Shown: positions 1 through 64,000 of the stretch, piece by piece | Layout of the letters: every line of letters starts with the position of its first letter | Position numbering within the stretch: the stretch's first letter is position 1 | Assembly: GCA_964417965.1 (NCBI GenBank) | Contig: CAYQJX010000010.1 | Span: forward strand, 318 to 64,317 | Length of the DNA: 64,000 nucleotides | Origin: an uncultured Elusimicrobiaceae bacterium | Lineage (GTDB): Bacteria; Elusimicrobiota; Elusimicrobia; Elusimicrobiales; UBA9959 | Direction: 5' to 3' | Program-made: the position numbers and the translations under genes | Notes under the pieces: generated by a model | The model's input: only the letters and a program-made list of their open reading frames with translations | What the model was told of the DNA's origin: nothing | Databases searched by the model: none

Positions 1-1293
1 AACGAGTGCTATAACATCATAGCCCGCAATACCGACGGCCTTTACGAGGGCATCGCCATAGGCGGCGACGCCTACCCCGGATCGACCCTGCTTGAGCACA
101 TCCTGCGCTACGAGGCCATCCCGGCCGTTAAGATGATAGTGGCGCTGGGCGAGATAGGCGGCACCGAGGAGCTGCGCATAGTGGAGGCCCTCAAAGCCAA
201 ACAGATAAAGAAGCCGCTGGTCATCTGGGTGACCGGCACCTGCTCCAAGATGTTCCCCGCGGGCGTGCAGTTCGGCCACGCGGGCGCCAAGGCCGGCTCC
301 GACCTGGAGACCGCCGACGCCAAGAACGCCGCGCTTAAAGCCGCCGGCGCGGTAGTGCCGGATTCTTTCGACGACTACGGCGTGAAGATCAACGAGACGT
401 ATGAAAAGCTGGTGAAGAAGGGCGCCATCAAGCCCGCGGCCGAAGTAACTGCCCCGGCGCTGCCGATGGACTTCGCGCAGGCCATGAAGGAAGGCAAGAT
501 CCGCAAGGCCACCACCTTCATCAACACCATCTCCAACGAGAAGAAGGAAGAGCTGGAATACCTGAACATCCCGATCTCCAAAGTGCTCGAGAGCGAGATG
601 GGCATCGGCGGCGTGATAGGCCTGCTCTGGTTCCGCCGGGACCTGCCGGACTACGGCCGCAAGTTCCTGGAGACCGCGCTGATGCTGACCGCCGACCACG
701 GCCCCGCCGTAAGCGGCGCGCATAACGCCATAGTGGCGGCCCGCGCCGGCAAGGACATCATCTCGTCGCTGGCTTCGGGCCTGCTCACCATCGGCCCGCG
801 CTTCGGCGGCGCCATAGACGGCGCGGCGCAGCACTTCAAGCGCGCCTACGACGCCGGCCTTACGCCCGAGCAGTTCATTAAGGACATGAAAGCCAAGGGC
901 ATCAACATCCCCGGCATCGGCCACAAGGTAAAGAGCCTCACCAACCCCGACATGCGCGTGACGCAGCTGAAGGCCTTCTGCAAGAAGAACTTCAAAGATA
1001 CCGCGCTGCTGGACTACGCGCTGGAAGTGGAACAGCTGACCACCGCCAAGAAGGGCAACCTGATCTTGAACGTGGACGGCTGCATAGGCATCTGCTTCGT
1101 GGACATGCTCACCAGCGCCGGCTCGTTCACCAAGGACGAGATCGACAACATCGTCAACATGGGCTGCCTCAACGCCCTGTTCGTGGTGGGCCGCTCCATC
1201 GGCATCTTCGGGCACATCTTCGACCAGAAGCGCCTGAAGCAGCCCCTGTACCGCACCCCCTACGACGAGATAGCCTACATGACGGACCTCTAA
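1..1293 (+). CDS. aclA: ATP citrate lyase alpha subunit, 5'-truncated by the window edge
   Basis: Frame is open from base 1 ([23 protein letters not shown]...). Succinyl-CoA-synthetase-alpha-like phospho-His motif QFGHAGA is followed by a citrate-synthase-like domain ([30 protein letters not shown]). Confidence 0.88.
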
Positions 1294-1306
1294 GCGTCCG
1301 CCTCAC

Positions 1307-1342
1307 AAAAAAAAAGAACCCCGGGCCTCCCCGGGGTTCTTT
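1307..1342. terminator. Bidirectional intrinsic terminator between aclA and the TA operon
   Basis: Stem AAGAACCCCGGG / CCCGGGGTTCTT with a 4-nt loop and a flanking A tract. Confidence 0.8.
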
Positions 1343-1373
1343 AATTCCGGGGAATCCGAGATTGTCTCCGAGA

Positions 1374-1703
1374 TTAGTGCGTGTGGCGGAGCTGGATTAT
1401 GAGGGCGGTGTGGAGGACGGCGGCTATTTTAGCGAGGGTGCGGATGGTGAGGTTCTGGTTGCCGGCTTCGATGCGGGAGATCACGGACTGGGTAGTACCT
1501 ATGGCTTTGGCCAGCTGGCCCTGGGTCAGCTTCGCCTTGGCGCGGGCCTTGGCTATCTGCAGTGCCAGCCGCACTTCGATATCGGCCTTGGCATAAGCCT
1601 CTTTCCAGCGCGGATCGCTCTCCGCGCCGGCAAAGACTTCGTCCAAGGGAACACTTGCGCGTTTCTTTTTCATAAGTTTTCCCAGCCTCTCCGTGAAACC
1701 CAA
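1374..1703 (-). CDS. XRE-family HTH antitoxin (HigA-like)
   Basis: C-terminal HTH (LTQGQLAKAIGTTQSVISRIEAG); lies downstream of and overlaps a RelE-like gene. Confidence 0.8.
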   Translation of the reverse strand: MGFTERLGKLMKKKRASVPLDEVFAGAESDPRWKEAYAKADIEVRLALQIAKARAKAKLTQGQLAKAIGTTQSVISRIEAGNQNLTIRTLAKIAAVLHTALIIQLRHTH

Positions 1704-2035
1704 TCCGACATCGAACTTTTGGACCTTTCTATCTCCGCGGCCGGCACTTCCGGGGACTTCTTCAAAAACGCATTAGTAACCACTACAAACTCTTTCCAGA
1801 ACGAGTACAAGAACCTGTGCTGGTGATGCAGGATAATGATCCGCAGCTCCCATACTCCGTCCCGGAGATACTTTCCATACTCATCCGGCAGCTCCGGCCC
1901 CAGTTCGGCCAAAGCTTTAAACCATCTTTTCGCCTTGGCCTGGTGGTTAATATCCATTGCCCGCGCATAATCGCAAGCCTGGCATCTCCCGCCCGCGTTG
2001 CGGTAAAAATAAACCTTATATTTAGCCCCGTCCAT
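1670..2035 (-). CDS. RelE/HigB-like toxin (Gp49/DUF891 type)
   Basis: GVWELR, HRFLY and NAFLKKSPEVP..EIER motifs; toxin-first order. Start taken at MDGAKY (2035); alternative ATG at 2047. Confidence 0.75.
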   Translation of the reverse strand: MDGAKYKVYFYRNAGGRCQACDYARAMDINHQAKAKRWFKALAELGPELPDEYGKYLRDGVWELRIIILHHQHRFLYSFWKEFVVVTNAFLKKSPEVPAAEIERSKSSMSDWVSRRGWENL

Positions 2036-2063
2036 ATTATAGCACATATGCTATGTTTGTCAA
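2036..2063 (-). promoter_or_regulatory. Consensus sigma-70 promoter of the TA operon, containing a palindromic operator
   Basis: Minus strand TTGACA(2063-2058)-N16-TATAAT(2041-2036); inverted repeat ATAGCA-CATA-TGCTAT at 2039-2054. Confidence 0.7.
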
Positions 2064-2084
2064 CAGCAATGCCCCCGTTCGCTA

Positions 2085-2121
2085 ATAGTCTACCAGACCG
2101 CCCCGACACCATACTGTCGGG
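2085..2121 (-). promoter_or_regulatory. PafBC/RecA-NDp-like promoter, copy 1
   Basis: Minus strand CCCGACA-N6-TGTCGGG-N8-GTAGACTAT, with spacing identical to the copy upstream of recA. Confidence 0.65.
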
Positions 2122-2216
2122 GGAATTTTGGTTATTTCGGCCTCGGGAAAAGACCCCAGGCCTCCGCGGGGGGCGCCCGGCGCGGGCTGCCTCACTGTAT
2201 TTGATAAGATTGAAAC

Positions 2217-2492
2217 ATGGACCCTGCAGCTCAGAACGACCTCGGACAGCTGGCGGCCAAAAGCTCCGCCGGGATACTTGCTGGGCTCACCGTCTGGGGG
2301 CTTGTAGCCGGACTAGTTGTTTCCGCCGTTGGTTTTTTTTATTTCAGGTACGGGAAGCAGAATAACAGTTTTTTCACCATGGGCACCGGGGTGGCGCTCA
2401 TGGCCTTCCCTTATTTTGTCACGCAGACGCTGTATATCGTTCTTATCGCCGCCGGCCTGATCCTCTTCCACCGCTTCTCCGGAAACAGCTAA
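2217..2492 (+). CDS. Small membrane protein, hypothetical
   Basis: 91 aa with about 3 hydrophobic segments; TAAGAT -10 box 6 nt before the ATG. Confidence 0.65.
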   Translation: MDPAAQNDLGQLAAKSSAGILAGLTVWGLVAGLVVSAVGFFYFRYGKQNNSFFTMGTGVALMAFPYFVTQTLYIVLIAAGLILFHRFSGNS

Positions 2493-2504
2493 TTCGGCTA
2501 CGCC

Positions 2505-3542
2505 CTACCAGCATTTATTGCTATTAAAATCGCCGTGCCAGTCATCCAGGTCGCATTCGCGCATGCCGTCCGGCTGTACCACATTGATGAAAGAATAGAA
2601 GCGGCGCCATTCGCCCAGGGTGGCTATTTCGGTCTTGCCGGCCCAGGCGTCCACGTAGATAGCCGTGCGCAGCGGGTCCGTGCCCCTGGGCCAGACCAGC
2701 GCCACAAAATGCGGCAGCAGCTTCCAGCCGTACATCGCCGCCGTGTCGTATTTGGCGGTGAGGTTCTTATCCGCGCGCAGCGCGTCCACGGAAGCGAAGG
2801 CCCAGCTGCTGCAGCCGGAATCCGGGATCTCCCTGTCGGCGCCGATGCGCCTGAGGAAAGGGTTCAAGGCCTGGCGGGCGTTTCCGTTCCAGCCGTGCAC
2901 GTGGCCGGCGGAGTCGCGTTTGGCGCGCGCGGCCTCTACCAGCCCGCGTATCCTGGCCATGTCGCCCCCGCCAAACCCGCGGGCCGCGAAACGGGAATCG
3001 TCCGGTCCGTCGCCAAGCGCTATACCTTTGTTCCCGGCGCGGCCGGCGAACCCCGCAGGGGCGGCTTCGCCATCCGGCTCCGGGTACAACGTAGCGGCGA
3101 AACCGGGCTCCATGTAAACCTGGGCGGCGCTCCTGTCCGCGCCGGTAAGGGCGTGCGCCTTGGCGTGCGTCAGCAGGTCCCGCACCGCGGCCAGCTTTTT
3201 CCTGGCGAAATCTTCTTCGGCCGGACCGAGGTCCTGGCCCAGCGCCAGCAGGTGCTGCTCTCCTACCGAGCGCAGCAGGCGCTCGGCCTGTTCCACGTTC
3301 CAGCGCGCCCGCAGGGCGCGGGAGAACTCCAGCCCTTCGCTGGAACCGCTCTCCGCCACGGCTTCGGCGGCGGCGGGTACGGCGGGGACGTCTACTGAAG
3401 AGGAATCCATTCCGGAGGCCCAGCCAGAATCGCGCGGCGCGTCCCTGAAGTCGGAAGGACGGGAACAAAGCGCCGGCCCCCCGGCCGCAAAAAGGGCCGA
3501 GGCGCAGAAGAAAGCGAAAACAGCTAAGCTCCTGTTCTCCAT
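2505..3542 (-). CDS. Secreted protein with a candidate papain/transglutaminase-like Cys-His-Asp domain
   Basis: N-terminal signal peptide; GCSSWA...PHFVALV...YVDAW order near the C-terminus. Confidence 0.55.
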   Translation of the reverse strand: MENRSLAVFAFFCASALFAAGGPALCSRPSDFRDAPRDSGWASGMDSSSVDVPAVPAAAEAVAESGSSEGLEFSRALRARWNVEQAERLLRSVGEQHLLALGQDLGPAEEDFARKKLAAVRDLLTHAKAHALTGADRSAAQVYMEPGFAATLYPEPDGEAAPAGFAGRAGNKGIALGDGPDDSRFAARGFGGGDMARIRGLVEAARAKRDSAGHVHGWNGNARQALNPFLRRIGADREIPDSGCSSWAFASVDALRADKNLTAKYDTAAMYGWKLLPHFVALVWPRGTDPLRTAIYVDAWAGKTEIATLGEWRRFYSFINVVQPDGMRECDLDDWHGDFNSNKCW

Positions 3543-3690
3543 AAAAGCCTCATCATAGTGTAGGGTCCCCCCCGTAAATTGTCAAGGTACCTTAGGCACC
3601 CCTCCCGGCGCCGCGGCCTTCAGGAACCCGAGTCTTTAAACGTTTTTACCTATTAGGTATACTTTCTCTATACCGGGCACAGGAGACCAC

Positions 3691-4929
3691 ATGAAAGACC
3701 AGATACTTAAAAAAATCGAGACCTATGAGAATTACGCCATAGAGATACAGCGCGGCCTCACCGCCATACCGGCGCTGGCCCCGTCCTCCGGCGGCAACGG
3801 CGAATACGACAAGGCCGTTTGGCTGGAAGGCGAGCTGAAGAAGCTGAAGTTCGACTCCATAGAATGGATCAACGCCCCCCAGAAGGAAGCCAAGAACGGC
3901 ATCCGCCCCAACGTCATCGCCCGCTACAAGGGCAAGAGCTCGAAGAAGACCATCTGGTTCATGGCCCACCTGGACATCGTTCCCCCCGGCGAGGCCAAGC
4001 TGTGGAAGACCGACCCTTATAAGATGGAAGTGCAGGGCCGCAACCTGATAGGCCGCGGCGTGGAGGACAACCAGCAGGCCATAGCGTCGAGCCTCATGGT
4101 GGTGAAAGCCATGATGGAGCTGGACTACCGGCCCGAGTACGACATCGCCCTGCTGTTCTGCGCCGACGAGGAGACCGGCTCCGGCTACGGCGCCGACTAC
4201 ATTTCCGACAACAGGCCCGACATCTTCGGCAAAGAGGACATGTTCTTCGTGCCCGACTCCGGCTGCGAGGACGGCTCGCTGATAGAGGTGGCCGAGAAGT
4301 CCATCATGTGGATGAAGGTCATCACCAAGGGCAAGCAGTGCCACGCCAGCCGCCCGTCGCTCGGCATCAACGCCTTCAAGGCGGCCAGCGAGCTGGTGGT
4401 TAAGTACCAGGGCCTCTACGAGAAGTTCCCCCACAAGGACGCCCTCTACGAGCCCCCGATCAGCACCTTCGAGCCCACCAAGAAAGAGGCCAACGTGCCC
4501 AACGTCAACACCCTGCCCGGCGAGGACGTGTTCTACATGGACTGCCGCGTAATGCCGGTGTACCAGCTCACCGACGTGAAGGCCGAAATGCGCCGCCTGG
4601 CCGACGAGGTGGAGAAAAAGCACGGCGTGAAGATCTCCTTCGAGCCGCAGCAGGAAGCGCAGGCCGCGCCCCCCACCGACCCGAACGCCGACATAGTGGT
4701 GGAACTGAAGAAGGCCATCAAGGAAATTCTCAACGTGGAGCCCAAGGCCTACGGCATAGGCGGCGGCACGGTGGCCGCTTTCTTCCGGCGTCTGCACCTG
4801 CCGGTGGTGGTGTACTCCCGCCTCAACGAGACGGCGCACATGCCCAACGAGTCCTGCGTGATAGACCACATGATGGGCGACGCCAAGGTGTTCGCCGTCA
4901 CCACGCTGAACCTCTGCGCCAAGAAGTAA
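3691..4929 (+). CDS. M20 family metallo-hydrolase (ArgE/DapE-like)
   Basis: AHLDIVP, GRGVEDN, ADEETGS and AHMPNE metal-ligand motifs; AGGAG RBS. Confidence 0.88.
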   Translation: MKDQILKKIETYENYAIEIQRGLTAIPALAPSSGGNGEYDKAVWLEGELKKLKFDSIEWINAPQKEAKNGIRPNVIARYKGKSSKKTIWFMAHLDIVPPGEAKLWKTDPYKMEVQGRNLIGRGVEDNQQAIASSLMVVKAMMELDYRPEYDIALLFCADEETGSGYGADYISDNRPDIFGKEDMFFVPDSGCEDGSLIEVAEKSIMWMKVITKGKQCHASRPSLGINAFKAASELVVKYQGLYEKFPHKDALYEPPISTFEPTKKEANVPNVNTLPGEDVFYMDCRVMPVYQLTDVKAEMRRLADEVEKKHGVKISFEPQQEAQAAPPTDPNADIVVELKKAIKEILNVEPKAYGIGGGTVAAFFRRLHLPVVVYSRLNETAHMPNESCVIDHMMGDAKVFAVTTLNLCAKK

Positions 4930-4940
4930 AGCCTTAAAAT

Positions 4941-4982
4941 AAAAATACGGCGCCGGTTAACACCCGGCGCCGTATTTTTTTA
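4941..4982. terminator. Bidirectional intrinsic terminator
   Basis: AAAAATACGGCGCCGG-loop-CCGGCGCCGTATTTTT between convergent genes. Confidence 0.85.
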
Positions 4983-4993
4983 TCCCAGCGGAG

Positions 4994-5902
4994 CTATTTG
5001 GCTTTCAGCACCGCTATGTTCCCGGTTTTGGATGTGGCGAGCACCTGGAAGGAGCCGCCGCCGGCGAAATCGTTCTTTACAGAGCCAGTGTCGCTCTTCA
5101 GGCTGGCGCTGATAGCGGCCTCCAGCGGAAAGACCAGCGAGATGTCCGCGCCCCCGGTCTTAACGCTGGCCGTTCCGGAAGCGGGGACCGTGGCCCATTC
5201 CATGGCTACGCTGCCGGCGCCGATATCTATAGCCGCCGGCCCGCAGAGTCCTTTCAGAGCCACCTTCGAGCCGCGCCCCTTGACGATCAGCTGTTTAGCG
5301 CAGAACTCCCCGGAAATATCGGCCAGGCCGAGGTCCGCCTCCACCACGCCGGCCATACCGGAAACGTTTACCTTGCCCATGCCGGACTTGGCTTTAAGAT
5401 CCACTCCAGAGGGGGCCCGCACCTTGAAGCCCGCCGGACAAAAGGTCCATTTCCGGTTGCTCTCCGCCTTGAGCAGAAGCGTGCCGTCCCGCAACTCCAC
5501 GCTCAGCGCGCATTTGCGGGGATCGCCGCCAAAAATCTCCACCGTAACGTCCCCTTCTCCGCCCGCCACCGTGACCGGCCCTGTCTCCGTATCCACGGAG
5601 ATCTCTTTTATCTCGGCTGCGGGGAAAATCCAGATCTTCCCCCCTATGATCGGGACCAGTGGCGGCACCGGGTCTTCGGAAGGAGGCAGTTCACTGGGGT
5701 CGCCGGGCTCCGGGATGATGATAGGATCGGGGTTGGGCGGGAGTTCCGGGATGATAGGGGATTCGTCGTCCTTGCCGCCCGAACGGATGGAATCGGCGGC
5801 CGCGCTATAAGCCGTCCCGGACGAAACTACGCCGGCAAAAGCGGCGGCCCCCAGGCCGAAGATCAATATCGCCGCGAGGGCGGCCAGGATCGTCTTTTTC
5901 AT
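4994..5902 (-). CDS. Secreted DUF4097/adhesin-like beta-strand repeat protein with a Pro-rich linker
   Basis: Signal peptide, PIIPELPPNPDP linker and repeated G-x-V/I beta strands; paralog of 9057-9857. Confidence 0.7.
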   Translation of the reverse strand: MKKTILAALAAILIFGLGAAAFAGVVSSGTAYSAAADSIRSGGKDDESPIIPELPPNPDPIIIPEPGDPSELPPSEDPVPPLVPIIGGKIWIFPAAEIKEISVDTETGPVTVAGGEGDVTVEIFGGDPRKCALSVELRDGTLLLKAESNRKWTFCPAGFKVRAPSGVDLKAKSGMGKVNVSGMAGVVEADLGLADISGEFCAKQLIVKGRGSKVALKGLCGPAAIDIGAGSVAMEWATVPASGTASVKTGGADISLVFPLEAAISASLKSDTGSVKNDFAGGGSFQVLATSKTGNIAVLKAK

Positions 5903-6009
5903 TTTCAGTTTTCCCCTATTCCCACAGTACTGTTATCTTACAATACCCGGGCTCCGCGCGACAGGGCTTTTGGACCTAAGAGGAGCCTGGGCCCATAGCC
6001 GGCCTGGCG

Positions 6010-7500
6010 CTAAGCCCAGGGCGGTTCTTTGCCGGCAACTTTAATCCAGCTTATCGTAGAAAATTTTTCAGGGGAATGCCCGGTCTCCAGGCAGAGGTCG
6101 GTAAACCCCATCTCCTTGAGCTGTACCGCGATCTCCTCCCCCCTTATGCCGTCGCCCAGGTTGGAATCGATGTAGATGGGGGTGTCCTTGGCCACCCCTC
6201 CGGCCGAGGCCAGGAAATCGGCCGGGGCTGAGAAAACAAGGAGCTCTACGCCGTGGACGCGGGCGGCGGTCTTCCAGTTTATGCGCACCAGCGCGTCGTC
6301 GTCAATAAGCACCGCGGTCTTCGGAGCGGCCTGCGGTACCGCTTCCGGCAGGTCTATCGTCACTTCGGTCCCGGCGCCTGGCCGGGAAGTTATACTGAGG
6401 CTGCCGCCCCAGCCCTCGGCGCAGGAGCGGGCGTGGTAAAGGCCGAGCCCGGTGCCGCCGGCCTTGCCGTGCGTGGCGCCCTTCTGCCCCAGCCGGGAGA
6501 GTATCTCCGGCGGTATGCCCTTCCCGTCGTCGCGCACCTTCAGCGTCACCCTGCCGCCGCCCCGGGACAGGCCCACCGACACGCGGCCGGCGCCGTCCAG
6601 GGCCTCCACGGCGTTATTTACGAGGTTGGACACCAGGCGGCGCAGCTCCGCCGGGTGAACCCTGGCCCTGGCTTCTGCTTCTCCGGAAAACTCTATCACC
6701 AGGCCGGCCCGGGAAGAGTACTGGGCCCGTTTCTCGGCCAGCACCGGAGAGACCAGGGACTTAAGGTCGTGCGCGGAAGCGGCCTTCGCGGCCGGGGCGG
6801 CGGCGCCGGGCGCCCTGTAATTTTCAAGCAGGTCCCTGGCTATTTCGCCGATGCGCCCCAGCGCGCCGCGGGCCAGCTCACGCCTTTCCTCAGGCAGGGC
6901 GGAGAAATCCGCGAGGGAGGAGTCCAGCGCGGCCAGCGGCGACCTGATGTCGTGCGCCACCTGGGCGGCCAGCGCCGAATAGGATTCTTTTATGCGCAGG
7001 TCCAGGAGCAGGGTATAGTCTTTTATCAGCCTGCGCCGCTCCCTCAGCGCCACCGGCAGCGAGAGCAGCGCCAGGAGCAGCCAGGACAAGACGCCCCAGG
7101 CGGCCGGAGTCCAGCGGGGGTAGTAGAACAACAGTTCCCCGGCCGGGACCTTCTTGTCTTCGTCGAAATAAACGCCTACCCGGGAAGAAGCGTAGAGCAT
7201 CCCGGAGGAGCTCTCGGCGCCGGCCGGCACGCTGAACCCTTTCTCCTGCCCAGCGGGCTTCCAGGCCATGCCGGCAAAGTCGCGCGAAATGGAGGAGGGC
7301 ATGGTGGTTATCACGTGGCGCGCGTCCCCGGCCAGCAGCGAGTCGCGGGAAGCGGCGGCCAGCTGCCTGGCCAGCCGGGCCTTGAAGTAACCCGTAAAAA
7401 GCAGCGACAGCGCCAAGGCCGCGACAAAGATCACCGCCTGGAAAAGCAGGAACTTAACGGCGAGCTGGCGCACGGATCTTTTAATTTCAGGGTCCATCAC
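6010..7500 (-). CDS. Membrane hybrid histidine kinase (HisKA-HATPase-REC), copy 1
   Basis: Two TM helices; H-box VAHDIRSPL, N-box NLVNNAVEA, DDGKG and GTGLGL; C-terminal receiver (IDDD...IDS...ETG...GKEPPWA). Confidence 0.9.
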   Translation of the reverse strand: MMDPEIKRSVRQLAVKFLLFQAVIFVAALALSLLFTGYFKARLARQLAAASRDSLLAGDARHVITTMPSSISRDFAGMAWKPAGQEKGFSVPAGAESSSGMLYASSRVGVYFDEDKKVPAGELLFYYPRWTPAAWGVLSWLLLALLSLPVALRERRRLIKDYTLLLDLRIKESYSALAAQVAHDIRSPLAALDSSLADFSALPEERRELARGALGRIGEIARDLLENYRAPGAAAPAAKAASAHDLKSLVSPVLAEKRAQYSSRAGLVIEFSGEAEARARVHPAELRRLVSNLVNNAVEALDGAGRVSVGLSRGGGRVTLKVRDDGKGIPPEILSRLGQKGATHGKAGGTGLGLYHARSCAEGWGGSLSITSRPGAGTEVTIDLPEAVPQAAPKTAVLIDDDALVRINWKTAARVHGVELLVFSAPADFLASAGGVAKDTPIYIDSNLGDGIRGEEIAVQLKEMGFTDLCLETGHSPEKFSTISWIKVAGKEPPWA

Positions 7501-9011
7501 TTTCTCCTAAGCCGCCATAAAGGATCTCCGGCGATAGCCGCCGGGTAATTGAATTCCCACGGCGCGCGCGCCAGCGAAGCGTAAGGCATAAGGCCGATAG
7601 GCAGGGCGCGCGCGCCGGCCAGGGTCTTGTAATGCAGTTCCCGGAGCATGGCCATCCGCTCTTTCTTGCCCGGGCAGGCCACGTAAGCGGCCAGCCACTT
7701 CTCTTTGGCCTCCGGGCTCAGGTCGAAGAACTCGAGGTCCAGGTAGTACAGCACCAGGCCGATATCGTCCTGGTAGCCGATGTCGCTGCCCAAAAGGAAA
7801 AAATCGGGTTTAGGCGGGTTTTTCCTGTCCTTGAGCGGCGCGGTATCGGCGTAGGCTATCCCCGGCAGCCATTTTTTTATTTCGTCCCCGTCCAGCCAGA
7901 AATAACTGTAGAGACGCCTGGCCTCTACCGTCTTATTTATCACCAGTTCAGGCCCGCCGTCCAGCCGGGCGCGGACATCTTCCAGCTGGGCCCTGGACAG
8001 CGCGCCCTCCATGTTGAACAGCTGGTGCGGGGTCTCGTTCATGCGCCGACGGGCGGGATAAAGCGCGCGCAGCTTCCTGGCTATAAAAAATCTTTCCTCC
8101 CTGGAAAGCCGCTTCAGCCCGCGGTCGGTGAAGACGATGTAGATAATCCTGACCGGCCGCGTAAAGTGCACGGAGTAGCCGGGGTGGGCGGCGGCGAAGT
8201 CGGCCTTATCCTCCGGTTTAAGGACCAGGCCGATCGACAGATAGTCGGCCGTGCCGCCCGAGAGCGTGGCGAGGGACTCCTCGTTGGTGTTGTATTTTTT
8301 AAGACTGACTATCCTGACCTGCCGCGGCATTTTAGAGGAGTAGCGGTAATGCGCGGGGTTGGCCCGGAGCACCATGTCCCCCAGGCCCAGGTCGGCGTCC
8401 ACGTAATACGGCCCCGACGTATTGCGGTAGTCTGTTATCTTCAGGGTCGCCGGGTCTACGGAGCCGCGCGGGATTACGGAGTAGGCCGCGTTGGTCAGCA
8501 GGTGGAAAAGAAAAGGTTTTGGCCCGCCGAGCTTCATCACCAGCCGGCGGCCACCGTCGCGCACCTCCAGGCCCGGGCAGGGGTCCTGCAGGTTTTTCAG
8601 GCTGCTCCGCCCGCACAGCATGCGGCCGAGGAAACTGTAGCTGGTGCCGCCCAGGACGAAGGCTCTTTTCAGGCTCTGTTCGGCGTCGAAGGCGTCTATC
8701 GGCCGGCCGCCAACGGTCTTAAGGCCGGGGCGCATGGTGAAGACGGCTTCTCTCCCCGCCCATTCGAACTGCCCGGCCAGCTCGGAAACCAGCTCGTTGC
8801 CGGAAGAATAGCCCACCAGCGGGCTGAAGAGGTTCTCGGAAAAAAAGTAGTCCCGCGTGTAGTTGAGCGAGACCGGGTCATAGACGGAAGGAGGGTTGGA
8901 CGAATCCATCAGCAGCTTCAGCGCGCCGGGTTCCTGCGCCCTGAAAACGGCGAAAGCCGAATAAAGCGCCGCCCCGATAAGAAGGGGCGGAAATATTATT
9001 CGGAGTTTCAT
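7497..9011 (-). CDS. Family-5 (OppA/DppA-like) solute-binding protein, no ABC permease adjacent
   Basis: N-terminal anchor; LFSPLV...ELVSELA...FTMRPG and SGPYYV segments; stop overlaps the kinase start. Start set at ATG 9011 (alternative TTG 9047). Confidence 0.72.
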   Translation of the reverse strand: MKLRIIFPPLLIGAALYSAFAVFRAQEPGALKLLMDSSNPPSVYDPVSLNYTRDYFFSENLFSPLVGYSSGNELVSELAGQFEWAGREAVFTMRPGLKTVGGRPIDAFDAEQSLKRAFVLGGTSYSFLGRMLCGRSSLKNLQDPCPGLEVRDGGRRLVMKLGGPKPFLFHLLTNAAYSVIPRGSVDPATLKITDYRNTSGPYYVDADLGLGDMVLRANPAHYRYSSKMPRQVRIVSLKKYNTNEESLATLSGGTADYLSIGLVLKPEDKADFAAAHPGYSVHFTRPVRIIYIVFTDRGLKRLSREERFFIARKLRALYPARRRMNETPHQLFNMEGALSRAQLEDVRARLDGGPELVINKTVEARRLYSYFWLDGDEIKKWLPGIAYADTAPLKDRKNPPKPDFFLLGSDIGYQDDIGLVLYYLDLEFFDLSPEAKEKWLAAYVACPGKKERMAMLRELHYKTLAGARALPIGLMPYASLARAPWEFNYPAAIAGDPLWRLRRK

Positions 9012-9056
9012 CCAGATAATTGTGCCTTTTTTGCCGAGCTCCCGCAATTTGGGCGC

Positions 9057-9857
9057 CTACCTGGCTTTCAGCACGGAAATGTCTCCCGTTCCGGATTTGG
9101 CCTGCAGCTGGAAAGGCCCTTCGGCGGCGAACTCGTTCTTTATGGAGCCGGTACCGCTCTTCAGGTTGGCGCCTACAGCGGCCCCTGCCGGGAAGGTGAC
9201 GGAGATATCCGCGGTCCCGGTCTTTACCCTGGCGGTGCCGGAAGCCGGCGCCTTCAGCCAGTCCAGAGCTACGCTGCCAGTGCCGGTACCTATTTCCACG
9301 GGCCCGCAGAGCCCCTTCAAGTTCACCTTCACGCTGCCGCCTTTGACGGTCAACTGTTTGGAGCAAAGTTCGCCAAAGATGTCGCCGGTGCCGCTGTCCA
9401 CCTCCACCTTGCCGGCCAGGGCCGACAGGGCCACGGCGCCGGTGCCGCTCTTAACGGAAACCGTGCCGGTTATCCCGGAGACGCCTATCTTGCCGGTACC
9501 GGACTTAGCCTCAAAATCTATCCCGGACGGCGCCGACACTTTAAAGCCTGCGGCGCAATCCACCCATTTCCCGCCGAAGCCGAAGGGCCCCTTCACCTTA
9601 AGTATTTTGCTGCTCTCGGCCTTAAGCAGCAGCTTGCCATCCAGCACCCCCATGGTCAGCACGCAGGTGTCGGGCAGGTTCCCGAAAACCTCCACTTTAA
9701 TATCCCCGGGCGAGCCTGCCACCGTGATCGGCCCGACCTCCGTGTTAGCGGAGATTCCGTTTATGCCCTTGGCGGGAAAAGTTTTAATCTCCAAATCCGC
9801 GCAATAGCCCTGCCCGGCCAAAGCGAGCAGCGCTGAAAACATTATGGTCTTTTTCAT
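9057..9857 (-). CDS. Secreted DUF4097-like beta-strand repeat protein
   Basis: Signal peptide, repeated SGTG motifs and GGAGG RBS; paralog of 4994-5902. Confidence 0.72.
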   Translation of the reverse strand: MKKTIMFSALLALAGQGYCADLEIKTFPAKGINGISANTEVGPITVAGSPGDIKVEVFGNLPDTCVLTMGVLDGKLLLKAESSKILKVKGPFGFGGKWVDCAAGFKVSAPSGIDFEAKSGTGKIGVSGITGTVSVKSGTGAVALSALAGKVEVDSGTGDIFGELCSKQLTVKGGSVKVNLKGLCGPVEIGTGTGSVALDWLKAPASGTARVKTGTADISVTFPAGAAVGANLKSGTGSIKNEFAAEGPFQLQAKSGTGDISVLKAR

Positions 9858-9955
9858 TTTTCCTCCAGGAACCTGTGCCGCTCTTTAGAATACGTAAGGA
9901 CCTGCGCAACGGTTGCGTCAGTAATACTACCTCTTTCAGGTCAGAATCGGGGCCT

Positions 9956-10816
9956 TTACTGCCCCGCCGTGGACGCCGGAAAGCGGCTAGCCTGCAAATA
10001 CTTCATTTCCGCCGCGTATTTGCCGCAAACAGAATTATCAAAGCCTTCCTTGCCGTAAAACCTGAAGCACTCAGAGATGTCGCTGGTAATGCAGCCCGAC
10101 GCAGGTTTGCCGATAGCCTCAAGGTTCGCGCACGCTTCCGACTCCGCCACGAAGCCGGGCTTCTTCGTCCTTTGGTAGGCGTTATTTATCTCCAGCTCCC
10201 GCTTCGCGTCGTCCGTTCTGCCAAGGTTCCAGGCAAGCTGCGCGAGATTGGAGCTTTTATCTTCCGCTTTTATGTTTATGGCGGCATCAAGATCGCCGAG
10301 GGCGTTAACCTTGTCGCCCTTGGCGAAATATGCCTCGCCGCGATCCTCCAGTATCCAGGTTTTAACATTCGGATTTTTGGTTGTTTGAAGTACTTTGGTG
10401 AACAAAGCTATTGCCGCATCGTAGTCCCCGCGCAGAAAACTGCTCATCCCCATACCCTGCCGTCCCGCGTCAGTATCCCAAAGGCCATTCCTGCGCAGGT
10501 TCGCGTCTATAAGGTCGGCAAGGTGCCGCATCTTGCCTTGCTGCACTTTAGTTCTCTCTTCGAGAGACATTCCTTTGAGTTGAGGTTTTTTCTTGCGAAG
10601 ATCCGCCATTAACCGGCGGATTTCGTCCTCGGCGGAGCCGGCATCTTCCCTGAATTTCTTGTCCGTATCTGGGCATTCAGCGCGGTCATCATTGCTCCGG
10701 CCGGCGCTTTTTGTCTGGACCGGTTTCACTTCCGGAGTCTCTCCGGGGCCGGCAAGTGCGGGCCCGGGAACAAGAACAACGGACAAGAGCGCATAAACGA
10801 ATAAACACCATTTCAT
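9956..10816 (-). CDS. Secreted TPR-repeat protein
   Basis: Signal peptide; GDYDAAIALFTKVL...RGEAYFAKGDKVNALGDLDAAI TPR pattern; ATGA overlap with the upstream gene. Confidence 0.7.
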   Translation of the reverse strand: MKWCLFVYALLSVVLVPGPALAGPGETPEVKPVQTKSAGRSNDDRAECPDTDKKFREDAGSAEDEIRRLMADLRKKKPQLKGMSLEERTKVQQGKMRHLADLIDANLRRNGLWDTDAGRQGMGMSSFLRGDYDAAIALFTKVLQTTKNPNVKTWILEDRGEAYFAKGDKVNALGDLDAAINIKAEDKSSNLAQLAWNLGRTDDAKRELEINNAYQRTKKPGFVAESEACANLEAIGKPASGCITSDISECFRFYGKEGFDNSVCGKYAAEMKYLQASRFPASTAGQ

Positions 10817-11589
10817 AAATTCTCCTCACCATTGCTACAGGATACTCCGCCTTGCATGTTCCCGGCACCTCCGGCCGCAACAGCCTCAAGCACGTCTACA
10901 CTGCGGCTGGCGGGGACCAGCAGCAGGCCCAGCTGATCCTTAAGCGCGACGGAGAGCGCCTCGCTGCTACCGCCGGCCCACGCCAGTTCTACGCGGTATA
11001 GTCCGGCCAGACCTGTCTCGTCCAGGACCGGCATGGAGAACTTCCCCTCGAGCGCCCTCGCCAAGCCGTTCATCTTCAGGCCGGCAGAACGGAGATGGCC
11101 CCGCCCGTCGCTGCACGAGCCGCCGGCGATGCCCGGGGAAAGGCCGGGCGTCGCGGCGCCCTTGTCGCGGCGGAGCAGCAGTACCCGCTTTTCTTTCTTG
11201 AGCTGCCGCACTTCCACGCCATATACAGCCTTTACGGCCTGTCGCAGCAGCGGTTTCATAATCTCTTCCGAAGCCTTCGGCACATGCACCAGGAAATCGT
11301 AATTTTTTCCCGGCAGCTCCGGCGCGATTTCTATGTTCCACCCGCTAATATCGTAAGCATGGGAAAGCATGGAGCACAGGTCCAGGCGGGTATACCTGAG
11401 CGTCGCCGTTTTGCTGTTGGAAACGTACACCAGGCCCGTTTGCCCGCTGTCCGCAGAACGGGTAACCTGCACGGTGAGAACCTCCCGGAGAACATCGCTT
11501 ACGTCCCCCTCCGGGCCCGCCGCGGGCTGCGCATTAAGGAAGTCCTTTACGATCTCGGCTGTTTCGCCGGCGCCGGGTTTTATCTTCAT
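10813..11589 (-). CDS. TIGR03435/DUF3738-like protein
   Basis: VLDETGLAGLYRVELAW and ALKDQLGLLLVP...VDVL C-terminal signature; start at 11589 overlaps the GT9 stop (ATGA). Confidence 0.65.
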   Translation of the reverse strand: MKIKPGAGETAEIVKDFLNAQPAAGPEGDVSDVLREVLTVQVTRSADSGQTGLVYVSNSKTATLRYTRLDLCSMLSHAYDISGWNIEIAPELPGKNYDFLVHVPKASEEIMKPLLRQAVKAVYGVEVRQLKKEKRVLLLRRDKGAATPGLSPGIAGGSCSDGRGHLRSAGLKMNGLARALEGKFSMPVLDETGLAGLYRVELAWAGGSSEALSVALKDQLGLLLVPASRSVDVLEAVAAGGAGNMQGGVSCSNGEENL

Positions 11590-12368
11590 TTTTTTATATC
11601 CGTCCGCCCGGCACCAAGGGTCTTCAAAGCCCTGTCCACTATCTCGCCGGCGGCTATGCTGTCCATGCCGCCGGTTCCCTCCGCGGCAGTTATCGCCTGG
11701 TGCTCCGCATACCCGTGCATGGTGGCGGCCGCGGACCCCCAAAGAGAGATAACGGGGGTGCCGGTCATGTGCGCGGCATGCATGAGGAAGTTGTCGGAGG
11801 TGATCAGCAGGTCCATCCGCTTTAGCAGCAGCACCGCCTCCTGGGGAGTGGTCACTCCGGCCAGCGAATAGGCGTATTTAACTTTTTCCGCCCCGCCCTG
11901 CCCGAGCTGCACCACCAGCGCCCCGCTGTCTCCGAGGGCCTTGGCCACCTCTCCCCACTTGCTCCTGGCCATCATCTTGCCCGGAGAAGCACTGTCCGGG
12001 GCGATGGCCACGTTCTTTGCCTGCCACGGGATCATGGAAGCCACCAGGTCGTCCGAAACCCCGTCCATAGGCAGGTACAGGGTTTCCGGCGCGGGCAGTT
12101 CCAGACCGAAGAGTTTAGCCAGACGCTGGAAAGCGCGGGAAGCGCCGCCGGCTTCGGCCCTGTCAACGGTCAGCACCGGCGCGCCCTTAGGCAGATAATC
12201 TATCTTTTCTATGGCCGGGTGGCCGGCCAGCATTCCGGCCGAGGCAGCGCGCCGGATGACGTTATACTTCTTCCCCAGCCTGTCGTGAGCCAGCTTAAGC
12301 ACCCCCGAGAGCAGCAGCGTGCCGCCCAGGCTTTCCGGAGCGTCTATCCATTGTGTCTCAGTTGTCAT
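11586..12368 (-). CDS. Glycosyltransferase family 9 (heptosyltransferase-like)
   Basis: LITSDNFLMHAAHMTGTPVISLWG and LAGVTTPQEAVLLLKRMDL GT9 C-terminal motifs. Confidence 0.75.
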   Translation of the reverse strand: MTTETQWIDAPESLGGTLLLSGVLKLAHDRLGKKYNVIRRAASAGMLAGHPAIEKIDYLPKGAPVLTVDRAEAGGASRAFQRLAKLFGLELPAPETLYLPMDGVSDDLVASMIPWQAKNVAIAPDSASPGKMMARSKWGEVAKALGDSGALVVQLGQGGAEKVKYAYSLAGVTTPQEAVLLLKRMDLLITSDNFLMHAAHMTGTPVISLWGSAAATMHGYAEHQAITAAEGTGGMDSIAAGEIVDRALKTLGAGRTDIKK

Positions 12369-13467
12369 GTTTGGCTCCCCCCTCGTAACGTAAGCCGGTT
12401 ATCGGCTCGAAATACTTTGTCAGGAACAGTTTAGTCGCGGCGCACCAGCCGGTCTTATGGCGCAGGTCACCGTGAAGGGCCAGGGAGTTCATGGGGCACC
12501 CGCCGTGGCAGATGCCCCAGAAACGGCACCCCCCGCACTCACCGGCCTGCAGCACTGCGGAACGCTCCAGCCAGTCCTTGCGCTTCTCCCTGCCGAACAC
12601 CTCGCCGATGGTGGTATCCGCGATGTTGCCGTAATTGACAAGGTTCCAGTCGGCGGAGCAGCTGCAATGCGAAAGCTCGCCCCGCGGGCCGATGTACATG
12701 TGATTATTCCCGCAGCGGCCGCCCCTGGTGCAGAGCAGGCCAGTGTCCTTACTCGTGTAGTAGCCGTAGTATTCGGAGAAGGGACGCACCATGCCGCGCC
12801 AGCCCGGGGTCTTCCACCAAAGCTTGAACATCTCACCCAGGAAATCCGCGTACTCTTCGGCCGTTATCCCGAGATCCCCCTGGTTCCCGCCTTGCACAAG
12901 CACCGGGTTTATCATCAGGTTGTCCGTCAGATTGGTCAGGAATTTCAGCAGTTCCCGCGGAACGGCCAGGGATTTTTTGGTCACCACGTAGATGATGCCC
13001 CACCGCATATCGCTTTCCTCCAGCAGGGACACGCCTTTGAGAAAGAGCTTGTTATAGCTGCCGGAATCCCTGCCGCCGCCGAACCCGCGCACATTATCCA
13101 GCGGGTCATAGCTGGTCCCGACGTTCGTTATGCCCAGGTTGCGCAGCGCGGCCACCAGTTCAGGATTGAGCAGCGTGAGGTTGGATTGTATGAGATTGGA
13201 GATCCTGCTCTTGGTGGAAGGGCAACACTCGGCCTGCAGCCGCGCCGCCTTGTTCAGGTAGTCGGCCCCGAGCATCAGCACTTCCCCGCCGTGCCAGGTC
13301 AGGTTGACATGCTCGGCCGGCCGGGCCTTAAGGTACTCGTCCACGCGGGTGAACACCAGCCTCAGCATGTCCAGAGACATGTCCGGAACGCTTTCTTTAT
13401 GCACCACGTCGCAATAGGCGCAATTGGCGTTGCAGCGCTCGGTAGCTTTGAAAATTATTGTCGGCAT
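12358..13467 (-). CDS. Radical SAM/SPASM maturase (anSME-like branch)
   Basis: CNANCAYC; WHGGE; SPASM cysteines C..C...HCSC...CGGCRFWGICHGGCP...C. Confidence 0.88.
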   Translation of the reverse strand: MPTIIFKATERCNANCAYCDVVHKESVPDMSLDMLRLVFTRVDEYLKARPAEHVNLTWHGGEVLMLGADYLNKAARLQAECCPSTKSRISNLIQSNLTLLNPELVAALRNLGITNVGTSYDPLDNVRGFGGGRDSGSYNKLFLKGVSLLEESDMRWGIIYVVTKKSLAVPRELLKFLTNLTDNLMINPVLVQGGNQGDLGITAEEYADFLGEMFKLWWKTPGWRGMVRPFSEYYGYYTSKDTGLLCTRGGRCGNNHMYIGPRGELSHCSCSADWNLVNYGNIADTTIGEVFGREKRKDWLERSAVLQAGECGGCRFWGICHGGCPMNSLALHGDLRHKTGWCAATKLFLTKYFEPITGLRYEGGAKHDN

Positions 13468-14285
13468 TTGTTGTTAACCTCATCGGCGGCTTCCAGCAGC
13501 GCCGTTATGAACGGCTTCATCCTGCAGGCGTTGGCGTCCTCGCTTTTCCTGAAACCGCACATCCGCCACGCGGGGCAAAGGGCGCAGCCCCCGAAGTTCA
13601 GCAGCGGGGCGCGGCGCTTTTCCCTGGCGGACAGGCTGAGCCCCGCGAAGTCCACAGCCTCCGGCTTATCCAACGTTCCCACAAAGTCACCTTTAGCCAG
13701 GGCGGCGCGGGAAACGGCGATATTACCCGCCTCGTCGCAGTGGAAGAAGGTCCCCTCTTTTTCCAGATAAAGCTCGTTGTAATCCGCCTGCTGGTTCTTG
13801 TACTCGGTATAAGCGTAGAGGAAGGGCTCCACCGAAGTGTGGGCCACTTTACCGCAGGAGTCATAAGCCAGCAGGTCTTCCATGGCGTCCCAGTCGGCGT
13901 TGTCCCCGTCCAGGATCAGCCCCGTCTTCACCATCAGCGAGGACAGCACGCGCGCCGCGGTGATATTTTCCGGAGTGGCCGGGAAATAAAAACGCGCCGC
14001 CGAGCTGCGCAGATTCTCAAGGGCCGGGGCACAGTCCAGAAGGCGCCCGGCGCTTTGCAGGCGGAAAACCAGCGGCAGGTCCAGCCATTCTTTTTTCAGC
14101 TCCACCCCGGCAAGGCTGTCGGCGGAGACCTCTATGCAATGCAGCCTGTCGCGGCTTACGGCCGCGGCTATCCTGCCGATCTCCCCGGCGTCCCCGGTGC
14201 GCACGGCGAGGCGGCGGGCGCCCGTTTTAGCGATGACGGCCCCGCTGAAAGGAACCACAAAGATTTGCTTTGTCGTATCTGTCAT
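13455..14285 (-). CDS. Degenerate radical-SAM-like protein: SPASM-type Cys tail but no CxxxCxxC
   Basis: FHCDEAGNI and CALCPAWRMC near the C-terminus; overlaps both flanking rSAM genes (start reset to ATG 14285). Confidence 0.6.
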   Translation of the reverse strand: MTDTTKQIFVVPFSGAVIAKTGARRLAVRTGDAGEIGRIAAAVSRDRLHCIEVSADSLAGVELKKEWLDLPLVFRLQSAGRLLDCAPALENLRSSAARFYFPATPENITAARVLSSLMVKTGLILDGDNADWDAMEDLLAYDSCGKVAHTSVEPFLYAYTEYKNQQADYNELYLEKEGTFFHCDEAGNIAVSRAALAKGDFVGTLDKPEAVDFAGLSLSAREKRRAPLLNFGGCALCPAWRMCGFRKSEDANACRMKPFITALLEAADEVNNKCRQ

Positions 14286-15283
14286 ATTTTGAAAGCGCGT
14301 ACGCCACCCTCCCGGTCTATCTCGCGCAGCACGTGCGCCGCGCAGCCGCCGTCGCATACCCCTTTTTTTCGCCAGGAGCAGCTGTCGCATTTTTCGTAGA
14401 TGCCGCCGGCTTCCTGCCTGATGTTCTTAGTGAACGTCCTGAAGTATTCCATCATGCCGTTGTAATCGTCGAAGTCGTACACCGATTTGCGGTGCGTGCC
14501 GGACAGCGGGAAGCAAGCCCACGCCATCATGTCCGGACCTATGTCCACGGGACCGCCGCAGGTGAATTTATGAACGCCCTTGGTGGCTTTATACAGCTGC
14601 CCCAGCTTTTCGTCGCTGAAAAGGCACATGGGGAACCCGCAGTCCAGCCCCGGGCAGACGTTCTGCTGGTCGAACACCGGCAGGTGGTTCAGCAGTCTGT
14701 CCACGATCCCCTGGATGTCGGGGATGGAGATGAAGGAATTATTCTCCCGCAGGATCGGGTGCGTAAGCCCCAGCCGTATGGAGCGCTTAAGCCCGTAACG
14801 GTTTATGTACTTGAAAAGGAAATCCAAACTGAAGTCTTTGCGGTAGATGTTAAAACCCGGCGTCACATGCGCCCCGAACTCCTCAAGGAACTCCTCCACC
14901 CGTTTAGTTTCGCTTTCCGGGGAGAAGGCCGGGTCGTTAAGGTTGCAGAGGAAGGAAACTTTCCTGTCGGCCTGCGGAACGGTCTTGTAAACCCGGCGCA
15001 GGTCATTTTTCACCTTCTCGGACATGATGCCGCTGCTGAAGACCGTAACGGAAAAATCCCGCTTAAGCGCGTAGGCCAGGAAGTCGGCGAACTGCGGGTG
15101 CAGCGTCGGCTCGCCCCCGAGGAACCTCATTTCGCGGCAGCCGCCCTGCGCGAACAGATCCGCGAGATAGACCAGGTCTTCCCATTTGATCACGTCGCCG
15201 CCGTCGTTCTCACCCATCTGCTTCTTGGCGAAGCAGTACGGGCAGGAACGGACGCATTTTTGTGTAAGCAGTATGTTTGGCAT
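14282..15283 (-). CDS. Radical SAM/SPASM protein
   Basis: CVRSCPYC; FLGGEPTLH; CGGPVDIGPD...AC and CDSC...CDGGC. Confidence 0.88.
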   Translation of the reverse strand: MPNILLTQKCVRSCPYCFAKKQMGENDGGDVIKWEDLVYLADLFAQGGCREMRFLGGEPTLHPQFADFLAYALKRDFSVTVFSSGIMSEKVKNDLRRVYKTVPQADRKVSFLCNLNDPAFSPESETKRVEEFLEEFGAHVTPGFNIYRKDFSLDFLFKYINRYGLKRSIRLGLTHPILRENNSFISIPDIQGIVDRLLNHLPVFDQQNVCPGLDCGFPMCLFSDEKLGQLYKATKGVHKFTCGGPVDIGPDMMAWACFPLSGTHRKSVYDFDDYNGMMEYFRTFTKNIRQEAGGIYEKCDSCSWRKKGVCDGGCAAHVLREIDREGGVRAFKI

Positions 15284-15321
15284 ATTAGGTTCTTCTTTTC
15301 GGCTTTCTTGCCCCGGGCGTC

Positions 15322-15354
15322 AGCCGCGGCTGCGGTAATTCCGCCGCCGCGGCT
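15322..15354 (-). promoter_or_regulatory. GC stem-loop after precursor 1 (no U tract)
   Basis: AGCCGCGGC-T-GCGG / CCGC-C-GCCGCGGCT arms. Confidence 0.55.
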
Positions 15355-15368
15355 TCCCCAGGCTGCAC

Positions 15369-15668
15369 TTAGTCTTTGTACTGCACGTACTGATCATAAT
15401 AGTAGGTGTTCCCGTTACTATAACCAGCGCCGTTCGTATAGGTCCCGCTCCTGTCGCTGTTTTCCGCCGCAGCCGCCTGCAAACCGGTGACAGCAGAAGC
15501 CACATGTCCTATGGTGCTGAACTTGGGCCCCTGTACTGCGGCCGTAGCCGCATGCGCCGCCGGCACGAAAGCCCCGATGAGCTGAAGACCCATGCCCACC
15601 CCTACCGAAGCTTTCGCCATCCGTTTAAGCGCCTCGCGCCGCGAAACCCTTCCGTCTTTAACTTCCAT
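15369..15668 (-). CDS. Putative RiPP precursor 1: Tat-type signal peptide and Tyr/Asn-rich C-terminal core
   Basis: AAGGAGG RBS; SRREALK twin-Arg motif, h-region and AHA cleavage site; core GTYTNGAGYSNGNTYYYDQYVQYKD; first gene of the rSAM operon. Confidence 0.75.
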   Translation of the reverse strand: MEVKDGRVSRREALKRMAKASVGVGMGLQLIGAFVPAAHAATAAVQGPKFSTIGHVASAVTGLQAAAAENSDRSGTYTNGAGYSNGNTYYYDQYVQYKD

Positions 15669-15722
15669 TTTCTCCTCCTTACTGCCTTTTCGGAAGCCGA
15701 TGCCCCCGATCGCATCTCTCGA

Positions 15723-15738
15723 AGCAATTATAATGCCA
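15723..15738 (-). promoter_or_regulatory. Sigma-54 (-24/-12) promoter of precursor 1
   Basis: TGGCATTATAATTGCT on the minus strand, GG-N10-GC spacing. Confidence 0.8.
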
Positions 15739-15790
15739 CCCCTGAGAAACCGCTTAAAGGGCCCTTCCCCTGGGGTTAGGGACGACGGAT

Positions 15791-15826
15791 ATTCTCATTT
15801 AAGACCGCTTATTTTCATTTGAAAAT
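15791..15826. promoter_or_regulatory. Tandem palindromic activator-binding sites (candidate UAS)
   Basis: ATTCTCATTTAAGACC (15791) and ATTTTCATTTGAAAAT (15811), starts 20 bp apart. Confidence 0.65.
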
Positions 15827-15831
15827 GGCAA

Positions 15832-15851
15832 CCGCCGGGGAAGCCCGGCGG
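15832..15851 (-). terminator. Probable terminator hairpin
   Basis: CCGCCGGG-GAAG-CCCGGCGG downstream of the 15873-16400 gene. Confidence 0.45.
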
Positions 15852-15872
15852 CTGCGATAGCGGGAGGTGTTA

Positions 15873-16400
15873 TTATTTAGCCGCTTCGACCGTAACTTCA
15901 ATGCGGTTCTTCGGTTCGTCCAGGATAAGGGTGCTTTTCCCGAGCAGGAGCCGCGTCGCGGCCTGGAAACTCACGAACGCAACCTGTGCGCCCGCCCCTG
16001 GCACAAGGAGAGGTCCCTGCAGTTCGAACTGGGATTCAAGGATAACACAATTCCTGTCCTGCGGATCCGTTAAAGGCTTGAACCTGGCCTTGCTCATATA
16101 GCGTTTCATGTCGTACTTACGCTTACCGTCGACTTCTCCCAGGTCCACATTGGTCTCCCCGCTGGAGGAGAACTCGGCGTCCGCCCTGTCCACAGCCGTC
16201 AGGCTGCCGGAACTCTTCAGGATCTCCGTACTTATTTTGTAGGTTATCCTGTAATTGTCTACGCCGTACCTTACCATCTGTACCGGCCGATTATCCGCGC
16301 CCTCGCCCATTTTCGGACCCTTCTCGGCGGCATTGCCCTGGCCCGCCAAGGCAAGCGCCATCACGCCGAAAAGCGCGGCCACTATCATTCTTTTACCCAT
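15873..16400 (-). CDS. Secreted hypothetical protein
   Basis: Signal peptide MGKRMIVAALFGVMALALAGQGNA after a GGAG RBS; preceded by a sigma-54-type promoter. Confidence 0.65.
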   Translation of the reverse strand: MGKRMIVAALFGVMALALAGQGNAAEKGPKMGEGADNRPVQMVRYGVDNYRITYKISTEILKSSGSLTAVDRADAEFSSSGETNVDLGEVDGKRKYDMKRYMSKARFKPLTDPQDRNCVILESQFELQGPLLVPGAGAQVAFVSFQAATRLLLGKSTLILDEPKNRIEVTVEAAK

Positions 16401-16464
16401 TTTCTTGTCCTCCCGTTTATCAGACCTGACTTTGAAAACAATTTTAACGCTTTGCAAAAGGGGG

Positions 16465-16480
16465 AGCATTTTCCATGCCA
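16465..16480 (-). promoter_or_regulatory. Sigma-54-type promoter
   Basis: TGGCATGGAAAATGCT on the minus strand (GG-N10-GC). Confidence 0.6.
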
Positions 16481-16509
16481 GCAGGATAGCCCGGCAATGC
16501 TATTTCCAT

Positions 16510-16594
16510 ATGGAAATAAAAAAAGCGGGCTTACTGCCCGCTTTCGTGGTTTCTGGGTAGCTCCGGGGGGTCAGGCCCAGGGCGGTTCTTTGCC
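16510..16594 (-). repeat. Imperfect direct repeat, copy A: kinase 3' end plus terminator
   Basis: Aligns with 22141-22221; includes the hairpin AAAGCGGGC-TTACT-GCCCGCTTT. Confidence 0.8.
16571..16594 (-). pseudogene. Orphan 3' remnant of a hybrid kinase gene (GKEPPWA-stop)
   Basis: 24 bp identical to 22198-22221; no kinase ORF upstream of it. Confidence 0.7.
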
Positions 16595-16661
16595 CGCGCC
16601 TTTGTGCCCGGTGAAGTCACCAACCTGCATGATATTTACGGGCTTGCGGCCCGTCAGTGCC

Positions 16662-18440
16662 CTAGCTCATATATTTGCTGCTGGATTCCCAGAGCTTGCG
16701 GTAGTACGGCAGTCCGGCCAACAGCTCCTCATGGCTTCCCTCTCCCGCGATGTTGCCATTGCGCAGGACAACGACACGCTCGGCTAATTTTATCGCGCCA
16801 AGCCGGTGCGTGATGATGACGGCCGTGTGCCCCTTCTTAAGTTCCATGAAGTCCTGATATATGCGGTCTTCCTCAAACGGATCTATCGCGGCCGTGGGTT
16901 CGTCCAGCACGATCAGTTGATGTCCCCTGTAATACGCCCTGGCGATGGACAGGCGCTGCCATTCACCGCGGGATAATTCGGTACCATCGAATTCTTTACT
17001 GAGCAATGTCTCCAGACCCCGGTCCAGCCGTTTAAGGTCGACGTGGAAATCCGCGGCAGCCAGCGCGGATCGCACCCGCTTGTCGGAACGGTCCTGCTCA
17101 TTCGAGAACGCGCTGATCCTGACGTTGTCCCCCAGCGTGAGCTGGTACCGCTGGAAATCCTGAAAAACGCACGACACGTTACCGTAAAGGTCGTCTTTCA
17201 CGATATCTTTAAGAGCGATGCCGCCCGCGAGGACCTCGCCTTCCCCGGGTGCGTACAAGCCGAGCAGCAGCTTGGACAGCGTGGTTTTTCCGGACCCGTT
17301 CTCCCCTACGACGGCAACGGTCTCGCCAGCACGGAGGATCAACGAGATGCGGCTTAAAGCCGGCGTGGATGCGCCCGGGTACGTAAAACCGACCTCTTTC
17401 ATGACAAGGTCTTTCCTATCTCCGCAGCGCAGTTCACCGTACTTCTGCTCCTGCATTTCGAAAAAGGAGAAATACTTTTCCAGTCGGCCGGCGCTGACGG
17501 AAAGCTCTCCGAGCCTGCTGTCGAAAACTTCCTCCATCATCGCGAACATCTCCATGGTAGCCGCCAGGATGGCCGAGAACGCACCTATGGAGATGCTGCC
17601 CTTGATCAGCAGCGAGATCAGGAACACCAGGATGCTCATATACCCGGCCAGCGAGAACGCCTTGGCGGCGGTCTCCACGCCCTGGCTTTTCAGGTCGGCC
17701 CTGTATTTAAGCTGCTGGATCTTCTTGAAGGTCAGGTCGTAAAGCAAGAGGAAGAAGCCACTGGCGCCCAAAGCCCGCGTCTCCTTCAGGTATGTCCGGG
17801 ATACCAGGCATTCCTTGTAGTGCTCTTCTTTCCGGCGCAGCGCGACGGACTGGTCTTCAAGCCGGGTGTAGTAGCGGGAGCGCAGGAGATGTGAGGCCAG
17901 GACCGGGACGAAAACAAGGGGCAGTATCAACGGCAGCAGCGGCTGTACGCGGTACAGGTAAGCTCCCATGAAACCGAAATAGGGGATATAGAGGCACAGG
18001 ATATCCATGAGTACATGGACCAATTTGCGCACGTCGGCTGCTCCCCGGTAGGCTTGGCTGATCCGGTCCAGCACGTCCGGATCCTCGAACCCGGCTGCCG
18101 GCAGCCTGGCGGCTTTCTGGTTTAAGAGCTCGGTCATTTTCTGACCGCTCTTGCCGGCATAGAATTCACCGTAAAAGTTGGCGACACCGTCCACAGCTTC
18201 GTCCAGCACCTTTATAACGGCGAACACACAGAGGTACCACAGCACCGACGAGAATGGGACGCGGCCTGCGGCCAGCGCGACGACCTGGTCGAAGAACTTC
18301 TGTAGCCAAACCGTGGTAACGACCAGCATGACGGCGTCCAGGAACGTGAACGCGTACTCTATGACGAAATGCCGGGGCGAGACGCGGAACACCTGCGGGA
18401 TAGCCCTGAGGGCCTGAAGCAGGAAATGCGGCAGGGTCAT
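16662..18440 (-). CDS. ABC exporter, TMD-NBD subunit B
   Basis: GENGSGKTT Walker A, LSRGEWQR signature, LDEPT Walker B; start at 18440 overlaps the upstream stop. Confidence 0.88.
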   Translation of the reverse strand: MTLPHFLLQALRAIPQVFRVSPRHFVIEYAFTFLDAVMLVVTTVWLQKFFDQVVALAAGRVPFSSVLWYLCVFAVIKVLDEAVDGVANFYGEFYAGKSGQKMTELLNQKAARLPAAGFEDPDVLDRISQAYRGAADVRKLVHVLMDILCLYIPYFGFMGAYLYRVQPLLPLILPLVFVPVLASHLLRSRYYTRLEDQSVALRRKEEHYKECLVSRTYLKETRALGASGFFLLLYDLTFKKIQQLKYRADLKSQGVETAAKAFSLAGYMSILVFLISLLIKGSISIGAFSAILAATMEMFAMMEEVFDSRLGELSVSAGRLEKYFSFFEMQEQKYGELRCGDRKDLVMKEVGFTYPGASTPALSRISLILRAGETVAVVGENGSGKTTLSKLLLGLYAPGEGEVLAGGIALKDIVKDDLYGNVSCVFQDFQRYQLTLGDNVRISAFSNEQDRSDKRVRSALAAADFHVDLKRLDRGLETLLSKEFDGTELSRGEWQRLSIARAYYRGHQLIVLDEPTAAIDPFEEDRIYQDFMELKKGHTAVIITHRLGAIKLAERVVVLRNGNIAGEGSHEELLAGLPYYRKLWESSSKYMS

Positions 18441-20236
18441 GCGGGCACCTCCCGGTGCTCCTTGTACCATTTTGCCTGTGCCGTGAACATCTCCGCGTAA
18501 TAACCGTTCCGGGCAAGAAGGATGTCGTGCGGGCCTTGTTCGATGATCCGGCCTTCGTTCATGACTATTATTTCGTCGGCCAGCCGTGCCGCCGCCAGGC
18601 GGTGCGTGATGTATAAAGTGGTCATCCGCCCGTTAAGGCCGGACCTTCTGACGGTCTCGTAGAGGTTATTCTCGGCTAGCACATCAAGGGCCGCCGCCGG
18701 TTCGTCGAACACAAAAAGCCTGGCTTCCCGGCCGAAACTCCTGGCCAGTGCCAGCAGTTGCCATTGCCCGCCGGACAGGTCCGTGCTGTCCGGCTCCAGT
18801 TTACCCAAAGCGGTATCGGCGCCTTTTGGGAACGAACGGACTTTCACGGCCAGGCCCATCTGCTCCAGCAGCGCGTCTATCTTTCCCGCGGGAAGAGCGG
18901 GATTTCCCAATCTCAGTTGTTCCGTTACCGTCAGTTGATACTTGGCGTATTCCTGGTAAAGCACCGAGAAGTACGCTTTCCTTTCCGCGGCGGTGAAGGA
19001 GTTTATATCCCTGTTGTTCAGCAGTATCCTGCCAGTATAGTTCCGGTAGAGGCCCGTCAGCAACTTTATCACGGTCGATTTCCCGCAACCGTTCCTGCCC
19101 ACGAAGGCATACTGCTTGCCGGGAAGGATGGTAAGCGAAAAATCGCGGAGAATCTCCCTTTCGGACCCGGGATACTTAAAGCTAACGCGGTCGAAAACCA
19201 AGCTTTCCAGCGGCATGCCGCAAATGCGCTCATCCGGGGCCAGGTCGCTGCCGGGCACCTCCGAAAGCCGCTGCGCGCACTCCAAGTCTTCCAGGTACAG
19301 CCGGTTGCCGGTGTAGTCTTTGAGCAGTCCCGAAAGTTGCCAGGACAAGGTATGGATAAGCGCCGAAAGGGAGATCACCAGGCTTATAAAGACGCCGGCC
19401 GTCATCCTGTTCTCCTTTACGAGCAGCAGCAAAAGCAGGGAAACAGCTACGAGCAGCAGCGTGAAGACCGCGCTTACGCTCTTTGAGCGGAGAAAGATCT
19501 TCCTGTCCGCCTTAAAATCCAGCTCTATTCTCCGGTCCGTCTCCTCGCCCCAGAATTTGCCTATCCTGTCGCCAAAGCCGAACAGCGTCCTCTCCGAGGC
19601 CGCTTCCCTGGAAGACAGCAGGGACCTGAAATACTTGGCCTTCCTCGCGTGGGGAGCTATCTGCGCACCGGCTTCGTACGCCTCGGTCCCGCTCTTCTTG
19701 GCGATCATGACCACCGGAAAGGCCAGCAGCAGGCACGCGACGGCGGCCGGAACGGAGGAGTGGCCTATAATGGCGATAAGCCCCAGGACGCTGAGGATAA
19801 TCGCGGCCAGGTCCAGCAGATTAGTGAAACCGCGCTCTATCGAGCCGGGAAGGTCTTCGCCTACGCGCTCAAGCAGGTCGTAGGTCTCGTCGTTCTCGAT
19901 ATGCTCGTAGGAAAGACGGTTGAGCTTTGTGACAAGCTGCGGTTTCAGCTTGTTTTCAAGACGCATGTTGAAGCTGAGCTCCGCGAGCCGGGCCGCGGCC
20001 TGGAGCAGATAGCCGGCCATTAATACGGCAAAAAGCCCCGCCAGCGGAAAAAAGGCGGCGGACAGGCTTTGGGCGGAGATAACTCCGGGCAATACGTCAA
20101 GCAGGCCGGCGATGGCCAGCGTCTGCAGCACAGGCAGGGCGGCCTGCGCGGTGCGGAGGAGCAGCAGGCCCGCGGTTAACGGCCTGCTGCAATGGAAAGA
20201 TATGGCGATGTACCTTAGGTTCTTGAGAGTATTCAT
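18437..20236 (-). CDS. ABC exporter, TMD-NBD subunit A
   Basis: GRNGCGKST, LSGGQWQ, FDEPAA; N-terminal TM domain with no C39 peptidase domain. Confidence 0.88.
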   Translation of the reverse strand: MNTLKNLRYIAISFHCSRPLTAGLLLLRTAQAALPVLQTLAIAGLLDVLPGVISAQSLSAAFFPLAGLFAVLMAGYLLQAAARLAELSFNMRLENKLKPQLVTKLNRLSYEHIENDETYDLLERVGEDLPGSIERGFTNLLDLAAIILSVLGLIAIIGHSSVPAAVACLLLAFPVVMIAKKSGTEAYEAGAQIAPHARKAKYFRSLLSSREAASERTLFGFGDRIGKFWGEETDRRIELDFKADRKIFLRSKSVSAVFTLLLVAVSLLLLLLVKENRMTAGVFISLVISLSALIHTLSWQLSGLLKDYTGNRLYLEDLECAQRLSEVPGSDLAPDERICGMPLESLVFDRVSFKYPGSEREILRDFSLTILPGKQYAFVGRNGCGKSTVIKLLTGLYRNYTGRILLNNRDINSFTAAERKAYFSVLYQEYAKYQLTVTEQLRLGNPALPAGKIDALLEQMGLAVKVRSFPKGADTALGKLEPDSTDLSGGQWQLLALARSFGREARLFVFDEPAAALDVLAENNLYETVRRSGLNGRMTTLYITHRLAAARLADEIIVMNEGRIIEQGPHDILLARNGYYAEMFTAQAKWYKEHREVPA

Positions 20237-20287
20237 GTTGCTTTCGCCGCGGCCGTATTACGGCCATTTAACCGCTGCAGCGGCAGA

Positions 20288-21370
20288 TTAAAGGCAGCGG
20301 TCGGCCCGTGTTTTAAACTTGGTCCCTTCTCCGGTAGTCCCGCCTTTTCTCATGACCCGGTATTCCGATTCGGCCGTTCTTTTAGAATCGGAAGAGCAGG
20401 CGAGCGGCGAACCGTCCTCCAGCAACGCGTGCCCGGGACAATGGACGCACTTTTCCTTCAGGCCGCAGGTGGAACACTGCTGCAGATCGCTTTTCTTCAA
20501 CGACAGCAGATATTTCCGCTCGGGGGAATCATACCAGATGGTCTTCAGATCGCTCGAGAAGACATCCCCCAGCTTATGGCGGAAACTGATGCAGGGGAAA
20601 ACCTCACCGCTTGCATCTATGAAGATGGTGTTCTTGAGCGACGGGCAGATGCTCTCGTCCTGCCTCACTTTCTCCAGCAGCGCTTCGGCCTCCGGATTGC
20701 TGCTGGCCAGTATCAGGGCAATGGCGTCATCCATCCCGTCATCGTCCATGCGCAGGTCCCGCACTGACGTGTCGCCGTTCATTTTTGAGGAAATGGTAGG
20801 ACAGGGATTGAAATCGAAACCGTTTTCGGCACAGAATCCGCCCACTTCGCGGAAATCATGCCGATTGGTCTTAAGTATCGGAGTTTTTATCTCTACGGCG
20901 ATCCCATGCTTCTTCAGCAAAGCCACATTATCAAGGGCCTTCCGCAGAGACCCCTTGACTCCGGTAATGGCCTCGTGGACCTCATGGTTCAGGGAAAAGA
21001 TGGTCGTACCGAATGAGGAAATGTGAAGGTCCGCGAGCTCTTTGGCTATGCTCTCATTAATAAGCGTCGCGTTGCTCAGCAGATTGACGCTGAACCCCAG
21101 TGACCGGGCGTCCCTTACAGTGCCCATGATGTTCTTTCTTAGGAAGATCTCGCCTCCGGTCAGATTAAGGTACAACGCCCCAAGTTCCCTCAATTCCCGC
21201 AGAAGTCTCGCGACCACTGCGTCATCAAGCCCTTCAGAAACGCGTTCGGGAATATAGCAATGGGTGCATTTCAGGCTGCACCTGGTCAGAAGCTCAATGG
21301 TAACATTGAGCGGGATATCGGCTTTCTGGGTTATTGTCTGCAGCGAAACGGCCTTGATATTTTCTTTCAT
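20288..21370 (-). CDS. Radical SAM/SPASM peptide maturase (PqqE-like)
   Basis: CSLKCTHC; LTGGE; CPSL...GEVFPC...CSTCGLKEKCVHCPG...C. Confidence 0.9.
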   Translation of the reverse strand: MKENIKAVSLQTITQKADIPLNVTIELLTRCSLKCTHCYIPERVSEGLDDAVVARLLRELRELGALYLNLTGGEIFLRKNIMGTVRDARSLGFSVNLLSNATLINESIAKELADLHISSFGTTIFSLNHEVHEAITGVKGSLRKALDNVALLKKHGIAVEIKTPILKTNRHDFREVGGFCAENGFDFNPCPTISSKMNGDTSVRDLRMDDDGMDDAIALILASSNPEAEALLEKVRQDESICPSLKNTIFIDASGEVFPCISFRHKLGDVFSSDLKTIWYDSPERKYLLSLKKSDLQQCSTCGLKEKCVHCPGHALLEDGSPLACSSDSKRTAESEYRVMRKGGTTGEGTKFKTRADRCL

Positions 21371-21642
21371 TTTGCCAGCTCCCCGGAAGCAGCGATGAAC
21401 CCCTTCTCGACCAGGAGTTCCGTAAGTCCGGTCATATCAGCATCCAGCACTCTTTCCTCCACGTCATAGCTTTTTAGCAGCTCGGCCCTGATGGCCTCAT
21501 AGTCATGGAGCTTCCCGATAAGCAGCCAGAAATCTTTCCCGACATTGTCGAGGGCGTAGATGAACGAGTTCCGCTCATCGCGGAGATACAGCGTGTCCAG
21601 GATCACCTGCCACGCCACGTTAAACGTATATGTCAAACGCAT
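21367..21642 (-). CDS. PqqD/RRE peptide chaperone
   Basis: 91 aa; IYALDNVGKDFWLLI...ELLKSYDVEERVLDADMTGLTELLVEKGFI; ATGA overlap with the rSAM gene. Confidence 0.85.
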   Translation of the reverse strand: MRLTYTFNVAWQVILDTLYLRDERNSFIYALDNVGKDFWLLIGKLHDYEAIRAELLKSYDVEERVLDADMTGLTELLVEKGFIAASGELAK

Positions 21643-21808
21643 CCGGCTGTCCCCTTTTAGCGAAAGTGTAAGGTAAAAAAGCCTGAAACCCACCTGCTTC
21701 GAATAAATCCCGGAAAAGATCTAACCCGAACGTATTATATTCTTAAATGGCCGGACTGGTCCAGAACATGCCGGAGGCAGCCGGGAACCGAAACCGCAAT
21801 ATAGGCGC

Positions 21809-21855
21809 CAGGACAACGGCAGCGGACACTAACTACTCGTCCCTGCCGTTGCCTG
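21809..21855 (-). promoter_or_regulatory. Stem-loop after precursor 2
   Basis: CAGG-A-CAACGGCAG-C-GGAC pairs with GTCC-CTGCCGTTG-CCTG. Confidence 0.6.
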
Positions 21856-21867
21856 ACCCGGGACCGT

Positions 21868-21981
21868 TTAGAGCACCTCGCCGGATTTGCCGTTGCAGGC
21901 ATTGCCGTGACCGCAGCGCGTGGCGGTTTTGGCGCAATTGGAAACAACGGTCAGAACGGGCGTCGAGTAAGTTTTTTTCAT
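21868..21981 (-). CDS. Putative RiPP precursor 2 (37 aa, 3 Cys)
   Basis: AGGAG RBS; MKKTYSTPVLTVVSNCAKTATRCGHGNACNGKSGEVL with a YxxPxL RRE-binding leader motif; directly upstream of the PqqD and rSAM genes. Confidence 0.82.
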   Translation of the reverse strand: MKKTYSTPVLTVVSNCAKTATRCGHGNACNGKSGEVL

Positions 21982-22040
21982 GATAATCTCCTGGTAATTT
22001 TGTTCGTTTTCTGCGTTACAAGTTGTTACGCCCAATACGG

Positions 22041-22056
22041 AGCAATTTATATGCCA
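22041..22056 (-). promoter_or_regulatory. Sigma-54 promoter of precursor 2
   Basis: TGGCATATAAATTGCT on the minus strand. Confidence 0.8.
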
Positions 22057-22111
22057 GGGCGCCTTGTTACAGAAGCGGCCAAGTGTTTTGCTTACGGATG
22101 CCGCAAAATAT

Positions 22112-22147
22112 ATTCTCATTTGAAAATATTGTTTTCAAATATGAATA
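22112..22147. promoter_or_regulatory. Palindromic activator site (candidate UAS) plus a weaker second site
   Basis: ATTCTCATTTGAAAAT at 22112-22127, identical to 28617-28632; degenerate GTTTTCAAATATGAAT from 22131. Confidence 0.65.
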
Positions 22148-22221
22148 GAAAAGCAGGGCAATGGCCCGCTTTCCTAGTTTTGGATAGCTCCGGGAGGTCA
22201 GGCCCAGGGCGGTTCTTTGCC
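22141..22221 (-). repeat. Imperfect direct repeat, copy B: kinase 2 3' end plus terminator
   Basis: Aligns with 16510-16594. Confidence 0.8.
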
Positions 22222-23880
22222 GGTTACTTTAAGCCAGGGGAGATGAGAGAATTTTTCGGGGCCGTGGCCGGTGGCCATGGTGAGGTCGGTAAAACCTTTC
22301 GCATGCAGGGCCTGGGCCGTGTCTTCGCCCTTAACGTCGCCGCCCAGCTCGGAGTCTATATAGATTGGCGTATCTTTGGGCAGGGCTTCAGTGCCGGCGA
22401 TAAGTTCTTCCGGGGTTTTATGCGCCTTGAACTCCACGCCTGCGGCTTTGGCGGCCATCCGCCAGTTCATGTGCACCAACAGGTCGTCGTCCAGCAGCAC
22501 CGCGCGCGCAGGCGCGGTTTTAGCCGCGGCCGCCGGCAGTTCCAGCGTAACGGCGGTGCCTTTGCCCGGCTCGGATTCCATCCTGAAGCTGCCGCCCCAG
22601 GCCTCCACCGTTTTGCGGGCGTGGTAAACGCCCAGGCCGGTGCCGCCGGCCTTGCCGTGCGTTTCGCCCTTCTGCCCCAGCCTGGCCAGGATCTCCGGCT
22701 GTATGCCTTTGCCATTGTCCTTTACGGTCAGCAGCACTTTGTGGTCCAGGGCGGACAGGGAGACCGAGACGGTACCCGGCCCGCTGAAGGCTTCTACCGA
22801 GTTATTGATAAGGTTTGAGACCAGCCGCTGGAATTCGGTGGGCTCCACTGAAGCTTTGATCTCCGCAGCGCCGGCGGCGAAATCGATACTGACGCCGGGC
22901 TTATCCTTGTGCTGCAGCCGCTTCTCCGCGACCACCTGCTCCACAAGACCGCCAAGAGCGAGCACCGCGGTTTTGGGTTTAGCCGGCCCGGAGGACGGCG
23001 CGCGGTAACGGGTTAGCAGTTCGTCGGCTATGCCCTGCATGCGCGCCACCGCCCCGTCTATCATGTTGCGCTGCTCCTGCGGGAGCTCCAGCCCTTTAGC
23101 CGCCGCATCCAGCGCCGCCAGCGGCGACCGTATATCGTGCGCCACCTGCGCGGCCAGGTCTGAGGTGGCCTTGGAGATAGCCAGCTCGCTCTCCAGCCGC
23201 GCCGCCTTGCCGAGCGCGTCGCTCATGCGCCCCGTCATCTGCGCGAAAGGCGTGCCTATGGTGCCGGACGGCAGGCCGGCTATATGTTTTTTTATGGACT
23301 CCCGGATGACCTCGCTGTGCCGGGAGTCGGCCACGGCGTTGATCTCGTTGACCGAGCGCTCTATAGCGAGCAGCGTCTTCATTGCACCCAGATTGGAGAT
23401 AATCAGCAGCCCCAAGAAAAAGAAGACCACGGTAATGAACAGCACGTAGTTCTGGCCGAACACCGCGGCGTTTACGTCCAGCAGGTCTATCACGTACTCA
23501 AGCCGGCCCAGCTCAGCGCCGTTGGAGACGAACGGCACGTTATGCGTTATCTGCGCGCGCGGCCGGTCGTAAAGATTGCCTACTATCGCCTCTTTGAAGA
23601 TCCACCTGCTGCCCTCGAACACTACCGGGTGGAAAGCAATGCGTTTTATGTTTTCGTTCTTTATGCGCCACATTATGCGCTGCGTCTCAAAAACGTCGCC
23701 GTCCAGGAAGGCCTTCTCAAAGTAGGCCGCGTTCTGCCGCATGGCGGTCAGCAACTTGTCATCAGCCACCCGCACAGCGGAAAACGCCGAGAAAGCCTGC
23801 CAAAAAGCGACGAAGACCAGCACCGACACAGCATAGTGCCGCCAGTTATAAGCGAATATCCTGAGAAATATTTTTACCAT
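22198..23880 (-). CDS. Membrane hybrid histidine kinase (HisKA-HATPase-REC), copy 2
   Basis: VAHDIRSPL, NLINNSVEA, DNGKG, GTGLG; receiver LDDD...IDS...ATG...GKEPPWA; C-terminal half closely similar to copy 1. Confidence 0.9.
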   Translation of the reverse strand: MVKIFLRIFAYNWRHYAVSVLVFVAFWQAFSAFSAVRVADDKLLTAMRQNAAYFEKAFLDGDVFETQRIMWRIKNENIKRIAFHPVVFEGSRWIFKEAIVGNLYDRPRAQITHNVPFVSNGAELGRLEYVIDLLDVNAAVFGQNYVLFITVVFFFLGLLIISNLGAMKTLLAIERSVNEINAVADSRHSEVIRESIKKHIAGLPSGTIGTPFAQMTGRMSDALGKAARLESELAISKATSDLAAQVAHDIRSPLAALDAAAKGLELPQEQRNMIDGAVARMQGIADELLTRYRAPSSGPAKPKTAVLALGGLVEQVVAEKRLQHKDKPGVSIDFAAGAAEIKASVEPTEFQRLVSNLINNSVEAFSGPGTVSVSLSALDHKVLLTVKDNGKGIQPEILARLGQKGETHGKAGGTGLGVYHARKTVEAWGGSFRMESEPGKGTAVTLELPAAAAKTAPARAVLLDDDLLVHMNWRMAAKAAGVEFKAHKTPEELIAGTEALPKDTPIYIDSELGGDVKGEDTAQALHAKGFTDLTMATGHGPEKFSHLPWLKVTGKEPPWA

Positions 23881-25292
23881 CTAAAATCAGCCACCTCTGG
23901 ATATTCCGAGAACCCCCGACCGACATCTAAATTTTTAATATTTTGTGGATAATAAAGCTTTGTACTGCTTTGATACAACGGCAAGACAACAGCCTCCCGC
24001 TGCACCCCGCTCGCCAACGCCATCGCTGCCTTCACCTTATCGGCCCTACCGTCCAGGGAGAGTAATTCCTTGTACATTTTCCTGAGATCGGCAGGAACAC
24101 TATCTATCACAGCAGCCTCACCCAGATAGTACTCAAAAAACGGCGCATATTCCGGCCTGACCGTATCAGATACAATCACGATCAGCCCATAAGACTTCAA
24201 CTTAGAGCGATTATGCAATTCGCTTACCAGATCCTTTGGCACGTAGTTCTTAATAATTAGTTTGAGCCCAGTACGATCGAAGAGTCGTTTAGAGAACTCT
24301 CTAAGCTGCACAGCATTGTTTTGGTATAGATTCGCTAAAACAATTTGTTTGTTCTTTAAATAGTGCTTTTTCTCATTAGTGCATGCCGTACTACTTCTGC
24401 CCGCCTCCCCCCCTGGAATGCCTAAAGGCAGCAGCCACTTCACATCCAGTAACCCCTTCCTTTCCGGAAGAAAAGCTTCCCTAAATTCTCCCGCGTCGAC
24501 ACAATTATATACAGCATCGCGAAAACGGCTATCTGGATTATTGATGGCTAATCCCACGACACGCAGTTCGATGTTGAAAAATCCGGCAAACTCTTTCTGG
24601 ATCCATTCCGGCTGCTGGAATGTGGACAGTTTGTTGAAGTCACAGATACTCCTATCGTTAAGCCGCACGTCCCCCGGGCCGGAATACTCATGAAAGATTA
24701 CTTTGTTGTATCCATTTCGGACCGGCTTTTTTCTTTCCAGTGTGATTTGCTTACTCTTCACGCTTTTCACGAAAAAGGGGCCCAGCCCGGATTCGTATCC
24801 GGTTTCAACTTTTATGCTGGGCGCATTATCAAATTTTGATAAAAAGTCCAGATACCCATGCTTCGGTTTCTGGAACCTTATAGAAACACAGCCTTCGTTT
24901 TTGTTTATAGTGGCCCCTGGCTCATATTTCTTTGTGACTTCGGAAATATATGAGAGGAAATACTGGAAAGAAAATCCGTTTTTCGCGTCAAAGCGCAGGG
25001 TCGTGTCGGGACAAAACAGGTACTCAGTAGATAAGTTGTTGCGTCCCCAGCGTTTTAATATGCGTGACGCATAGTTCTGGCCGTCATCTTGGCGAAAAAC
25101 CGGTTCGTGCGTCTGCCGGAGGACATAGAAGGTGGAGGTTTCAGATTCGTTCTTAACGGACACTTCCGCAGGCAAGGCTCCGATCAGCACCTTCCAAACA
25201 TCCTTCTCAGAGGACGTGCCGGCAGCGCACTCCCCGGCAAAGATCGGACAAAAGAGTACCCCTAATATCCAGGCCGCGTGATTTGTAGACAT
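23874..25292 (-). CDS. Family-5-like solute-binding protein, copy 2
   Basis: Signal peptide; HEPVFR...ASRIL, GLGPFFV and VLPLYQ segments; overlaps the kinase start; AT-rich. Confidence 0.65.
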   Translation of the reverse strand: MSTNHAAWILGVLFCPIFAGECAAGTSSEKDVWKVLIGALPAEVSVKNESETSTFYVLRQTHEPVFRQDDGQNYASRILKRWGRNNLSTEYLFCPDTTLRFDAKNGFSFQYFLSYISEVTKKYEPGATINKNEGCVSIRFQKPKHGYLDFLSKFDNAPSIKVETGYESGLGPFFVKSVKSKQITLERKKPVRNGYNKVIFHEYSGPGDVRLNDRSICDFNKLSTFQQPEWIQKEFAGFFNIELRVVGLAINNPDSRFRDAVYNCVDAGEFREAFLPERKGLLDVKWLLPLGIPGGEAGRSSTACTNEKKHYLKNKQIVLANLYQNNAVQLREFSKRLFDRTGLKLIIKNYVPKDLVSELHNRSKLKSYGLIVIVSDTVRPEYAPFFEYYLGEAAVIDSVPADLRKMYKELLSLDGRADKVKAAMALASGVQREAVVLPLYQSSTKLYYPQNIKNLDVGRGFSEYPEVADFRW

Positions 25293-26008
25293 TCAGAATG
25301 GAAACCTATTTTTTTCAGGAATTTATTGGATGCGACATTGAACGGGTTGGCGCCTGTAGCCACAACATCCACAACCTGCGACTTTAACCAAGAGACCATC
25401 CGGCTTTTCACCTCGCACCTCTCATCCCCGGTCAACCCCGGGTCTATCCACACCCAGGTTATCCAATCAATATCCGTCCCGTCAAAGTATTTCGCCTTGT
25501 TCAATGGCAGCAATGCAATAGGATGACCGCTTTTACCGAGACAAAACACTTTTGCTTCCGGGATATGCTGTTCCGCGTTCGTTTGAATGATCTTAAGGTA
25601 CTCACTCTCAAGATATTGTTTCCACGGATACCCGAGTTTTTTAGCCCATGGACCACCGAAGTAGTTTTTCTCCGTAGACAAATAGAGTTCCTGCACCTCC
25701 GCTGAGCTCTTAAACGGATAGTCATCGATTCCAGACGGCGTTGCGCATTGGTTGGGGACAGTTAGCCCATCTCGTTGCGTCCGGTAGATCAACCTGGCTA
25801 AATATTTACCAGAAAGGTTCTTGTTCAGCGCGGCAAAGTCTTCGGGGATCTCATGCTTAAAATTCACAAGAAGTGTCGGGGTTTCCAAAGGCCAAGGAAT
25901 ATTATCCACAAGAGCGTTAGTAATCACGGCTGCATCATCCGCTTCGCACACCAGCAGCCTGTTCGTTTTGCTCACAACCTTTATTTTTTCCGGCATATCA
26001 TGACCCAT
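25262..26008 (-). CDS. Putative GNAT-fold protein
   Basis: C-terminal ITWVWIDP...NPFNVASNKFLKKIGF resembles GNAT motifs A/B; start may be 25996. Confidence 0.5.
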   Translation of the reverse strand: MGHDMPEKIKVVSKTNRLLVCEADDAAVITNALVDNIPWPLETPTLLVNFKHEIPEDFAALNKNLSGKYLARLIYRTQRDGLTVPNQCATPSGIDDYPFKSSAEVQELYLSTEKNYFGGPWAKKLGYPWKQYLESEYLKIIQTNAEQHIPEAKVFCLGKSGHPIALLPLNKAKYFDGTDIDWITWVWIDPGLTGDERCEVKSRMVSWLKSQVVDVVATGANPFNVASNKFLKKIGFHSECLQITRPGY

Positions 26009-26876
26009 AAATTGTTTTTTTATCCGTTGTCAGTTTCCTGAAAACTTTTTCACATAACACGCATGGAGCCGAATCCTCCGGGAGGAACGGGGCCATATTT
26101 AAACCAAATTTTTTGATAATCCCCCTGAAAGACAAACTTCGCATCATACGGTAAAACTCACTGTCCAAGTGAGCTTTAAGCGTTGGATGACAAATGTTTT
26201 GGATATTAGTATCAAAAACCAGAGAAGAGCAACAAATACTAAATCCTTTTTCCGGCAAGCAGGTTATTACTTTTTTATTAGGGCACCTGCGAGACAAGAC
26301 ATTGCGGTCAAAACTGGGATGCTGGTAAAAGATCCTGTTACTCCGGGCCCGCCCTACTGGCAACACCTTTTGCATCCCTATCTGAAAGTCTCCGATGTCC
26401 TTCAACTTATTAAGCAGCAGCATATCCATCGGCGACTGAACAGATGCCACCACTCCGAACCCGATATTCAAACTGCGACAGGCATTATGCAGGTTCCGGA
26501 TGTAGGAGAATGGCAAGAACTTCTTATGAAATTTATCATAAGACAACTGCACAGAATCCAATTTTTTAAACGAGGAGAGAAGTGTGACCGCGGAGCTCTT
26601 TGTTTTAGCAAAATGCCCGTTAGTGGTTATTTTGACTTTGAATTTATTCAATTTCCCGAGTTTCGAAAGGAACGCATTTGTACGGTCGAGATATAGGGTG
26701 GGCTCTCCCCCCAGAAAATGCAACGTTTTCATGCCATGCGATTCAACCGCATCCAGCAGAAGGCTCTCTTCTCGCGGATTAAGCGCCGCACTTGCATCAG
26801 GAGAACAACAGTGCGCACATGCAAAGTTGCATTTAAATCCGAACATGATGCCGATCTTGGATATTCTTTCAGTCAT
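25998..26876 (-). CDS. Radical SAM enzyme resembling the YydG/EpeE peptide epimerase
   Basis: CNFACAHCC, TTNGHFA, LSYDKFH, PVGRA, RCP...ICCSSL.F and CVLC follow the YydG/EpeE motif order as recalled from memory. Confidence 0.72.
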   Translation of the reverse strand: MTERISKIGIMFGFKCNFACAHCCSPDASAALNPREESLLLDAVESHGMKTLHFLGGEPTLYLDRTNAFLSKLGKLNKFKVKITTNGHFAKTKSSAVTLLSSFKKLDSVQLSYDKFHKKFLPFSYIRNLHNACRSLNIGFGVVASVQSPMDMLLLNKLKDIGDFQIGMQKVLPVGRARSNRIFYQHPSFDRNVLSRRCPNKKVITCLPEKGFSICCSSLVFDTNIQNICHPTLKAHLDSEFYRMMRSLSFRGIIKKFGLNMAPFLPEDSAPCVLCEKVFRKLTTDKKTIYGS

Positions 26877-26888
26877 TTTCCACAAAAA

Positions 26889-26927
26889 TTAACGCCCGAG
26901 TTACCTTTGGTAAAGCCCGGGCGTTAA
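26889..26927 (-). promoter_or_regulatory. Stem-loop after candidate precursor 3
   Basis: TTAACGCCCG...CGGGCGTTAA outer stem with inner TTACC/GGTAA. Confidence 0.55.
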
Positions 26928-26962
26928 CCCATTTGAATATCGAAAAGAACTTTACAGAAAGA

Positions 26963-27175
26963 TCACCCGACCTTGGTGGGCTTGGGGTCCCCATGGACAA
27001 GAACCTGGGCGCACACATTATTTAACATGCGCTGCTTCGCAGGATTCTGGATTACCTGCATAAGAGAATTCTTTTGTTTAGCCGGGAGGGTTCGGACATA
27101 CTGAACCGCCTGTATTGCAGAAAATAAGCCGACCGACACCAAAAAAGCCGCTATTATTTTGTCTTTCGTTGTCAT
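26963..27175 (-). CDS. Candidate precursor 3 (70 aa, Sec-type signal peptide)
   Basis: AAGGGG RBS; hydrophobic N-terminus ending AIQA; internal PAKQ repeat; first gene before the rSAM. Confidence 0.55.
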   Translation of the reverse strand: MTTKDKIIAAFLVSVGLFSAIQAVQYVRTLPAKQKNSLMQVIQNPAKQRMLNNVCAQVLVHGDPKPTKVG

Positions 27176-27236
27176 TTTGTTTTCCCCTTAACCCCTATAT
27201 TCTGCCATTTTTGCGGGTTTTGCGCAATTTGCCGAT

Positions 27237-27273
27237 AAAAAAAGGGAAAGCAAAGTGACTTTTTGCTTTCCCT
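27237..27273 (-). terminator. Intrinsic terminator of the rpoN-like gene
   Basis: AGGGAAAGCAAA / TTTGCTTTCCCT stem with a T tract on the minus strand. Confidence 0.75.
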
Positions 27274-27412
27274 GGATACATCCGATTAAGGTCGGATCGT
27301 GGATACTCTGGGGCCAATCCCCCAAATTACAAGGAAGACTACACGGATAGTGTACATCGCGGGGCTTGCGCGCGTAAGGGCATTAGTGCCCACGCGGCGC
27401 TAGGCCCTTGGG

Positions 27413-28465
27413 CTACCGCGCGCCGGCGGCGGCGAGGCTGAGGTCTTTGCGGTACTGGGCGATGGAGCGGCGGCTCAGGTCCACGCCGTGGCGGGAGCGC
27501 AGCTCCGCGCAGAGCCGGGTGTCGCTGAGCTGCGGCTGTTCGGCGGCTATGGAGTAGAGGCGGTCCAGGTTGACCTTCTTGGAGCTGGGCAGCAGCACCT
27601 CCATGGGCGCCTCCATGCCCCAGGGCATCTGTATCGATTTATTGGAGACCAGGCGGTTGAGCACGCTGGCGTCCACCTCCAGGTTCTTGGCCAGCGTCTT
27701 CTGGGACAAGGGGCGGCGGCGGCTGGGGTCCCCGGTGGCCAGGTAGTCGGCCTGCACGCTGATTAGGATCTCCAGCGCGCGGTAAAGGGTGGTCTTGCGC
27801 TTGTCGGCGAACTCTATCTTTTTCAGCAGCTTCTCCACGCGCTTGCGCTCGGCGGGGTCCATACCGGGCAGCAGGGCGGCCAGCTTGTCGCCGTCCACCT
27901 TGTAGCGGCCTTTCCAGATCTCGCGATGAAAGAAGGCCAGCACGGGCTCGCCGTCGTCCAGCTCTATGCCGGCCACGGCGCTGAACACCTTGGCGGCGGG
28001 GGCCTCGGGCTTCGCCTCGAATTCGGCCTGGATGAAGGCCCGGTTGACGAAATCGCGCAGGCGTTCGGCGTCCTTAATTGTAATGTCGCATTCTTCGGCG
28101 CGCTCTATGTCGCTCATCACGGCGTCGCGCAGGAAGCAGGCCTCGAACTTCTCCTGGCCTATCCCCTGGATCAGCTTCACCAGGTCGCCAGTGCCGTCGG
28201 CCAGCTCGGGCAGGTCGCCGCTGGCCATATTGAGGCCGTAGCCGGCGTATTTGCGCGCGGCGTAGCGGGCGGCGGGAAATTCGCTCAGGTTGATGGCGCC
28301 GGAGGTCTTGAGCAGCTGGAACACGCGGCCGCCCTCCAGGTCCTTTATCATCTCCGCGAATTCTTCCTCGGGCATTTCGGCCATCTGGGCCATTTTAAGC
28401 GCGCCCAGCAGGGCGGCCGAAGTTCTTGCCCCGGTGGAGGCGGTGAGTTTAAAGCTGTGTTTCAT
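27413..28465 (-). CDS. rpoN: Short, divergent sigma-54 factor
   Basis: HTH PLSQKTLAKNLEVDASVLNRLVSNKSIQMPWG and RpoN-box-like SRRSIAQYRKDL; only 350 aa. Confidence 0.78.
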   Translation of the reverse strand: MKHSFKLTASTGARTSAALLGALKMAQMAEMPEEEFAEMIKDLEGGRVFQLLKTSGAINLSEFPAARYAARKYAGYGLNMASGDLPELADGTGDLVKLIQGIGQEKFEACFLRDAVMSDIERAEECDITIKDAERLRDFVNRAFIQAEFEAKPEAPAAKVFSAVAGIELDDGEPVLAFFHREIWKGRYKVDGDKLAALLPGMDPAERKRVEKLLKKIEFADKRKTTLYRALEILISVQADYLATGDPSRRRPLSQKTLAKNLEVDASVLNRLVSNKSIQMPWGMEAPMEVLLPSSKKVNLDRLYSIAAEQPQLSDTRLCAELRSRHGVDLSRRSIAQYRKDLSLAAAGAR

Positions 28466-28509
28466 AAAAAGCTCCCTATGCGCACATTATACCTGTTATT
28501 CAAGAACAG

Positions 28510-28525
28510 AACAATTTTAATGCCA
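28510..28525 (-). promoter_or_regulatory. Near-consensus sigma-54 promoter in front of the rpoN-like gene
   Basis: TGGCATTAAAATTGTT (-12 is GT rather than GC). Confidence 0.5.
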
Positions 28526-28596
28526 GCGCTGCGGACAGCAAACTCCGATTTGGCCCCCGAGCGCCGGAAGTTTGTATAATATAGATAGGGTTATAT

Positions 28597-28632
28597 ATTC
28601 TCATCCGAGAACTGCCATTCTCATTTGAAAAT
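28597..28632. promoter_or_regulatory. Tandem palindromic activator sites between rpoN and the activator gene
   Basis: ATTCTCATCCGAGAAC (28597) and ATTCTCATTTGAAAAT (28617), starts 20 bp apart as at 15791/15811. Confidence 0.68.
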
Positions 28633-28653
28633 CAAAGCGGCCCCTGGGGGAGC

Positions 28654-30000
28654 ATGGAAAAACTCAATATTTTCGTACTGGAAGACGACAAACTGGCCCA
28701 GAAGGTGATGGGCGCGCACCTGTCCCCCCACACAGTGGACATGGCGGCCGACCTGGACTCGGCCCTTAAAAAGCTGGACGCCGGCCGCTACGACATGGGC
28801 TTCTTCGACCTGATGCTGGGCGTGAACGACGACTATTCCGGCCTTAAGGCCATAGCCGCGGCCGCCAAAAAAGGCATCTACAGCGTGGTGGTCTCCAGCT
28901 CGGACTCGGACGAGATGATAGACAAGGCCTACGCCCTGGGCGCCTCTGATTTCTACGCCAAGGGCAACGAAGAGGCTAACGTGGAGGAGATCCTGCGCAA
29001 GTTCCTGCAGAACCGCAGGGCCGCGGCTTCCGACGATATCTTCACCTCCGCCTTCATCACCGAGGACCCCGAGACCCGCGCGGCGGCCACGGAAGCGCTT
29101 AAGTACGCGCCCACCGACCTCCCCATCCTTATCCTGGGCCCCTCCGGCACCGGCAAGACCTCGCTGGCCAACATCCTGCACGAACATTCCGGCCGCGAGG
29201 GCGCCTTTGTCTCCATCAACTGCTCCGCCTATACCGACGACCTGCTGGAGGCCGAGCTGTTCGGCCACAAGAAGGGCGCTTTCACCGGCGCGTCCGAGGC
29301 CCGCAAGGGCCGCCTGCTGGAAGCCCACCGCGGCACCCTGTTCCTCGACGAGATCGGCACCATGAGCCACAACATGCAGATGAAGCTGCTCAAGGCCATA
29401 GAGGAAAGGACCTTTTATCCCCTCGGCTCCGAGAAGCCCGAGCGGTCCGAGTTCCGCATCATCAGCGCCACGCTGGAGGACCCGCAGGCCCTCATCGCGC
29501 AGGGCAAGATGCGCTTCGACCTGTTCCAGCGCATCCACGGCTACACCATCAACCTCAAACCGCTGGCGCGGCGCCGCGCGGACATCTTCCCGCTGGTGCA
29601 CCATTTCACCAAGGGCGGCCGGCGGCTCTCTTTCAGCCCGGACGCCAAGGCCTTCATGCAGGACTACGCCTGGCCGGGCAATATCCGCGAGCTCAAGAAG
29701 TTCACGGACCTCGTGTCCGGCGGGCAGCAGGGGCGGGTGGACCTGGACACGGCAAAGCGGCATCTCAAGGGGCAGGCCCTGGCCGCGGGCGCGGGCTACG
29801 AGGATTCGCTCTACGCGCTGGCGCTGGCCGAAGGCCTGGACGCCGCGCTGGAGAAGGTGACCGGCGAGCTGGTAGGGCGCAGCCTCCGCGAGAACGGCGG
29901 CGTGCGCACCAAGACGCTGACCGACCTGAAGATCTCTACAAGGCTTTTATACGCCACCCTCAAAAAACTGGGGCTGGATACCGAAGGGGGAAAGAAATGA
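28654..30000 (+). CDS. NtrC-family sigma-54 enhancer-binding response regulator
   Basis: REC domain (EDD, FFDL, YAK); GPSGTGKT; [13 protein letters not shown]; LFLDEI; WPGNIREL; C-terminal HTH. Confidence 0.92.
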
Positions 30001-30179
30001 CCGGGATAGATAATTCGAAACTGCTGCACGACCTGCGCTCCAAGTGCTCCAGCCTCAAGAGCGCCGCCGAACTCTACAAGGACTGTTCGCCCGCGGAAAA
30101 GAAGGAAATGCTGGCGCTGATGAACTCGGCCGCCGCCGAGATAACCAGACTGCTGGGCCAGCTTGAGAAGTCCGCCTAG
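29997..30179 (+). CDS. Stand-alone 60-aa HisKA/DHp-like protein
   Basis: LLHDLRSKCSSLKSAAEL H-box-like helix plus a second helix; ATGA overlap with the activator gene. Confidence 0.6.
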   Translation: MTGIDNSKLLHDLRSKCSSLKSAAELYKDCSPAEKKEMLALMNSAAAEITRLLGQLEKSA

Positions 30180-30243
30180 AGCGGGGTTAATAAGTATAAT
30201 TAGGTGGTCGCCCGTACCGTGGCGAATTCTTATGGAGGAAACA

Positions 30244-31764
30244 ATGAAATCATTAGCGCTGCTGCCTCTGCTGCTGCTCTGCTGCGCGCCGCTCTACGCG
30301 GCCGGCGGACAGAAGGACGAGCTCCCGCCGGGAGCCTCCATAGAGAAAGACCCCAAATACCCGCCCGTGATCGCCTACACCCTCAAGAACGGGCTGAAGC
30401 TGCTCATCCTCGAGAAAAAATTCGTGCCCACCGTCTCCTTCACCCTGATGTTCAAGGCCGGCAACGTGGACGGGCAGCAGGGCAAGACCGGCCTGGCCCA
30501 CCTGATGGAGCATATGGCCTTTAAAGGCACCAAGACCATCAACTCCGCCAATTACGCCAAGGAAAAGATCGCCCTGGAGAAGGTAGAAAAGGCCGCCCAG
30601 GCCATGATAGCCGCGGAGTCCGCCGCCGCGCCCGACCTGAAGAAGGTGGAAGAACTGCGCAAGGCCCTGGACGCCGCCGAGAAAGAGGCCGACGCCCTGA
30701 TAGTGAAGGACGAATACTGGAAGCTTTACAACACGCTGGGCGAATCCGGCATGAACGCGATGACCTCCACCGACTATACCGGCTACGTGGTCTCGCTGCC
30801 CGCCAACCGGCTGGAAGCCTGGATGGTGATAGAATCCGACCGCTTCAAGAACCCGGTGCTGCGCGAGTTCTACCGGGAGCGCAACGTGGTGATGGAAGAG
30901 CGCCGCATGGGCGAAGCCGACCCCAACAGGACGATGTGGGAAACGCTGGTCTCCAACGCCTTCGTGGCGCACCCCTACCAGAACCCGACCATCGGCTGGA
31001 TGGACGACCTGAAGCGCCTCACCCGCACCGACGCCGAGGCCTTCTTCAAGGCCTTCTACGTGCCCAACAACGCCACGCTGGCCGTGGTAGGCGACGTGAG
31101 ACCGGCCGAAGTGATAAAGCTGGCCGAAAAATATTTCAGCGACTGGCAGAACCGCCCGCTGCCCGCGCGCGACTACACCAGGGAGCCCGCGCAGAAGTCG
31201 GAAAAAGTCATCAGCGTCTTCTTCAAAGCCAAGCCCGCGCTGCGCATGGGCTTCCACAACCCCGGCATGGACAACCCCGAGATCTTCCCGCTGATCATGG
31301 CCTGCGAGGTGCTCTCCAACGGCAAGACCGGGCGCTTCTACAAGACCCTGGTGGAAGGCCAGGAGCTGGCGCTCTACGCCGAAGCCTACGCCTCCTTCCC
31401 CGGCAACCGCTACCCGTCGCTCACCGTGATCGCCGCGGCCCCCAAGGCCCCGCACACGGTGGAGGAACTGGACGCCGCGCTGCTGGCCGAGGTGGAGACG
31501 CTCAAGAAAGAGCCCCCGACGCGCTGGGAGCTGGACAAGATCCTCAATAACTACGAAGCCGAGATGATAAAGCAGCTGGAGTCCAACTCCGGCCTGGGCA
31601 TGAACCTGGCCCAGAACGAGCAGATCTTCGGCGACTGGAAGTACGACTGGAAGATAGGCGAGGAGCTGCGCAAGGTGACCCCGGAGCAGATCTCCGCGGC
31701 CGCCGCCAAATACCTCACCCGTGACAACCGCACGGTAGTTTTCCTTAAAGAGCCGCTCAAATAA
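30244..31764 (+). CDS. M16 (pitrilysin-family) peptidase, catalytic subunit, secreted
   Basis: Signal peptide; HLMEH (HxxEH) and ERNVVMEE; GGAGG RBS, start at 30244. Confidence 0.88.
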   Translation: MKSLALLPLLLLCCAPLYAAGGQKDELPPGASIEKDPKYPPVIAYTLKNGLKLLILEKKFVPTVSFTLMFKAGNVDGQQGKTGLAHLMEHMAFKGTKTINSANYAKEKIALEKVEKAAQAMIAAESAAAPDLKKVEELRKALDAAEKEADALIVKDEYWKLYNTLGESGMNAMTSTDYTGYVVSLPANRLEAWMVIESDRFKNPVLREFYRERNVVMEERRMGEADPNRTMWETLVSNAFVAHPYQNPTIGWMDDLKRLTRTDAEAFFKAFYVPNNATLAVVGDVRPAEVIKLAEKYFSDWQNRPLPARDYTREPAQKSEKVISVFFKAKPALRMGFHNPGMDNPEIFPLIMACEVLSNGKTGRFYKTLVEGQELALYAEAYASFPGNRYPSLTVIAAAPKAPHTVEELDAALLAEVETLKKEPPTRWELDKILNNYEAEMIKQLESNSGLGMNLAQNEQIFGDWKYDWKIGEELRKVTPEQISAAAAKYLTRDNRTVVFLKEPLK

Positions 31765-31774
31765 AGGAAAAACC

Positions 31775-33172
31775 ATGAAAAAATCGATAACAGGAGCCGT
31801 ACTGATGACCCTCTTTAGCGCCGCCTCTTTCGCGCTGCCCCCCGCCCTGCCCAAGCTGGCCGGCGTAGACTTCAAACCGCCGCAGGGCTCGCGCGTCGTG
31901 CTGCCCAACGGCATGATCGTCTACCTCATGAAGGACAACACCCTGCCGGTGGTCCACATGACCGCCTTCATCCGCACCGGCAAGCTCAACGACCCCTTAG
32001 AGAAGGTCGGCCTGGGCGAGATGACCGCAGGCCTGCTCAAGGACGGCGGCACGCTTAAGTACAAGCCGGAAGAGATAGACAAGACCCTGGAATTCCTGGC
32101 CGCCTCGGTGGAAACCTCCATGGGCATAGAGGAAGCGCGGGCCAACATGACCGTGCTTAAGAAGGACCTGGACGCGGTGCTGGACATCTACGCCGACACG
32201 CTGATGAACCCCGCCTTCGCCCCGGACAAGGTAAAGCTCAAGCGCGACGAAACCCTGGAGCTCATCCGCCGCCGCAACGACGATCCCGGCCGCGCGGTGG
32301 TGCGCGAGGCCCTGCGCGCCTTCTACGGCCCGGCCCACCCCTACGGCTGGCGCAGCGAGGAGGCCACGGTCAACGCCGTCACTATCGAGGACATGAAGGC
32401 GTACCACGCCAACTACTACAAGCCCAACAATATCATCATCGCCGTGGCCGGCGACTTCGGCTCGGAGGAGGAGATGCTGGCCAGGCTCAAGGCGAAGTTC
32501 GGCGCCTGGCCCCGCGGCGAGGTTAATTTCCCCGTCATCCCCCCCGTGGAACTTAAGGCCGGCCGCCAGGTCTTCCACGTGGAGAAAGAAAGCTCCCAGG
32601 CCTATATCGTGATGCTGCAGAAGGGCATAAAGCGGCACGACCCGGTGGAATACCCGCTCAGCGTGACCACCGAGATGCTGGGCGGCGGCCTCTCGTCGCG
32701 CCTGGCGGCCGAGATCCGCTCGCGCAAAGGGCTGGCCTATACCGTCTACGCCTATTCGGCGAAAAAGCCGGATTACGGCTATATCCTGGCCTATTGCGGC
32801 ACCAAGCCCGAGACCTATTCGCAGGCGCTCTCCGAGATGCTGCGCCAGTTCAAGCTGATCACGGAGGAGGCCGCGCCCGCCGAGGAAGTGGTCCGCGCGC
32901 GCGACTCCATAGTAAATTCCTTCGTCTTCAGGTTCCCCACGCCGTTCGAGCTCCTGAGCGAACGGGCCTCCTTCGAATATTACGGCTACAAGACGGACTA
33001 CCTGGACAACTACGTGGAGAACATCGCCAAAACCGACCCCGCGGCCGTGCTGGCGGCCTCCAAACGGCTGTTCAAGCCCGACGAGGCCATGCTGTTCGTG
33101 ATCGGCAACTCCAAGAAGTTCGACAAGCCGCTCTCCGAGTTCGGGCCGGTGACGGAGCTGAAGGAAGACTGA
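31775..33172 (+). CDS. M16 peptidase partner subunit (no HxxEH)
   Basis: M16 fold motifs; LSSRLAAEIRSRKGLAY substrate-binding R/Y segment. Confidence 0.85.
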   Translation: MKKSITGAVLMTLFSAASFALPPALPKLAGVDFKPPQGSRVVLPNGMIVYLMKDNTLPVVHMTAFIRTGKLNDPLEKVGLGEMTAGLLKDGGTLKYKPEEIDKTLEFLAASVETSMGIEEARANMTVLKKDLDAVLDIYADTLMNPAFAPDKVKLKRDETLELIRRRNDDPGRAVVREALRAFYGPAHPYGWRSEEATVNAVTIEDMKAYHANYYKPNNIIIAVAGDFGSEEEMLARLKAKFGAWPRGEVNFPVIPPVELKAGRQVFHVEKESSQAYIVMLQKGIKRHDPVEYPLSVTTEMLGGGLSSRLAAEIRSRKGLAYTVYAYSAKKPDYGYILAYCGTKPETYSQALSEMLRQFKLITEEAAPAEEVVRARDSIVNSFVFRFPTPFELLSERASFEYYGYKTDYLDNYVENIAKTDPAAVLAASKRLFKPDEAMLFVIGNSKKFDKPLSEFGPVTELKED

Positions 33173-33188
33173 GCCGGGGCCAGCCCCC

Positions 33189-33223
33189 AAAAAAGAAAGG
33201 CCCCGGAAGGGGCCTTTTCTTTT
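33189..33223. terminator. Bidirectional terminator
   Basis: AAAGGCCCC-GGAA-GGGGCCTTT with flanking A and T tracts. Confidence 0.8.
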
Positions 33224-33238
33224 GCGCGGAGCCGGCGG

Positions 33239-33631
33239 TCAGACGGCCTTATCCTTCTCCAGCGCCGCCTTTACTTCCTCCGGCAGCTCTATCAGCCTGA
33301 GGTCGCGCCCCACGCAGACCAGGTCCGTCTCGGCCCGGCCCAGCAGGCGGCCGTCCTGGTTGTGGATCTCGTAGGCGAAAACGATGCGGTAGGGCGTGAA
33401 CTCCTTCACCCAGGCCTTGATGTCCAGCACGTCGCCGTAAAGCGCCGGGGCCTTGTACTCCATCTCGACCCGCCGCACAGCAAAACCCACACCCTTCTCC
33501 AGCAGGCCCTTTACGGTAAGCCCGCGCGCTTCCAGGTATTCGGAGCGCGTCTCCTCCAGGTATTTAAGATAATTGGCGTGGTAGACCGCCCCGCTGTTGT
33601 CCGTATCGTAGTAGTAGATGCGTCTTTTCAT
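33239..33631 (-). CDS. YbgC/FadM-family acyl-CoA thioesterase
   Basis: YYDTDNSGAVYHANYLKYLE hot-dog fold motif. Confidence 0.85.
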   Translation of the reverse strand: MKRRIYYYDTDNSGAVYHANYLKYLEETRSEYLEARGLTVKGLLEKGVGFAVRRVEMEYKAPALYGDVLDIKAWVKEFTPYRIVFAYEIHNQDGRLLGRAETDLVCVGRDLRLIELPEEVKAALEKDKAV

Positions 33632-34048
33632 TTATTCTCCGATTATCTTTATAAGCAGGCGCTTGTCGCGCCGGCCGTCGAACTCGCCGTAGAAGATCCG
33701 CTCCCACGGCCCGAAATCCAGCTCGCCTTCGGTGACGGCCACCACCACCTCGCGGCCCATGAGGGTGCGCTTCAGGTGGGCGTCGCCGTTGTCCTCGCCG
33801 GAGAGGTTATGCCTGTAGCCGTGCGCGTCGTAAGGCGCGAGCCGCTCCACCCACTCCAGGAAGTCCTGGTGCAGGCCGCTCTCGTTGTCGTTAATGAAGA
33901 CGCTGGAGGTGATGTGCATGGAATTCACCAGGCACAAGCCCTCCCTGATCCCGCTCCGGGCCAGCTCGGCCTCCACTTTGTCCGTGATGTTTACTATGGC
34001 GCAGCGTTCCGAAGTGCGCATTGTCAGGTAGGCTGTATGTGATTTCAT
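33632..34048 (-). CDS. yjbQ: YjbQ (secondary thiamine-phosphate synthase) family protein
   Basis: [31 protein letters not shown]. Confidence 0.88.
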
Positions 34049-34130
34049 TTTTTTTCCGTGGTCCCGGCCGGCGGCTACAGGACTATTTTACAAACTTTAT
34101 CCGCGCGGTATGATTTGCTATAATAAACAC

Positions 34131-34325
34131 ATGGCTTATAAATGTGAACTTTGCGGCAAAAAGTCCGTTTCCGGTAACTCTTACAGCCATTCCAATAAGG
34201 CTACCAAACGGCTTTTCAAGCCCAACCTTCAGAAACAGAAAGTGGTGCACAATGGCAAGACCCAGTCGGTCTATGTCTGCACCATCTGCATAAAGAGCGG
34301 CAAAGCGGTACGCCCGGTTAAGTAA
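34131..34325 (+). CDS. rpmB: 50S ribosomal protein L28 (zinc-ribbon type)
   Basis: CELCGKKSVSGNSYSHSN..TKRLFKPNLQ...VCTICIKSG; TATAAT 6 nt before the ATG. Confidence 0.92.
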   Translation: MAYKCELCGKKSVSGNSYSHSNKATKRLFKPNLQKQKVVHNGKTQSVYVCTICIKSGKAVRPVK

Positions 34326-34553
34326 CCCGGACGCACTCCCCTCCCTTCTTGTTTCCAGGTCTGGCCGCCCCCCGCGGGGCGGCCGGACTTATTTGTCCCC
34401 GCAGGCGCCCCGCCAAAGCCGGAAACAAGAATTTAATAATTTATAAACAAGCCTTTTGTATAATTTTCCTGTATCTTATAAAGGGATTCTATATTTATCC
34501 CTTTATATCTTTTATACCGATTTTGGGCGTACCGGTCCCGGAGGACTAAAAAA

Positions 34554-37500
34554 ATGGAGCAGGAACCTAAACTGGACCCGTCGACAATTACCGACGTGGA
34601 AACCGCCAAACTGGCGCTGCGCTGGGCCGTGGAGAAGATCCACGGCCTGCAGGAGGAAACGGGGCGCCTGCGCGAGGACAACCGGACCAAGACCTCCATC
34701 AACCGCTCCCTGACCGAACAGGTGGAGCAGAAAACCGAGATCCTCAAGAAGTGGCAGGGCACCATAAAGACCTGGGAAGAGAACTGGAAGACCCAGACCG
34801 CCATGGAGTCGGACCTCAAGTCCAAGCTCCGCGAACAGATCCTCAACGAAGAGAGCACCAACTGGCGCGCCGCCCGCATCCAGCTCGAGAAAGAGATCGT
34901 CGCCCTGAAGAACGAACTCGCCGCCCGCGAGAACGAGATCGGCCGCGTGAAGATGGCGATGATAGACGAGTCCCGCAAGGCCTCCGAGGTCAAAGAGGCG
35001 GAACTCAACGCCCTGCTTTCCAAACACCAGGACAACCTCGCCTCCCGCGAGGCGGCCCTGCGCGAGAAGTACGAGCGGCTGGAACACGAGCTGATGGCCG
35101 CCCAGCGCCTGCGCGCGGAGCAGGAAGAACTGTCCCTGCGCGAGCGCTACGAGGTGAAGGCCCAGGAGCTCTCCAAACTGCACGAGCAGAAAGAGGCGCA
35201 GCTGGAAGCCTTCCGCACCCGCCTGGAGAACGACTATTTCGAAAAAACCGGCGCCGTTAAAGGCGAAGCCGCCAAGGAGCTGGAGGCCCGCCGCCTGGAG
35301 CTGGAAGGCTCCTACCGCGACCTGAAGACCTCGCTGGAGAAGGAGCTGGAGGAGAAGCAGGCCAAGAGCAGGGCCGAAGAAGAAGCCCGCAGCCAGGAGC
35401 GCCGCGCCTCGTTCGACAACAGGCTGGCCGCCCTGGAAAAAGATTACGCCGAGCGCCTCACCCGCGCCGAAGAAGAAAAGACCGCCGAGATCGCGGCCTT
35501 CAAGAGCGCCGCCCAGCGCGAGCTGGAGACGCTGCGCGTGCGCACCCAGGAGGCCGCCGGCAAGCGCGAGCAGGAATACGTGGACCTGCGCCTGGAGATG
35601 GAAGGCCAGCTGGTGGAGCTGGTCAAGAAGCGCGAGGAGGAGATCCGCGCCCGCTACGAGCGGGCGGCCGACGAAACCCGCCTGCGCTGGGAGCGGGCCT
35701 CCAACGAAACCCGCGCCGCGCGCGACGCGGAAGCCGTCAAAGCGGCCGAGCGGGCCGAAGCCGAATTCAAGCGCCGGGAGGAAGAGCTGCGCGCCCGCCA
35801 GCAGGAGGAGTTCAAGGCTTTCCGCGGGAAGACCGAGGACGAACTGCGGGGCAGGGAAGAAGCCCTGCGCGCCGCCATGCTGGAGGAGCAGAACGCCTGG
35901 ACGGTGCGCCAGCAGGCCGCCGCCGACGAAACCCGCCGCGCCCTGGAGGCCAGCCACGCCGACAGGCTCGACAGCCTGCGGGCCGGGCTGGAAGAAGCCT
36001 ACCACATGAAGGAAAAAGCGCTGGAGACCAGGGTGGCCTCCGTGCAGCGCAAGATCAAAGCCGAATGGCTGGCCCGCGAGGACGAGTGGCGCATAGAGAA
36101 GGAAGCCGTCCTGCACGAGGAGAAGGAGAAACTTAAGGCCGAGTTCGAGGACCACCGCTCCCTCCTGCACAAGAAACTTTCGCAGTTCGAAGACGAGATG
36201 AAGCTCAAGTTCGCGCAGAAGGAGGCCGAGGCGGACAACGCCCGCAAGGCCTCCATCGCCGCGGCCGCCGACGAGCTGAAGAAAGAGCTCGAGGCCGAAA
36301 AGGCGCGCCTGCGCGACCAGGTCTCCTTCGCCAAACGCGAGCTGGAAACCCGCGAGAACGCCGTACGGCAGGAAGCCGACGCGACGGTGAAGACCATGGC
36401 GGACAATCTGCGCCGGCAGGAGGAAGAGCTCAAGGACAGGCAGCGCCGCAAACTCGAAGAAGCGGAAGCCGCCTTCAGCTCGCGCCTGGACGCCGAGCGC
36501 GCCAGGCTGGCTTCGGAGTTCTCGGCGCGCGCCGCCGCCGCCGAACAGGAGCGCCTCAAGGTGCTGGAAGAAAAGTCCGCCCTCGAGGAGGCGCACGCCG
36601 CCAAGGTCCGCCAGCTGGAGGCCGCCGGCGAAGACCGCGCCCGCCAGGAGCGCGCGAAGGCCGAAGAGGCCTTCCATTCCCGAGAGCTGCACATGAAATC
36701 CCGCGAGGCCGAGCTGGACAAGCTGCGCATCACGCTGGAGCAGCAGCACAACGACCTGAAGCTGAAGCTTTACGCCGAACTGCAGGAGAAGGAGCACGAG
36801 CTGTTCGGCAAGCTGGCCTCCGCCAAGGAGGAGATGTACAAGGCCCTTAACGCCCACCGCGAGGTGCTCGACAAGGAGCACGAGGCCCGGCTCTCCGGCC
36901 TGATGCAGAAGGAAGAGGAGATGCAGGGGCGCTTCGACGAAAAGATCAAAGCCGCGGAAGCCGCGCTGAAGCAGCGCCTGCAGGACGAGACCGACAAGCT
37001 CGCCGTGGAATTCGAGGGCCGCAAGGCCGACCTGGACACCAAGCTGAAGGCCAGGGAGCAGTCGCTGCTGTCGGCCTTCTCGGAAAAAGAAGCCCGCATG
37101 GAGGCCGAAGCCGCCATCCGCGAAAAGAACGCCGCCGCGGCCCAGGAAAAAGCCGCCGAGCGCCGCCGCCAGGACATGGAGAACACGCTGGCCCGCCGCG
37201 AGAAGGAACTGGACAAGAAATACACCGAACTTTCCGAGAAGCTCAACACCCAGTTCAGGTCCGAAAAGGCCTCCTGGGAAGCGCAGAAGCTTTCGGTGCT
37301 GAACGCCGACCGCCAGGCCCTCAGGGCCGAGTTCGAGAAGAAGGACGCCGTCATCGAACAGAAGTTCAACGAGGAGCTGGCCAGGAGCCGCCAGGAAAAA
37401 TCCCGCATGGACGAGGAGCTCTCGGCCAAGAAGGAAGAACTGGAGAAAGCCTATTACGCGGAACTGGAACGCAGCCGCGCAGCCGCGGAAAAAGTCAGGA

Positions 37501-37718
37501 AAGAGCAGGAAGCCCAGCTTAAGGTCCGCTTCGAGGAACTGGAGCGCGAGCAGAACAGGCTCAGCCTGTGGACCGTGAGCAAAGAGGACGAATACGCCAA
37601 GCGCTGCCAGGCCCGCGAAAAAGAGCTGATGAAACTCTGGGAGGACAAGCAGGCCGAGCTGGAGAAGGAATATTCCGCCAAGCGAAAGGAACTGGAGGCG
37701 AAGTTCGGCAGCAGGTGA
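34554..37718 (+). CDS. Giant coiled-coil protein A (1054 aa)
   Basis: Continuous E/K/R/A/L-rich heptad-like sequence with no Walker A, TM or signal peptide. Confidence 0.8.
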   Translation: MEQEPKLDPSTITDVETAKLALRWAVEKIHGLQEETGRLREDNRTKTSINRSLTEQVEQKTEILKKWQGTIKTWEENWKTQTAMESDLKSKLREQILNEESTNWRAARIQLEKEIVALKNELAARENEIGRVKMAMIDESRKASEVKEAELNALLSKHQDNLASREAALREKYERLEHELMAAQRLRAEQEELSLRERYEVKAQELSKLHEQKEAQLEAFRTRLENDYFEKTGAVKGEAAKELEARRLELEGSYRDLKTSLEKELEEKQAKSRAEEEARSQERRASFDNRLAALEKDYAERLTRAEEEKTAEIAAFKSAAQRELETLRVRTQEAAGKREQEYVDLRLEMEGQLVELVKKREEEIRARYERAADETRLRWERASNETRAARDAEAVKAAERAEAEFKRREEELRARQQEEFKAFRGKTEDELRGREEALRAAMLEEQNAWTVRQQAAADETRRALEASHADRLDSLRAGLEEAYHMKEKALETRVASVQRKIKAEWLAREDEWRIEKEAVLHEEKEKLKAEFEDHRSLLHKKLSQFEDEMKLKFAQKEAEADNARKASIAAAADELKKELEAEKARLRDQVSFAKRELETRENAVRQEADATVKTMADNLRRQEEELKDRQRRKLEEAEAAFSSRLDAERARLASEFSARAAAAEQERLKVLEEKSALEEAHAAKVRQLEAAGEDRARQERAKAEEAFHSRELHMKSREAELDKLRITLEQQHNDLKLKLYAELQEKEHELFGKLASAKEEMYKALNAHREVLDKEHEARLSGLMQKEEEMQGRFDEKIKAAEAALKQRLQDETDKLAVEFEGRKADLDTKLKAREQSLLSAFSEKEARMEAEAAIREKNAAAAQEKAAERRRQDMENTLARREKELDKKYTELSEKLNTQFRSEKASWEAQKLSVLNADRQALRAEFEKKDAVIEQKFNEELARSRQEKSRMDEELSAKKEELEKAYYAELERSRAAAEKVRKEQEAQLKVRFEELEREQNRLSLWTVSKEDEYAKRCQAREKELMKLWEDKQAELEKEYSAKRKELEAKFGSR

Positions 37719-37740
37719 TCCGCCGCAGGCGGAGCCGTCT

Positions 37741-40656
37741 ATGACTAACGGGATCCCCCCCCACGATTTCGAGGATATCCTCAAAGAAACCGAGTTGGAC
37801 TCGGCCAAGATGATCCTGCGCCTCACCTCCGAGCTGCACGACAAGGAGGTGGAGGTCGCCTCCACGCGCTCGCGCAGCTTCGAGGAGATCCAGCGCAACA
37901 ACAAGGCCAAGGAGGCCGAGTTCGAGGCGCTGATGCGGGCGCAGGAGGAGCGCATCGCCAAGCGCGAACAGGAACTGGCGCGCCTGCTGGTGGATAAGGA
38001 ATCCGCCCTCTGGCAGAAGTACCAGGCCATGCTCGACGACGCGGTCAGCCGGCAGCGCGGGGAATTCGAATCGGAGCGCGAACTGCTGAGATCCGATATA
38101 GAAAAAAAAGAGGCCGAACTGGCCGCCCAGAAGAAGAACCTCCGGCTGGAGATGGAAGCCCTTTTCAAGAAGTGGGAGGCCGAGCGCGAGGCCGATTTCA
38201 AGAACGAGCGCGAAACTTTCATAGAAGAGCTAAAACTGGGCCGCGAGACCGCAAAAAAAGACGCCATGGAACGTGCCCGGCACATGGAAGAGCTCTGGCG
38301 CCAGAAACTGCTGCAGCAGGAAGCCGATTTCAAGAACCGCGAGGCCATAGCCGCCGAGGAAATACGCAGCCACATGCGCCGCGAAAGGGTGGAGGAGCTC
38401 AGGGAGGTCAACGACCGCCTTAATTCCGAATTTTCAAAGCGCGAGGCCGAGCTCTACGCCCACTACGCCGCCTGGCTGGAAGAGAACAAGAAGCTCATAG
38501 AGGACAAGCACGCCAGGCGCTCGGAGGCCGTGGAGGCCGAGCACAGGGAAAGGACCGCCCGGCTGGAGGATTCGCTGGCCAAGACGCGCCAGGAGCTGGA
38601 TGCCCGGGAGAAGACCTGGGAAGAAAAGTACGGAGAGCTGCGCCGCTCTTACGCCGAGAAAGAGGCCGCCCTGGACGCCCAGGGGCGCGGGCTGGAAGCG
38701 CAGCACCTGACCCGCGACCGCGAGCTTTCCGAGAAATACGAAGAGCTCGCCCGCTCGCTGCGCGAAGACGCCGCCCGGCGCAAGGACGCGCTCCTCAATA
38801 AGGAAAAAAGCCTCGAGACCCAGTACGCCGCCAACCTGGCGGATTTCGCCGCGGAGAGCGAGCGCCGCCTTAAATCCATAGAGACCAGGGAAGCCAAAGC
38901 GGCCGCCGAGCGCGGCGAGCTGGCCGCGCTGCGCGCCCAGATAGGTTCGCTGCTGGCCCAGAAACAGCAGGACCTGGAGAAAACTTTTGCCGAGCGCAAC
39001 TCCCTGGCCATGCAGTCGCTGGAGGAGTCCTACAAGATAAAAGAAGCGAGCCTCGCCAAGAAATACGAGGACATCGACCGCCATTACGCCTCCCTCGCGG
39101 CGCAGCGGGACGAGGCCCTGGCCAGGGCCGACGCGGCGCAGCAGGAGAACGCCAGGCTTAAGGACGCTCTCTCCTCGCTGGACTCGGACGCCAGGGGCGC
39201 CGCCGAGGCCGAGCGGGCGCGCCTCGCCGCGGAGCGCGACAGGCTGGAGGCGGAGTTCCGCGCTAAGACCGAAAAATTCAAAACAGAAGCCGCGGAGCGG
39301 GAGCGGGCAATGAAAGCCGCCTACGCCGAAAAGCTGGAGGCCGAAAGCTCCAGGCTGGGCGCCCAACTGAAGATAAAGGAAGAGGCGCTGGAAAAAGAGC
39401 GCGAGGAGCTGGACCGGCGCTCCGCGGAAACGGAAGAGCGCTTCATGCAGGCGCTCAAAGAACGGGAAGGCGAGATCAGCGGCAACTTCCTCCGGCACTC
39501 CGAGCACCTTAAGAACCAGGCGGAAGCCGCCCGCCGCGCGTGGGAAGAGGAGCGCGCCGCCCTTGCCGCGGCCGCGGACGCCGAGACGGCCAAGGCGCGG
39601 GAGCAGGAGCGCGAAGCCGCCGCCAGGCGGGAGGCCGAGCTGAAAGTTTTTTACGAGGCGAGGGAAAAAGAGTACCGCGCCTCCGCCGACCAGGCCGCGC
39701 AGGCCACCGAGCGCCACCTGGCGGAGAATTTTGCCATCAAGGAGCAGTCCGTCACTGCCAGGGTGAAGGCCCTCGAGGAAAGCCTGGCCAAGCTGTCGGG
39801 GGAAGGTGAAACGGCCGCCCGCGAACTCGCGGCCGCCAAGAACGAACTGGAGCTGTTCAGCACCCGCCTGGAAGAGGCCGCCCGCGAAAAGCAGAAGCTC
39901 ATACAGGAGAACCTCACCAAGGCCCGCGACCTGCGCCAGACCCTGGAGAAGGAATTCCTCGACAAGCTCAAGGACATAGAGCAGAACTACCTCGGCCAGC
40001 TGACCGACCTGTCGAAGCGCTCGGAGGAGGCCCGCCGGGCCGACCAGGACGAATATTTCCGCAAGCTGCAGTTCGTGAAGGACGATTTTAACGCGCAGCT
40101 GGCCGAGCAGGCCAAAGCCATGGAGGCCGCCTACCTGGAGCGCGAAAAGAACCTTTCCGCGGCCATGGAGCAGTCCTTCAAGCTCAAGGAAAAAGCGCTC
40201 GGCGCGCGCCAGGCGCAGCTGGAGAACAGCTACCAGGCCATGCTCTCGGAAAAATCCTCCCTGATAGACACGGACCGCGAGCTGGCCGACAGCGTAGGCC
40301 GCATGAAGGACGAACTCGAGGCGAAAAACCTGGAGCTCAAAGAGACCATAAACTCCTACAACACCCGCCTGGCGGAACTTGAGACCAGGCTGCGCTCTGA
40401 TTTCGAGGCCCGCCGCAAGGACCTGGAGGACACGCAGCGCATGCGGGCCTCGCAGCTGGAATCCGAACGCGCCAAACTGAAAGCCGTGCTCGACCAGGAG
40501 CAGCGGCTGGTGACGGACCTGCAGAAGCGCGAAGCCGCGCTGCAGGAAGGCTACGCGGCGCGGGAAGCCGAGCTGGCGCGCCGCTTCAAAGAAGCCCGCG
40601 AGCGCCTGGAAAAAGATTACCAGGACAAGCTGAAAGAACAGGGCGGGAATAAGTAA
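37741..40656 (+). CDS. Giant coiled-coil protein B (971 aa)
   Basis: Same composition as protein A; begins 22 nt after its stop. Confidence 0.8.
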   Translation: MTNGIPPHDFEDILKETELDSAKMILRLTSELHDKEVEVASTRSRSFEEIQRNNKAKEAEFEALMRAQEERIAKREQELARLLVDKESALWQKYQAMLDDAVSRQRGEFESERELLRSDIEKKEAELAAQKKNLRLEMEALFKKWEAEREADFKNERETFIEELKLGRETAKKDAMERARHMEELWRQKLLQQEADFKNREAIAAEEIRSHMRRERVEELREVNDRLNSEFSKREAELYAHYAAWLEENKKLIEDKHARRSEAVEAEHRERTARLEDSLAKTRQELDAREKTWEEKYGELRRSYAEKEAALDAQGRGLEAQHLTRDRELSEKYEELARSLREDAARRKDALLNKEKSLETQYAANLADFAAESERRLKSIETREAKAAAERGELAALRAQIGSLLAQKQQDLEKTFAERNSLAMQSLEESYKIKEASLAKKYEDIDRHYASLAAQRDEALARADAAQQENARLKDALSSLDSDARGAAEAERARLAAERDRLEAEFRAKTEKFKTEAAERERAMKAAYAEKLEAESSRLGAQLKIKEEALEKEREELDRRSAETEERFMQALKEREGEISGNFLRHSEHLKNQAEAARRAWEEERAALAAAADAETAKAREQEREAAARREAELKVFYEAREKEYRASADQAAQATERHLAENFAIKEQSVTARVKALEESLAKLSGEGETAARELAAAKNELELFSTRLEEAAREKQKLIQENLTKARDLRQTLEKEFLDKLKDIEQNYLGQLTDLSKRSEEARRADQDEYFRKLQFVKDDFNAQLAEQAKAMEAAYLEREKNLSAAMEQSFKLKEKALGARQAQLENSYQAMLSEKSSLIDTDRELADSVGRMKDELEAKNLELKETINSYNTRLAELETRLRSDFEARRKDLEDTQRMRASQLESERAKLKAVLDQEQRLVTDLQKREAALQEGYAAREAELARRFKEARERLEKDYQDKLKEQGGNK

Positions 40657-40677
40657 TTCTCCCCCCGCGGCCCGCGC

Positions 40678-40717
40678 AAAAAAACACGGCGGCATCAGCC
40701 CGTCGTGTTTTTTTTAT
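40678..40717 (+). terminator. Intrinsic terminator
   Basis: AAAACACGGCGGC / GCCCGTCGTGTTTTTTT imperfect stem with a T tract. Confidence 0.65.
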
Positions 40718-40802
40718 TTCCCGAAATATTTGTATATAATTTATCTCCCGCGCAAAGCATAAAAACCGCGCGGGAACAGCGGCGGTTATTATTAAGAAGG
40801 CG

Positions 40803-42272
40803 GTGAATCTTAAAATGAAAGAATTCAAAAATAAAATACTTTTTGTGGGCTACGGCGCGGTCGCGCAGTGCACGCTGCCAATCCTGATGAAGCTCATGAA
40901 AGTATCTGCCAGGAACATCACGGTGATGGATTTCGAGGACAAGCGCAAAGAGCTTAAGCCGTGGATCGCCAAGGGCGTCACCTTTATCCGCAAGAAGGTC
41001 ACGCAGGACAACCTGGACGCCACCGCCGGCAAATACCTCTCCGCCGGAGACATCCTGATAGACCTCGCCTGGAACATAGAGTGCGGCTCGCTGCTGCAGT
41101 GGTGCCACGACCGCGGCGTGCTCTACCTCAACACCTCCACCGAACTCGAGGACCCTTACACCGGCGCGCTGGACAAGCACCCGACGGAGCGCACCCTCTA
41201 CTGGCGGCACATGAACATCCGCCGCCAGATAGCCAAGTGGAAGACCCCGGGCCCCACGGCGGTGCTCGAGCACGGCGCCAATCCCGGCCTGATTTCGCAT
41301 TTCACCAAGAAGGGCCTGATCGACATCGGCAACCGCCTGATAACGGACAAGAAAGTTAAAGGCAAAGACGCCGAAATTATCCGCCAGCTGATCAGCGACC
41401 AGACCTTCAACGAGCTCTCCAGGAAGCTGGGCGTGAAGGTGATACATTGCAGCGAGCGCGATACGCAGATCTCCGCAAAACCCAAGGAAGTGGACGAGTT
41501 CGTAAACACCTGGAGCGTGGAGGGTTTCCGCGAGGAAGGCACCACTACCGCCGAGATGGGCTGGGGCACGCACGAGAAGGAACTGCCGCCGCTCGCCTAC
41601 CAGCACAAGACCGGCCCCAAAAACCAGATCTGCCTGGCCCGCATGGGGATGAACACCTGGGTCACCTCGTGGGTCCCGAATTACAAAGTGCGCGGCATGG
41701 TGGTCCGCCACGGCGAAGCTTTCACCATCTCCGACAAGCTGACCGTCTGGAAGAACGGCAAGGCCGTGTACCGCCCTACGGTGCATTACGCCTACTGCCC
41801 CTGCGACGCGGCTACGGTGTCCCTTGAGGAATTAAGGGGCGACGACTACAAGCTGCAGCCCAAGTTCCGCATCATGACCGACGAGATCATAAAGGGCGAG
41901 GACACCCTGGGCGCGCTAATAATGGGTCACGCCTACAACTCCTGGTGGACCGGCACCAAGCTGGACATCCACGAATCGCGCGAGCTGGTGCCGCACCAGA
42001 ACGCCACCACCATGCAGGTGGCCATTTCCGTGGTGGCCGCCACCATGTGGATGATAGAGAACCCGGACCGCGGCGTGCTGGTGCCCGACGACCTGCCGCA
42101 CGAATATATCCTGAAGATATCCAAGCCCTACCTGGGCAAGATGCTCTCCATCCCATCGGACTGGACGCCGCTCAAGCATTACACCAACGCCTTTCACGGG
42201 CATAACAACCCCGCCGTAGACAGGAAGGACCCGTGGCAGTTCAAGAACTTCCTGATCACGGACGGCGATTAG
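40803..42272 (+). CDS. hss: Homospermidine synthase
   Basis: VGYGAV Rossmann start; EHGANPGLISHF, IHCSERDTQ, NTWSVEGF.EEG, HGEAFTI, RPTVHYAYCPCD, QNATTMQV. Start is GTG 40803 or ATG 40815. Confidence 0.9.
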   Translation: MNLKMKEFKNKILFVGYGAVAQCTLPILMKLMKVSARNITVMDFEDKRKELKPWIAKGVTFIRKKVTQDNLDATAGKYLSAGDILIDLAWNIECGSLLQWCHDRGVLYLNTSTELEDPYTGALDKHPTERTLYWRHMNIRRQIAKWKTPGPTAVLEHGANPGLISHFTKKGLIDIGNRLITDKKVKGKDAEIIRQLISDQTFNELSRKLGVKVIHCSERDTQISAKPKEVDEFVNTWSVEGFREEGTTTAEMGWGTHEKELPPLAYQHKTGPKNQICLARMGMNTWVTSWVPNYKVRGMVVRHGEAFTISDKLTVWKNGKAVYRPTVHYAYCPCDAATVSLEELRGDDYKLQPKFRIMTDEIIKGEDTLGALIMGHAYNSWWTGTKLDIHESRELVPHQNATTMQVAISVVAATMWMIENPDRGVLVPDDLPHEYILKISKPYLGKMLSIPSDWTPLKHYTNAFHGHNNPAVDRKDPWQFKNFLITDGD

Positions 42273-42323
42273 GTTTTTGTATAAACTAAAAAATCGGGAA
42301 ATGGAGGAAGACCAGACAAAAGT

Positions 42324-43472
42324 ATGATCACAAAGAAACAGATGCAGGACCTCGCCAAGAAGCACGGCACGCCCCTTTTCATCGTAGACCACGATGAAAT
42401 ACGCAAGAACTACGCGACATTCAAGAAGTACATGCCCCGCGTACAGGCCTACTACGCGGTGAAGTGCGAGCCGATGGCCGAAATAGTGAAGACGCTCTAC
42501 AAGGCGGGCGCCAGTTTCGACGTGGCTTCCATGCCGGAGTTCATGATCGTGCACGAGTACATCAAGAACATGCCGGACAAGAAGCGGCTGGCCTGGATCT
42601 GGGACAAGATCATCTACGCGAACCCGATAAAGCCCAATGAGACCCTCAAGGAGCTGGACCAGTACCGGCCCCTCGTCACCTTCGACAACCTGGAAGAGAT
42701 ACACAAGATAAAGAAGTACGCCCCCCACGCCGGCCTGTGCCTGCGCATCCGGGTGCCCAACACCGGCGCCGTGGTGGAACTGTCCTCCAAGTTCGGCGCC
42801 TCCCCCGGCGAGGCCGTGGACCTGATCCTCGAGGCCGTGCGGCAGGGCCTCGGCGTGGAAGGCCTCAGCTTCCACGTGGGCAGCCAGACCACCAACTTCG
42901 AGAACTACGTGCAGGCCATCAACCTGGCCGCCGACATCTTCAAGGAAGCCAAGGAACGCGGCTACGACAAGATGAACCTGCTCGACATCGGCGGCGGCTT
43001 CCCGGCCCCGTACGACTCCTCCGTGAAACCGTTCCAGGAGCTGGCCCGGACCATCAACGCCGAGCTGGAGCGCCTGTTCCCGGACCCGAAGATAGAGATC
43101 CTGGCCGAACCCGGCCGCTTCATGATAGCGACCGCCGGCACCTCGGTAGTGCGGATCAACGGCAAGACGGTGCGCGACGGCAAGACCTGCTACTACGTCA
43201 ACGACGGCGCCTACCACACGTACTCGGGCATCATCTTCGACCACCAGCACTGCAACATGTTCTCCTTCCGCAAAGGCAAGAAGGCCGAGAACTGCGCCGT
43301 GTTCGGCCCTACCTGCGACGCCCTGGACGTCATCTCCACCGCGATGCCGCTGCCGACGGACCTGCAGCTGGGCGAGCTGATGTACAGCACCAACATGGGC
43401 GCGTACAGCCACGCGTCCTCCACCTGGTTCAACGGCTTCCCGCCGGCCAAGGTGATACACGTGAACAAGTAG
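42324..43472 (+). CDS. Fold-type-III PLP decarboxylase (ornithine/lysine decarboxylase-like)
   Basis: YAVKC (PLP Lys), KFG, FHVGSQ, DIGGGF, EPGRF, GPTCDALD, GAYS. Confidence 0.88.
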   Translation: MITKKQMQDLAKKHGTPLFIVDHDEIRKNYATFKKYMPRVQAYYAVKCEPMAEIVKTLYKAGASFDVASMPEFMIVHEYIKNMPDKKRLAWIWDKIIYANPIKPNETLKELDQYRPLVTFDNLEEIHKIKKYAPHAGLCLRIRVPNTGAVVELSSKFGASPGEAVDLILEAVRQGLGVEGLSFHVGSQTTNFENYVQAINLAADIFKEAKERGYDKMNLLDIGGGFPAPYDSSVKPFQELARTINAELERLFPDPKIEILAEPGRFMIATAGTSVVRINGKTVRDGKTCYYVNDGAYHTYSGIIFDHQHCNMFSFRKGKKAENCAVFGPTCDALDVISTAMPLPTDLQLGELMYSTNMGAYSHASSTWFNGFPPAKVIHVNK

Positions 43473-43490
43473 CGCCCCGGGAACCCGGAA

Positions 43491-43526
43491 AAAAATACCG
43501 CGGGCCGGCGCCCGCGGTATTTTTTT
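43491..43526 (+). terminator. Intrinsic terminator inside the polyamine cluster
   Basis: AAAAATACCGCGGGC / GCCCGCGGTATTTTT. Confidence 0.8.
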
Positions 43527-43557
43527 CGCCCCCCGCGTAATTTATTATAATTTACCT

Positions 43558-44109
43558 ATGTCACTACACCTGGTACCCAAAGAAGTTTTCCTGACCAAAG
43601 GCCTCGGCCGCCACAAGGAAAAGCTGGCGAGCTTCGAGGAAGCCCTCCGGGACGCCAAGATAGCCAAGTACAACCTTGTGCACGTCTCCAGCATCTTCCC
43701 CCCCTACTGCAAGGTGATCCCGGCCAAGAAGGGGATCCCCAAGCTCAGCGACGGCCAGATCCTGCACTGCGTGCTGAGCCGCAACGCCATCAACGAGAAC
43801 CACCGCCTGATCGCCTCCTCCGTAGGCCTCGCGGTGCCCAAGGACCGTTCCCATTACGGCTACATCTCCGAACACCACACCTTCGGCGAGACCGACGAGA
43901 AGACCGGCGACTACGCCGAAGACCTGGCGGCCATGATGTTATCCACCATCCAGGGCGTGGAGTTCGGCAGCGAGACCACCTGGGACCAGAAGGAAGAGAT
44001 CTGGAAGCTGAGCGGCAAGATCGTGCGGGCCGCCAACATCACCCAGTCGGCCATAGGCACCGAGGGCGTCTGGACCACCACCGTGGCCGCCGCCGTCTTC
44101 CTGTTCTGA
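43558..44109 (+). CDS. pdaD: Pyruvoyl-dependent arginine decarboxylase
   Basis: SFEEALRDAKIAKYNLVHVSSIFPP autocleavage (S-S) motif; YGYISEHH; WTTTVAAAVF. Confidence 0.88.
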   Translation: MSLHLVPKEVFLTKGLGRHKEKLASFEEALRDAKIAKYNLVHVSSIFPPYCKVIPAKKGIPKLSDGQILHCVLSRNAINENHRLIASSVGLAVPKDRSHYGYISEHHTFGETDEKTGDYAEDLAAMMLSTIQGVEFGSETTWDQKEEIWKLSGKIVRAANITQSAIGTEGVWTTTVAAAVFLF

Positions 44110-44165
44110 AAATTTCCGGCGCCTGACGGGCCGGATGGCCGGCCCGGTAACACCCAAAGGTAATT

Positions 44166-45026
44166 ATGATCTTCAAACCGGCTAAAAAGCAGTTCCTGTT
44201 CGGTGACCTGAAGGCTCCCGGCGGCGCGGCCTTCGTCATCCTGCCGGTGCCCTACGAGAAGACCGTCTCCTACGGCAAGGGGACCAGGAAGGGCCCCGGA
44301 GCCATTGTGGACGCCTCCTGGCAGCTGGAGCTGTGGGACGAAGAGACCAAGGCCGAGACGTGGAAGCGCGGCATCTTCACCGCCGCCCCCGTCAACTGCG
44401 CCCTGCCCGACAAGAAGTTCTTTCCCCTCCTGGAGAAGACCGTGGACGGGCTGCTCGCCTCCACCCAGGCGCTGCCCTTCTTTATCGGCGGGGAGCACAG
44501 CATAACCCAGGCGCTGCTGCCGCCTTTTATAAAGCGCCACAAAAATCTCTCCATCCTGCATTTCGACGCGCACGCGGACCTGCGCGTGTCCTACCACGGC
44601 GACCGGCACAGCCACGCCTGCGCGGTCTATCCCGCCTCGCGCACCAACCGTGTGGTGCAGGTGGGCATCCGCAGCGTGGGCCACGACGAGCGCCAGTTCC
44701 ACAACGCGGGCAACGTGACCACCCACCTGATGCACGAGAACCGCGACCTGAAAAAACTGGAACGCGCCGTGCTGCGCGAGCTGACGGACACGGTTTACCT
44801 GACCATAGATGTGGACGGCTTCGACCCGTCCGTGATGCCCGGCACCGGCACGCCCCAGCCCGGCGGCTTCGGCTGGTACGAGGCGCTGCGCCTGTTCAGG
44901 ACGGTTTGCAGGAACAAGCGCGTGGTCGGGGTGGACATCGTAGAGGTGGCCCCGGTCAAAGGCTCGCACGTCAGCGAGCTCACCGCGGCCAAGCTGGCAT
45001 ACCGGCTGATGGGCTACCTGTCCTGA
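44166..45026 (+). CDS. speB: Agmatinase (ureohydrolase family)
   Basis: GGEHS, HFDAHAD, DVDGFDPS, GTGTPQPGG, DIVEVAP. Confidence 0.9.
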   Translation: MIFKPAKKQFLFGDLKAPGGAAFVILPVPYEKTVSYGKGTRKGPGAIVDASWQLELWDEETKAETWKRGIFTAAPVNCALPDKKFFPLLEKTVDGLLASTQALPFFIGGEHSITQALLPPFIKRHKNLSILHFDAHADLRVSYHGDRHSHACAVYPASRTNRVVQVGIRSVGHDERQFHNAGNVTTHLMHENRDLKKLERAVLRELTDTVYLTIDVDGFDPSVMPGTGTPQPGGFGWYEALRLFRTVCRNKRVVGVDIVEVAPVKGSHVSELTAAKLAYRLMGYLS

Positions 45027-45040
45027 ACGCCCGGGGCGAC

Positions 45041-45070
45041 AAAAAACCGCGGGCCTTCCCGCGGTTTTTT
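45041..45070. terminator. Bidirectional terminator
   Basis: AAAAAACCGCGGG-CCTT-CCCGCGGTTTTTT. Confidence 0.85.
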
Positions 45071-45089
45071 TACGCCCGGCCCGGGGCCC

Positions 45090-45383
45090 TCAGTGCGGGA
45101 CCAGGTGCAGCCAGGGCAGTTCGGCCAGGGCCGCGGCGGTAGCCGAGTCCAGGTCCGGGTATTTCTCGGCCGTGCCTTCCTTCACCGGCAGCCAGGCCAT
45201 CTCCAGGATCTTGTCGTCGAAATATTCCTCGCGGTAGCCGCAGACGCCGTCCTCGTCCCTGCGGAAGAAGCGCACCCTGCGCTTGCCGTCCGGGGCGTAG
45301 ACCGTCTTGACCACGGCCACGGTATCCGTCTGCGCGCCGGGCAGGAAAAACGCGGCCAACGCTCTTTTTAATCCCCTGAACAC
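45090..45383 (-). CDS. Hypothetical protein
   Basis: 97-aa ORF with a GGAGGG RBS and typical codon usage. Confidence 0.6.
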   Translation of the reverse strand: MFRGLKRALAAFFLPGAQTDTVAVVKTVYAPDGKRRVRFFRRDEDGVCGYREEYFDDKILEMAWLPVKEGTAEKYPDLDSATAAALAELPWLHLVPH

Positions 45384-45434
45384 GCGCCCTCCTTAATCCC
45401 TGACCTGGACATAAAATTTGATATCATTTCTGTT

Positions 45435-45812
45435 ATGCCTCCGCCGAACAAAAAGATCCTGGTCATGGACGACGACAAAACGGTACATTCCATTCTTAAG
45501 CTGGTCTTTGAAAAGGCCGGCTACCAGGTTTTTTCAGCGCTGGACGCCATGCAGGGCATGATGATGGCCAAGCAGGTCAAGCCCGACCTGATAGTGCTCG
45601 ACATCATGATGCCCGCGGGCGGCGGCTTCGCCGTCTACGAGCGCCTGCAGATGATGTCCGGCACTTTCCAGGTCCCTTTCCTTATCTATTCTTCCGTGAG
45701 CCGGGAGGACATCCTGGCCAAGATCCCGGAAGGCCAGCGGGTGGAAGTGCTGTCCAAAACTGCCCCCATCGACACCATCCTCGCCGCGGCTGAACGGCTG
45801 CTTAAGCCCTGA
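45435..45812 (+). CDS. Single-domain response regulator
   Basis: MDDD, PDLIVLDIMMP, YSS, SKT receiver motifs. Confidence 0.88.
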   Translation: MPPPNKKILVMDDDKTVHSILKLVFEKAGYQVFSALDAMQGMMMAKQVKPDLIVLDIMMPAGGGFAVYERLQMMSGTFQVPFLIYSSVSREDILAKIPEGQRVEVLSKTAPIDTILAAAERLLKP

Positions 45813-45816
45813 CGCG

Positions 45817-46926
45817 CTAAAACGTGTCCAGCTTGTCGAACTCTGAAACTTTCTTTTTCTCCAGCAGCCCGGCCAGGTCGCGGCTGTAGGCGAACGGTCC
45901 TCTGGGCCAGCCGAAGGCCAGCTTCACGGCCGTCTCTATATCGTACTCGGAGGCCATGATCTCGGCGGCCAGCAGCCTGGCCTCCTCCACCACGGGCCGC
46001 ATCAGTTCCCCGAAAATTTCTTCTTTCCCGGTCTTCTTCAGGCCGAGGTACTTTATCATGTTCGGCAGGCCCGGGTTCTCCCCGGCTATGCGGCCCTCCT
46101 CGTAAATGTAGAAGCCGATGGTGGTCTTGCGCCCCAGCTGCCCGTACTGCACGAGGCGCCGCAGGGTCGGCGAAGGGGTCAGGCGCTCGGGGCTGCCGAG
46201 CGCGGCGTAGATGGCCTCCGAAGCCCGGAAGTCCGAATCCAGGCCGGCGAGGTCCAGCATCTCAAAGGGCCCGGCCGCGGCGCCGGCTATTTCCTTGAAA
46301 GCGGCGTCGATCTCGTGCGGGTAGCCTTTGCCGGACTCGAGCAGGCGCAGCGCGGCCAGCAGGAAAGGACGGGCCAGGCGCTCCACTATCTGGCCGGGGT
46401 TGTCCTTGACCATGATCGGCGTCTTGCCTATCTTGCGCAGCAGCGCGACGACGGCCTCCACGTATTCGTCCTTGGTGTGGTCGGTGCGCACCACCTCCAC
46501 CAGGGCGTTGGTCCGTACCGGCTTTAGCAGATGAAACCCGAGCACGCGTTCCCTGGGCAGCTCGGCGAAATCCAGCATTTCTTTAAGCGGGGTTACGGCG
46601 CAGCGGGCGGCCACCACGCAGCCCCCGTCCAGGTGCGGGCGCAGCTTGGTATACAGCAGCTTTCTCTCCTCGGGGGACTTGGAGGCGGCCTCGATAACGA
46701 TATCGGCGCCGCTGAACTTGGACAGGTCCTGGATGCCTTCTATATTGCCCAGCAGGTCCTCTTTGCCGGCCTGGCGCAGCGACCAGGAGATCTTGGCCAG
46801 CGCCACATTGAGGCTGTCTTTGAAATCGTCGTAAAGCCGCACCTGGTAGCCGTGCTTTACGAACAGCTCGGCCGCGCCGCAGCCGGTGGTATTGCCGCCG
46901 ATAATTCCTATCGCTTTTATTTCCAT
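45817..46926 (-). CDS. Divergent 3-hydroxyacyl-CoA dehydrogenase family protein
   Basis: DIVIEA, GFHLLKP, LVEVVR, DNPGQIVER, GPFEMLDLAGLD, GQLGRKT; NAD motif altered to GGNTTG. Confidence 0.72.
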   Translation of the reverse strand: MEIKAIGIIGGNTTGCGAAELFVKHGYQVRLYDDFKDSLNVALAKISWSLRQAGKEDLLGNIEGIQDLSKFSGADIVIEAASKSPEERKLLYTKLRPHLDGGCVVAARCAVTPLKEMLDFAELPRERVLGFHLLKPVRTNALVEVVRTDHTKDEYVEAVVALLRKIGKTPIMVKDNPGQIVERLARPFLLAALRLLESGKGYPHEIDAAFKEIAGAAAGPFEMLDLAGLDSDFRASEAIYAALGSPERLTPSPTLRRLVQYGQLGRKTTIGFYIYEEGRIAGENPGLPNMIKYLGLKKTGKEEIFGELMRPVVEEARLLAAEIMASEYDIETAVKLAFGWPRGPFAYSRDLAGLLEKKKVSEFDKLDTF

Positions 46927-46954
46927 GTTCAGCAAAACTCCTCGCGGGAGGCGG

Positions 46955-48535
46955 CTAGGCCACCCTGACTTCTTCCAGCCGCACGATCCCGTCCTTGCCG
47001 GCGACTATCCTGATACGTTCGTAATGGATGGTGACCTGCTCTTCTTTGTCGAAATAGGTGTACTTCAGGACCAGGTTGATGTGGTAGACCCGCGAACAGA
47101 CCGCCGCGCGCAGGTCGCCGGTGGCCGGGTCCACGTAGGGATAATCCACGGCCGCGTCGTCGGCCTGCGCCACGAGCTCGCGGATATTGAAGCGCATGAT
47201 GTCGTTAAGGTCGCGGCGGCGCTCGTGGCTCTTGAGGATGACCTCGGGGTAGAGCAGGATCTCCTTCTTGTACTTGAAGACGCGTTCCGGCTTGCCCTCC
47301 TCGTCCACCGAGGTGATATTGTCTATGCGGCGCAGGCGGGCTATGTCCGGCGGGATGTCCCGGTCCGAGATGAAGGTGAAGGCCTCTTTGAGCAGGCCGA
47401 TGCGCGCGCCGCCGCCGGAGGAGTCCAGGATGTCTATCTTGCGGTCGGAGATCCAGCGGGTGAGGCTCTTGGAGAACAGCAGCTTGAGCCAGTCCTTGAT
47501 GCGGTCCTTGAAGATATAGCTGATCACCACGGCCAGCACGAAGGGCATGCTGTTCATGGCGTAGCGCTGCTGGAAGAACAGGGTGACCAGCACGGCGAAC
47601 AGCATGGCGCTCCCGGCGGCCAGGCCGAAGAACACCTGCGTCAGGCCCTCCCACTCGGAGAACTCGGCCTTGAGATAGAGCACGCTGGAGATAAACTTCT
47701 TCAGCACGCCCCGGCGGTAGATGATGGTCTCGTTGGTGGAGCCGGGCGTGAGCACCGACGGGTACTTCATGGCCTGCCGGTAGCGGCTCTGGGCCGTCAC
47801 GATAGCCAGCACGCCCCGTTCCACGTCGGCGAAGCGCTCCCTGGCGCCCGGGTTATTGCGGATGGCCTCCAGCAGCGAGGTCAGGTACTCCTCCAGCAGC
47901 AGGCTGACATACTCGTCGAAGAAAGCGGCGGTCTCGCGGATCTTAAGCGGCACGGCCGGGTCCGAGACCTCGGCTTTAAGGGAGGACAGCGCGGTCTCGA
48001 GGTTCTTAAGGTCTCCGAGGAAATTCTCCAGGCCTTCCCCCACGAAAAGCCTGCGCTGCGCGGCCGGCACGGCGTTCCCGTAGGTGGCCAGCCCGTCCAC
48101 GAAGATCTTTACGTAGTCGCGCAGCTCGCCGCGGATAATGCAGCCCAGCAGGCGGAACTCGCCGCAGATCTTGTCGGAGAGCGCCGGGTCCCCCTCGCCG
48201 GCCAGCACCCGCGACAGGTCCTGCCGTACGCGGTTGAGCGGCGAGGTGGCCAGCGCCGGGTCGCAGACCTTGCCCAGGCTCATCTTGGGCGTGCGGAAGC
48301 GGATGTAGCGCTGGCTGGAGTTGTAGAAATTCTCTTTCTTGTAATTATGCGGGCCCACGTTGAGCGCCCGCGGCACGAAGAAGTAGGTCTCCACCTCGTA
48401 GGAGCTCCTGGCCGTGGCGTCCAGGTCGATGTCGAGCTTGATCTCGAAGCGGTGCCTGTCGTGCTGCTTTATGCGTGAGTCGAAAATATCGTTCTGGTCG
48501 TCAATCATAAGGTGATGGCGGCCCGCGGGGGCCAC
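46955..48535 (-). CDS. Hypothetical membrane protein with two TM helices
   Basis: 526-aa ORF with strong codon bias; GTG start 6 nt after TATAAT (alternative ATG 48508). Confidence 0.65.
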   Translation of the reverse strand: MAPAGRHHLMIDDQNDIFDSRIKQHDRHRFEIKLDIDLDATARSSYEVETYFFVPRALNVGPHNYKKENFYNSSQRYIRFRTPKMSLGKVCDPALATSPLNRVRQDLSRVLAGEGDPALSDKICGEFRLLGCIIRGELRDYVKIFVDGLATYGNAVPAAQRRLFVGEGLENFLGDLKNLETALSSLKAEVSDPAVPLKIRETAAFFDEYVSLLLEEYLTSLLEAIRNNPGARERFADVERGVLAIVTAQSRYRQAMKYPSVLTPGSTNETIIYRRGVLKKFISSVLYLKAEFSEWEGLTQVFFGLAAGSAMLFAVLVTLFFQQRYAMNSMPFVLAVVISYIFKDRIKDWLKLLFSKSLTRWISDRKIDILDSSGGGARIGLLKEAFTFISDRDIPPDIARLRRIDNITSVDEEGKPERVFKYKKEILLYPEVILKSHERRRDLNDIMRFNIRELVAQADDAAVDYPYVDPATGDLRAAVCSRVYHINLVLKYTYFDKEEQVTIHYERIRIVAGKDGIVRLEEVRVA

Positions 48536-48559
48536 CGCTACATTATAGAAATTGTAGGC

Positions 48560-48644
48560 AGGGGACGCTGATGACTATATTCCTAATTGCTACTAACTCC
48601 AGCACGCGTTGCGGGAAATAGTCATATAGTCATCAGCGTCCCCT
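48560..48644. repeat. 21-bp perfect inverted repeat with a 43-nt spacer
   Basis: AGGGGACGCTGATGACTATAT (48560-48580) and ATATAGTCATCAGCGTCCCCT (48624-48644). Confidence 0.85.
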
Positions 48645-48649
48645 ACCTT

Positions 48650-49537
48650 CTATTTGTCGGGGTGGAATTTGTCGTGGGCGCGCTTTACGTCGCCTTTGTC
48701 CACGTGGGCGTAGATCTGGGTGGTGTTCAGGCTGGCGTGGCCCAGCATCTCCTGCACGGAGCGCAGGTCGGCCCCGCCCTGCACCAGGTGGCTGGCGAAG
48801 GTGTGGCGGAACAGGTGCGGGTGCGGTTTAAGTTCCACCCCCGCCTCGCGGCCGAAAGCCACTATGTCCTTCCACATCTGCTGGCGGCTGAGTTTCACTC
48901 CGGAACGGTTGAGGAACAGCTCGTCGGCCACCGCCCGGCCGCCGAATTTAAGCTGCCTGGCCTCCAGGTACTCCTTCAGGCGGCTCAGCGCGGCCGCGTT
49001 GACCGGCACCATGCGCTCCTTGGCGCCCTTGCCGAAGACGCGCAGCCAGCCCTGCTGAAAATTAACCGATTCCAGCCGCAGGCCCAGCAGCTCCGACACC
49101 CGCATGCCGCTGGCGTAGAGCAGCTCTATGGCCGCCGCCGCGCGCACATGGGCGAAGGCCTGCCCCGCCGGGAAACCGAGCAGCTTCTCGGTATCGCGGC
49201 GGTCCAGGAAGCGCGGCACTTTGCGCGGCAGCTTGGGAGCCCTGAAATTGGCGGTGGGATCTTTCTGCGCCTTGCCTTCCAGCCGCAGGTAGCGGTAGAA
49301 GGCCCGGAGCGCCTCGGTCTTGCGGAAGATGGAGGCCGGGCCGAGCCCGCGGTCCTTTTTAAGGGACCACAGGTAGCCCTCCACGAACGTCGCCTCGGCT
49401 ATGGCGGGGTCGGTCTTCCTGGCCTCGCAGTAGGCCAGGAAGGCTTCCACGTCCCCGGAGTAGGCGAGGCAGGTGTTTTTTGCCAGGCCCCGCTCCATCC
49501 CCAGGTAACGCGAGAAATCAGCCGCTAAAGGACGCAT
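48650..49537 (-). CDS. xerD: Site-specific tyrosine recombinase XerD-like
   Basis: ELLYASGMRVSEL, GKGAKER.VP, PHLFRHTFASHL..GGADLRSVQEMLGHA...TTQIY. Confidence 0.88.
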   Translation of the reverse strand: MRPLAADFSRYLGMERGLAKNTCLAYSGDVEAFLAYCEARKTDPAIAEATFVEGYLWSLKKDRGLGPASIFRKTEALRAFYRYLRLEGKAQKDPTANFRAPKLPRKVPRFLDRRDTEKLLGFPAGQAFAHVRAAAAIELLYASGMRVSELLGLRLESVNFQQGWLRVFGKGAKERMVPVNAAALSRLKEYLEARQLKFGGRAVADELFLNRSGVKLSRQQMWKDIVAFGREAGVELKPHPHLFRHTFASHLVQGGADLRSVQEMLGHASLNTTQIYAHVDKGDVKRAHDKFHPDK

Positions 49538-50626
<1,089 letters not shown>

Positions 50627-50659
50627 AATTTGTAACCTCCGTTAAATTTTCTTACCTAG

Positions 50660-50696
50660 ATAGTCTACAACCTCAACCCGACAGCGTAGTGTCGGG
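50660..50696 (-). promoter_or_regulatory. PafBC/RecA-NDp-like recA promoter, copy 2
   Basis: Minus strand CCCGACA-N6-TGTCGGG-N8-GTAGACTAT, i.e. TGTCGG-N10-TAGACT. Confidence 0.7.
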
Positions 50697-50808
50697 GTGG
50701 CGGAAAAGTATTATGTTAACATTTCTGCACCTCAGTTAAAGAACCTTTTCGCCGCGACCTCATTGAGTATAGATGATTTTTCTCCAGCTGTCAAGTATTA
50801 AGGAGATA

Positions 50809-50837
50809 TTGACTTTAGCGATATAATATATTATCCT
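50809..50837 (+). promoter_or_regulatory. Leaderless-type sigma-70 promoter of the lexA-like gene
   Basis: TTGACT-N17-TATCCT, 6 nt before the ATG; palindrome ATAATATATTAT at 50823-50834. Confidence 0.55.
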
Positions 50838-50843
50838 TTATAT

Positions 50844-51500
50844 ATGCATCCCATACAAGAGAAGCTCCTGAATCTTTCCAAAGCCAACAACCTGGCGCAG
50901 TTCAGCCTGCGCGAAATGGCCGCCGCTATCGGCCTGCCGCAGGAATCCCCCCAGAAGATAAAGCACCATCTCCTGCAGCTCGAGAAGAAGGGCTTTTTCA
51001 CCATAGACCGGGCGAAGGGCCTGATGGAAAAGGCGAAGCTCCTGCCGGGCCTGGCCAGCGGCCTGCTGAAAGAAGCTTCCGCCCTCTTCTCCATCCCCAT
51101 AATCGGCATGGCGAACTGCGGTCCCGCCACCATCTACGCCGAGCAGAACTTCGAGGGCTTCCTGCGCGTCTCCGGGCGCCTGATCGGCCGCTCCACCCCG
51201 GCCGGCCTCTACGCCCTCAAGACCAGCGGCTCGTCCATGAACCGCGCCGAGATAGCGGGTAAGAAGATAGAGGACGGCGACTACGTGGTGATAGACAGCA
51301 ACAAGCGCGTGCCGGCCAACAACGATATTGTGCTGGCCATCATAGACAACAAGGCCACCATCAAGCGCTTCATCGACGACCGGGCCAACGGCCAGGTGAT
51401 CCTGAAGGCCGACTCCTCCCACGACTACGAGCCCATCTACCTGCACCCCGACGACGACTTCCTCATCAACGGCAAAGCCGTCGCCGTCATCAAGAGATAA
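50844..51500 (+). CDS. lexA: LexA-like repressor (winged HTH plus S24 peptidase)
   Basis: SLREMAAAIGL...HHLLQLEKKGF; IPIIGMANCG cleavage region; GSSM catalytic Ser and ATIKRF catalytic Lys; divergent from recA. Confidence 0.72.
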   Translation: MHPIQEKLLNLSKANNLAQFSLREMAAAIGLPQESPQKIKHHLLQLEKKGFFTIDRAKGLMEKAKLLPGLASGLLKEASALFSIPIIGMANCGPATIYAEQNFEGFLRVSGRLIGRSTPAGLYALKTSGSSMNRAEIAGKKIEDGDYVVIDSNKRVPANNDIVLAIIDNKATIKRFIDDRANGQVILKADSSHDYEPIYLHPDDDFLINGKAVAVIKR

Positions 51501-51542
51501 TTTTGCCCCGGCGCCGGCGCAATTGAAATTAAGGAGGGATCC

Positions 51543-51827
51543 ATGAACAGAGAAACCGTCTTTAAACAGCTTAAATCTTTTCGCGGCAACTGCGTTAAGA
51601 TCAAGATGCGCGATGGGAGCGCCGAGAGCATTGTCGTTCCCAAAAGCTATGAGATCGGGATCCTGGAATCGGAAAGCAAAGACGGGAAAGAAACCGTTTG
51701 GCTTAGGATCTGGAACAATGAGCTCCAGTTCAGGCTGGAGAATATTTCATCCATCACCAAAACAGCCATGCTCCATGATATTGACGTTAGCGGACTAATA
51801 GTAAAACATCAACCGTATTTTGCCTGA
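51543..51827 (+). CDS. Hypothetical protein
   Basis: 94-aa ORF with an AAGGAGG RBS. Confidence 0.6.
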   Translation: MNRETVFKQLKSFRGNCVKIKMRDGSAESIVVPKSYEIGILESESKDGKETVWLRIWNNELQFRLENISSITKTAMLHDIDVSGLIVKHQPYFA

Positions 51828-51897
51828 AAATTTTACTTGCCTTGGCCGGACGGATTAGGTTTAATCTGACTAGAGTCAATTGACCGGAGGCAAGTAC

Positions 51898-52845
51898 ATG
51901 AAAAAAATAGCACTGTTCACCGCGGCCCTGGCGTTCTGCGCCGGCTCCGCCTTTTCCGCCGAAAAAGTAATTTACGGTTCCGACGACCGCCTGGACATCT
52001 ACCAGGTTTCCGACGCCCGCCTGCTCAAGCTGGCGGATTCCACCGTGGGCCTGTTCCAGGGCTACGACGTGACCATCGAAGGTTCCAAGGCCAAGCTGGC
52101 CACCGAATCCTACGCCGACGGCTACAATCTCTGCAAAGAAGAACCCTTCTACGAACAGGTCACCGGCGCCTTCTGCTCCGGCTCGCTGGTAGCCCCGGAC
52201 ATCATCATGACCGCCGGCCATTGCGTAAAGACCGAAGACGCCTGCAAGGGCACCAAGTTCGTGTTCGGCTTCGCGGTGAAGGCCAAGGGCGTAATGCCCT
52301 CCGAAGTGCCCGCCAACGACGTATACGGCTGCGCGCAGCTGATTGGCCGCGAGCAGGTAGGCACCGGCGCCGACTGGGCGCTGATCCGCCTGGACCGCAA
52401 AGTGACCGGCCATGAGCCGCTCAAATATAACACCGCCGACACCGTTAAGAACGGCGACGAGCTGGTAGTCATCGGCCACCCGGCCGGCCTGCCCACTAAA
52501 GTGGCCGGCGGCGCCACCGTGCGCGACGCTTCGCCCAAGGGCTACTACGTGGCCAACCTCGACACCTACGGCGGCAACTCCGGCTCCGCGGTGTTCAACG
52601 CCAGGACCGGCGTGATAGAGGGCATCCTGGTGCGCGGCGAGAACGACTACGTGTACAAGGACGGCTGCTCCGTCTCCAACGTCTGCCCCTCCACGGGCTG
52701 CCGCGGCGAGGACGTGACCAAGCTTTCCGCCATCACTTCCCCCTTCACCAAGGCCTCGCTGGCCGGCGCCGGCGAAACCGTGACCGTAGCCAAGGCCGCC
52801 CCGGCCTTCGAGCTGCTCAAGACCGTGGCTCCCGAACTCAACTAA
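51898..52845 (+). CDS. Secreted trypsin-like (S1) serine protease
   Basis: Signal peptide; TAGHC, DWALIRL and GGNSGS catalytic triad. Confidence 0.9.
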   Translation: MKKIALFTAALAFCAGSAFSAEKVIYGSDDRLDIYQVSDARLLKLADSTVGLFQGYDVTIEGSKAKLATESYADGYNLCKEEPFYEQVTGAFCSGSLVAPDIIMTAGHCVKTEDACKGTKFVFGFAVKAKGVMPSEVPANDVYGCAQLIGREQVGTGADWALIRLDRKVTGHEPLKYNTADTVKNGDELVVIGHPAGLPTKVAGGATVRDASPKGYYVANLDTYGGNSGSAVFNARTGVIEGILVRGENDYVYKDGCSVSNVCPSTGCRGEDVTKLSAITSPFTKASLAGAGETVTVAKAAPAFELLKTVAPELN

Positions 52846-52857
52846 ACCAAGGGCCAT

Positions 52858-52888
52858 AAAAAAACCCCCGGCCGCCCGGGGGTTTTTT
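52858..52888. terminator. Bidirectional terminator
   Basis: AAAACCCCCGG / CCGGGGGTTTTTT. Confidence 0.8.
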
Positions 52889-52906
52889 ATTTATACCCTT
52901 AATAAA

Positions 52907-55048
52907 CTATTCCACCACGCTGAACCGCACCGTGCGGGCCCGCACGGTTTCCGTACCGCGGGAGAGCGTAAAGCTGACGCTGTGCGCCCCGGGCGCCAAC
53001 GGCCAGGGAGCGCCGTTCCCGCGTTCGGCCAGCTCCTTGCCGTCCACCGTCCAGGCGATCTCCCCCTCCTCCTCCCCGGCCTTGAAGAAAAGGGCCTGCG
53101 AAGCGCGAGGCACCTGCGGGTCCAGCCTGAAAACATCCCCTTCCGAAGGGAATTTTACCGAGGGCTTTCCGGCAGGGCGGGGGAGCGCGGCCTCCGGCGG
53201 GGAATGCTCGGAGCATTGGCCGGCGGGCAGGAGCGCGGCGGTGAAGACCTCCTCCATGGAGGAAGGGCAGAACTGCGAAGGCAGTTGGCCGGAGACGGGG
53301 CAGACCCGGGCGGTCTTTATGCCTGGCGGCCGCCGGAACGGGGTGGAGCCGTAAAGTTTTTTAAGCGCCAGCGCAGTTTCCTTTAACACGGGCGCCGCGC
53401 CGGTGATGCCGGAAACCCGGCGCATGGGCGCGCCGCTGAAATTCCCCACCCACACGCCTACTGTCCACTCCGGCGTATACCCCACGGCCCAATTGTCGCG
53501 GTAATCCTTGGTGGTGCCGGTCTTGGCCGCCAGTTCGAAGGGCAGGTTGAAGACCGAATCCGCGCCGAAAGCCGGCGCGCGGGCGGAGTTGTCCGAGAGG
53601 ATATTGGTGACGATATAGGCCTCGGCCCGGCCTATAGCCCGGCGGGCCCCGGCCGGCTCGCCCATAGTCAGCCGCGCCGGCAGCCAGATGCCGCTCCGCG
53701 CCAGCGCCGCGTAGGCCGCGGTCAGCTCCAGCAGCGTCACCTCGCCGTTACCCAGCGCCAGGCCCTCGCCGTAAAAGTCGGCCGGCTTATCCAGCGAAGC
53801 GAAACCGAAATCCTTAAGCTTTGCCAGCAGGTCCTGCACGCCGACGCGCTGCGCCAGCCGCACCGCCGGCACATTATAGGAACAGGCCAGCGCCTGGCGC
53901 AGGCGCACCCGGCCATGGTAGGAACGGTCGTAGTTCTCCGGGGCGTGGCCGCCGGCGGCGTAGAGCGGGGAATCGTCCAGCAAGTCAGAAGCCCGCGCGC
54001 CTTTTGAAATAGCCAGGGCGTAGAGAAAAGGTTTAAGCGCCGAGCCCGGCTGCCGGCGGGCGAGCACACCGTCCACCTGGCCGTTATTGATCCCGTCGAA
54101 AAAATCATTGGACCCTACCCATGCCAGAACGCCGCCGGTGGCGTTATCCAGCACCAGCACGGCCCCGTTCTTAACGTGATTGCGCCCGGCCAGGCCGGCA
54201 AGGTGGCTGCTAAGTGCCCGCGCGGCGGCCTCCTGGGCGCGGCTGTCCAGCGTGGTGGCCACGGTGCCTCCGGCCGGGGCGCGCCGCAGCGCCTGGTCGG
54301 CGAAGTGGGGCGCGCTGAAAGATCTTTCCTTCTCCCTGGCCGCCGTCTTTTCCGCCAGCGCCAGGCGGTAGGTCTCGGCGTCCAACAGGCCCAGGTCTGA
54401 CATGCGGCGCAGGATCAGCCGGCGGCGGTCTTCTGCCGCCCCGGGGTGGCGGCGAGGATCGTAATTTACAGGGGATTTGGGAATGCCGGCCAGCAGGGCC
54501 GCCTGGGCGGGGCTCAGGTCGGCCGCGGGTACGCCGAAATAATCCAGCGAGGCCGCGCCGGCCCCGGTGAGCAGCGCCCCGTAGGAGACGCCGTTAAAAT
54601 ACGCCTCAAGGATCTCCTCCTTGCTGTGCCCGGTCTCCAGCCGCAGGGCGGAGAACATCTCCTTAAGCTTGCCGAACACGGTGCGGGGGCGCGGAACCAG
54701 GGCGCGCGCGAGCTGCTGGGTTATGGTGGAGGCGCCGGACACCGTGCGGCCGCGGCTGGCGTTCTGCGCAAAGGCCCGCGCCGCGGCGCGGAAGTCCACC
54801 CCCGGGTGGGCGAAAAATCGCTTATCTTCGGCCGCCACCGTGGCCAGCACCAGCCAGGGCGAGATCTCCGCGAGCTTAAGGGGCACGCAGGCGGCGTCGG
54901 CCCCCCCGTCCAGGTAGGAGCGCAGCGGCCGGCCGGCGCGGTCGGTGACAACGGTGGAAGCCCTGGGCGCCTCCATGGCGGCCAGAGCCGGCGGGGACGC
55001 CGCGCAGCACAGCAGGGACAGCGCCAGACCAACGGCGGATGAATTCAT
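52907..55048 (-). CDS. pbpC: Penicillin-binding protein 1C
   Basis: EDKRF transglycosylase motif, GASTITQQLAR, RQPGSALKP (SxxK), SYN, KTGT; C-terminal BiPBP-like domain. Confidence 0.88.
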   Translation of the reverse strand: MNSSAVGLALSLLCCAASPPALAAMEAPRASTVVTDRAGRPLRSYLDGGADAACVPLKLAEISPWLVLATVAAEDKRFFAHPGVDFRAAARAFAQNASRGRTVSGASTITQQLARALVPRPRTVFGKLKEMFSALRLETGHSKEEILEAYFNGVSYGALLTGAGAASLDYFGVPAADLSPAQAALLAGIPKSPVNYDPRRHPGAAEDRRRLILRRMSDLGLLDAETYRLALAEKTAAREKERSFSAPHFADQALRRAPAGGTVATTLDSRAQEAAARALSSHLAGLAGRNHVKNGAVLVLDNATGGVLAWVGSNDFFDGINNGQVDGVLARRQPGSALKPFLYALAISKGARASDLLDDSPLYAAGGHAPENYDRSYHGRVRLRQALACSYNVPAVRLAQRVGVQDLLAKLKDFGFASLDKPADFYGEGLALGNGEVTLLELTAAYAALARSGIWLPARLTMGEPAGARRAIGRAEAYIVTNILSDNSARAPAFGADSVFNLPFELAAKTGTTKDYRDNWAVGYTPEWTVGVWVGNFSGAPMRRVSGITGAAPVLKETALALKKLYGSTPFRRPPGIKTARVCPVSGQLPSQFCPSSMEEVFTAALLPAGQCSEHSPPEAALPRPAGKPSVKFPSEGDVFRLDPQVPRASQALFFKAGEEEGEIAWTVDGKELAERGNGAPWPLAPGAHSVSFTLSRGTETVRARTVRFSVVE

Positions 55049-55146
55049 ATGCGGAGAATAATTATAACCCTTTTTGACGGCCGTCATTAGCAGCCGGAAC
55101 GCTTATTGGTAAAATTGATAAGCGCCCGACATCAAAGGGCCACAAC

Positions 55147-55941
55147 ATGAAAACTACACTCTTAACCCTATTCGCCCTGGCAGTCTCCCTGGCCGCGCCC
55201 GCGGCCGCGGAAACCCTGAGGATAATAAGCCCCTACATAGGCAGCGTCACCAACAAATACGCCAACACCGCCTATGGTCTGGACCTGGCCGATACGGCGC
55301 AGATGCGCGGCGTCTACGCCCAGTGGATAAATACCGAAAAATTCCAGGCTAACGCCTTCTACTACGGCGCCCCGGAAGTAAACTACAGCGAGGTTACCGG
55401 CCTGCACCTGAACCTGGACTTCTATTTCCGGCCTACCCGGGCCGGCAAATGGGTGGCCGGGGCCGGTCTGGAGAGCCTCAATATAGACATGTCCGCGGGC
55501 AACGCCATACCCGGACTGACCTCTTTCGACATGGACAATACCGTAACCTTCTGGTTCGCCAGGACCGGCCGGTATTTCTACTACAAGAACGGCCCGCTGG
55601 ACGCCTCCCTGCTGCCCTACGCCGGCTGGGCGCACGAGTCGGTCACCGGGGACATAGCGCTTAACCCGGCCGGCCCCGCCCCCCTGACCAGGGTGGATAT
55701 AGACGACAGTGACGACCACGCGCTGGCCGGCCTGAACCTGAACGCGACCCTCTGGCATTTCATAGACCTGCAGGGTAAATGGATGGGCCGGTTCAAGGAC
55801 GGCGACCGTCTGGACGAGTACTCCCTGATGGCCAACCTCTACCTCAACCGCCACTGGGGCCTGTCCTACCGCTACAAGTACATGGAGTACGGTTCCTCCT
55901 CCAACGGCTACCACCTGGGCGGGGTGGCCTATTGCTTCTAG
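55147..55941 (+). CDS. Putative outer-membrane beta-barrel protein
   Basis: Signal peptide, alternating aromatic beta strands and C-terminal Phe (GGVAYCF). Confidence 0.6.
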   Translation: MKTTLLTLFALAVSLAAPAAAETLRIISPYIGSVTNKYANTAYGLDLADTAQMRGVYAQWINTEKFQANAFYYGAPEVNYSEVTGLHLNLDFYFRPTRAGKWVAGAGLESLNIDMSAGNAIPGLTSFDMDNTVTFWFARTGRYFYYKNGPLDASLLPYAGWAHESVTGDIALNPAGPAPLTRVDIDDSDDHALAGLNLNATLWHFIDLQGKWMGRFKDGDRLDEYSLMANLYLNRHWGLSYRYKYMEYGSSSNGYHLGGVAYCF

Positions 55942-56022
55942 CCGGCAGTTTTATGCTAGTATCTAGGCATATAACCCTTTTACCACTATCTCGGTCTAAG
56001 GAACACTTAAGGAGAACTAAAC

Positions 56023-56268
56023 ATGGCAAACCCGAAATTCATGAAAGAAATGCAGCCTGACGCGGAACTCAGCGCCGTTATTGGAGCGGAGCCCGTTGCC
56101 CGCCCCACCGCGGTCAAGAAGATCTGGGACTACATTAAGAAGAACGGTCTCCAGGACAAGGTCAACAAGCGCAACATCAACGCCGATGACAAGCTCCTGA
56201 AGATGTTCGGCAAGCCCCAGATAACGATGTTCGAACTGGCCGGCATCCTCGGCAAGCACCTGAAGTAA
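56023..56268 (+). CDS. SWIB/MDM2-domain protein
   Basis: ELSAVIG...RPTAVKKIWDYIKKNGLQD..NKRNINADDKL...QITMFEL. Confidence 0.9.
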   Translation: MANPKFMKEMQPDAELSAVIGAEPVARPTAVKKIWDYIKKNGLQDKVNKRNINADDKLLKMFGKPQITMFELAGILGKHLK

Positions 56269-56285
56269 TCAGCCGTGCGGCGCAT

Positions 56286-56320
56286 AAAGGGCTTCCCGTT
56301 AACCCGGGAGGCCCTTTTTT
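56286..56320 (+). terminator. Intrinsic terminator
   Basis: AAAGGGCTTCCCG / CGGGAGGCCCTTTTTT. Confidence 0.75.
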
Positions 56321-56323
56321 GCC

Positions 56324-57397
56324 ATGTCTGAAGAGAACGAAGCCCCCAAACCCCATAAACGCCGCGTCCGCTACGCCGGCAAGCACCCCCGCAATTTCGA
56401 GCAGAAATACAAGGAACTGGACCCCGCAAAGTACGCGGACCAGATAGCCCATATCATAGCCAAGGGCCTCACCCCGGCCGGCACCCACCGCCCCATCTGC
56501 GTGGACGAGATCCTGGCTATCCTGGCCCCCAAGCCCGGCGAAGTCGCCTTCGACGCCACGCTGGGCTACGGCGGCCATACCCGCACGCTGCTGCCGCGGC
56601 TGCTGCCGGGCGGCCGCTTGTTCGCCGTGGACGTGGATACGGTGGAGCTGCCCAAGACGGAAGCCCGCCTGAGGGGAGAAGGTTTCGGCCCGGACGTGCT
56701 GGTTATAAGGAAGATGAACTACGCCGGCATAATGGGCTTGATCGGAGAGGCCGGCGGCGGTTTTGACTGCGTGCTGGCTGACCTGGGCGTGTCCTCCATG
56801 CAGCTCGACAACCCCGAAAGGGGCTTCACCTACAAGGCCGACGGCCCGCTGGACCTGCGGCTCAACCCCGAGCGCGGCAAACCGGCAGCCGAATTCCTGA
56901 AGACCGTGACGGCCGAAAAGCTGGCGGCCCTGCTGACAGAGAACGCCGACGAGCCGCACGCCGCAACCATCGCCCGCGCCATAAAGGAAAGTCCCGCGGC
57001 CATACTCACCACGGCGCAGCTCACCGAGGCCGTTACGGCCGGGATGAAGCGGACTGACCCCAAACTGGGCGAGGACATCATAAAGAAATCGCTGCAGCGC
57101 GTCTTCATGGCCCTGCGCATAGAGGTCAACGAGGAGTTCAGCGCCCTGGACCGCTTCCTGGCGGCCCTGCCCTGGTGCCTTAAACCTGGCGGCCGCGCGG
57201 CCATCCTCACCTTCCATTCCGGCGAGGACCGCCGCGTTAAGAAAGCTTTCGCCAGGGGAGAGGCCGACGGGACATATTCAAGCGTGTCGCCTACCCCGGC
57301 GCGCCCCTCCCCCGCCGAACGCCGCTCCAACCCCCGCTCTGCCTGCGCCAAGCTGCGCTGGGCCGTCCGCTCTGACGCCTTGCCGGGAGCCCTATGA
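56324..57397 (+). CDS. rsmH: RsmH/MraW-family methyltransferase with an N-terminal extension
   Basis: DATLGYGGH, ADLGVSSMQLD..ERGF, PLDLR, ALRIEVN.E, TFHSGEDRRVK, NPRSACAKLR. Confidence 0.8.
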   Translation: MSEENEAPKPHKRRVRYAGKHPRNFEQKYKELDPAKYADQIAHIIAKGLTPAGTHRPICVDEILAILAPKPGEVAFDATLGYGGHTRTLLPRLLPGGRLFAVDVDTVELPKTEARLRGEGFGPDVLVIRKMNYAGIMGLIGEAGGGFDCVLADLGVSSMQLDNPERGFTYKADGPLDLRLNPERGKPAAEFLKTVTAEKLAALLTENADEPHAATIARAIKESPAAILTTAQLTEAVTAGMKRTDPKLGEDIIKKSLQRVFMALRIEVNEEFSALDRFLAALPWCLKPGGRAAILTFHSGEDRRVKKAFARGEADGTYSSVSPTPARPSPAERRSNPRSACAKLRWAVRSDALPGAL

Positions 57398-58098
57398 AAA
57401 GACCCCTTCTCCTGGCCGCGCTGGCGGCCGTGCTGGTGGCCGGCATAGCCGGGCTAAGCCGCGGCACCTCCCTGCTGGAGACGGCGGCGAAAGAAGTGCT
57501 CAAACAGGACCCGAAAGGCCGGAAGATACTCAAAGATTTAGAGCGCTACCAGAAACTGGCGCATATCTTCAAAAAATACCACGACAGCCGGACGCTCGAC
57601 GACGCGGACCTGCTGGAAGTGCTGCGCGAAACCGGGGTTATAAAAGGCGCCGCGCCGGCTAAAGGCGCGAAACCAGCGAAGCCCCCGAAACCCTTCCCTA
57701 TACAACAATATTCAGGCAAGTACCGCTGGCCCATGGACGCCGGGGTGGTCAGTTCGGAATTCGGCCCCCGCTGGGGCAAGCAGCACCAGGGGCTGGATAT
57801 CGCAGCCGATATGGGCGTGCCGATAAGGGCCATCGCCCCCGGCGAGGTCATCTACTCCGGCAGCCATATCACCGGCTACGGCAACGTGATAATAATGCGC
57901 CACGACCAGGATACTACCACTACCTACGCCCACAACAAGGTCCTCAAGGCAAAGAAAGGCGACAAAATAAAAGCCGGGCAGATCATAGCCCTGCTCGGTT
58001 CCACAGGCCACTCCACCGGGCCTCACCTGCATTTCGAGTTCCGCACAGGCAACGCGCCGGTAAACCCGCGCGCCAAACTCCCTAAAAGCGTTTTTTAA
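57394..58098 (+). CDS. M23 family peptidase
   Basis: HQGLDIA, YGNVIIMRH, YAHN, STGPHLHFE; ATGA overlap with the rsmH-family gene. Confidence 0.9.
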   Translation: MKRPLLLAALAAVLVAGIAGLSRGTSLLETAAKEVLKQDPKGRKILKDLERYQKLAHIFKKYHDSRTLDDADLLEVLRETGVIKGAAPAKGAKPAKPPKPFPIQQYSGKYRWPMDAGVVSSEFGPRWGKQHQGLDIAADMGVPIRAIAPGEVIYSGSHITGYGNVIIMRHDQDTTTTYAHNKVLKAKKGDKIKAGQIIALLGSTGHSTGPHLHFEFRTGNAPVNPRAKLPKSVF

Positions 58099-58153
58099 CC
58101 CTCACAAACAAAAACCGCCGGGCGGCCGGCGGTGAGAGCTGTAAAGGCGCGGG

Positions 58154-59074
58154 TTATTTTATCTGCGCCGTCATCTTGTGCAGCGAGCCTGCCACGTTGG
58201 CGTAGCTGCCTTTGTAGTAGTGCCCCCATTTCAGGCAGACCAGGTTGTTCATCTCGGAAGCCGCGATCTCGTGGAAGAACATGGCCGTGGAGAAAGCCAG
58301 CAGCGGCAGGCTGGCGGCGCTTACTGCCGCGCCGGCCCCGTGCCAGGCCAGCCTTTCAAAAGCGAACTCCAGCACCTTCTCCGTGCCTATCATGCCGCCT
58401 TCCTTAACGGCGTGCCAGGCCAGGTGGTGGCCCACGGTAGAGGCCCCCTCTACGTGGCCCACATACACCTCTTTGACGTCCTGTTTAACCACTTTCGCGA
58501 ACTGTTCCAGCAGCGCGTCGGCCTCGGCCTGCCTGGCCTTGTCCTTTTCGAAGCTCTTATGGCAGCCGGCGGCGGCGCGCAGCGAGAAGTACACCGAACT
58601 CTGCAGGTCCCCGGCGCAGGAGCCCCTGCCCTCGGCGCAGTCGCGCTCTCCCATCTTCCCCAGCATCGCGCCGCAGGCCATCCAGTACATGGGGGTCACT
58701 TCCCCGTCCTCGGCCTGCTGTTTGCACATCTCCAGCACTGCGCCCACGCAGTTGAAGCCGCGGTTATTGCAGCGGCCGCCGCCTATGCCCTTGGCGAAAT
58801 CCCGCAGCCAGAGGTCTTTGCCGTTGCAGTCGTCCATGTGCTTGTCGCAGTAGGCGATCATCCCGCTAAGGTGGCGGATGACGGCCGGCTTCAGATCGTC
58901 CTTGGGCGGGGCCGCCGGGGTGGATTTCTCGTATACGGCCGTAGGCTGGATGTCGGCCGGCGCGCCGCGTCCTTCCTGCAGCGTGGCGCGCAGCGAAGCG
59001 CCGGCGGCGCTGAAGTCGTCGGCGTAGGCCGCGGGGGCGGCCAGCAGCAGGGCTAACAGGGCGGTCTTTAACAT
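58154..59074 (-). CDS. Secreted Cys-rich hypothetical protein
   Basis: Signal peptide, 10 Cys and a hydrophobic C-terminal helix. Confidence 0.65.
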   Translation of the reverse strand: MLKTALLALLLAAPAAYADDFSAAGASLRATLQEGRGAPADIQPTAVYEKSTPAAPPKDDLKPAVIRHLSGMIAYCDKHMDDCNGKDLWLRDFAKGIGGGRCNNRGFNCVGAVLEMCKQQAEDGEVTPMYWMACGAMLGKMGERDCAEGRGSCAGDLQSSVYFSLRAAAGCHKSFEKDKARQAEADALLEQFAKVVKQDVKEVYVGHVEGASTVGHHLAWHAVKEGGMIGTEKVLEFAFERLAWHGAGAAVSAASLPLLAFSTAMFFHEIAASEMNNLVCLKWGHYYKGSYANVAGSLHKMTAQIK

Positions 59075-59082
59075 ACCCTAAT

Positions 59083-59121
59083 AGTATAAGGGGCCGGCCT
59101 TGACATGTCAAGGCCGGCCCC
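59083..59121 (-). promoter_or_regulatory. Promoter embedded in a perfect 32-bp palindrome
   Basis: GGGGCCGGCCTTGACA|TGTCAAGGCCGGCCCC at 59090-59121; minus strand TTGACA-N17-TATACT. Confidence 0.7.
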
Positions 59122-59139
59122 TCATGGCGCGAACGCTGC

Positions 59140-61191
59140 CTACTTAAGCAGGCCGCTGTGCCTGAGCAGGGCTTTGGGACTGGGCGCCCTGCCGCGGAAC
59201 TTCTTGAACACCTCGGCCGGGTGCAGGCCGCCGCCGAGAGAAAGCACCGTATCGCGGAACCTGGCGCCGGTGACCGCCAGGGCCTCCTCGTCCTCCAGGC
59301 CGGCTTCCTCGAAAGCCTCGAAGGCGTCGGCGCTGAGCACCTCCGCCCACTTGTAGCTGTAGTAGCCGGCAGCGTAGCCGCCGGAGAACAGGTGAGTGAA
59401 GGAGTTCAGGAACCTGTCCTCCGCCAGCGGCGGGATCACGGCGGTGCGGGCTGCTACCTGCCGCTCTATGGCCTTCAGGTCGGGCTTGTCGGCGGTGTGC
59501 ATGGCCATGTCGGTCATGCCGAAGTTGAGCTGGCGCAGCATCATGATGCCGGCCATGAAAGTAGCGGAGGCCTTTATCTTCTCGAAGGTGGCCTCTGGCA
59601 GGGTCTCGCCGGTCTCATAATGCTTGGCCAGGCCGAGCAGCGTGGCCTTGTGATAGCACCAGTTCTCCATGAACTGGCTGGGCAGCTCCACGGCGTCCCA
59701 TTCCACGCCGCCTATGCCTGCCACGTCGGGGTAGCCCACGGTGGTCAGCATGTGCTGCAGGCCGTGGCCGAACTCGTGGAACATGGTGGTGACTTCCCTG
59801 AAGGTCATCAGCGACGGCTTGCCGCCCACCGGCGGGGTGAAGTTGCAGGTCAGCGTGGCCACCGGCAGCCGGTCATGCGCGGGGCCCACGCGCTTTACCA
59901 CGGCCACGTTCATCCAGGCCCCGCCGCGCTTGTTCTCGGGGCGGCTGTAGGCGTCGAGGTAGAAAGAGGCGATATGCTTGCCGGCCTTGTCGAAGATCTT
60001 GAAGAACCGGGTGTCCGGGTTCCACACGCGGGCCTCGCCGTCAGCGGCCTTAACGGTGACGCCGAAGATGCGGTTGACAAGCGCGAACATGCCGTCCAGC
60101 ACGCGCGGCAGCGAGAAGTAGGGTTTAAGCTCCTCCTCGGTATAGCCGAACTTCTTCTCCTCCAGGCGCTTGGCCCAGAAGTACAGGTCCCACTGCTCCA
60201 GCGGGCCGGCGTGGCCCGACGCGTTGGCCAGCGCGGTGACCTCCGCGAGTTCGGCCTTGGCCGGCCCGGCGGCGGCCGCCAGCAGCTCCTCGAACAGGGC
60301 CGCCACTTCGGCCGCGGAACCGGCCATCTTGCGGGCCAGCGACAGCTCGGCGTAATTTTTATAACCCAGCAGCAGCGCCTTCTCGCGGCGCAGCTCCAGG
60401 ATGCGGGCCATCAGCGGCGTGTTGTCGGTGTCGCCGGAAGAAGCGCGGGTGATGAAGGCGCGGTAGAGCCGCTCGCGCAGGGCGCGCGACCTGGCGAAGT
60501 CCCTGACGGCCAGGTACACCGGCATGTCCAGCGTCACCAGCCACGGGCCGTTGGCCGGGTCGGGCTTGGCCGGCGGGTTCTGCTTTGCGTAGGAATGCGC
60601 CAGCATCTCCTGCGCCGAGGCAGAGAGGCCGTCCACCTCGGCCTTGTCCTTGAGGACCAGCTTGAAGGCTTTGGTGGCGTCTATCACGTTATTGGTGAAC
60701 TTGGTGGCGAGCTGGGAAAGTTCCTCCTCCAGCTTGTTGAAGCGCTCCTTCTCCCCGCCCTTAAGGTCTATGCCGGAGAGCTTGGCCCCCAGCAGGCGGC
60801 CGTCTATGGCGCGGCGCTGCGCGCCGTCGAACCTGGCCCATTCGGAGCCGTTCTTCATCTCCAGCAGCTTGGCGTAGAGGGGAGCGGACTGCCCCATCTT
60901 CAGGTCCAGCGCCACCACCTTGGGCTGGGCGGCCTGGTAGGCGTCGCGCAGGGCCGGCTCGTTGCGCACTACGTTCAGGTGCCCCACCGGCAGCCAGATG
61001 CGCGCGGCCCAGTCTTCGGCGTCGTTTAGCGGCTCTATAACGGTGGCCCAGGAGGCGGGCCGGCTGTCGGCTTCCACTTCGGCCAGGGCTTTCTCGGTTA
61101 TCTCCACCAGTTTGTCCACGGCCTCGGCCACGTGTTCGGGTTTTATCTCGTCGTACCTGGCCAGGTCTTCGCCGCTAAGTAAGGGGTTCAT
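59140..61191 (-). CDS. prlC: Oligopeptidase A (M3A)
   Basis: KRGGAWM, FHEFGHGLQHML, WDAVELPSQFMENW, YAAGYYSYKWAEVL, FRGRAP. Confidence 0.9.
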   Translation of the reverse strand: MNPLLSGEDLARYDEIKPEHVAEAVDKLVEITEKALAEVEADSRPASWATVIEPLNDAEDWAARIWLPVGHLNVVRNEPALRDAYQAAQPKVVALDLKMGQSAPLYAKLLEMKNGSEWARFDGAQRRAIDGRLLGAKLSGIDLKGGEKERFNKLEEELSQLATKFTNNVIDATKAFKLVLKDKAEVDGLSASAQEMLAHSYAKQNPPAKPDPANGPWLVTLDMPVYLAVRDFARSRALRERLYRAFITRASSGDTDNTPLMARILELRREKALLLGYKNYAELSLARKMAGSAAEVAALFEELLAAAAGPAKAELAEVTALANASGHAGPLEQWDLYFWAKRLEEKKFGYTEEELKPYFSLPRVLDGMFALVNRIFGVTVKAADGEARVWNPDTRFFKIFDKAGKHIASFYLDAYSRPENKRGGAWMNVAVVKRVGPAHDRLPVATLTCNFTPPVGGKPSLMTFREVTTMFHEFGHGLQHMLTTVGYPDVAGIGGVEWDAVELPSQFMENWCYHKATLLGLAKHYETGETLPEATFEKIKASATFMAGIMMLRQLNFGMTDMAMHTADKPDLKAIERQVAARTAVIPPLAEDRFLNSFTHLFSGGYAAGYYSYKWAEVLSADAFEAFEEAGLEDEEALAVTGARFRDTVLSLGGGLHPAEVFKKFRGRAPSPKALLRHSGLLK

Positions 61192-61223
61192 GGGATCTCC
61201 TTGAAAGTAGTCTCTAAATTATA

Positions 61224-62375
61224 TCAAGCCGAAAGCAGTTTGGCCCGCTCGGACCAGATCTGTTCCATGGCGGCCCTGGCCGGCGGGCGCGGCGCGTCCA
61301 GGCCGCGGGCCACGGCGCCCAGCAGCTCTATCAGGCCGTGGTAATCCGCGGCGGAGATGAACTCCGGCGCCACGCGCGCCTTCTTCTTGCCGGCCAGTAC
61401 GGCGTCAGGGGCGGCCATGTTGTGGTAGTTGCCCAGCGGCAGGCACAGGCAGGAGGATTTTATGCCGTAGCTCGCAAAGCCGGTGGCTTCGCAGGCCCCG
61501 CCGGCCATCAGCTTGCGCTGGTAACGGAAAGCCGGGTTGGCTTTCTGATAGGCCGCGGCTATGGCCGAAATGGTATTGGTGAGCTCCGGGGTGAACACGC
61601 TCATTTTGTCCCCCACCCGCACTATGGGCCCCGCGCCTATGGGCGAGTCGTGCGGGAAACTGCGGGAACATTCCAGGCAGACCAGCCTGGCGCCCTTGGG
61701 AATGGAGCCGCCGCGGGCCGCGCCTATGGCCCCGACAAAACCCACTTCTTCGGCCCTGGTGAACAGCAGCGCCACATGCGCCGCCTTGTTGTCGCGGGAG
61801 ATTTTTTCGTAGGCCAGCAGGGCGGCGGCCAGGCAGGCCAGGTCGTCGCAGGCGTGCAGCCGCGCGAGGCCGCCAGAGACCGCGCCGGCGGGGAAGCGCC
61901 AGCGGCCTATGCAGCCGGGCGTCACGTACGGCGCTCCCTTGGCCAGCCGCACCGCCACCGTCTTAAAAGGTTTTGCCGCCGCGTCCAGCGACAGCACGGT
62001 GGCCGGGCAGGCGCGCTTTAGTTCTTTATCGTAGATCTCTATGGCCGCGCCCTTGAAATACCTGTCATGCACGCCGCCGCGGAACTCCAGGACGGCGCGG
62101 CGGCCTTCCACCGTTTTCACTATGAAAGCCGGGTGGTCCATGTGGGCCGTTATCAGCAGCGCCGGCAGCCGGCGGCAGGCTTTCTCGAAATCGGGGCGGG
62201 AGACCAGCAGGTTGCCGCAGGGGTCGCGCTTTATCACCAGCCGCGGCCTGGCGCCAACCCAGCGCCGCACAAAGTCCGCCACCGCCCCCTCGTGCCCGGC
62301 CGCGGTAGGCAGCGAGGCTATTTCCACCAGCAGGCGTTCGGCGGTCTTTTTAAGGGCAGCGGTATTTTTGGCCAT
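61224..62375 (-). CDS. M20/M42-like metallopeptidase
   Basis: TAHMDHP, ACDDLA, TRAEEVG, GGACEA, YHNM. Confidence 0.7.
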   Translation of the reverse strand: MAKNTAALKKTAERLLVEIASLPTAAGHEGAVADFVRRWVGARPRLVIKRDPCGNLLVSRPDFEKACRRLPALLITAHMDHPAFIVKTVEGRRAVLEFRGGVHDRYFKGAAIEIYDKELKRACPATVLSLDAAAKPFKTVAVRLAKGAPYVTPGCIGRWRFPAGAVSGGLARLHACDDLACLAAALLAYEKISRDNKAAHVALLFTRAEEVGFVGAIGAARGGSIPKGARLVCLECSRSFPHDSPIGAGPIVRVGDKMSVFTPELTNTISAIAAAYQKANPAFRYQRKLMAGGACEATGFASYGIKSSCLCLPLGNYHNMAAPDAVLAGKKKARVAPEFISAADYHGLIELLGAVARGLDAPRPPARAAMEQIWSERAKLLSA

Positions 62376-62396
62376 GGGGATATTTTATTAAATAAA

Positions 62397-62427
62397 AAAT
62401 GCGCCGGCTTTTAAGGCCGGCGCATTT
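62397..62427 (-). terminator. Intrinsic terminator
   Basis: AAATGCGCCGGC / GCCGGCGCATTT with a T tract on the minus strand. Confidence 0.75.
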
Positions 62428-62442
62428 CCAGTTCGTTAAGAC

Positions 62443-63615
62443 TTATATCTCCCTGGCGCCGAGGGCCTTCAGCAGGGCGGCGGCGGGCACCTTGGGGTAG
62501 GTCATGGTGATGCAGTGCACCGAACCCTGGCCCTGGTTGGAGAGGGCTTTGGAGTCGGCGCCGCTGGCCTTGAGGCCGAGGCTCTGGTACACGGCCAGCG
62601 CCTGGGCGTCGGTGGAGCGGCCGAACACGGGCACGATCACCTGGTCGTTCATGATGAGGGAATTCACGTAGGTCTCGTAAGGGCCGGAGGGCTTGGGCAG
62701 CATGTGCACGGTGAAGCCTTTGCCCTGCAGCACGTCCTTGTACTGGGGCAGGTCGGTGACCAGCACCTTCTCGGAGATGAAGCGCACGTGCTCGTCTATA
62801 TGGCCGATGCCGTCCACGAAGGGCAGGCGGATCATTTCGCTGCAGCCGTACTGGCCGGTGAAGACGCTGTCGGGGATCTGGGTGTGGGCGCCATGGTTGA
62901 CCATGATGCAGGCGCCGGCGTGGTTGGCCATGAAGTTGCCGCCCTCGTAGTAGTACTGGTGCTTCTCGAGGCCCGCGCCGAAGAGCTTGGCTATCTGCGC
63001 GTCGGGCTCGAAGCGGTGGCCGTACACGGCGTCAACGACTACCAGCTTGCCGGCCTTGTCTATGGCGGGCACCGGTATGCCGTCGCGGGCCCAGAAACCC
63101 TGGTAGGCGCCGGCGAGGGCTATAACTTTAATGCGGGAGCGGGGCACTACCTTCTCGTAGGCGCGCACGATGTTCTCTTTGGTGCCGGCGTCGTCGTAAT
63201 CGGTGAAGATCACCAGCGTGCCGTCGGCCGGCAGCTTGCTGGCCATCAGCAGCTTGGCCTGGCTGGAGTTGAAATTGAAATCGGCGCTCATGATGAGGTA
63301 GCCGGGAGCTTCGTAGTCGGCGAAGGGGCGGTACTTGCGCTCCACGCGCTCATCCTGCAGGACGATGCCTTTGTTGAAAGATTCCTGGAGGCCGGAGTTG
63401 TGCTCCCGCATGGCGCTCTGTTCGCCGGCGCTGAAGCCGTGGGCGGGCACCGCTTTAACGGGGAGCGCCTTCTCGCCCGAAGAAGGGGCGGGAACGGCCG
63501 GGGCCTGGGCGGCCTGGTCCACGCTGAGGCCGGCGCCGTCGAAAGGACCGGCCGCTTTAACGTTAACCGCCGCAAAGGCCGCGAACACAGCTATCAAAGG
63601 GAATATTCTTTTCAT
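62443..63615 (-). CDS. Secreted agmatine/peptidylarginine deiminase family protein
   Basis: Signal peptide; FWARD, EGGN, GHIDEH, YVNS and GSVHCIT catalytic motifs. Confidence 0.78.
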   Translation of the reverse strand: MKRIFPLIAVFAAFAAVNVKAAGPFDGAGLSVDQAAQAPAVPAPSSGEKALPVKAVPAHGFSAGEQSAMREHNSGLQESFNKGIVLQDERVERKYRPFADYEAPGYLIMSADFNFNSSQAKLLMASKLPADGTLVIFTDYDDAGTKENIVRAYEKVVPRSRIKVIALAGAYQGFWARDGIPVPAIDKAGKLVVVDAVYGHRFEPDAQIAKLFGAGLEKHQYYYEGGNFMANHAGACIMVNHGAHTQIPDSVFTGQYGCSEMIRLPFVDGIGHIDEHVRFISEKVLVTDLPQYKDVLQGKGFTVHMLPKPSGPYETYVNSLIMNDQVIVPVFGRSTDAQALAVYQSLGLKASGADSKALSNQGQGSVHCITMTYPKVPAAALLKALGAREI

Positions 63616-63725
63616 GTATATAGTCTACATACATAAAGGTTTCCCAGTATGAGGCAAAGGGCCCAGGCCCCCGTTGAAAGAGTACCCAGGCCCATCTAGG
63701 GCTATGGACTGCCTGGCGGCAGGCC

Positions 63726-64000
63726 TCAGGTAAGTTTGGTGATCAGCTCCCCGGAGGCAGGGAAATCCCGCAGCAGGGCGGCGCGCCCCCGCAGTTCAAA
63801 GTCGTCGAACTCGAAACCGGGGGCCACGGTGCAGCCCACGAAGGAGAATTTAGTGCCAGGCTCCGGGTAGGCGCCGAACCAGCAGCCGGCCGGCACCAGG
63901 AGCTGCTGCACCTGGCCGGCGGCGGGGTCCGGCCCCAGGGTTACCCGCGCCTCGCTGTTGTCCGGGAAGAGCTGCCCCACGGTCAACGGCCCGCCCAGGT
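63726..64000 (-). CDS. DUF985/cupin-family protein, 5'-truncated by the window edge
   Basis: QLLVPAGCWFGA...FSFVGCTVAPGFEFDDFEL; frame is open to the window end. Confidence 0.8.
   Translation of the reverse strand, partial: LGGPLTVGQLFPDNSEARVTLGPDPAAGQVQQLLVPAGCWFGAYPEPGTKFSFVGCTVAPGFEFDDFELRGRAALLRDFPASGELITKLT

Follow-up and report, generated by a model that had tools for sequence, protein, structure and literature searches.

In the window (the whole stretch of 64,000 nucleotides analysed here), recA on the minus strand and a gene for an S24/LexA-like repressor on the plus strand are divergent neighbours, and a palindromic element followed by a -10 hexamer stands between them, directed toward recA (Table 1). 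Read on the minus strand from 50696 to 50660, this composite is CCCGACA-CTACGC-TGTCGGG-TTGAGGTTG-TAGACT-AT, with the recA ATG (50626) 34 nt downstream of it. A preliminary description of this DNA had reported the composite here and again at 2085-2121, and both are correct to the base: the 22-position pattern CCCGACA-N6-TGTCGGG-N9-TAGACTAT has exactly two matches in the window, at these two places and both on the minus strand, while 100 dinucleotide shuffles of the window, used as the chance level, gave none. The bare core CGACA-N6-TGTCG matches only the same two sites (0.03 expected), and TGTCGG-N10-TAGACT is exact at both.

Table 1. Positions and sequences of the recA-lexA spacer and the second palindrome in the window, of the recA promoters in distant Elusimicrobia lineages, and of the sites found with the palindrome alone
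Feature	Position	Strand	Remarks
Distal arm of the recA palindrome, CCCGACA on the recA strand	50690-50696	-	about -41 to -35 from the predicted start
Inter-arm spacer, CTACGC on the recA strand	50684-50689	-	occupies the -35 hexamer position; unlike TTGACA
Proximal arm, TGTCGGG on the recA strand	50677-50683	-	about -28 to -22; position of the PafBC -26 element and of the DriD proximal half-site
-10 element TAGACT plus AT (TAGACTAT) of the proximal recA promoter	50660-50667	-	always 9 nt after TGTCGGG
recA	49538-50626	-	Pfam RecA, 1.2e-137
Distal recA-directed sigma-70 promoter, TTGACA-N17-TATACT	50766-50794	-	11/12 consensus positions
Conserved LexA-like box tGTCAAGTATTAAGGAG (GTCA-N8-GGAG)	50789-50805	+	putative operator of the adjacent LexA-like protein
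Promoter of the lexA-like gene, TTGACT-N17-TATCCT	50809-50814 and 50832-50837	+	read from the sequence
LexA-like S24 repressor gene, 218 aa	50844-51500	+	Pfam, NCBIfam; LexA-type winged helix; leaderless
Second full composite, CCCGACA-N6-TGTCGGG-N9-TAGACTAT	2085-2121	-	pattern match
Gp49/HigB-like toxin	1670-2047	-	Pfam; downstream of the second composite
XRE-HTH antitoxin	1374-1703	-	Pfam; pair 1374-2047 behind the second composite
recA promoter	L115		taccGCGACA-gaatc-TGTCGCggta-atatgt-TATACT
recA promoter	L118		taccGCGACA-tacagt-TGTCGCggta...TAGAAT
recA promoter	L119		caacCCGACA-cacctt-TGTCGGgttg...TAGACT
recA promoter	L121		aatGCGACA-atacgc-TGTCGCtaa...TATAAT
recA promoter	L122		taaCGACA-aaaaag-TGTCGctt...TAAAAT
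recA promoter	L123		ggtGCGACA-ctacgt-TGTCGCacc...TAGGAT
Palindrome-only sites, two	L082		before a Dcm methylase and a nuclease-like gene
Palindrome-only site	L087		before a Gp49 toxin-antitoxin pair
Palindrome-only site	L113		head of a DUF6794...DUF5131-type I restriction operon
Palindrome-only site	L108		before a 98-aa gene beside an RmuC-AddA-RecQ-AddB cluster
Palindrome-only site	L100/L101		before a radical-SAM gene
Palindrome-only sites, two	window		recA site and toxin-antitoxin site

We observe no -35 element in the palindrome promoters. ACTACG or AGGCCC stands at the 17-bp position (2/6 to TTGACA in either case), matches to TTGACA at the 16- to 18-bp positions upstream of the -10 do not exceed 2/6, and a sigma-70 scan makes no call for the proximal recA promoter. 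Three other assignments were ruled out for this element, namely a terminator (the transcribed strand has no T-run), an alternative-sigma promoter (a -35/-10 pair needs more than the 10-nt gap between TGTCGG and the -10), and a MerR-type site (the dyad centre, about -31.5 relative to the predicted start, falls outside any 19-bp spacer). Farther upstream of recA, a perfect 10-bp palindrome, ATGTTAACAT, is found at 50713-50722, where the sequence on the recA strand resembles an extended -10 (TGtTAACAT); GTTAACATAATAT occurs again in L119 and L123, likewise upstream of the recA palindrome, and neither of these loci has a lexA-like gene.

The second composite, from 2121 to 2085 on the minus strand, reads CCCGACA-GTATGG-TGTCGGG-GCGGTCTGG-TAGACT-AT, with filler bases unlike those of the recA copy. 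L087 and L093 have the same type of gene pair, a Gp49 toxin with an HTH antitoxin, downstream of the motif. Divergent from the window's second palindrome is a gene for a 91-aa predicted membrane protein without a Pfam match (2217-2492, plus strand); it is probably not driven by the palindrome, since a -10 in the required register is missing on the side of this gene.

Conservation of the palindrome at recA

Homologues of the window's LexA-like protein at 80-97% identity all come from Elusimicrobia or Elusimicrobiales MAGs. The exact palindrome is present in the recA-lexA spacer of 25 of the 26 Elusimicrobiales species, and the remaining one, L011, has a single mismatch. On the recA strand, the Elusimicrobiales consensus is AACCCGACA-N6-TGTCGGG-wTG-N6-TAGACTAT, followed by a conserved leader with GGAGG and then the ATG. 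Variation among species falls in the N6 spacer and in the nine bases preceding the -10, with the arms and the -10 kept, a pattern that reads as the footprint of selection and not simply of recent common descent.

Distant recA loci were reached via RecA homologues at 75-85% identity and represent six Elusimicrobia lineages with GC contents of 0.32-0.65. All six carry CGACA-N5/6-TGTCG-N11-TAnnnT before recA, and in every one S24 genes are absent within 10 kb of recA. The invariant core across lineages is CGACA/TGTCG, and around it the arm pairs co-vary symmetrically (CCCGACA/TGTCGGG, GCGACA/TGTCGC, ACCGCGACA/TGTCGCGGT, and GGTGCGACA/TGTCGCACC). Stepwise change of the outer bases on both arms is what would be expected of a homodimer with drifting specificity. 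In L115, the only case with an N5 spacer, the register of the proximal arm to the -10 is unchanged, which would be hard to explain unless a bound protein faces RNA polymerase in one fixed way.

Genes behind the palindrome

A metagenome scan with the pattern CCCGACA-N6-TGTCGGG-NV-N7-TANACT, in which V was picked to skip recA sites and the spacing was imposed, recovered 24 contigs. Approximately 18 of these show features that lie outside the pattern, namely a spacer of sTACGs or GGCCCT, CTGC before the -10, and AT after it; CTGC directly before the -10 produces an extended -10 (TGnTAnACT). Inter-arm spacers across the regulon are mostly sTACGs or sGCCCT. Six of the 24 loci (L077, L078, L081, L086, and L079/L095), which are without the shared flanking features and without Elusimicrobia context, were set aside as probable chance matches. 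Among them, L079 (8032-8066) and L095 (1787-1821) have the palindrome and TAGACT ahead of a hisH-like gene, at a distance of 7 nt from its ATG, on a contig with a GC content of 0.70; this is either a chance match or an actinobacterial promoter of the PafBC type whose palindromy is coincidental. A scan of viral contigs for the composite gave no matches, and coverage in metatranscriptome X18 came only from the conserved recA coding sequence of mixed organisms.

The repair genes behind the motif encode RecQ, ComM (Mg-chelatase-like), RadC, and a receiver-domain protein followed by SSB. Furthermore, the motif precedes a "DNA modification/repair" radical-SAM protein with DUF4130, a 910-aa N6/N4 methylase, DUF3800 and DUF5131 proteins, toxin-antitoxin pairs of the Phd/RelE-like and Gp49/HTH (HigB-type) kinds, and a 98-aa protein of unknown function. 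By exact-sequence look-up, several of the motif-driven proteins carry the name Elusimicrobia or Elusimicrobiales. In six regulon genes the ATG stands 6-7 nt after the -10, which would give leaderless mRNAs, and this position fixes TAnACT as the working -10 and with it the start site.

With respect to spacing, the palindrome alone was searched in flanks and newly fetched contigs, with no -10 imposed. TAnnnT is found exactly nine bases after TGTCGGG, and on one side only, in 8/8 of the palindrome-only sites on Elusimicrobia contigs (Table 1), which alone test the spacing, as it was built into the metagenome scan; the chance of TAnnnT at the nine-base offset on either side is approximately 1/32 per site. 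The fixed distance to the -10 proposed in the preliminary description is thus an invariant register.

On the contig series L108-L112 (approximately 90-9470, from an Elusimicrobia lineage with a GC content of 0.56), the 98-aa gene adjoins an RmuC-AddA-like-RecQ-AddB-like operon, which has an ECF sigma gene at its end and no palindrome on the operon side.

Known WYL systems and the candidate regulator

PafBC, which acts by "sigma adaptation" at the RecA-NDp promoters of Actinobacteria, has the consensus tGTCgg(N10)tA(N3)T without a -35, and PafB reads a "-26 element" at -23 to -28 (PMC8635444). The recA promoter had initially been likened to this system, and its register does match exactly, with tGTCgg-N10-tAnnnT at the window and related sites. 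Further likenesses are the missing -35, recA as the flagship target, and the coexistence with a LexA-controlled recA promoter; the LexA-dependent and PafBC-dependent recA promoters of mycobacteria would be mirrored by a dual recA control in the window lineage. However, PafBC is a heterodimer on one non-palindromic half-site, whereas Elusimicrobia have a conserved, co-varying symmetric distal arm, and the closest match is found in the homodimeric DriD and DdaA.

DriD of Caulobacter crescentus is a homodimeric HTH-WYL-WCX activator (PMC13004042, PMC10853764). Its site, ATACGACAGTAACTGTCGTAT, contains the palindrome CGACA-N5-TGTCG and, set at a constant distance from the -10, overlaps the place of the -35 (PMC13004042), and its targets include recJ, dnaG, an endonuclease, and small proteins (PMC13004042, PMC10853764). 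In the didA construct with an optimised -35, TTGACA is placed in the inter-arm spacer, leaving cTGTCG-N11-CAATCT (PMC13004042), and the register placed in this way equals that of cTGTCG-N11-TAGACT in the window. Elusimicrobia and DriD also share a pseudo-palindrome with the core CGACA...TGTCG straddling the place of the -35, the absence of a recognisable -35, and a fixed distance to the -10. They differ in arm spacing, N5 in DriD versus N6 in most Elusimicrobia (N5 only in L115), and in the outer arm, ATACGACA versus CCCGACA in the window. The DNA covered here yielded no DriD homologue.

DdaA of Moraxellaceae is likewise a homodimeric WYL activator and binds CGWCA-N5-TGWCG, with sites at the promoters of recA, ssb, uvrA, ruvAB, a radical-SAM/TIGR03915 pair, and restriction-modification/CRISPR genes; these sites lie approximately 50 bp upstream of the start, and homologues from Chrysiogenes and Geoalkalibacter also bind the motif (PMC12392091). 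Common to DdaA and the Elusimicrobia system are the palindrome core at recA and ssb and a regulon that includes a radical-SAM pair and restriction-modification or defence genes. The position is different, approximately 50 bp upstream for DdaA versus a centre at about -31.5 in Elusimicrobia, which is the PafBC/DriD register, and so is the spacing (N5 versus N6).

A WYL-like mode is suggested because the half-site cTGTCG, the register TGTCG-N11-TAnnnT, the missing -35, and the target genes are shared with DriD/DdaA. The Elusimicrobia element would work like this class and appears closest to DriD in geometry. Seen beside DriD and DdaA, a palindromic site would be expected rather than odd; the palindromes of both are published (PMC13004042, PMC12392091), and palindromic WYL control of recA outside Actinobacteria has already been described and is not new in kind. 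What would be added is a further phylum for LexA-independent control of the CGACA/TGTCG class, and the TGTCG-N11-to--10 register common to PafBC, DriD, and the Elusimicrobia system suggests that all three engage RNA polymerase in a shared manner. A literature search for the motif strings returned only primers.

We consider a WYL-type, LexA-independent activator to be the best reading of the palindrome, with a probability of roughly 0.55. A homodimeric transcription factor would sit on the palindrome in place of a -35 element and help the housekeeping RNA polymerase to start at -10-only promoters, often with an extended -10 (TGnTAnACT). DNA damage would generate single-stranded DNA (ssDNA), which would bind the WYL domain; the dimer would then bind CGACA-N6-TGTCG, polymerase would be recruited, and recA, ssb, recQ, comM, radC, the radical-SAM/DUF4130 pair, and the restriction-modification and toxin-antitoxin genes would be switched on. 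The fixed register and the missing -35 argue for activation rather than repression, and the WYL identity of the factor, its sensing of ssDNA, and the induction of the regulon by damage are presumed from the likeness to the known systems. Several observations count against the WYL activator: an HTH-WYL gene was looked for and not recovered (see below); the extended -10 of most regulon promoters (TGCTATACT) is good enough that it could act unaided, which would suit a repressor; the arms are spaced by N6 in most lineages, not by N5 as for DriD and DdaA; and DdaA sites lie approximately 50 bp upstream of the start, not at -31.

As the preliminary description had stated, the window has no WYL gene: Pfam detects neither a WYL domain in its approximately 58 predicted proteins nor pafB or pafC. 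The Pfam lists of loci L100-L123 likewise contain no HTH-WYL gene, and in 1.46 Mb of related DNA no WYL protein was recovered by a crude motif scan or a BrxR phmmer search, both of which are weak screens. The regular expression for the WYL "FRxDRI" signature gave only false matches to RecA, and among PDB entries the BrxR query, from pEFER, extends no further than BrxR/CapW and, barely, PafBC. The E. coli K-12 YafY gene is a 147-aa remnant. WYL proteins have been reported in almost every bacterial phylum (PMC6789036), so that their absence from the window and the sampled loci says little.

The palindrome could alternatively serve as operator for a repressor distinct from the adjacent LexA-like protein, which would block polymerase on a -35-independent extended -10 promoter and be released upon damage. 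Candidates for this repressor are a canonical LexA whose gene lies elsewhere, a BrxR/CapW-type WYL repressor, and an XRE/DdrO-like protein. The regulon does resemble an SOS regulon, CGAC-N8-GTCG has the 4-N8-4 geometry of the E. coli CTGT-N8-ACAG, many of the promoters have a strong TGnTATACT that may need no help, and a site spanning about -41 to -22 would occlude polymerase. We nevertheless judge such a repressor unlikely: operators of global repressors usually vary in position, whereas the register here is invariant in 8/8 sites and phylum-wide, shortening of the spacer from N6 to N5 leaves the register of the proximal arm unaltered, and no S24 or repressor gene carries the motif among approximately 25 distinct promoters.

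An activator from outside the WYL family, binding the palindrome at the -35 position and recruiting polymerase like a class II activator, would satisfy the geometry, which argues for an activator, and would agree with the lack of a WYL gene in the window, in the L100-L123 Pfam lists, and in the weak 1.46 Mb screens. We hold it to be quite unlikely, given that the half-site cTGTCG and the exact register are common to three characterised WYL regulators. A gene for a DUF480 (YceH-like winged-helix) protein lies 1-2 kb upstream of recA in L119-L121 and could encode such a binder; its absence from the window, L115, L117, and L122 speaks against this, leaving the DUF480 protein a weak candidate for a recA-linked regulator. 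The DUF480 genes are located at 8094-8729 in L119 (L120 being a near-duplicate) and at 8351-9232 in L121, with another at 256-909 in L123, 9 kb from recA.

The LexA-like gene and a second recA promoter

The lexA-like promoter in the window carries GTCAAGTATTAAGGAG and no palindrome. Just upstream of the -35 of this promoter, the box at 50789-50805 is the likely operator of the adjacent LexA-like protein, judging from its conservation: tGTCAAGTwTTAAGGAs (GTCA-N8-kGAC), with the usual LexA 4-N8-4 geometry, stands at a fixed place before the gene in 26 Elusimicrobiales loci and approximately 40 loci from other phyla. It is followed by TTGACn, 17 bases, a -10, and an ATG six to nine bases farther on, so that the transcript is leaderless. 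No second copy of the box was found in the flanks, where a PWM scan of 0.9 Mb gave weak matches only, and we found no description of this box motif in the literature.

The LexA-like family is patchy, with members at 53-74% identity in Patescibacteria, Nitrospirota, Acidobacteriota, Bacteroidota, Pseudomonadota, and others. In the alignment, its recognition helix, ESPQKIKHHLLQLEKKGF, is essentially invariant across phyla, Ser131 and Lys174 are invariant, and Cys92-Gly93 is the probable, UmuD-like self-cleavage site. The family looks like a mobile, autoregulated SOS-type switch. At the loci of other phyla (L026-L071), the genes divergent from the lexA-like gene are varied and often small or defence-like (by eye, for example, Dcm methylase and TIR-like, DUF3892-like, and DUF2188-like proteins), and many of these loci have a leftward TTGACr-N16/17-TAnnnT promoter sharing the LexA-like box.

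The preliminary description had left room for a novel LexA box, through which the adjacent LexA-like protein would bind the palindrome and repress recA. Its gene is divergent to recA in 26 related species, it combines an S24 domain containing Ser/Lys with a LexA-type winged helix, and, as with LexA SOS boxes generally, the palindrome precedes recA and other repair genes and lies beside a lexA-like gene. Unlike SOS boxes, the palindrome is absent from the lexA-like promoter, does not travel with the LexA-like protein, and is fixed to the -10. The gene's own promoter has a different, 16-bp box that is kept with the gene across many phyla, and despite the invariant helix the CGACA palindrome is found at 0/44 non-Elusimicrobiales loci, including the two in which recA is divergent (both on Pseudomonadota-labelled MAG contigs). 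Conversely, six Elusimicrobia lineages have the recA palindrome with no S24 gene within 10 kb. Because the same DNA-reading helix occurs in palindrome-free genomes and the protein has its own conserved box, we consider it very unlikely to be the palindrome binder. Equally improbable is that no dedicated factor exists, the 45-bp unit being instead a "mobile promoter" or hairpin element that has been propagated, with its spacing kept by descent: filler stretches are similar among unrelated genes (gcggtCTGC, sTACGs), but the arms co-vary symmetrically while the spacers diverge, the target genes are functionally coherent, and the transcribed strand has no terminator T-run.

recA has, in addition to the proximal palindrome promoter, a distal sigma-70 promoter whose -35 overlaps the LexA-like box, TTGACA being the reverse complement of the first bases of the box. 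This TTGACA-N17-TATACT is invariant in 26/26 Elusimicrobiales loci. In the window lineage, recA thus probably has two promoters, a distal one repressible by the LexA-like protein and a proximal one dependent on the palindrome, with predicted starts at about 50759 and about 50655, respectively. Of the LexA-independent damage response put forward earlier, the palindrome regulon stands, as it is not tied to the adjacent LexA-like gene; recA itself, with a second promoter overlapping the LexA-like box, is probably not fully LexA-independent in this lineage. Together with the WYL-type activator, a horizontally acquired LexA-like cassette would have added a second, probably LexA-like-repressed recA promoter, giving dual control as in mycobacteria. 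If true, horizontal transfer rebuilt the mycobacteria-type dual control of recA in one Elusimicrobia sublineage.

Elusimicrobia are almost entirely uncultured, and we found no published work on their damage response, for which the sequence-defined regulon provides a testable map. A broader reading, which we put forward tentatively as a possibility, is that the damage response of Elusimicrobia is run mainly by an activator in the PafBC/DriD register and not by LexA, that this activator combines a DriD-like symmetric dimer with the -26 contact of PafBC, and that one sublineage has a mobile, autoregulated LexA-like cassette adding an SOS-type recA promoter. In that phylum-wide reading, the binder could even belong to a non-WYL family. 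The LexA-like cassette, with its own box and patchy spread, is a separate lead on SOS-type switches moving between genomes.

Elsewhere in the window, we observe five radical-SAM genes (three with SPASM), a PqqD-like protein, two ABC exporters, a histidine kinase, and small ORFs between them at approximately 11500-27200, which look like RiPP-type peptide maturation clusters; third-position GC at 23.9-27.2 kb is far below that of the rest. At 27413-30000, a 350-aa sigma-54-like protein matches only the Sigma54 DNA-binding domain, and divergent from it is a protein with a receiver and a sigma-54-interaction ATPase in which a DNA-binding domain was not detected. Adjoining proteins of 1054 and 971 aa at 34554-40656 have no Pfam match and are apparently rich in coiled coils. 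Finally, an 81-aa protein at 56023-56268 is a stand-alone SWIB/MDM2 domain (1.4e-25), a domain that is uncommon in bacteria.
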